From a virus (lineage: Duplodnaviria; Caudoviricetes), in IMG/VR virus record IMGVR_UViG_3300032324_001029, positions 1-26,537 of that record: 26,537 nucleotides of DNA. One strand, 5' to 3'. Below are positions 1 through 26,537 of the stretch, one piece after another. The position numbers were made by a program, and so were the translations under genes. Position 1 is the stretch's first letter; the number at the start of each line of letters is the position of its first letter. Under the pieces are notes generated by a model. It saw only the letters and a program-made list of their open reading frames with translations, was not told where the DNA came from and did not search any database.

Positions 1-1368
1 CTTCTAATACATCTATATAATAAAAATAATCTGTTGCTCTCATACAATATATATACTACTTAAGACATCACTTCACTTTTTCGAGCATTTTTTAAAGCCC
101 ATTAGAGAAAAACATATATAATAGATTCTAAGCAAATGAAAAAATACAAAACAACTATATTACTCATAACACTAACAATATCTTTAATCCTCACCTTAAG
201 AGGCAAAACATATATAGAGAAAATAACAAATATTTTCCTATACTCTGATATCACAACAAAACAATAATAATATAATATTATTTTCGAGGGATTAGAGAAC
301 AAAGAATTTCGAGCATCTTAAAATTAATAATATCTTTTATAGCACTTTTTCACACTAATATGAAAAATCTATAACATCTTACACATTTGCACAAACTACG
401 AGATATAATAGTTATTATTACTGCTCCTTACACACAAGCCTAAGATAAGCTGAAACATAAACATTTCACACTAAATGAGCATAAAAAAATTAGGCATAGC
501 ATAAATCTAAAAAAAATAATAACACCAATATCCTAGTGGAGACCAACGTATATGTCTTTAGAGAGAACATATATCTTAGTGGATGTTTGGTGGAGAGACA
601 GTGGAGACTTTGTGGAGTAATAATGGATAAGATATACATTATAATAAAAGATATATAGATACCAATATAATGAACTTTATATATTTATAGATAATATATA
701 AACATTAACATTAGAAGGAAGGAATATATATTACACACATAGAAAGATAATAATCCACTACAAACACAACAAATAAAAGAAAACACCATCCCAATATTTC
801 GAGGGCTGGTGTTTTTCTATTTAGAGAGATAAGAAGAATAAGATATCTTCTTAAAGGAAGAAATAAATATTTTAGGATAGAAAGTTTAGTTTTTCGAGCT
901 ATTATATTATTTTTCTATAAGAGAGAAAATAATATATATACCATTAGAGAGACAATAAAAAGAATATTTATATATATACTAAAGAATAGTTTCTTTTGTC
1001 TTTAAGCTTTTCTCTTAAGCTTTTATATGGATGTTTTACTTATTGAGATGGATGTTTTACTCTTTAAGATTGATCTGAAATATCGGGGCTCTTAAGAAAA
1101 AACAAGCATTTTTTAAAATGAACTATCAAAAAGAGTCGTAATATATAATATTCTACGTTAGATAAATCTTTTCCTGCAAGTTTTTCGAGCTAATTAAAAA
1201 TAATGTTTGATAATGTTTAGGCTCAGTATTCTTTCACATTATTGCCAGAAAAAAGTGAGGCTAAAATGGGACAATCTTTCTCACAACCCCTTATAGTGTT
1301 GTAAGAAAGATTTAGCTTCAACATTTTATAATACATATACCACAAGAATTTCGAGGCTAAAAATATTT
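1..1368. other. Long AT-rich non-coding region, candidate replication origin/control region
   Basis: No credible ORF. C>G in ~1-520 and G>C downstream. Phased GTGGA repeats at 579-627, direct repeat ATGGATGTTTTACT at 1027 and 1048, hairpin at 780-815. Confidence 0.5.
579..627 (+). repeat. Five (G/A)TGGA repeats at exact 11-bp period (iteron-like)
   Basis: GTGGA at 579, 590, 601, 612 and ATGGA at 623, plus a further GTGGA at 536. ATATCCTAGTGGA (528) is nearly repeated as ATATCTTAGTGGA (571). Confidence 0.75.
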
Positions 1369-1941
1369 ATGAATATACACGCATACAGTACAAGTAGAGT
1401 AAATGGCCCTGGTAATAGATTTGTATTATGGACTCAAGGATGTTCTAAAGGATGTTCTGATTGTTTTAATCCTCTTACTTGGAGTGTTAAAGAAAATATA
1501 TCCTTAACACCAAATCAGATTTTCGAGCTAATTAAGAATTATGATATTGATGGTGTGACAATAACTGGTGGAGATCCTTTAGAGCAAGAAGATATTTTAG
1601 AATTACTAATGTTACTCTATACTTTAAATTTAAGTAAGGGAATAATTCTTTTTACTGGATACTCTATTGATGAAATAAATAAAGATTTTCTTTTGAGAAA
1701 ATCTTTAAGTTATATAGATGTTTTGATAGATGGTAGATATGAGAAGGACAAGAGAATTTCGAGTGGTTTAAGAGGCAGTGAGAATCAAAATATATTATAT
1801 TTCTCAGATAAAATTCACCCAGATGAATTAATGATTGATCAAGAGATAGAGGTGGGTGTAAGTTGTGATAAAATATATGTTACAGGCTTTCCAAATATTT
1901 CGAGGAAAGTTTTGAGGGAGCTTGGAGTAATACTTAAATGA
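1369..1941 (+). CDS. Radical SAM protein, anaerobic ribonucleotide reductase activase (NrdG)-like
   Basis: NGPG-R-VLWTQGCSKGCSDCFN (CxxxCxxC), GVTITGGDPLEQ, FTGY, IDVLIDGRY and LRGSENQ are typical NrdG-family motifs. No nrdD in the window. Confidence 0.85.
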   Translation: MNIHAYSTSRVNGPGNRFVLWTQGCSKGCSDCFNPLTWSVKENISLTPNQIFELIKNYDIDGVTITGGDPLEQEDILELLMLLYTLNLSKGIILFTGYSIDEINKDFLLRKSLSYIDVLIDGRYEKDKRISSGLRGSENQNILYFSDKIHPDELMIDQEIEVGVSCDKIYVTGFPNISRKVLRELGVILK

Positions 1942-2294
1942 CAATAAGAGAACTTTTATCTTTAGAGAGTAAGGGTAGTAATGTGGAAGAATTTTTTGCC
2001 CTCTTATATGGTCAAAACATTCATCCAGCGTTTAAGGTGTTTAATGATCTCTCTATTAACTTTATTAGTTTAGAGGGTATGAGTGTTTTTTGTTTTAGCG
2101 TTGATAGTTATGTTTATTTTAAATTATGTTTTTGTGATGCACCATTTTTAATTTACAAGTTTAATGAAGAGAATGATATTGAAAATGTTTGGTGTTTAAA
2201 TTTCGAGCTTTATAAATCTGCTTTAAGAAGTTGTGTTAAAGCAGTGGATAAGAAATATATTCCAGTAAAAGATATAGATGAAAGAATATTCTAA
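1938..2294 (+). CDS. Hypothetical protein
   Basis: 118-aa ORF overlapping the upstream stop codon. Confidence 0.65.
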   Translation: MTIRELLSLESKGSNVEEFFALLYGQNIHPAFKVFNDLSINFISLEGMSVFCFSVDSYVYFKLCFCDAPFLIYKFNEENDIENVWCLNFELYKSALRSCVKAVDKKYIPVKDIDERIF

Positions 2295-2526
2295 AATAGA
2301 ATATTCTTCTTTTAAGGGGGATAATATGACTAGGAAAAATAAAATGTTGTATGATGCTTTGATCGACTATGTTTCTTATTTTTATAATTGTTCAGATATG
2401 CCAGACAGTGCAAAGATCAATGCGCTGAAAATATTTGAAGCGTTATTAGACGAAAAAATTGATGTTATTGATTTTATCCCTGTAATGAGACAGATGCAAT
2501 TCAGTTTAGATATGGTAGCTGCATAG
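2278..2526 (+). CDS. Hypothetical protein
   Basis: 82-aa ORF in operon; true start may be the ATG at 2326 after AAGGGGG. Confidence 0.6.
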   Translation: MKEYSKIEYSSFKGDNMTRKNKMLYDALIDYVSYFYNCSDMPDSAKINALKIFEALLDEKIDVIDFIPVMRQMQFSLDMVAA

Positions 2527-2624
2527 GAAAAGAACTATCTTTTCCCTTATAATAATAATGAAGAGACAGATAAGACAATGAAGTACTAGATCTACTCTTC
2601 CCTAAACATTTAGTTGTGAGATTA

Positions 2625-2664
2625 AATAAAAAAGGATCCTTTCTAGAAAGGATCCTTTTTTATT
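2625..2664. terminator. Bidirectional terminator (40-bp perfect palindrome) between convergent genes
   Basis: AATAAAAAAGGATCCTTTCTAGAAAGGATCCTTTTTTATT with A/T tracts on both sides. Confidence 0.8.
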
Positions 2665-3067
2665 ATGCATATTTGAGTAATAACTTTATTTCTTCCATTA
2701 GGTTTTCCAATTCATCTTTTGCATATCTTTTGTGCATAGGAAAAGCTCTAACATCTTCATCGTATTCTTCTTCAGCTACGGTATACTCTGGAAGATCATT
2801 TATTAATCTTTCTACTTCTTCTAATTTATTTAATATATTTCTAATATCACTTTCGACGTCAGAAGAAAGATCATTTAAAGATGGGTCCTTGTTTAAGATT
2901 GGCACTCTATCTAATATTTCTAGACCATCAGTGTTAATCTGTGCTTCTCTTTTTAATAACATTTCGAGAGCAATAGTGTTATAACCAAGTTTCTTTAAAT
3001 TTTCTTCGTTCATAATGATTTTTTGTTCCGTATATTGTAGCTTTATACCTTCTATGATATCATACAT
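2663..3067 (-). CDS. Hypothetical acidic helical protein
   Basis: 134-aa ORF with protein-like composition, ending at the bidirectional terminator. Start codon uncertain. Confidence 0.7.
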   Translation of the reverse strand: MYDIIEGIKLQYTEQKIIMNEENLKKLGYNTIALEMLLKREAQINTDGLEILDRVPILNKDPSLNDLSSDVESDIRNILNKLEEVERLINDLPEYTVAEEEYDEDVRAFPMHKRYAKDELENLMEEIKLLLKYA

Positions 3068-3069
3068 TT

Positions 3070-3987
3070 ATGAACCTATCCCTGTGTTGTATTAGTAATA
3101 TCCTAGCTGAGCAGGGATACAAATTTCGAACAATGACTTATAAGAGTTTTTCGAGTAAGGAGAGGGCAGAATCATTAGAGAAACTGTCCCTTATTGTTAT
3201 TAATAATTTCAATGTATCAGAGAAAATCGTTCGTCATTGTGCTGCTAATAATATTAAAGGATATAGACTTTCGAGTGATCTTTGTCCTGTAATAAAACAT
3301 CCGGACGTTATGATAGGATTAGAGGACCTTCCTAATTATTCTGATATAGAAGAATCAATTAAAGATTTATCCGCAGCAATAAAAGAAACAGGCATTAGAG
3401 TTAGTGCACATCCCTCTGAATATATTACTCTTACCTCTGATGATCCAATTAAAGTGCAGCATAGTATTATTGACTTAGAACTACACGCTGAGATTTTCGA
3501 GCGCTTAAGTTTAGAGAGATCTTATTACAATCCTTTAAATATACATATACGTAAAGAGGGAGATGCTAAGGAACTATGCGATACGTTTATTAGTAATTAT
3601 AATAAGCTTTCAATTTCAGTTAAGAGTAGATTAGTATTAGAGAACAATGATACTGGCAATACCTGGACCGTTTCTAATCTTAAGAAATACTTTTTCGAGT
3701 CTTATGGTATTCCTGTTACATTTGATAATCTTCATCACAATATGTTGAATCATGGTGTTTCTCATAAGGATGCATTTTTCGAAGCATACCTTACCTGGAA
3801 CTGTACTCCTATCTTTCATTACTCTGAGGGAAAAAATGGCACTAGAGCTCATAGGGATATGGGTGAAGATCTTCCTATTAATTATAATAAAGATGTACTG
3901 TTTGATGTAGAATTAAAAGGTAAAGACTACGCAATATTGGATATATTAAAAAGATACAATGATAGAAAAATTACAACAGTTGATTGA
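3070..3987 (+). CDS. uvsE: UV DNA damage endonuclease (UVDE/UvsE family, TIM barrel)
   Basis: YRLSSDLCP, RVSAHP, LNIH, RLVLENND, FDNLHH, FHYSE, AH and DVELKGKD match the UvsE metal-binding motif series. Confidence 0.92.
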   Translation: MNLSLCCISNILAEQGYKFRTMTYKSFSSKERAESLEKLSLIVINNFNVSEKIVRHCAANNIKGYRLSSDLCPVIKHPDVMIGLEDLPNYSDIEESIKDLSAAIKETGIRVSAHPSEYITLTSDDPIKVQHSIIDLELHAEIFERLSLERSYYNPLNIHIRKEGDAKELCDTFISNYNKLSISVKSRLVLENNDTGNTWTVSNLKKYFFESYGIPVTFDNLHHNMLNHGVSHKDAFFEAYLTWNCTPIFHYSEGKNGTRAHRDMGEDLPINYNKDVLFDVELKGKDYAILDILKRYNDRKITTVD

Positions 3988-4174
3988 TTCACTTGATGAA
4001 AGTGAATCAGAGAGTATTATTAATTTACTAGAGAGCTTGATTTTATCATGGGAAGATGATAAAATCAACTTGTATACAGAAATTAGTGATTTCCATATAT
4101 ATACTATATTAAAAGTATTGAGGTTGTTTCAAGATGAGCAAACAGAAGCTGCAGAAATTACAATCATCCCTTAA
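3959..4174 (+). CDS. Hypothetical protein
   Basis: 71-aa acidic ORF overlapping the end of uvsE. Confidence 0.55.
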   Translation: MIEKLQQLIDSLDESESESIINLLESLILSWEDDKINLYTEISDFHIYTILKVLRLFQDEQTEAAEITIIP

Positions 4175-4361
4175 TGAGGAAGAAGCTGGATTGTTGTTTC
4201 ATCTATTATTAAAATCTCTTGAAACAGCTAATCATCAAAAAGTAGAATATAGCGATGAACCACTGCGATACATGAATACTGAAAGCTTAATGGTAAACTT
4301 GAATTTAGATCTACCAATTAACAAAAGCTTTGTTGATAAATTTAAAGAGGCCATTAAATGA
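4134..4361 (+). CDS. Hypothetical protein
   Basis: 75-aa ORF in operon. Confidence 0.6.
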   Translation: MSKQKLQKLQSSLNEEEAGLLFHLLLKSLETANHQKVEYSDEPLRYMNTESLMVNLNLDLPINKSFVDKFKEAIK

Positions 4362-4639
4362 ATCCAGAAATTATCTCTCAAGAACAAAGCAAAAAGTTTT
4401 ACACTGATGTAATTAAAAAATATTCTTTAGATGTTCGCTGCCCAAAAACAACTACAAAGTTTTTCGAGGGCATTTATTTAAAGAATAGAACTCATAGGAT
4501 TAATATTACTAATCACTTTGATAACAATTATGCTACATTTACTAAATGGAGTCCTAAGGATTATAAATGTGAAACGCTATGGATTAATAAAAGTGTTTTT
4601 CGAGACTTCTGGAGACATTATATCAGCTCTGCAAAATAA
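4358..4639 (+). CDS. Hypothetical protein
   Basis: 93-aa ORF with ATGA overlap. Confidence 0.65.
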   Translation: MNPEIISQEQSKKFYTDVIKKYSLDVRCPKTTTKFFEGIYLKNRTHRINITNHFDNNYATFTKWSPKDYKCETLWINKSVFRDFWRHYISSAK

Positions 4640-4702
4640 CTCTTTGCAATCCCAATAAGAGTCTGGTAATATAAGACATCAATAGAAAGTGTCGAAGCCA
4701 AA

Positions 4703-5377
4703 ATGACCTACCAGAGTGTTTTAGAAAGTGTTGATAGCCATAAGGTAAATCAATATAAGGAATATTGGAATAACGTCGCTCCACAAACAGATGGAGAGAT
4801 ATTTCAAAGATGGTTGTTCGCATATACATCTATCCATACTACATGGGAAAGCAATGTTAGAGCATACAATCATATCAAGAATTTCGAGTCGTGGATTAGT
4901 GATAAAGACCAACTTGCTCATTTATTATTATTAGGTAGAGCAGGTTGTCATAATCAACGCACAAAGTATATATGGGATTTTTCGAGCAAGTTTTGGGCTA
5001 ATCCAGAAAAGTTTAAAAAGACTAATAAGGAGAATTGGTTTAAGTTTCGCAATCGTCTCTCAAATGAATTGTGGGGCATTGGATTAGCAAAAACCAGTTT
5101 CGCATTAGAGTTATGTTATCCTGAAAAGTGTCAAGCAGTTTGTCTTGATGTTCATATGCTCCGTTTACTAGGAATGAATGAACAGGGATATAAGAAAGAT
5201 AGTGCTAAAGATGTTGCTGAATATGAACAGGGAGAAAGAAAGTGGCATTATAGAGCCAGCAAAATGTCTGCTCCTAATTATATTGCAAGATGTATCTATT
5301 GGGATGTAAAACAAGGACATAACAATTCGAGGTATTGGTCATCTTGTTTAGAGAACCAACTACACTTTGATTTTTAG
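4703..5377 (+). CDS. HhH-superfamily DNA glycosylase/AP lyase, Ogg-like
   Basis: LWGIGLAKTSF (helix-hairpin-helix with Lys) followed by AVCLDVHMLRLLG (catalytic Asp-x-His), as in N-glycosylase/DNA lyases. Confidence 0.75.
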   Translation: MTYQSVLESVDSHKVNQYKEYWNNVAPQTDGEIFQRWLFAYTSIHTTWESNVRAYNHIKNFESWISDKDQLAHLLLLGRAGCHNQRTKYIWDFSSKFWANPEKFKKTNKENWFKFRNRLSNELWGIGLAKTSFALELCYPEKCQAVCLDVHMLRLLGMNEQGYKKDSAKDVAEYEQGERKWHYRASKMSAPNYIARCIYWDVKQGHNNSRYWSSCLENQLHFDF

Positions 5378-5516
5378 GATTTACCAGAGAATGATTTTGG
5401 CTTCTTGTTCTCTGGTAAAAATGAGGGAGAACAATGACGTTCTCCCTCCACTTAGAAGCTAAAGAATATTCTTGCACACTTATCTAATTAGTGATATATT
5501 ATTAGAGAGGCCAATT

Positions 5517-5759
5517 ATGAAAGTCAATTTTAACGTGACAGGTACAATGGAAATACCTGACGACGCAATCAAGCATTATGATGTTGCTGGTAAATTATAT
5601 GCATTAGAGTTTAACGATATAATGTATATGCTTCAAATGTGTATTGTTGCTGAAGGTGGGGCTTGGGGACATGAGACAATCCATCAGTTCGAGGAGATGG
5701 AAAATCATAGCATAACTAATGTTCGCTATGATGATGCAGAATTTAGTGAAAGCGAATAA
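5517..5759 (+). CDS. Hypothetical protein
   Basis: ATG 5517 lies after a TTGCAC..TATATT promoter and GAGAGG; the track's TTG start is the -35 box. Confidence 0.7.
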   Translation: MKVNFNVTGTMEIPDDAIKHYDVAGKLYALEFNDIMYMLQMCIVAEGGAWGHETIHQFEEMENHSITNVRYDDAEFSESE

Positions 5760-5964
5760 CGCAAAACAGTTAGCTAGAAGGAGTAAACATTTAGCTAACT
5801 GGACCTTAATAACTTTTAATTTTTATCATCTGCAGCTAGATGGTTACAATATATACAAGAGAAATATCTCTAGGAACTATTGGCAATTCACTGTAGCAGA
5901 TGATATAACATCTTGTACATTTATGATGTACGAGAAAGAAGCCAAAAGATGCCAAACTGGGTAA
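5719..5964 (+). CDS. Hypothetical protein
   Basis: Fills the gap between neighbours; start uncertain. Confidence 0.45.
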   Translation: MFAMMMQNLVKANNAKQLARRSKHLANWTLITFNFYHLQLDGYNIYKRNISRNYWQFTVADDITSCTFMMYEKEAKRCQTG

Positions 5965-6584
5965 TGAACGAACTCACCTGTATCTTCCAAACACAGGAAG
6001 AGTATAATGTTTTTAAAGAGAAAGTCAATCTTGAAGGATTGTTCAACTCCTTCATCCCTATGCCTGAAGTTTTAAATGGTACTTTATCCCCACATATTGC
6101 TCCAGGTGATTTTATCAATGGAGTAAATAAGCGCAAGAATACTAATTTTCTCACATTAGAGGAAGTTGCTTCTTGTGATGATGAGTGGGATTCTCATCGT
6201 GCTAAAGAGATTGCAAAAAATATTAAAGCATTCGAGGAAACTGGTTATCATGACTGGTATTCTTGGAACCTTAATAATTGGGGTGTTAAGTGGGACGCTG
6301 TAAGACCAACTGCTAAGTATGACCTTCTTACAATTACCTTTAGTTTTGACTCTCCTTGGGGTTGTCCTGAGCAATTCGTTAAGGAGTTGTCCAAACTGTA
6401 TCCTAACGCTACATTTAAGATGGTTTCTGGCTCCATTGAAAACGATTGCCATTACGAGTTTACCTGTGAAGATGGTAAATTCGAGGAAACCTGTTCTTAT
6501 GAATCTTTCAAACATGCAGTAGCAGATGGTAAATGGGGTGGATGGGATGAATGGGAAATGCTTTTCGAGGAGAGTGAAGTATGA
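5949..6584 (+). CDS. DUF1281/YubB ferredoxin-like family protein
   Basis: MPNW-x-N start, FNSFIPMP, WYSWNLNNWGVKWD, FDSPWGCPE. Confidence 0.8.
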   Translation: MPNWVMNELTCIFQTQEEYNVFKEKVNLEGLFNSFIPMPEVLNGTLSPHIAPGDFINGVNKRKNTNFLTLEEVASCDDEWDSHRAKEIAKNIKAFEETGYHDWYSWNLNNWGVKWDAVRPTAKYDLLTITFSFDSPWGCPEQFVKELSKLYPNATFKMVSGSIENDCHYEFTCEDGKFEETCSYESFKHAVADGKWGGWDEWEMLFEESEV

Positions 6585-6802
6585 CACTCCAAGAACTAAT
6601 CGCTAAACTTCAGGAATTAGAAAAGAAATATGAACAGTACAGCAAAGACACTGAAGTTGTAATTGCTGTACATTCTAAAAATGAATATAATCCAGAAGTA
6701 AGTTTAGATTATATTGATGAAGTAGTACATCCCGCTCTAGATACATTCTCTGGTTATATTTGCCGAATTGTCTTATGTGGCGAAATCGAGGGAGAAGACT
6801 AA
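6581..6802 (+). CDS. Hypothetical protein
   Basis: MTLQELIAKLQ-type phage orphan, ATGA overlap, followed by a terminator. Confidence 0.7.
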   Translation: MTLQELIAKLQELEKKYEQYSKDTEVVIAVHSKNEYNPEVSLDYIDEVVHPALDTFSGYICRIVLCGEIEGED

Positions 6803-6811
6803 ACTATTTCG

Positions 6812-6841
6812 AGGGGAGATTTTCGAGTCTCCCCTTTCTTT
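6812..6841 (+). terminator. Intrinsic terminator
   Basis: AGGGGAGA / TCTCCCCT stem plus T-tract. Confidence 0.75.
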
Positions 6842-6866
6842 ATGTTAGAGATGATATAATACAGCT

Positions 6867-7058
6867 ATGGAAAACATCAAGTGGATTCGAGCAATGAGTG
6901 ACCGTTTGAGAGATGAACTTTCGAGCGAGTATGATGATGTAACAAAAGATTTAATTATTCGAGCTTTTATGCGTGGGTTATATCAAGACCCATCTATAGT
7001 AGAAGAACTAAAATCGAGCTCCTTAATTGAATCAGATTATTTCGAGGACCAAGAATGA
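6867..7058 (+). CDS. Hypothetical protein (probably leaderless)
   Basis: 63 aa; TGA-TATAAT lies 6 nt before the ATG. Confidence 0.7.
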   Translation: MENIKWIRAMSDRLRDELSSEYDDVTKDLIIRAFMRGLYQDPSIVEELKSSSLIESDYFEDQE

Positions 7059-7261
7059 AACTGATTTGTATGGCTGATGGATTGTTCTTATATAGGATTA
7101 ACAATCATTTTATCGTTACTGACCAAGATAATAACATCTTGAAGGAAGCTAAGACTGTTGGAACTTGTGACAGATATATATTACAAGTTTTAAATTCAAG
7201 AAGAGCAGCAGAAAAGTATGCAAGCTCCCTTAAAGAACTAAAAGCACTAGGCATATTATGA
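7055..7261 (+). CDS. Hypothetical protein
   Basis: 68 aa, ATGA overlap. Confidence 0.65.
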   Translation: MKLICMADGLFLYRINNHFIVTDQDNNILKEAKTVGTCDRYILQVLNSRRAAEKYASSLKELKALGIL

Positions 7262-7509
7262 TCCCTTTATTTATATTTTCCTTAATTAGCTTAGAGCCAG
7301 TAAAGAACTTTGTATCCCTAAAAACTTATATATCAGAGAATGCAAAAGCTCACTGTTATGTTTATTTTATTAATGAAGATCTTCCAGACTTCCCTAGAGT
7401 TAATATAATAGAGAAAAGTAAATTTGATTTCTTCGCTTATCTTGATACAATAGGAATAGAACATACTCAAGTGGGTAGTTACTATTTCTTTCAAAGGAAG
7501 CCAAAATGA
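7258..7509 (+). CDS. Hypothetical protein
   Basis: 83 aa, ATGA overlap. Confidence 0.6.
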   Translation: MIPLFIFSLISLEPVKNFVSLKTYISENAKAHCYVYFINEDLPDFPRVNIIEKSKFDFFAYLDTIGIEHTQVGSYYFFQRKPK

Positions 7510-7817
7510 CACCTAAAGAAGCAAAGATATTGGATAAAGAAATCCAATATCTTTGTGAACAACAAGATAGAGTAAAAGCTATCAGAGAATACACCGGAAT
7601 CAACCCAGGCTATACATTCCTACGAGAAGTTGAAACTATTGAATCTCTTTATAAATCAGTATTAGAGAGTCGCAAATATGATAAGTCTACATACTTCTCT
7701 GCTGCAACTTCTGGATGGTATGTAGTTTATCTTAGAGACAAGAAAACATACAAGAAGGATGAAAAATTTAAAATCAAGATTTTTCACACCTTTGTCTGGA
7801 CTGATAACCTTGACTAA
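7506..7817 (+). CDS. Hypothetical protein
   Basis: 103 aa, ATGA overlap, followed by terminator 7818-7854. Confidence 0.7.
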   Translation: MTPKEAKILDKEIQYLCEQQDRVKAIREYTGINPGYTFLREVETIESLYKSVLESRKYDKSTYFSAATSGWYVVYLRDKKTYKKDEKFKIKIFHTFVWTDNLD

Positions 7818-7854
7818 CAAAAATCCCAAGCTAAACGCTTGGGATTTTTGTTTT
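7818..7854 (+). terminator. Intrinsic terminator
   Basis: CAAAAATCCCAAGC / GCTTGGGATTTTTG. Confidence 0.8.
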
Positions 7855-7887
7855 GCCATCCTATACCAAAGATGATATACTAACCCT

Positions 7888-8406
7888 ATGGAAGCCAAAA
7901 CAATATCCCTCACTTACCATATAACAGAACGACATGGATACATTGAAGTTCCGTTATCCCTATTGCGTAAATTAAAAATATCTAAACTCATCTCAGAATA
8001 TTCTAAAACACTGCGAAGAACAGTTTTTGTAGAAGAAGATGGGGATGCAACTCTCCTTACTAAAAGACTTAAGCTTGAAGGCTATGAAGTTATTTTAAAA
8101 GAGAGTGAAAGACGCAAACAAGATTTCTTTGATTGCTTGCCAAAATTCAATGATGCTCACTGTAGAGATAAACAGTTCTCTGGATTTACAAGTGACTATG
8201 AATTCAAAATTAATCATATCGTCACCTTACCTGAGAAGTATAAAGTTAATGAGAATGTCCTTTCTGCTCCTGATGAAGATGATATAACAATAGAAGTAAC
8301 ATTCTCAAGGAATGGACAGAAACTAAAGGAACAAGCATTAGAGAGACTAGGAATCAAACCAAGCCTATTCTTCCAATGTGAAAGTGAGAGATACTATGAA
8401 GACTGA
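7888..8406 (+). CDS. Hypothetical phage protein
   Basis: HGYIEVP...ISEYS...VFVEEDGDA resembles a recurrent uncharacterised phage/plasmid family (HGW...YLEEDCD). Confidence 0.7.
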   Translation: MEAKTISLTYHITERHGYIEVPLSLLRKLKISKLISEYSKTLRRTVFVEEDGDATLLTKRLKLEGYEVILKESERRKQDFFDCLPKFNDAHCRDKQFSGFTSDYEFKINHIVTLPEKYKVNENVLSAPDEDDITIEVTFSRNGQKLKEQALERLGIKPSLFFQCESERYYED

Positions 8407-8701
8407 ATACGAATTGCTTAGAGAGTATATTGAAGAGCATTGTGAAGGTGCTATTACTTATGATGGTTGTGACTCTGCCATAGTTGGTATTGCTAAACTG
8501 TTTAGAGAAGACACATTAGTTGATGTTGTTATCTATTCTTATGAAAGACTTGTAAACCATTTCAAGGAAGAATATTTATCAGACACAGAAAACCCAATGT
8601 CAGAAGATGATGCTGAAACTGACGCAATAGAATGGGTGGACTATAACGTTGCTGGTGGATATCTTGGAACTAGAACTCCACTAATCATTTCTATGGAATA
8701 A
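8396..8701 (+). CDS. Conserved hypothetical phage protein
   Basis: DG-DSAIVG...VIYS...AIEWVDYNV-GGYLG-TP pattern typical of an uncharacterised phage family. Confidence 0.7.
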   Translation: MKTEYELLREYIEEHCEGAITYDGCDSAIVGIAKLFREDTLVDVVIYSYERLVNHFKEEYLSDTENPMSEDDAETDAIEWVDYNVAGGYLGTRTPLIISME

Positions 8702-8715
8702 TGTAAAAATATACT

Positions 8716-9375
8716 ATGGACATCTATCTTCACTGTTATTGTTTTGGCTCTTATGCTAGCATTCTCTATAATAAATATAAGAAAATCAATAACAGTGAAC
8801 TCTTAAAAAACATAGACAACTTCTATGTAATCGTTGCTAATGCTCAAGATAGACATAAAGAGTTTCTCCAGGAATTCTCTACACTATCAAATAAGATCAA
8901 AATAATACATCTTCCCAATCCTGTATTCAATGACGAATCAGATACACTCAACTTTATATTAAAAACATCCAATGACAGCCTTACAAATCGTCGTATCCTT
9001 TATTTGCATACTAAAGGTGTTACACATTCTCATCCACTTGTTAAAAAGAATGTAGATGCTTGGGTAGAGTATTTAGATTTATATAACATTCATAACTGGA
9101 AAGAATGTGTTGATGCTCTAGCTAACAATGATGTAGCTGGAGGATTATATGAATCATCAAATCCAAAACATTTCTCTGGTAACTTCTGGTGGGCTAATAC
9201 AAGTTATATAAAAACACTACCAGAGATTACAGAAAAAAATTATAAACTTTTCAATAGGGGTGAGTTTTGGATTCTTAGCAAAACTCACAAAATTTATCCT
9301 GTGTCAGAAAATTCTACCGTAGACAGATATCAAAATCTTGTATTTGATCAAAAGGATTTTCCAAGCTATTTTTAA
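8716..9375 (+). CDS. Putative glycosyltransferase-like protein
   Basis: ILYLHTKGV and HFSGNFWWA motifs, seen in putative glycosyltransferase-like proteins of large viruses; function inferred. Confidence 0.55.
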   Translation: MDIYLHCYCFGSYASILYNKYKKINNSELLKNIDNFYVIVANAQDRHKEFLQEFSTLSNKIKIIHLPNPVFNDESDTLNFILKTSNDSLTNRRILYLHTKGVTHSHPLVKKNVDAWVEYLDLYNIHNWKECVDALANNDVAGGLYESSNPKHFSGNFWWANTSYIKTLPEITEKNYKLFNRGEFWILSKTHKIYPVSENSTVDRYQNLVFDQKDFPSYF

Positions 9376-9390
9376 TTTGAGTTAGACAAT

Positions 9391-9414
9391 TAGGGATGGT
9401 AAATACCATCCCTA
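9391..9414. repeat. 24-bp palindrome copy 1
   Basis: TAGGGATGGTA-AA-TACCATCCCTA; TTGACA begins after a 28-nt gap. Confidence 0.95.
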
Positions 9415-9501
9415 AAAAAAAATAGCAAATTTTTTTATTCTCTTGACAGTCCTGGGTATGTGTGGTAAGTGGTTAGCTCTAAAACTCTCTTTTAATTTGT
9501 A

Positions 9502-9530
9502 TTGCAATCCTTATGCACAGATGGTAATAT
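9502..9530 (+). promoter_or_regulatory. Sigma70-type promoter
   Basis: TTGCAA-17-TAATAT. Shares TATGCACAGATGGTAATATTC with the promoter at 11055-11083. Confidence 0.65.
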
Positions 9531-9567
9531 TCAGTATCACATTGTTTGATAAGGAAGCCAACCCGTT

Positions 9568-10890
9568 ATGTCGAATATGCCTAAGTCGTTTCTTGAACTG
9601 GACGATGCACCAGTCAAGGTCGCACCAAACACCTCTGTTTTCACCAATGCCCAGTCCCTTCAACCCCGTGAAGGTGCTACAGCAACGCAAGATGCCAATG
9701 GCACTTGGTTCAATGCTATCGGCTTGCAATCAACATCAACCCATCGCCACGTTGCCAAAGTTTGGCAAGACAAGTGTACCCCGTTTTCAGATTTCATTGA
9801 AACCATCAAGTCTCAATCAACCAACAAAGTTGATGTAATTAAGCCGGAATCTGAAATCCGTCTTAAGGATGTTGACACCTTGGTTGATGGTACACCTCTC
9901 ACTGATTCAGGCATGAATTCCTTGCGGGTTTTTGCAAATATGCCATCGTCTATCATCTCCTTCCTTAAGGAACGTGAATACAATGACGATTTGGTCAAGT
10001 ACATGAATACAGAGTTGGATAGACGTGAAACCCAGTGGAATAACAAGGGCAAGGAAAAGCGCACTTTTAATGTCCGAATCCGCCACGATGGTGAGGGCAA
10101 TAATGTAGTCCGTGCAATCGTATCGGAACGATACGGTGTGATTGATAATTCAGAAGCAATGGAAATGGTAGCCAATGCCCTTCCATCTTTGAACGATGCC
10201 CTTGCTTCTCACCTCTTCAATGATGGTGATGACATCTATGGTAACATCCTCCTTCCAGACTATATGAAGAGCGAACCAGACTCTGATTATGGGGTAGGCA
10301 TTGCATTTAAGAATAGTGAAATACGCAATTCCACTTTCAAAATCTCACCATTCCTCTTTCGTGCCATTTGTCTTAATGGAATGATTTGGGGTAGACAAAA
10401 TGCTAAAGATGAAATCAACGTCAACCAAAAGCACATGGGTAAGATTGACCTTGAAGACCTTCAATTGCAAGTTACCCAAGCAATCAAGGTTGCATTAACA
10501 CAAGGCAATGATATGTTGACCTTGCTTGGATATGCAAAGCAAGTTAAGGTCACTAACCCTGTCGCTGTAATTGCCCAGTTGGCTAGGGATGAAAAGATGA
10601 CCATTGAACAGGGTAAACTCTGGCACAAGGGCTACTTGGATTCCCTGCACGAACGTCATGGAGATGTTCACGAAAAGTCTGCCTTTGGTATCATCAATGG
10701 CTTGACACGCTCTGCCCAAGATTACACCGGCGCAAGCCGTGAAGAGATGGAAACCTTAGCAAGTAAGATACTTGCACCATCCATTGATTCATCTTTACAG
10801 GAGATATCAAAGCGATGGGGTCTTATTGACGCTAGAGCAAACCAATTGGAAGAAAAAACCTCTAGACAATACCAGTTTGTGGGCGCATAG
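9568..10890 (+). CDS. DUF932-like protein
   Basis: RAIVSERYGVIDN, GIAFKNSE, PFLFRAICLNGMI, H-G and FGIINGLT follow the DUF932/DUF945 pattern. Confidence 0.7.
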   Translation: MSNMPKSFLELDDAPVKVAPNTSVFTNAQSLQPREGATATQDANGTWFNAIGLQSTSTHRHVAKVWQDKCTPFSDFIETIKSQSTNKVDVIKPESEIRLKDVDTLVDGTPLTDSGMNSLRVFANMPSSIISFLKEREYNDDLVKYMNTELDRRETQWNNKGKEKRTFNVRIRHDGEGNNVVRAIVSERYGVIDNSEAMEMVANALPSLNDALASHLFNDGDDIYGNILLPDYMKSEPDSDYGVGIAFKNSEIRNSTFKISPFLFRAICLNGMIWGRQNAKDEINVNQKHMGKIDLEDLQLQVTQAIKVALTQGNDMLTLLGYAKQVKVTNPVAVIAQLARDEKMTIEQGKLWHKGYLDSLHERHGDVHEKSAFGIINGLTRSAQDYTGASREEMETLASKILAPSIDSSLQEISKRWGLIDARANQLEEKTSRQYQFVGA

Positions 10891-11003
10891 CCCATAAACC
10901 TTCCAATAAGGACATTATAATTGCACTAAATGCTCTTATAGTGTCCTTATTTGTGTTTAAATACACCAATGATCAGCTATAAAATTTATTTGAACTTTCC
11001 TTG

Positions 11004-11027
11004 TAGGGATGGTCAGTACCATCCCTA
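11004..11027. repeat. 24-bp palindrome copy 2
   Basis: TAGGGATGGT-CAGT-ACCATCCCTA; TTGCGA-17-TAATAT follows after 27 nt. Confidence 0.95.
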
Positions 11028-11102
11028 ATTAAAATTGTCAAAGTTATTTAATTGTTGCGAGGTCTATGCACAGATGGTAATATTCTAGTGAGGAAACCTA
11101 TT

Positions 11103-13208
11103 ATGAAAATCGCAGAAAGCAGTGTTCAGATTCAGTCTTCAGGCATCCAGTCTGAAGCCTATTTCACCATTAAAGAATCCAATGTTGGTCATATCTTTGG
11201 TATCTTACGCAACCAACTCTACAGCAACAAGCCATTAGCAATCATTCGTGAATACTGCACCAACGCATTTGATGCACACGTTGATGCTGGCATCCCTGAG
11301 CGTCCTATTGAGGTATCGTTCCCAACACATTTCAAGAAATCTTTGACCATTCGTGATTTTGGCAAGGGTCTTTCTGAGAATGAGGTGTTTACCGTCTTTA
11401 ATTCATACGGTGAATCAACCAAGCGTGGAACCAATGACCAAGTTGGAATGCTAGGATTAGGTAGCAAATCAGCATTCTGTTATGTGAATGATTTCAAGAT
11501 TGTATCTCATCACGATGGTGTTAAGTCTGTTTACCTTGCTTACATTGATGAATCCAACAAGGGTAAGATATCCTTGCTCTCAAGGGAAGCCACAGATGAA
11601 ACTGGCTTGGCAATTGATATTGTAATCAAGTCTGAGGATTTGTATTCCTTCCGTGAGGTTGCTTCTCAATTCTTGTATGAATTCAACCCACAACCAATCG
11701 TCTTAAATGATGATAATGTGGTCAATAACTTAAGCAAGCAAGACCAAACATCATACATCATTCGCAATGATAGATATGCTGTTGTCAATGACTCACGTAA
11801 ATCCAACACTGTCAGAATGGGTAATGTGAATTACGATTTTGACATATCAGACTTGCGATTGACTTGGGAAGAAAAGAACGACCTTAATGCTTACGTCTAT
11901 GCTAAGGTTAAGATATTTGCACCTATAGGTAGTGTAGTTCCATCTGCTTCCCGTGAATCGTTGGAAATGAACAGTCAAACGATTGAATACATCAAAAGCA
12001 CCTTGTTTGAAATCAAGGAAGAGATTAGGTCTCAAGTTCAATCCAAGTGCGTATTAATAGATTCTATGTATCAGTTTGCTTTGGCTCTTCGAGATTGCAG
12101 TACCTTAATGAGGTACTTTAAATTCTCCATCAACTATCGTGGTGAAGAGTATAACTACATGAAGCACACGAATTATTTCACAAAGGAGAAATTTCCTACC
12201 ATCAAGGGGATTAGCAACGTCTATGATGGTAATAGAAATAATATTAAAGTAACCAATTACTTTACGCCTTGTGAAGACCAAACCATCTTTTATTTCTACA
12301 AGAATGTAAAGGACAATACTGTTCGTAGAAGGATTTTGGATTCTGGCTTGATTACGCAACAGTCTTACCTGTTGGAATTTGACAATCAGACTGATGCAAT
12401 GGACATTGTGAATCACAAAGACTTTGCGGGTATTAAGTTTGTAGATGTTTCAACATTGAATTACAACCTTAACACGAGCAGGAAATCTGCTGGTAAGTAT
12501 GCTGTAAGTGAGGTGTATGAATTCCTTGAGAATCGCGGTCAGGTTCATGCATCTTGGCAAGCGACATCCCTTTCATTGCAAGATACTGAAGGTGTTTACA
12601 TTGAAATCAAACGCTTCCAGCCAGTGCGTAAATTCAGTCAACATCGCAACTTTGATTCAGTGTCAGACTTGCAAATGCTAATTGATAATGCCAGAAAAGT
12701 CGGTGTTGTCATCCCCAAAGTTTATGGTGTCAAGTATTGCGACATTGATAGTCTGGGCGATGGATGGGTGGAACTTGGTGACTATGTTCAACAAGCCATC
12801 TACAATTTCTCAGATAATGAAATTGAACGAATGAACTCCGCTAGGATTACTTACAAGGTTAAGGAAGAATGGCGTAATGCATTCCATTACGGAATGATTG
12901 ATTGTGACCAAGATTTGACACGTATCAAAGAAATCATCAATCAGCACTACAACAGTTCTTATAGCGTCTCAAACTTGGGTATAAATCTTACGAATATGTT
13001 AGATTACGGTTTCAAGTTTGACCTTGATACAAGTATGGAATTGGATGACTTGATTGAGAAGACACTTAACAAGTACCCGATACTTAGATGCTTGTTCGAT
13101 TATGATAGGTATACAGCCATTGCATCAGAAGGTATCAACAAGTATTGGCAGAATGTCAATGGATACCTTAAGAGTCAAGACTATCTGCACAGTGAGGGTT
13201 TGGGCTAG
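11103..13208 (+). CDS. rIIA: rIIA-like protein (N-terminal GHKL ATPase)
   Basis: LYSNKPLAIIREYCTNAFDAH, IRDFGKGLS, STKR-TNDQVGMLGLGSKS, SASRESL; lies upstream of an rIIB-like gene. ATG 11103 preferred as start. Confidence 0.88.
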   Translation: MKIAESSVQIQSSGIQSEAYFTIKESNVGHIFGILRNQLYSNKPLAIIREYCTNAFDAHVDAGIPERPIEVSFPTHFKKSLTIRDFGKGLSENEVFTVFNSYGESTKRGTNDQVGMLGLGSKSAFCYVNDFKIVSHHDGVKSVYLAYIDESNKGKISLLSREATDETGLAIDIVIKSEDLYSFREVASQFLYEFNPQPIVLNDDNVVNNLSKQDQTSYIIRNDRYAVVNDSRKSNTVRMGNVNYDFDISDLRLTWEEKNDLNAYVYAKVKIFAPIGSVVPSASRESLEMNSQTIEYIKSTLFEIKEEIRSQVQSKCVLIDSMYQFALALRDCSTLMRYFKFSINYRGEEYNYMKHTNYFTKEKFPTIKGISNVYDGNRNNIKVTNYFTPCEDQTIFYFYKNVKDNTVRRRILDSGLITQQSYLLEFDNQTDAMDIVNHKDFAGIKFVDVSTLNYNLNTSRKSAGKYAVSEVYEFLENRGQVHASWQATSLSLQDTEGVYIEIKRFQPVRKFSQHRNFDSVSDLQMLIDNARKVGVVIPKVYGVKYCDIDSLGDGWVELGDYVQQAIYNFSDNEIERMNSARITYKVKEEWRNAFHYGMIDCDQDLTRIKEIINQHYNSSYSVSNLGINLTNMLDYGFKFDLDTSMELDDLIEKTLNKYPILRCLFDYDRYTAIASEGINKYWQNVNGYLKSQDYLHSEGLG

Positions 13209-13236
13209 TAGGTTTCCTCAAATTATCTAATAGCTC

Positions 13237-13269
13237 AAAAATGGAGGCTTTCGAGCCTCCATTTTTTTT
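13237..13269 (+). terminator. Intrinsic terminator after rIIA
   Basis: AAAAATGGAGGCT-TTCG-AGCCTCCATTTTTTTT. Confidence 0.85.
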
Positions 13270-13281
13270 GATACATACACG

Positions 13282-13305
13282 TAGGGATGGTACCTACCAT
13301 CCCTA
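13282..13305. repeat. 24-bp palindrome copy 3
   Basis: TAGGGATGGTA-CC-TACCATCCCTA between rIIA and rIIB. Confidence 0.95.
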
Positions 13306-13401
13306 AAAGAAACTAACAAATATATTTATTTTCGATTAGAGTTTGCATTTCGAGTTAAGAATATGATATTATCAGTATATCGGAAATAGGAGATTGGTGT
13401 T

Positions 13402-14553
13402 ATGGAATTAAATGCACAGATTGTGAATCCAGATATGAACTCTGGACACATTTTTTTACTACTTGATGGGAAAGAGTATTCCATCAATGCTGGAAATTCG
13501 AGTTTCTCAAAAGCACTTGAGGCTTACAATGCCAAGGACTGGGAATCTTTCATCTATATTGTAAATCCTGAGATTCGCTTGAAGAGCCTCTACGCCTCTT
13601 ATGAAGGAATCGAGGTCAAAGATGGCAACCTTTATGTCTTTGGTGACCCTATTCATTCTACCATTGCAAAGCGTGTTATCTCATTCATTGAACACGGTTT
13701 GGATTGCGTTCACTTGTTCAAGTTTATCTTGAAATTAAATATGAATCCATCTAAACGTGCTGTAGATGAATTGTATACCTTCCTTGAGCATCGTGCTTTG
13801 CCAGTGACTGACAATGGAAATTTCCTTGCTTACAAGGCTGTTCGTGCAGATTACACTGATAAGTATAGTGGTAAGTTCCTGAACACTATTGATAGTGTAC
13901 TTGAAATGCCACGTAACAAAGTAGATGATAACAAAGAGAATGGATGTTCATACGGTTTCCACGCAGGTAGTGTGGACTATGCCAAGAACTTTATGGATAG
14001 AGATGGGCATTTGATGCTTGTTGAAATCAATCCTGCCGATGTTGTTTCCATCCCAACAGATTGCCAATTCCAGAAATTGCGTACTTGCAAATACAAGGTA
14101 GTTGGTGAGTATGAGATTGACCTCAATGACCCTATGTATGCATCACGCTTCCAAACTGACCAAGATGATGATGTAGATGTTTGGAACGATGAGGAAGAGG
14201 ATGACCTCTGCTCTGGTTGCAACATGGAATATAATTCGTGGTGTTGTGATTGCGAACAGTGTGGTGGCTGTTGTAACTGTGACGGTGAGCCTGATGCACC
14301 TAAGACTGAAATCCAACTCCAATTAAATCTTGACAACAAGATACAAGAGGATGATTGGAAAGTAAAGCGATTTGAATATATCAAGATGCTCAATTTCTTG
14401 TATTCCAATCGTAGACCTGCTGTAGCCAATGCTATGCGTAATTTCTATAGCAATGTTAGTCATCATCATCTCATCAACCCTGAATTCAATGTCCTGTTGA
14501 ATTTCACATCTGATGAGGATGCACACAAGATTTATCTTGAATACACATCATAG
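13402..14553 (+). CDS. rIIB: rIIB-like protein with acidic/Cys-rich C-terminal extension
   Basis: NPSKRAVDELYTFLEH, LPVTDNGNFLAYKAV, MPRNKVDDN, CSYGFHAG, INPADVVSIPTD, KLRTCKYKVVGE. Confidence 0.9.
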   Translation: MELNAQIVNPDMNSGHIFLLLDGKEYSINAGNSSFSKALEAYNAKDWESFIYIVNPEIRLKSLYASYEGIEVKDGNLYVFGDPIHSTIAKRVISFIEHGLDCVHLFKFILKLNMNPSKRAVDELYTFLEHRALPVTDNGNFLAYKAVRADYTDKYSGKFLNTIDSVLEMPRNKVDDNKENGCSYGFHAGSVDYAKNFMDRDGHLMLVEINPADVVSIPTDCQFQKLRTCKYKVVGEYEIDLNDPMYASRFQTDQDDDVDVWNDEEEDDLCSGCNMEYNSWCCDCEQCGGCCNCDGEPDAPKTEIQLQLNLDNKIQEDDWKVKRFEYIKMLNFLYSNRRPAVANAMRNFYSNVSHHHLINPEFNVLLNFTSDEDAHKIYLEYTS

Positions 14554-14573
14554 TATTCAGCTACTGTCAAGAG

Positions 14574-14605
14574 TATCCCCGGAGAAATCTGGGGATATTT
14601 TTTTT
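14574..14605 (+). terminator. Intrinsic terminator
   Basis: TATCCCCGGA-GAAA-TCTGGGGATA plus T8. Confidence 0.85.
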
Positions 14606-14618
14606 GCTACTCTTCTAT

Positions 14619-14642
14619 TAGGGATGGTAGATACCATCCCTA
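14619..14642. repeat. 24-bp palindrome copy 4
   Basis: TAGGGATGGTA-GA-TACCATCCCTA. Confidence 0.95.
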
Positions 14643-14683
14643 ATAATATCTGTCATATTTTAATTTTATGATATAATACTAAT

Positions 14684-15013
14684 ATGGAAACTTGGGAATG
14701 GTATTGCAAAGTGGATTCTGGATACACGCTTAATGGCACAATCAATTTCCACTGTGATGAGAATCAATACTTAGAGATTCCTGATAGTCTTTGGGATTGT
14801 ATGTTTATAATCAAGCTGCCAGATTATAAGAGTGAAAAGTATTCGTCTATCACTTTAGAATTAGTAGACAATCCAATAAGAAAACACTTATTACACTCAG
14901 ACATATTAAAAGTAAAAGATATGTATATATGTTTTGTTTATGGCGAATATGTTGAAACTATGTATGGATTATTCCCTTTCTCTGAAACAGAAAATCCATT
15001 TAAACAGGACTAA
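14684..15013 (+). CDS. Hypothetical protein (probably leaderless)
   Basis: 109 aa; TATAAT lies 6 nt before the ATG. Confidence 0.7.
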   Translation: METWEWYCKVDSGYTLNGTINFHCDENQYLEIPDSLWDCMFIIKLPDYKSEKYSSITLELVDNPIRKHLLHSDILKVKDMYICFVYGEYVETMYGLFPFSETENPFKQD

Positions 15014-15053
15014 CTTGCTCTAAATTAGAACATCCTAATATAAGGAGAATCTA

Positions 15054-15818
15054 ATGGCTTTCGTTTATCAAGCAGGCGTTTTTACTAGTTATGCAATCAA
15101 TCTTGGGTTAGCTGATAAACTATTTCAAGATCAACTTATTGCATCACAATCTGGTACTGCAGCATCATATACTCAACTATCGCGTACTTTAGTATCAAAC
15201 ACTATTAGCCTACCAGGAAATACCAATGCTAACTATGATGCTACTCTTGTTTTAACACAAGATTTAAGATCTACTGAAGACAATCTACCAGCTACATTGA
15301 GATTGTTTTACGAACCAACTTTAAGATCCACTGACACATATTTTCAGGGTGTAGTGGGATCATCATTTAGAAACTATTTTGACAGTAAAACAACAGACAA
15401 AACAATAGATTACACTGTTACATCTCCTACTTCTTCTGCTACAGGATTTTCAAGTTTTAGAGATCTTTACAGAAGAGTTTACAGCTCTGAACTTATTTAT
15501 AAATTATATAACTATAATTCATCAGGAGTTTTAGCGTCAACAGCTGGAACATTTGGTTTTGCTGGTTCTTTACTGGAGCTTAGAAAATATTTCTCTACTG
15601 GAACTGGTGGAACTATAACGTTAAGTTTAACAAGAACATCTGATGGTGGATCTGATTCAGTATCATTGTATTTTGGTCCTTATTCAGGAACAGGTGCATC
15701 TTATTCTAATATAGTTACTGATCCAGGTAGTGGAACATTATATTCATCTATTGATAGTGTATCAGTTTCAGGCCTATCATCTGGAGCTGGAAGAACATTT
15801 GAAATATGGATTAGATAA
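15054..15818 (+). CDS. Ser/Thr/Gly-rich protein, possibly virion-associated
   Basis: 254 aa with TAAGGAG RBS. Beta-rich S/T/G composition typical of structural or decoration proteins (inference). Confidence 0.7.
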   Translation: MAFVYQAGVFTSYAINLGLADKLFQDQLIASQSGTAASYTQLSRTLVSNTISLPGNTNANYDATLVLTQDLRSTEDNLPATLRLFYEPTLRSTDTYFQGVVGSSFRNYFDSKTTDKTIDYTVTSPTSSATGFSSFRDLYRRVYSSELIYKLYNYNSSGVLASTAGTFGFAGSLLELRKYFSTGTGGTITLSLTRTSDGGSDSVSLYFGPYSGTGASYSNIVTDPGSGTLYSSIDSVSVSGLSSGAGRTFEIWIR

Positions 15819-15838
15819 AAATTTTTGAGATATTCTTT

Positions 15839-15862
15839 TAGGGATGATATCTATCATCCCTA
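15839..15862. repeat. 24-bp palindrome copy 5 (variant)
   Basis: TAGGGATGATA-TC-TATCATCCCTA; precedes the tRNA promoter. Confidence 0.95.
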
Positions 15863-15928
15863 TTTTTTTTGTCAATAATATTAATAGTTCTTGTATGACT
15901 TGATTGTGATGGTATAATATTAGCGTAT

Positions 15929-16009
15929 CCTCCGGTGATGGAACGGTAGACATGATTGACTTAAAATCAATTTCCGCAAGGAGTACGAGTTCGAATCTCG
16001 TCTGGAGGA
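15929..16009 (+). tRNA. tRNA-Leu(TAA)
   Basis: Acceptor CCTCCGG/CTGGAGG+A, GGTAGAC D-loop, ATTGA-CTTAAAA-TCAAT, variable arm, ACGAG-TTCGAAT-CTCGT; no encoded CCA. Confidence 0.92.
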
Positions 16010-16017
16010 TTTGGTTT

Positions 16018-16089
16018 GGTTCCATAGCTTAACGGTAAAGCAGAATCCTTTTAAGATTTTGAGTGCAGATTCGACTTCTGCTGGAGCCA
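16018..16089 (+). tRNA. tRNA-Lys(TTT)
   Basis: GGTTCCA/TGGAGCC+A, GAATC-CTTTTAA-GATTT, GCAGA-TTCGACT-TCTGC. Confidence 0.88.
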
Positions 16090-16130
16090 TATAACAAGGT
16101 TCTTGTTTTCATTACGCAGTATATAACTGT

Positions 16131-16595
16131 ATGGAAACAAGAACCTGTAGAAAATGTAAAAATAAAATCCCATTCAAAAAATTGATTGATGGGAAAATTC
16201 GCAATTTATCAAATAGAAAATTTTGTCTTGATTGTAGTCCTTTTGGAAGTAAAAACACTAAGCCAGATATTGATAAACAGACTGTAAAACCATCTGGAAC
16301 ACCTTACTCTGATTGGGATGAATCTTATAAACAAGCTCATCGAGATAAGATGGCAAAAAAAAGAATTGAACGTAAGAATGAATTGGTTAAACTTTCTGGT
16401 GGAAGTTGTTCTATTTGTGGTTATGATAAATGCAGGAATGCTTTGTCTTTTCATCATTTAAAACCAGAAGAAAAATCTTTTGGGCTATCAGCAGAAAATT
16501 TGCACAATCGGCCTTGGGATGATATATTAGATGAGTGGAAGAAATGTGTTTTAGTATGCTTGAATTGTCATATGGAAATTCACTCTTCTGAATAA
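16131..16595 (+). CDS. HNH endonuclease with N-terminal Zn-finger
   Basis: CRKC...FCLDC, then CSICGY...LSFHH...KCVLVCLNCHMEIH; located in the tRNA cluster. Confidence 0.85.
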   Translation: METRTCRKCKNKIPFKKLIDGKIRNLSNRKFCLDCSPFGSKNTKPDIDKQTVKPSGTPYSDWDESYKQAHRDKMAKKRIERKNELVKLSGGSCSICGYDKCRNALSFHHLKPEEKSFGLSAENLHNRPWDDILDEWKKCVLVCLNCHMEIHSSE

Positions 16596-16712
16596 TTTCA
16601 CTTGGTATGTTATTGCCTCCTTTCAAGCCAAGTGAAATCAATCCCCCTCTGTGACCAAATTTAGAGGGGGATTTCCTATTGCAGTACATACAACAGATGA
16701 TATAATACAAGT

Positions 16713-17207
16713 ATGGAAAACACTATTATTGCTCCCACATACGAAGTCAATGTTAAGTTTAGTTGGAAATACCCCGGCAAGCCAATTATAAATGTTGAAA
16801 AGCAAGGTTATGTTCAAACAACGCAAACTGAAGACAAGTTGATTGCTGAAGAGTTTATCAATACATTCCTTGGTAACTATGAGATTGGCATTTGCGAAGT
16901 CACCAATATGAGTATACTTTCTATCAAGAAAATATCTACATTTGATGAATGGGTGGAGAGATACAAACCAATTAAGAACGAGTTTGAAGAATATGGTTCT
17001 TTTGATGGATGCACTTTTGATTACACTGAAGATGACCAATGGGAATTTGTAAAGAAGCAAAATCCAGAAAATGTTTGGACAATGGTATGGGCTGAAGATA
17101 CTCATGCTATCATTCCCGGTTTTCACTGGGTAAATAGAGATAGTTATTTTGTTACAGAATTACCTGTCCTAAAAGAAGACTTGTCAACAGAGTTTATTGT
17201 GATATAA
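16713..17207 (+). CDS. Hypothetical phage protein (probably leaderless)
   Basis: 164 aa; C-terminal VWT...PGFHWVNR-Y-VTE pattern; TATAAT lies 6 nt before the ATG. Confidence 0.75.
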   Translation: MENTIIAPTYEVNVKFSWKYPGKPIINVEKQGYVQTTQTEDKLIAEEFINTFLGNYEIGICEVTNMSILSIKKISTFDEWVERYKPIKNEFEEYGSFDGCTFDYTEDDQWEFVKKQNPENVWTMVWAEDTHAIIPGFHWVNRDSYFVTELPVLKEDLSTEFIVI

Positions 17208-17213
17208 TATCTT

Positions 17214-17277
17214 CACAAGGTCGCTCATAACCTTGTGTTTAATCCCTCTTCTCGCTCATAGGAAGGGGGATTTTTTT
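17214..17277 (+). ncRNA. Candidate ~65-nt small RNA with two hairpins sharing the loop TCGCTCATA
   Basis: Promoter TTGTCA(17181)..TATAAT(17203). CACAAGG-TCGCTCATAA-CCTTGTG, then ATCCCTCTTC-TCGCTCATAG-GAAGGGGGAT plus T-tract. Confidence 0.55.
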
Positions 17278-17289
17278 GCATTTTAAATA

Positions 17290-17313
17290 TAGGGATGATA
17301 TCTATCATCCCTA
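17290..17313. repeat. 24-bp palindrome copy 6 (variant)
   Basis: TAGGGATGATA-TC-TATCATCCCTA, identical to copy 5. Confidence 0.95.
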
Positions 17314-17547
17314 AAACTATCTTTCAATAAAAAGATTTCTTAACATTTTTCTAACGTGACTTGCAATCTTACACGCAGTTGGTATAATATTACTAATTGA
17401 ATTGCTCTTGTAGTTCAATCCTCTAGATTACAGTCTGTCTCTATCAGTAACTCCTCCAAGGTCTAGAGAGAGAAAAAGCTTATGATAAAAACAAAAAATC
17501 ATAAGCTTTTTTCTTGCTTATTCCTATCTAATAATATACACTGTGAT

Positions 17548-17778
17548 ATGAAACACGTATTGTATGAGGTTACAGATAATTGGGATATTATCATCAAGTT
17601 AACTTTTGAAAACTACACTTATCTTAATGCTTTCATTGAGCAACATACTGCTGACAAAAAGTATGAGCCAAAGTTTCTTGTTCTTGAAGTTAATGATGAG
17701 GGTGATATTGATTTCCTTAGAATATATAATGGAGTCAAAGAAACTTCCAAAAAATATGTTGTTGACTTTGTAGATTAG
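17548..17778 (+). CDS. Hypothetical protein
   Basis: ATG 17548 preferred, because the track's upstream extension runs through a hairpin and promoter. Confidence 0.65.
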   Translation: MKHVLYEVTDNWDIIIKLTFENYTYLNAFIEQHTADKKYEPKFLVLEVNDEGDIDFLRIYNGVKETSKKYVVDFVD

Positions 17779-17910
17779 TGATATACTTTGTATGTTCAAG
17801 ATGACTACAGCATCAAGAATAAAATCCAGAATGTGGTGATTCTGGAGCATTGTGTGAAGAATGCTATATCTCCTTACCGTGTTCGTTCTGTCAGCATTCT
17901 TCACACTTTT

Positions 17911-17979
17911 GGGTGGGTAGCTTAATATTAAAGCAGAGGACATAAACCTTTGAAATGGGTGTAATTCCCATCCCACTCT
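17911..17979 (+). pseudogene. Atypical or degenerate tRNA-like element
   Basis: All four stems form (GGGTGGG/CCCACTC, GCTT/AAGC, AGAGG/CCTTT, ATGGG/CCCAT). D-loop lacks GG, T-loop is TGTAATT, anticodon loop ACATAAA lacks U33. Confidence 0.65.
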
Positions 17980-17983
17980 TTAA

Positions 17984-18056
17984 GGGCGATTAGCTTAATG
18001 GTTAAAGCAGGGGACTCATAATCCCTTGAGTGGGGGTTCAAGTCCCTCATCGCCCA
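17984..18056 (+). tRNA. tRNA with CAT anticodon (Ile2-like or elongator Met)
   Basis: GGGCGAT/ATCGCCC+A, GGGGA-CTCATAA-TCCCT, GGGGG-TTCAAGT-CCCTC. Confidence 0.9.
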
Positions 18057-18171
18057 TTGTTCCTGGTTGGTTGGTGTTTTGCATGTCCTACTCCTCCCCT
18101 CATTGAAATATATGAGGGGATTTTTTTGACATCACTATACCATTGTGATATATTATTATTGAGGAAAAGAA

Positions 18172-18363
18172 ATGCCAAACGATACATTACAATATTTATC
18201 AGATAAAACTGAACACGATTTGTTGGTGATTCTTGAGGGCTTTAAAATGCTCTTGGCTGACGCAGATTTGTTTGATATGCTTGCTGAAAAATTAGATTTG
18301 TCTGACGATGTTCTTGTAGAAATCCGTGAAGATGTTAGCAAGTTTATGGCAGACGTGGTATAA
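18172..18363 (+). CDS. Hypothetical acidic protein
   Basis: 63 aa, GAGG RBS, TTGACA..TATATT promoter upstream. Confidence 0.7.
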   Translation: MPNDTLQYLSDKTEHDLLVILEGFKMLLADADLFDMLAEKLDLSDDVLVEIREDVSKFMADVV

Positions 18364-18374
18364 TTTATTTATAA

Positions 18375-18460
18375 GGATAAGTAGCCAAGTGGTTTACGGC
18401 GATTGTCTTGAAAACAATTGAGGTCTAAAGCCTCCGGAGGTTCGAATCCTCTCTTATCCT
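18375..18460 (+). tRNA. tRNA-Ser(TGA)
   Basis: GGATAAG/CTTATCC, ATTGT-CTTGAAA-ACAAT, long variable arm GAGG..CCTC, GGAGG-TTCGAAT-CCTCT. Confidence 0.92.
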
Positions 18461-18477
18461 CTCCTTTTTTAAACACT

Positions 18478-18771
18478 ATGACACAAATACAAGCAAATAA
18501 AATAAAAAGTAAAGTAGAAGCGTTCAATGAATTGTATGCTCCAATTACTTTGCGCTTCCAGATGTTTAGTACAAGTGAAACTAATTGGGCTGTTTCTATA
18601 ACTTACAATTACACACCAGAAGAATGGATGACATTTGTAAGTTTGGATTCTAACTACAATCATGTTAACGATAGACTTTCTGGATTTCAATTTGGTCTTG
18701 AAGCAGTAGAAGCATTTCAAGAAGAAAATGGTAACTTAAAGTTTTCTCACTCTGACGTGCCTTTGGGGTAG
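18478..18771 (+). CDS. Hypothetical protein
   Basis: ATG 18478 lies just after tRNA-Ser; the track start is inside the tRNA. Confidence 0.7.
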   Translation: MTQIQANKIKSKVEAFNELYAPITLRFQMFSTSETNWAVSITYNYTPEEWMTFVSLDSNYNHVNDRLSGFQFGLEAVEAFQEENGNLKFSHSDVPLG

Positions 18772-18855
18772 GATAAAACCTATACAGAGTGAGTTTCAAC
18801 CCTGAACAGTTTAGTAGTGTTTTCTGTTCAGGGTTTTTTATTTGTTTTATTCCAT

Positions 18856-18879
18856 TAGGGATTTACTTGTAAATCCCTA
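18856..18879. repeat. 24-bp palindrome copy 7 (divergent, fully compensated)
   Basis: TAGGGATTTAC-TT-GTAAATCCCTA. Confidence 0.9.
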
Positions 18880-19014
18880 CAAAAAATATTCAAAAAAAAT
18901 GTCAAATATTTCTAAATCTTTGAAATAGACTTGATATCTAATATGATATATGCTATATTAGTAATGAAGGTTCATAGTGAACTTTCAAAGACAACTTTCA
19001 GAGAAAGAAGCCAA

Positions 19015-19515
19015 ATGTCTAAGTATTACTGTTTCGCCGATGCAAAGAAGTCCATTGCAAGCAAGGGACTCACCTCACGTCTTGAGTACGTCAAGTACCT
19101 CCGCCAGAACAACATCACTCACCTTCCTGTAACTCCAGATACCACATACTGGGGACGTGGTTGGAAGGGTTATGCAGACTTTCTCAACTGCCCTGTAGAA
19201 GTGTACAAGGCAAAGATTGCTGAGAATCGTCGTAAGAAGAACATTCTCACGCAAGATGTCAACTTTGCTCCAGTTGTTCCTGTTGTTCCAGTCGCCCAAC
19301 CAGTAGAGTCTTCATTGAATGCAGACAAGGTTATTGCCTTCCTCATTGAAGAGAAGATTGACCCTCATTGTATCATTAGGATGATTGCAAAACTCAACAT
19401 CACTGATGCCACTTGCTTTGTTGATGTGTGCCGATACTTGGAATCAAGCAAGTATGATAGAGCATTGAAGCCATCGGCTTACAATACACTGAAACCAGAA
19501 TTCAGGAATCTGTAA
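19015..19515 (+). CDS. Protein with an integrase-repeat-unit-like N-terminal motif, putative DNA-binding protein
   Basis: F-DAKK...GLTSRLEY...LPVTPDTTY-GRGWKGYADFL resembles the 'integrase repeat unit' (LP..P...Y...W.GW.DFLG). Followed by a Pro/Val linker and a helical C-terminus. Confidence 0.55.
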   Translation: MSKYYCFADAKKSIASKGLTSRLEYVKYLRQNNITHLPVTPDTTYWGRGWKGYADFLNCPVEVYKAKIAENRRKKNILTQDVNFAPVVPVVPVAQPVESSLNADKVIAFLIEEKIDPHCIIRMIAKLNITDATCFVDVCRYLESSKYDRALKPSAYNTLKPEFRNL

Positions 19516-19520
19516 GCAAG

Positions 19521-19581
19521 AGGTGGAGAAATCCACCTCTCTAATTCTTGAAAAAAGGTGGAGAAATCCACCTTTTTTTTT
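19521..19581 (+). terminator. Tandemly duplicated terminator hairpin
   Basis: AGGTGGAGAAATCCACCT at 19521 and 19556; the second copy has a long T-tract. Confidence 0.8.
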
Positions 19582-19606
19582 GCCAATTATCTTTGAGCTC
19601 TGAAAG

Positions 19607-19630
19607 TAGGGTAAAAACATTTTTACCCTA
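19607..19630. repeat. 24-bp palindrome copy 8 (most divergent, fully compensated)
   Basis: TAGGGTAAAAA-CA-TTTTTACCCTA directly abutting TTGACA-17-TAAAAT. Confidence 0.85.
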
Positions 19631-19705
19631 TTGACAAGACAGCAGAAAGTCTATAAAATACTTTGGCGCGTAAATTATGTGCTAAATTATCTTTAGGATA
19701 ACAAT

Positions 19706-19921
19706 ATGAAAAAGATCCCTATTTCAAATTTCCGCAAGAAGTTTGATGACAAGAGTTTCCAGGTAGTAAAGAGTACTATCAACAAAGGATATGAGCAATC
19801 TCCGCGTAATAACTGTATGGTTAATATTGCAAAGATTTCAGAAGAGATTCAGGATGCAGAAGTAAAGAAAAAGTTTAGGTCTTGGGCCTGTGGATATGAT
19901 TTTGCAGTATTAGATGTTTAG
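19706..19921 (+). CDS. Hypothetical basic protein
   Basis: 71 aa, AGGA RBS, own promoter. Confidence 0.6.
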   Translation: MKKIPISNFRKKFDDKSFQVVKSTINKGYEQSPRNNCMVNIAKISEEIQDAEVKKKFRSWACGYDFAVLDV

Positions 19922-20158
19922 AGCTGCAGGAAAATCATATTGATAAATTGAAAGATTTATTGTTTGGCATTCATGGATTTTATAAGATATCATTTGTTGA
20001 ATAAAGCAAAAAGGATTACTTATACTAAACCGGGCATTGATGAACTTATTTTTATATCATTTGTCAAGAAGCAAGCAAATTCAGAATCCCCTTCTTTTAA
20101 GAGGGGGATTTTTTCTTTTAATTCTTGCGAACTATAACGGTTATGATATACTAGCCTT

Positions 20159-20659
20159 ATGGGAAACTTGAATAAAAGCAACACTATTGCTTATGACTTG
20201 AAGAACGAAGTCTCTTCCTGTCTTGGAACATCATTCTTTGGTAACTTTTACATATTCAATGGTAAGAAGTATCCTGTCAAATTGATTTCTGTTGGAGTGA
20301 ATTCCGACACTATCAATCAGATGTCTGTCATTGATTTGAAGTTCCATATCATTGGTAAGCAAACAGCAAACGGATTCGAGTATGTAATCCTTGACCCTTA
20401 TCAATGTAGCAATGTGGCTATAAATGCCAACGCTCAACACAAGGGATTAGTGATTGAGAACTTTACTGCTAACTACAATACTTTGTCATCTCAAGTTAAG
20501 TTTAATAACTCTAACTTGAAGATTGCATTAGACACCAAGATACTGTTCTGGGAGAAGAGTAGTAAACGAAAATCTCTTGAGACTTTTGTAAATTCTTGGA
20601 CTCAATGGCGTGTTGATTCTAATAAAGAGAGCATTTCCAACTTGAGAGCAATCATATAG
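20159..20659 (+). CDS. Hypothetical protein (probably leaderless)
   Basis: 166 aa; TTGCGA..TATACT ends 6 nt before the ATG. Confidence 0.75.
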   Translation: MGNLNKSNTIAYDLKNEVSSCLGTSFFGNFYIFNGKKYPVKLISVGVNSDTINQMSVIDLKFHIIGKQTANGFEYVILDPYQCSNVAINANAQHKGLVIENFTANYNTLSSQVKFNNSNLKIALDTKILFWEKSSKRKSLETFVNSWTQWRVDSNKESISNLRAII

Positions 20660-20922
20660 TGGGAAACAGTTTCAATATAAGAAAATCTTTTGCTAGATTA
20701 ATCTATTATATTGAACAACTTGAAAATGGTAAAGATAAGTCTGCCATCCTTAAAGAGTTAGATTTTTCTAATGATGAATGGCAGACTCTCACCAAATCCT
20801 TACTACTATTTTCAAATTCAAAAAATAATGATTGGCATATTTCATCCTTGATTGAAATGAAACTGCCAATAGAGATAGCTGAGATTATTTCTGATAAATC
20901 AGAAAATAAATTTACATTCTAA
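20659..20922 (+). CDS. Hypothetical protein
   Basis: 87 aa, GTG start overlapping the previous stop. Confidence 0.6.
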   Translation: MGNSFNIRKSFARLIYYIEQLENGKDKSAILKELDFSNDEWQTLTKSLLLFSNSKNNDWHISSLIEMKLPIEIAEIISDKSENKFTF

Positions 20923-20925
20923 TCT

Positions 20926-20949
20926 TAGGGATGATATTTATCATCCCTA
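20926..20949. repeat. 24-bp palindrome copy 9 (variant)
   Basis: TAGGGATGATA-TT-TATCATCCCTA; symmetry extends over 20921-20954. Confidence 0.95.
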
Positions 20950-21012
20950 AGATTATCTTTCAAATATTTTTAACTTGTGAAACTCTTTGCAAAACGATAT
21001 ACTATTACTGTT

Positions 21013-21453
21013 ATGATTATATCTTTCGAAGCATCTGCAAATGTTGATACAACACTATTTGGTTATTTCTCTATGGAATATGACCCTGAGCTATTTAGTG
21101 ATATTAAGGAGAATCTTACTGAAATATCCAAAAATGAGCCACTATCTTTTAAACTTGACACCAATGATGTGAAATTGCTACAAGGTGCATTTCATAATAT
21201 CCGTAGAATTATCTGCATTCCAGATATTGAGCAGAACAAATTCACTGATGTACTAAAGCGAGAGTTTGATACTAGTACATTTAAGAAATTCAAACAATGT
21301 AAGTTGCATATTGACAAAGATTACTTTTACTTTACTGGCAATTATGAAACAGGCAATAATCCAATCGAATTTCAATCGTTGAACTTTGACACTAGGTTTA
21401 TTGAATCTTTAGAATATAAATACAAAAAGCATCAAGAAAGCGTGGTAAACTAA
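21013..21453 (+). CDS. Hypothetical protein
   Basis: ATG 21013 after TTGTGA-17-TATACT. Confidence 0.7.
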   Translation: MIISFEASANVDTTLFGYFSMEYDPELFSDIKENLTEISKNEPLSFKLDTNDVKLLQGAFHNIRRIICIPDIEQNKFTDVLKREFDTSTFKKFKQCKLHIDKDYFYFTGNYETGNNPIEFQSLNFDTRFIESLEYKYKKHQESVVN

Positions 21454-21456
21454 ACT

Positions 21457-21798
21457 ATGGATTCAACAACTTGGATTTTCTTTTCCAAAACAGGGACAGG
21501 ATATGAACTTAAAGGTTCTGATGTAGTGTCTGGATTTGATGCATTTATCAATTCAGATAAAACATATATGATTGAATATGCTTACTCTGATATTAAAGAA
21601 TCTATGCATTTCTTTATCTACGAGTGGGATAACTCTCAGAAGAAGCGCAGAACAATCTTTGAAGGTTTGCAGAGAGAAATTGTTTTGCTCTCATTTGTAA
21701 AGAATGTAAACGTCACACACAATATGCGACAAGAAGTATTTAAACAATATTACAATACTGATGAAGAATTGGAGTTAGAAAAAAATGCAAACTCGTGA
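21457..21798 (+). CDS. Hypothetical protein
   Basis: 113-aa ORF in operon. Confidence 0.7.
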   Translation: MDSTTWIFFSKTGTGYELKGSDVVSGFDAFINSDKTYMIEYAYSDIKESMHFFIYEWDNSQKKRRTIFEGLQREIVLLSFVKNVNVTHNMRQEVFKQYYNTDEELELEKNANS

Positions 21799-22288
21799 GC
21801 AGAAATTACTTTATTTAAAGAAGACCATTGAAACATTGTGGCATGGTGTTTCTGATACTAAAGAAGGCGACTATCCACGTATAATCTCACTTTATAAAGA
21901 AGTGTTAATGTATGATTACCACGATGCTGATTCTTGGGAAAATATGATTTGGCTTATGTGGAGTATGGCAGTTAATAAGAAAGATACAGTTTGGTTATTC
22001 CAAGCAGAGAAATTTGCCAAGCGATATCTTTCACTAAACCCAAATGGTTATCGTGCTTATGAATACGTAGGTCAATTCTATCGTATTATGTATATTGATG
22101 AAAAATTGGCAATAAGATATTATGAATCTGCAATTAGATGGAAAGATGCTCCAGAAAGCACTCATCATTCTCTTATTAGTTTGTGCAGTAAACTTAATGA
22201 TAAACGTATGGCGATAGGATACTGCAAAATGACGTTAGCAAAGTTTCCAAATGATGTTTGGACAAAATCGAAACTTAAGACATTATAA
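21785..22288 (+). CDS. TPR-like repeat protein
   Basis: YLSLNPNGYRAYEYVGQFY...AIRYYESAI...AIGYCKMTLAKFPND matches the tetratricopeptide consensus. Confidence 0.75.
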   Translation: MQTREQKLLYLKKTIETLWHGVSDTKEGDYPRIISLYKEVLMYDYHDADSWENMIWLMWSMAVNKKDTVWLFQAEKFAKRYLSLNPNGYRAYEYVGQFYRIMYIDEKLAIRYYESAIRWKDAPESTHHSLISLCSKLNDKRMAIGYCKMTLAKFPNDVWTKSKLKTL

Positions 22289-22289
22289 T

Positions 22290-22556
22290 ATGGATGATTT
22301 GCCTGAGCTTATTTTAAATGCTTTGCCTTTTGATAATCATTTATTGAAAATCAAAATATGCGAGCAGATAGGTTTCAGGCTTATCTTTCCCAACGAGTCA
22401 CAATGTGTAGTTTGGACTGATGGGAATAAATATCATGCACAAGTGGAATATTTTGGCATCATAAAGATAGTTAGATTAGAACAAGCTGATGGCGATTATC
22501 TATATCAAAAATTTATGGATCATTGCAATCAAGAATTTATTATAGAATACGTTTAG
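22290..22556 (+). CDS. Hypothetical protein
   Basis: ATG 22290 follows the previous stop; its own TAG stop is the first 3 nt of palindrome copy 10. Confidence 0.65.
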   Translation: MDDLPELILNALPFDNHLLKIKICEQIGFRLIFPNESQCVVWTDGNKYHAQVEYFGIIKIVRLEQADGDYLYQKFMDHCNQEFIIEYV

Positions 22557-22577
22557 GGATGGTACATACCATCCCTA
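22554..22577. repeat. 24-bp palindrome copy 10
   Basis: TAGGGATGGTA-CA-TACCATCCCTA; TTGCAC follows after 28 nt. Confidence 0.95.
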
Positions 22578-22653
22578 AAAAAATATATCAAATTTATTTA
22601 TTTCCTTGCACACTATATAACATCTGATATAATATTTTCGTAAGGAGATAGTT

Positions 22654-22965
22654 ATGGAACTTTCGATTCGTGGTATTGTAACATCCAATTTTCTACTTGA
22701 AATTGATGAAGACGTTTTTAATGAGGCTTGTGAGTTTCTTGAATTTGAACCATCACAGTTCAAGAAGTTTACGCCTGAACAATGGCAGGAACTTCGTAGT
22801 GTCTTGATTGACAAGACATATGACTTGGAATGCAATATCGATTATCAAGAAATTCACGATGACCACTCTGTTTCAGTTGATGAAGTTCATATTAGTGATA
22901 GTGATAATATGACAGTTGTACTGTATGATAAAGATGGCAAAACCCATTCAATCGATATAGAGTAA
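22654..22965 (+). CDS. Hypothetical acidic protein
   Basis: 103 aa, TAAGGAG RBS. Confidence 0.75.
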   Translation: MELSIRGIVTSNFLLEIDEDVFNEACEFLEFEPSQFKKFTPEQWQELRSVLIDKTYDLECNIDYQEIHDDHSVSVDEVHISDSDNMTVVLYDKDGKTHSIDIE

Positions 22966-22979
22966 GAAAGGATGGAGGG

Positions 22980-23174
22980 ATGAAAATCCCTCCAAGCTCC
23001 AATATGTTATTAAGTGATTACCCTATCGTTATTTGGACAATTGTAAAGAAGAATAACAACTACATCCTTCTTGACTCTTGTGGTATAGAAGTATTCCGTA
23101 GAAAAGAAAATCGTAAAAAAGAAATATACCAATATTGTGAAGATAATGGCATTGATGTTCAAGAAGAGTTTTAA
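22980..23174 (+). CDS. Hypothetical protein
   Basis: 64 aa, GGAGG RBS, terminator-like palindrome at 23181-23200. Confidence 0.6.
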   Translation: MKIPPSSNMLLSDYPIVIWTIVKKNNNYILLDSCGIEVFRRKENRKKEIYQYCEDNGIDVQEEF

Positions 23175-23209
23175 CTACAATCCCAAGAATATTCTTGGGA
23201 TTTATCTTT

Positions 23210-23233
23210 TAGGGATGGTAAATACCATCCCTA
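23210..23233. repeat. 24-bp palindrome copy 11
   Basis: TAGGGATGGTA-AA-TACCATCCCTA; TTGTTA follows after 28 nt. Confidence 0.95.
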
Positions 23234-23296
23234 AAATAATGTGTCAAATAAATATTTTTTCTTGTTATTTCTATATAACTACGATAATATACAAGT

Positions 23297-23554
23297 ATGG
23301 ATAAGCACATTACAATCTGCCGTCATCTTGACGTATGCGGAACAACCACTTATTATGTAATTGAGAAGAGCAAGAATTCTTCCAGCATTCTTTGGACTGG
23401 AAACAACAAACAAGCGGCTTATCAAGTTGCTTATCGTAACTCACGTAAACTTTCCCTTCCACTGTATGACACGGTTTATCGTCCAGAAATCGACAAGAAT
23501 GGTGTCAAGCATATCATTCCTGTTGGCAATGAACTATTAGAAGCAACTAATTAA
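23297..23554 (+). CDS. Hypothetical protein (probably leaderless)
   Basis: 85 aa; TAATAT lies 6 nt before the ATG; terminator AAAACAAGCCC-GAAA-GGGCTTGTTTT follows. Confidence 0.75.
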   Translation: MDKHITICRHLDVCGTTTYYVIEKSKNSSSILWTGNNKQAAYQVAYRNSRKLSLPLYDTVYRPEIDKNGVKHIIPVGNELLEATN

Positions 23555-23610
23555 AACAAGCCCGAAAGGGCTTGTTTTATATAATGTATGATATAATTAG
23601 GTATCGAACA

Positions 23611-23727
23611 ATGAAGTGGATTTATCTAATGTTAACAATCGCTATTTTGCCCCTTGCTATCATCGCTTGTGTATTCTTTACAATTGCTTCTGCAATTGGT
23701 AAGTATGTAAACGATAATCACAAATAA
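23611..23727 (+). CDS. 38-aa single-pass membrane peptide (not in ORF track)
   Basis: MKWIYLMLTIAILPLAIIACVFFTIASAIGKYVNDNHK; own TGA-TATAAT promoter and downstream terminator. Confidence 0.6.
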   Translation: MKWIYLMLTIAILPLAIIACVFFTIASAIGKYVNDNHK

Positions 23728-23772
23728 AGCTGTATTAAAAAAGTCCTAAGAATATTCTTGGGACTTTTATTT

Positions 23773-23796
23773 TAGGGATGGTAAAGACCATCCCTA
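23773..23796. repeat. 24-bp palindrome copy 12
   Basis: TAGGGATGGT-AAAG-ACCATCCCTA between convergent genes, with no promoter following. Confidence 0.95.
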
Positions 23797-23798
23797 TT

Positions 23799-24035
23799 TT
23801 ATTTTCTCAACTTTTTCTTTTCTGGCTTTACACAATTTAATGCCACAGCTTGTCCGCCTACTTTGATTTCATTAGGTAGTGGATTTTCTTTAATCATTAC
23901 TGTCATTTTGCAGTCTTTACATTCAAGGGCATAGCAATCATTCCCCAAGACAAGCCAGTTTTTAACATCATGCCCACGAGAGAGAACAGTATTTTTTGTC
24001 TCTTCCATCAAACCGAGTATGCTCAATATTCCCAT
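23799..24035 (-). CDS. Hypothetical small protein with H...CxxC...C (possible Zn binding)
   Basis: 78 aa on the minus strand; TGA-TATACT lies 6 nt before the ATG. Confidence 0.7.
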   Translation of the reverse strand: MGILSILGLMEETKNTVLSRGHDVKNWLVLGNDCYALECKDCKMTVMIKENPLPNEIKVGGQAVALNCVKPEKKKLRK

Positions 24036-24097
24036 AGCGTTAGTATATCAGAAAAATAATACTTGCACACATATGTTATATTTGGTATATTAGTCAT

Positions 24098-24361
24098 ATG
24101 AGAACAGTACTTTGGAACAACACAGAGCGATGGTTCAATCATCATCATTATGAACTATTGATAGAGGATGTCACTGGTTTTGACCTGAAGAAAAGCCTGT
24201 GTGAAGAATCTGTCAAGTATATGGCTAAAAGATTATCAGAGACTAAATATCAAAGGCGTTTTAAGACATTGTATACCATTTATGAAAATGAATACAATGC
24301 ACTGGTAGAAAAATTCAACAATCAAGCAGAGAACAATGGAAAGATAGAGGTTGAGAGATGA
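24098..24361 (+). CDS. Hypothetical protein (probably leaderless)
   Basis: 87 aa; TTGCAC-17-TATATT ends 6 nt before the ATG. Confidence 0.75.
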   Translation: MRTVLWNNTERWFNHHHYELLIEDVTGFDLKKSLCEESVKYMAKRLSETKYQRRFKTLYTIYENEYNALVEKFNNQAENNGKIEVER

Positions 24362-24525
24362 AAAAATTCAAGAAGTTCATTGAGGAGTTGGTTATAGCAT
24401 CAGGTACAGAAATGATGCGAGCTAGTCAGATGCGTCCAAGTACTTTTAAGGATAAGTCAAAGTACACAAGAAAAACCAAGCACAAGAATCGTCAGGATAA
24501 AAACTCTGACGATTCTTTTATTTGA
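24358..24525 (+). CDS. 55-aa basic protein, ArfA/BrfA-like ribosome rescue factor candidate (not in ORF track)
   Basis: MKKFKKFIEELVIASGTEMMRASQMRPSTFKDKSKYTRKTKHKNRQDKNSDDSFI; ATGA coupling, GAGG RBS, terminator hairpin inside the last codons. Confidence 0.6.
   Translation: MKKFKKFIEELVIASGTEMMRASQMRPSTFKDKSKYTRKTKHKNRQDKNSDDSFI
24484..24523 (+). terminator. Intragenic terminator/RNase III-like hairpin upstream of the stop codon
   Basis: AAGAATCGTCAG (24484-24495) / CTGACGATTCTT (24506-24517), then TTATTT; the TGA is at 24523-24525. Confidence 0.7.
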
Positions 24526-24535
24526 ATTTTGATCA

Positions 24536-24559
24536 TAGGGATGGTACTTACCATCCCTA
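24536..24559. repeat. 24-bp palindrome copy 13
   Basis: TAGGGATGGTA-CT-TACCATCCCTA; TTGACA-17-TATATT follows after 28 nt. Confidence 0.95.
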
Positions 24560-24635
24560 AAAAAATATATCAAATATATTTATTTACTTGACACATCATA
24601 CAATATTTGATATATTACTATCAGAAGGAGTAGTA

Positions 24636-24908
24636 ATGAGAACTGCAAGAAATTCGGATAGGCTTCGTGAGATTTTAGTCTCGACTCGTCAACAGATTGT
24701 ATCTCTTAAGGATATACAAATGGACATTTTGCGTCATGATAGCAAGGTAGCAAATCAAGTCGCAACCCAAATATCTGCACTGGAAGAAGTTTACAAGCAT
24801 CAACTATCATTGGTTAAGATGACAGAAGATATTGAACCAAAACGAGATGGATGGTTCTCTGGTCACTTCAAAACCAAAGAAGATAGACTAGCCAACATTA
24901 TGGATTAA
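24636..24908 (+). CDS. Hypothetical coiled-coil protein
   Basis: ATG 24636 with AAGGAG RBS; terminator at 24914-24938. Confidence 0.75.
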   Translation: MRTARNSDRLREILVSTRQQIVSLKDIQMDILRHDSKVANQVATQISALEEVYKHQLSLVKMTEDIEPKRDGWFSGHFKTKEDRLANIMD

Positions 24909-24951
24909 AACTAAGCCCCTGAAATATGGGGCTTTTTTGTTGAGGAAAATT

Positions 24952-25101
24952 ATGATTAAGAAAATATTGGCAAAATGTTGTTTTTGTTCTGTAAGCTTAG
25001 ATGTTTACGAAGTCACTAATTGGCACTCTGATAACAATAAAACAAACTACTTTTGTTGCAAAGATTGTTATATTAAAAAAATAAATGACCGAAAAACTTG
25101 A
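24952..25101 (+). CDS. 49-aa Cys-rich Zn-finger miniprotein (not in ORF track)
   Basis: MIKKILAKCCFCSVSLDVYEVTNWHSDNNKTNYFCCKDCYIKKINDRKT; GAGG RBS. Confidence 0.6.
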   Translation: MIKKILAKCCFCSVSLDVYEVTNWHSDNNKTNYFCCKDCYIKKINDRKT

Positions 25102-25142
25102 CATACTATATACAATTTGGTATATTTAATGTGGAGATAGTT

Positions 25143-25298
25143 ATGAAAAACAAGTATGGTAAACAGTGTTGTTATTGTGGTTGTTATGTAAGCGCAGGTG
25201 AAGGCAGGTGTTGGAGATGGGAAGAAACCAACAGATGGTATGTAGCCTGTGAAGATTGTTTCCAAGAGAAAAAAGAAGAGCGCAAGAATCAAGGATAA
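25143..25298 (+). CDS. 51-aa Cys-rich Zn-finger miniprotein
   Basis: MKNKYGKQCCYCGCYV-AGEG...ACEDC; GGAG RBS, own TTGACA promoter, terminator at 25303-25330. Confidence 0.7.
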   Translation: MKNKYGKQCCYCGCYVSAGEGRCWRWEETNRWYVACEDCFQEKKEERKNQG

Positions 25299-25342
25299 AA
25301 GTAAAAGGGGACATCAGCTCCCCTTTTTTTGCGTCTTATGAT

Positions 25343-25366
25343 TAGGGATGGTAAGTACCATCCCTA
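25343..25366. repeat. 24-bp palindrome copy 14
   Basis: TAGGGATGGTA-AG-TACCATCCCTA; TTGACA follows after 28 nt. Confidence 0.95.
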
Positions 25367-25440
25367 AAAAAATATATCAAATATTTTTATTTTATTGACA
25401 GGTATATCTATTATGATATAATGCAATCAGAGGTTCACAA

Positions 25441-25695
25441 ATGACGCTTTATAGAGTAGTAATTGGTGCAGATTGGCGTAATACTAAAACGCTTGCTAAT
25501 TGCACAACATTAACACAAGCAAAAGAAAACGCAAAGAAATACGCTCTTGAAGGCTGGTACTTTGCTATTTATAAAGCCACTGATGAAAATCCATTGGGTG
25601 ACTTAGTTGGACGTTGGACATATTCAGGTGGAAGAGTAAAGAAATTTTATATGCCCGGTGAAAGAAGCGAGAAGAAAAAAAATATGTGGGCATAG
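25441..25695 (+). CDS. Hypothetical basic protein
   Basis: 84 aa, GAGGT RBS. Confidence 0.7.
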   Translation: MTLYRVVIGADWRNTKTLANCTTLTQAKENAKKYALEGWYFAIYKATDENPLGDLVGRWTYSGGRVKKFYMPGERSEKKKNMWA

Positions 25696-25730
25696 TAGTT
25701 TGGTGATAAAATATAATCAAGGAGATATAA

Positions 25731-26186
25731 ATGGCAACTAGAAGTAGAATCGGTGTTATGATGGATGACAGTACAATCAAGCATTCCTACTGTCACTTTG
25801 ACGGATATCCTCACGGTGTAGGGCATACACTCTTAAAGCATTATTCTGACATTGAAAAAGTCAAAGAGCTGTTAAGTTTTGGCGATATGTCATTTCTTGC
25901 ACCAAAAGTAACTCCTGATGGCATTCATAGTTTTAATAATCCAGAACAGGACGTAACTGTTTTTTATGGCAGAGACCGTGCAGAAACTGGTGTAGATTCA
26001 GTAACTACCTCAATGGATGAATATCTTTCAGTCAAGTACTCTTCTTGTATTGATTATCAGTATGTTTTCTCTGGTGGTCATTGGTGGGTATATGATAATA
26101 ATGATAAGTTTGGTTGGATACTTGTTAAGAGATATCTTACTGATGAATATACCTTGACAGAAGAAGAATTAGCCTGTAATATATAG
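25731..26186 (+). CDS. Conserved hypothetical phage protein (TRS-IG / YCH-DGYP family)
   Basis: MATRSRIG...YCHFDGYP-GVG--LL-HY...GDMS...YGRDR-E; AAGGAG RBS. Confidence 0.8.
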   Translation: MATRSRIGVMMDDSTIKHSYCHFDGYPHGVGHTLLKHYSDIEKVKELLSFGDMSFLAPKVTPDGIHSFNNPEQDVTVFYGRDRAETGVDSVTTSMDEYLSVKYSSCIDYQYVFSGGHWWVYDNNDKFGWILVKRYLTDEYTLTEEELACNI

Positions 26187-26188
26187 AT

Positions 26189-26492
26189 GTAAGGAGGCAT
26201 CCTTGCTCCAGTAAAAGACCAGAACGGCTAGAATCTATTGCGAGATTCAAACAAGGGTAGCAACCTTGGAGTGGTTAAGTCCACAATCTTTTACTGAAAC
26301 CTTGGAGATGATTGACGCAAACAATCTATCCAAGTATAATGATTTATTGTTAGTTGCTATGCTCTCTTTGAGACACGGGCATCAACGGAGGCAGAGACCA
26401 TCGAAAGAACTGCCCTTGTGTTCCGTACTGGATGAAATCCAGCCAACCACAAATAATTAAAAAACTTCTAAGAATTTTCTTGGGGGTTTTTT
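26189..26492 (+). ncRNA. Candidate large structured non-coding RNA
   Basis: Promoter TTGACA(26154)-17-TAATAT(26177), many nested helices, a possible pseudoknot, raised GC, terminator at 26459-26492. Confidence 0.6.
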
Positions 26493-26495
26493 CTT

Positions 26496-26519
26496 TAGGC
26501 ATGGTATAAACCATGCCTA
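26496..26519. repeat. 24-bp palindrome copy 15 (compensated variant)
   Basis: TAGGCATGGT-ATAA-ACCATGCCTA. Confidence 0.92.
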
Positions 26520-26537
26520 CAAACTTTAATCTATATA

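Follow-up and report, generated by a model that had tools for sequence, protein, structure and literature searches.

The KOPS of FtsK and the SRS of SpoIIIE are short polar words that are read by a moving motor and become denser near its target; KOPS occur genome-wide and change strand at the target. Helically phased repeats are typical of iteron or DnaA-box origins and of pac sites, and pac recognition regions usually span a few hundred bases. Among phages, Chi sites clustered near the genome ends and on one strand have been described for LLS (20:3) and MD8 (32:0), and those of P1 cluster near its pac-derived ends (PMC12315714; 10.1101/2021.07.08.451572). For P1, a similar density in coding and non-coding DNA and a constant strand in minus-strand ORFs were used to argue that Chi acts as a DNA-level signal (10.1101/2021.07.08.451572), and the Chi richness of the LLS type accompanies the absence of a phage recombination module (PMC12315714). 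An oriL and a replisome organiser have been described for SPP1 (PMC5615212).

The locus analyzed here resembles the Chi fields of LLS, MD8 and P1 in being built on one short asymmetric word, TTCGAG, with a strong strand bias and a local cluster, present in coding and non-coding DNA alike and selected via codon choice. It differs from them in that the word is T-rich, whereas the Chi words in the compared papers are G-rich, and in its density of about 4/kb against about 1/kb in LLS and P1; in our recount, the best 8 kb contain nine Chi sites in LLS and seven in P1, which makes the TTCGAG field about four times denser. Unlike the LLS class, the 358-kb relative G001 (89% complete) carries its own recombination genes, and the field, unlike Chi, is tied to an array of phased repeats, its link to a genome end is putative, and two candidate host-family genomes are without a Chi-like pattern. 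A short polar word is shared with KOPS and SRS, but the TTCGAG field is local, does not change strand across the array, and falls to background elsewhere. The array itself is like iteron or DnaA-box origins in its direct repeats with an 11-bp period, its AT-rich gap, its local skew minimum and the accompanying phage DnaB, DnaC-like loader and DnaG; unlike such origins and pac sites, it is followed by a multi-kilobase polar hexamer field, and the initiator is only a candidate. We know of no counterpart to such a field, and the literature searched, with few subscription papers among it, yielded no description of the motif or of a field of this kind.

The TTCGAG field in the window and in related phages

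The window, as we call the whole 26,537-nucleotide stretch of viral DNA analyzed, is a fragment of a freshwater jumbo phage with a major capsid protein related to that of Bacillus phage G, and its host probably belongs to the Armatimonadota. TCGAG occurs 40 times: 33 copies lie on the plus strand of positions 1–7050, with none on the minus strand, and seven are spread over the other 19.5 kb. The reverse complement CTCGA is absent from 1–7050 and has a single copy in the whole window, at 24680. These counts match the original prediction of about 33 plus-strand copies without CTCGA in the first 7 kb and about seven in the remainder. Of the 33, 31 extend to TTCGAG and 25 to TTTCGAG. The peak and abrupt stop that had been claimed at 6786–7046 are equally real, with eight TCGAG in that interval and the next copy only at 12089. 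Five TTCGAG lie downstream of the field, the one at 13250 forming a terminator loop. The field had also been said not to overlap the palindrome domain; this applies to the window, where 2.3 kb separate the field end from the first palindrome (Table 1), but not to the relative L392, in which such a palindrome lies within the field.

Table 1. Positions of the field, of nearby genes and of non-coding features in the window
Feature	Position	Strand	Remarks
AT-rich, ORF-poor gap	49..1368		26% GC; local GC skew goes from negative to positive across the gap
TTCGAG field	79..7046	+	31 TTCGAG, 33 TCGAG; consensus (A/T)(A/T)(T/A)TTCGAG; ~4.4/kb; 0 on minus strand
Five direct repeats, 11-bp period	576..630	+	unit about NWRGTGGA(G/T)AC; iteron- or pac-like
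Conserved bipartite non-coding element	1081..1190		ATCGGGGCT, next CGTAATATATAnTATTCTA, next CCTGCAA
NrdG-like radical SAM gene	1369..1941	+	first after gap; anchor for finding relatives; 3 sites
Minus-strand gene (ORF)	2663..3067	-	plus-strand site at 2963
UvsE/UvdE UV endonuclease gene	3070..3987	+	4 sites; 0 in two orthologues outside field
Ogg-HhH glycosylase-like gene	4703..5377	+	3 sites
Last dense cluster, field end	6786..7046	+	8 TCGAG; hairpin (terminator-like) 6811-6836; 63-aa gene 6867-7058
First promoter-linked palindrome	9391..9414		upstream of DUF932 gene; landmark beyond field, not part of it

The field sits at the head of an early region with small genes and tRNAs; five tRNAs were the sole matches to Rfam.

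A one-strand TTCGAG field was present in all 47 related metagenome loci, a partly redundant set (pooled 1028:19), and across the freshwater jumbo phage group it is 6–11 kb long with about 3–5 sites/kb. G011 has a variant of the word, TCGAAA. G001 has one field (46:0 in 12.6 kb), and TTCGAG was the top word of an unbiased 8-kb scan of this genome for local polar words. Reverse-strand sites number 8 in 140 kb of pooled core, compared with 19 and 29 in the 346 kb of G001 outside the field. In 24 loci, the density peaks immediately beyond the right side of the array (5.2/kb over 2 kb), and five of these loci have no sites to the left. A repeat locus likewise marks the field start in G008, G009 and G010. 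In several close relatives the density does not simply decay but forms a plateau that peaks late, with a thin tail of sites to the left of the array, and many relatives carry sites there in late-type genes; the field end is sharp in each genome. A polarity flip upstream was looked for and not found, the sparse left tail staying on the same strand, and the arrangement is therefore not a KOPS-like convergence. No TTCGAG field was seen in G006 (98% capsid identity, 88% complete), in the whole record of phage G, which is the nearest cultured relative by capsid protein (47.5%), or, by pattern counts, in Tunturi_5.

Codon choice and strand constancy within the field

An order-2 Markov model predicts 3.0 TTCGAG in positions 1–7100, where 31 are observed. 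In the 14 ORFs of the patch, 22 sites compare with 2.1 ± 1.3 (maximum 7) after amino-acid-preserving codon shuffling, a number that none of 1000 shuffles attained, and with a mean of 2.3 (maximum 9) when downstream codon usage is imposed. The sites occupy all three reading frames, 9 of the 31 are non-coding, and the one at 2963 remains on the plus strand within a minus-strand gene; the original prediction had named these three contexts. Codon or dinucleotide bias is ruled out as the cause of the field by these nulls.

Comparison of orthologues shows how the word is gained. The FSS and LSS of UvsE are encoded with TCG-AGY in all four copies inside the field and with TCT or TCC codons in both outside copies, and the IRE of rIIA reads CGA-GAG in the one inside copy and CGT-GAA in all three outside copies. 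The word is thus acquired by silent codon changes only within the field, and the field follows position, not gene. The pattern indicates that TTCGAG is under selection at synonymous sites, strong enough to rewrite codons as genes enter or leave the zone.

In related loci, the density of TTCGAG is 4.3/kb in plus-strand ORFs, 4.0/kb outside ORFs of ≥100 aa and 2.1/kb in minus-strand ORFs, in which the word keeps the strand of the field (47:1, also 28:1). Since an mRNA signal would track gene direction and TTCGAG does not, we reject a signal at the mRNA level. Similar densities in plus-strand ORFs and outside ORFs, and a strand kept in minus-strand ORFs, are the features behind the argument for P1 Chi, and support a Chi-like reading. 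The word TTAGAG is co-enriched with TTCGAG (95:29); it follows the gene strand in minus-strand ORFs (8:13) and was therefore handled as a separate word, not a variant.

The same strand data bear on the proposal of a static DNA-binding protein that coats the field as a parS-like or silencer patch, or of a signal read at the RNA level, which we regard as very doubtful. The field is local and dense and adjoins the likely origin, as a coated patch might; however, a static binder is expected to take both orientations across kilobases, while reverse sites stay at background, and the sites are asymmetric, irregularly spaced and show no helical phasing. The RNA-level variant conflicts with a strand that is independent of gene direction. 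Moreover, no match to ParA, ParB or TubZ was found among the G001 proteins scanned (300 against PHROGs and 147 against Pfam, from a genome 89% complete). The lack of enrichment of reverse sites and the absence of a partition protein from these scans speak against the centromere-like protein coat of the original prediction; with reverse sites at background under strict polarity, the word is probably read by an enzyme that moves or that acts on single strands.

Localised nicks in virion DNA are a further precedent for strand restriction. The nick motifs of T5, phiKMV-like phages and tf are limited to one strand and occur in all contexts (PMC3517423). That TTCGAG marks one-strand nicking sites of this type is so improbable that we give it hardly any weight: the known nick sites are far fewer, longer and spread genome-wide (14 sites with a 9-bp consensus in tf and five major nicks in T5, against 30–47 hexamers in ~10 kb here; PMC3517423), and no nickase candidate is tied to the field.

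The phased repeat array as a candidate origin or packaging site

The field is anchored on the 11-bp-period array within the AT-rich gap with its local GC-skew minimum, an anchoring newly found here. The equivalent gap is the second-largest ORF-free stretch in G001 and the largest in G003 and G009. Over the gaps, GC skew is negative in the left third in 18 of 18 cases and positive in the right third in 15 of 18, and in 11 of 24 loci the local cumulative skew minimum lies no more than ~110 bp from the array. A phased-repeat screen of 59 loci, which missed the arrays of the window and of G003, gave 37 real matches with an 11-bp period; the array is the only such match in G001 and G011. The repeat unit resembles the reverse of the DnaA box consensus. 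We call the array origin- or pac-like because repeats, AT-rich gap and skew minimum match such anatomy, and it is likely to be a replication origin or a packaging cut site. A directional, DNA-level cis signal beside a putative origin, as had been predicted, is borne out insofar as the field passes the nulls, is local and single in G001, shows selection at synonymous sites, and lies at a phased array in a gap. The conserved element to the right of the array reads as a sigma70-type promoter firing left (TTGCAG 1179–1174, 18 nt, TAGAAT 1155–1150), and possibly also right.

If the array is a replication origin with iterons or DnaA-like boxes, the field could be read by the replication machinery, either as a zone where loading or priming takes place on the template for the lagging strand of a rightward fork, or as a polar fork barrier that makes replication one-way. 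The phased repeats near a reverse DnaA box, the gap and the skew statistics above speak for this, as do the densest sites right beside the array and the G001 genes for DnaB, a DnaC-like loader, DnaG, Pol III alpha, clamp and clamp loader. We nevertheless consider it unlikely, given that polarity is constant across the array, that the field sites are unphased, and that no genome-wide replication skew at four-fold sites was found in G001, G003, G009 or G011; the field-less G012 does show one. To our knowledge, no fork barrier or primosome site takes the form of a dispersed hexamer. No iteron array was found in the replication gene cluster of G001. An initiator candidate beside dnaB/dnaC, at 102475–103248 in G001, has atlas leads below 0.9 (Phg_2220_C, gp59 N), and its predicted fold (pLDDT 70) has no Foldseek match at E ≤ 0.001.

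The array could instead be a pac site, with the small terminase binding the field, or the terminase scanning it, to set the site and direction of packaging. Consistent with this, there is one locus per genome, its repeats are phased, and in distant relatives the field start is one-sided. Immediately upstream of terL, G001, G008, G009, G010 and G011 share a conserved gene that tblastn did not find in G012 or phage G. By position this gene, at 59957–60637 in G001, is a small-terminase candidate; its predicted fold (pLDDT 74) gave no clear match. The candidate is, however, conserved at 30–53% compared with a nearly invariant word, ~100 other core genes have the same presence pattern, and 6–11 kb is far longer than pac recognition regions, so that we judge this explanation quite unlikely.

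A Chi-like reading and candidate readers

Based on the observed field, its strand, its dependence on position and its anchoring, we tentatively favour a Chi-like reading, in which TTCGAG would signal to a helicase-nuclease entering from a DNA end near the array. A double-strand end would be made at or near the array, either through a pac cut or because rolling-circle replication from the origin leaves a tail with a free end, or might lie at the far field edge. The enzyme, which may be of the host AddAB type or phage-encoded, would travel inward and be slowed at TTCGAG, whereupon RecA-type recombination would take over, rescue the end and yield a circular or concatemeric genome. For entry at the array, the strand read would be the bottom one (CTCGAA); for entry from the right, it would be the top one (TTCGAG).

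Two further observations count for the Chi-like reading: (i) headful packaging with terminal redundancy has been proposed for phage G (PMC5646251), and (ii) candidate host-family genomes contain PD-(D/E)XK nuclease domains in ORFs of about 950–1240 aa, which by size may be AddAB-like. On the host side, two genomes of the candidate host family, which may not be the host's, give TTCGAG neither an excess nor a clear replichore bias: G024 has 506 TTCGAG against 417–538 expected, with 100 plus-strand copies in the first 1.19 Mb compared with 145 in the 1.55 Mb that remain, and 54:53 in an 80-kb sample, and the replichore bias in G186 is weak. In 41 family genomes, TTCGAG showed no consistent excess over the reversed control. 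Also against the Chi-like reading are the phage-encoded recombinase (G001 encodes a UvsX/RecA-like protein, RecJ and other nucleases), the T-rich word, the roughly fourfold higher density than in LLS and P1, the plateau-shaped fields, the missing field in phage G and G006, and assemblies that continue through the field region.

Genome ends in this account are putative. Unitig depth over 9–1439 is about half of that downstream in four of four runs, with a branch at 1410–1439, and G001-like pieces show a similar step in two of four runs. Strain splitting at the branch suffices to explain the step, and depth was therefore kept out of the evidence for a genome end. No CRISPR spacer match to the phage was found in 175 genomes; short matches were to tRNAs, a terminator-like stretch or repeats, or due to chance.

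A possible, if somewhat unlikely, further reading is a chromosome-architecture module of the phage's own, combining a phased repeat site, as origin and DNA-end site, with a kilobases-long one-way hexamer runway for a phage-encoded motor, with a new word and reader written into synonymous codons. The motor would be a helicase-nuclease, translocase or terminase, and the module a phage counterpart of Chi and KOPS. A motor also features in the proposal that the field marks the DNA that enters first, where a translocase would be loaded to draw the remaining genome into the cell, as in the two-step entry of T5-like phages. The field length is near the 9.7-kb terminal repeat of T5 and BF23 (PMC10644984), and the field heads the small-gene, tRNA-bearing early region and ends sharply in each genome. 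Two-step entry requires a fixed left end, though, and sites in late-type genes left of the array in many relatives, together with a contig depth over the field not above that downstream, make it very unlikely.

How phages of 350–480 kb define, protect and rejoin their ends and begin replication is largely unmapped in uncultured groups. The field offers a precise, clade-wide cis module in which an array that is a candidate origin or pac site occurs together with a conserved promoter element and with a polar word under selection. If a host AddAB-type enzyme reads it, TTCGAG would be the first word of the Chi type in a little-studied phylum, for which the literature searched yielded none; a phage-encoded reader would make it a directional signal of a new kind for a DNA motor.

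The local polar-word scan may serve as a sequence-only pointer to origin or end regions in uncultured jumbo phages. For G010, G013 and G014, word screening refers to the matches listed, and the scan of G015 covers 140 of 548 kb. Three polar words from other genomes were set aside: GCCAGAG in G012 and GTCTGGA in G015 are promoter −35 boxes, and CAAATCT in G015 belongs to the N-terminus of a paralogue family.

Selection on a DNA word at a chromosome place

The TTCGAG field is genuine: a cis feature that is conserved and under strong selection. As originally noted, TCGAG is dense and strand-polarised in the first 7 kb: the plus strand of 1–7050 holds 33 copies and none reversed, with seven in the other 19.5 kb, and a cluster of eight at the right end is confirmed by count. 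The core word is TTCGAG, with 31 copies against 3.0 expected (order-2 Markov model); the base 5′ of it is usually A/T and never C (207 pooled sites). The claim that codon bias does not explain the pattern survives a null in which codons were shuffled among the same amino acids: the 14 patch ORFs hold 22 sites versus 2.1 ± 1.3, and 0 of 1,000 shuffles reach 22.

The sites depend on position and not on the gene that holds them. In the field core, pooled over 22 loci, forward and reverse sites number 276:6 in plus ORFs (4.3/kb), 214:1 outside ORFs of at least 100 aa (4.0/kb) and 47:1 in minus ORFs (2.1/kb), some of which may be spurious, as may some of the minus ORFs giving 28:1 in the upstream tail. 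Genes that have moved serve as internal controls for field position. Where UvsE has its conserved FSS and LSS, the codons read TCG-AGY in 4/4 copies inside the field and 0/2 outside, and in the related locus L005 the rIIA paralogue that has been inserted into the field carries five sites and its downstream paralogue none, the conserved IRE being CGA-GAG in the former versus CGT-GAA in the latter. The strand and ORF counts and the moved genes therefore show that the target of selection is a DNA word at a chromosome place.

Reverse sites are neither favoured nor purged but stay at background level, and field-site spacing is irregular, with no helical phase. These observations point to a reader that moves or reads a single strand, and away from a static coat. 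A translocase signal for staged entry is improbable, a static or RNA-level signal more so, and virion nicks are very improbable.

Occurrence among related phages

The 358-kb, 89%-complete relative G001 has a single field (46:0 within 12.6 kb, with 19 and 29 sites across the remaining 346 kb), and when its 6- and 7-mers were all scanned in 8-kb windows, with no word chosen beforehand, TTCGAG came out on top. The field is also present in G003, G004, G007 and G010, is weaker in G008 and G009 (45% GC), and takes a weak variant form, TCGAAA, in G011. No field was seen in G012 (which has one-way skew genome-wide), phage G, the 140 kb of G015 examined, or the 88%-complete close relative G006. The NrdG-like gene served as anchor for 80 metagenome loci, which include near-duplicates and are not independent; the field occurs in 47/47 of those with at least 50% identity (1028:19) and in 3/33 below 50%. 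On present evidence the field does not qualify as a member of any family tested, and we found no description of the word or of such a field in the literature searched.

Coordinates of features in the window and in related phages
Feature	Position	Remarks
AT-rich gap	49–1368	
TTCGAG field	79–7046	
Array	576–630	direct repeats, 11-bp period
Bipartite element	1081–1190	conserved, promoter-like; core pattern in 30/59 loci screened; fixed spacing; faces the non-coding gap, also where the neighbouring gene on the left is convergent
NrdG-like gene	1369–1941	
TTAGAG (often CCATTAGAG)	1–7100	co-enriched, gap included; tracks gene strand in minus ORFs
Eight-copy cluster	6786–7046	
24-bp palindrome	9391–26519 (e.g. 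9391–9414, 11004–11027, 13282–13305)	at least 13 copies, upstream of sigma70-like promoters of early genes
tRNA	17911–17979	called Tyr, anticodon ATA; Rfam 42 bits, below the other four
Second rIIA-like gene	L005:7269–9248; L392:8559–10436	inside field; has acquired the word
Short paralogous ORFs	G010:22000–33100	directly upstream of field; dozens, starting MINTDCV, from a 12-bp repeat
Early promoters	G012:365000–427500; G015:155000–169000	tens, near-identical, one per gene; −35 box conserved, non-canonical
One-strand repeat	G011:428000–438000	~20 evenly spaced copies; may be a CRISPR array or promoter repeat

The gap, the array and a Chi-like reading

The AT-rich gap is hypervariable, yet three features are kept: TTCGAG sites, the bipartite element and the repeat array. 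The element reads, as judged by sequence, as a sigma70-type promoter directed into the gap, possibly for a primer or non-coding RNA. GTGGAG was found in 18/18 gaps examined and the two-unit array pattern in 39/59 loci (two of the 39 being chance matches outside the gap); the unit resembles the reverse of a DnaA box. A blind scan for non-coding 10–12-bp arrays gave one match each in G001, G011 and G009 (weak), all in the gap heading the field; it overlooked the window's own array and that of G003, matched elsewhere in G008 and gave 17 matches in repeat-rich G010. Direct repeats at the field head of G008 and G010 were found by eye. The array, newly identified here, is thus far best described as putatively origin- or pac-like. 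The left third of the gap shows negative GC skew in 18/18 cases and the right third positive skew in 15/18. Locally, cumulative skew bottoms out within ~110 bp of the array in 11/24 loci and 0.2–1.05 kb to its right in 12/24; no genome-wide replication skew switch was seen in G001, G003, G009 or G011. An origin-linked loading or fork-control zone is rather doubtful. Terminase recognition, to which a pac-like array would be relevant, is unlikely. Structure predictions for the candidate small terminase and the candidate initiator of G001 were uninformative.

Anchored on the array (24 loci), site density to the right is 5.2/kb in the first 2 kb, 2.5–4.6/kb to 7 kb and then ~1/kb; to the left it is 2.7/kb in the first kb and ~0.9/kb further out, with no site in 5/24 loci. 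The far edge differs among lineages, and among the 19 loci mapped the dense run stops short of the DUF932 gene in every case where this gene comes after it. In the related locus L392 a promoter palindrome lies inside the field. The palindrome sequence is phage-specific but occupies the same places in each related phage, which suggests a co-evolving phage regulator. A contig depth step near 1.4 kb is indistinguishable from strain splitting.

By analogy, the field most plausibly works like phage Chi clusters. We tentatively favour a mechanism in which a double-strand end would arise at the array or close to it, or else at the field's far edge; a helicase-nuclease would resect from it and be checked at TTCGAG, and the end would be handed to recombination. 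The closest documented pattern is the end-clustered Chi of phages LLS, MD8 and P1: LLS has 20 top and 3 bottom sites and MD8 32 and 0, and Chi near pac-derived ends of P1 is a proposed driver of linear-DNA recombination (PMC12315714, 10.1101/2021.07.08.451572). Against this reading, site density in the field is ~4× that of the richest 8 kb of LLS (9 sites) or P1 (7), and this phage has recombination genes of its own, in contrast to the LLS class. Nor does TTCGAG show a Chi-like pattern in two genomes from the candidate host family: G024 has 506 sites versus 417–538 expected and no replichore bias, and G186 has 725 versus 786 for the reversed control, with slight bias. A phage-encoded reader is possible, if somewhat doubtful, and would make the field a new kind of module.

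Phage identity and host

At 26.5 kb, the record covers a fragment of a virus and encodes NrdG-like, UvsE, Ogg-like, DUF932, rIIA, rIIB and HNH proteins and five tRNAs. G001 is a jumbo phage, with terminase, portal, capsid, Pol III alpha, DnaB, a DnaC-like loader, DnaG, clamp, sigma factors, gyrase, a UvsX/RecA-like recombinase and RecJ; Bacillus phage G is the nearest cultured relative by capsid protein (47.5%). G001 also encodes GroEL, DnaK, DnaJ, ClpP, a ClpX-like ATPase, both gyrase subunits (A and B), a NusG-like antiterminator and a DUF1559 prepilin-type protein of a kind typical for Armatimonadota. No CRISPR spacer match was found among 175 genomes of the candidate host family. Armatimonadota probably include the host, a lead short of a host assignment, because the two best ClpP matches in a genome scan covering 5/64 parts are from Fimbriimonadaceae (60%) and Chthonomonas (58%), and the DUF1559 protein falls in clusters dominated by Armatimonadota.
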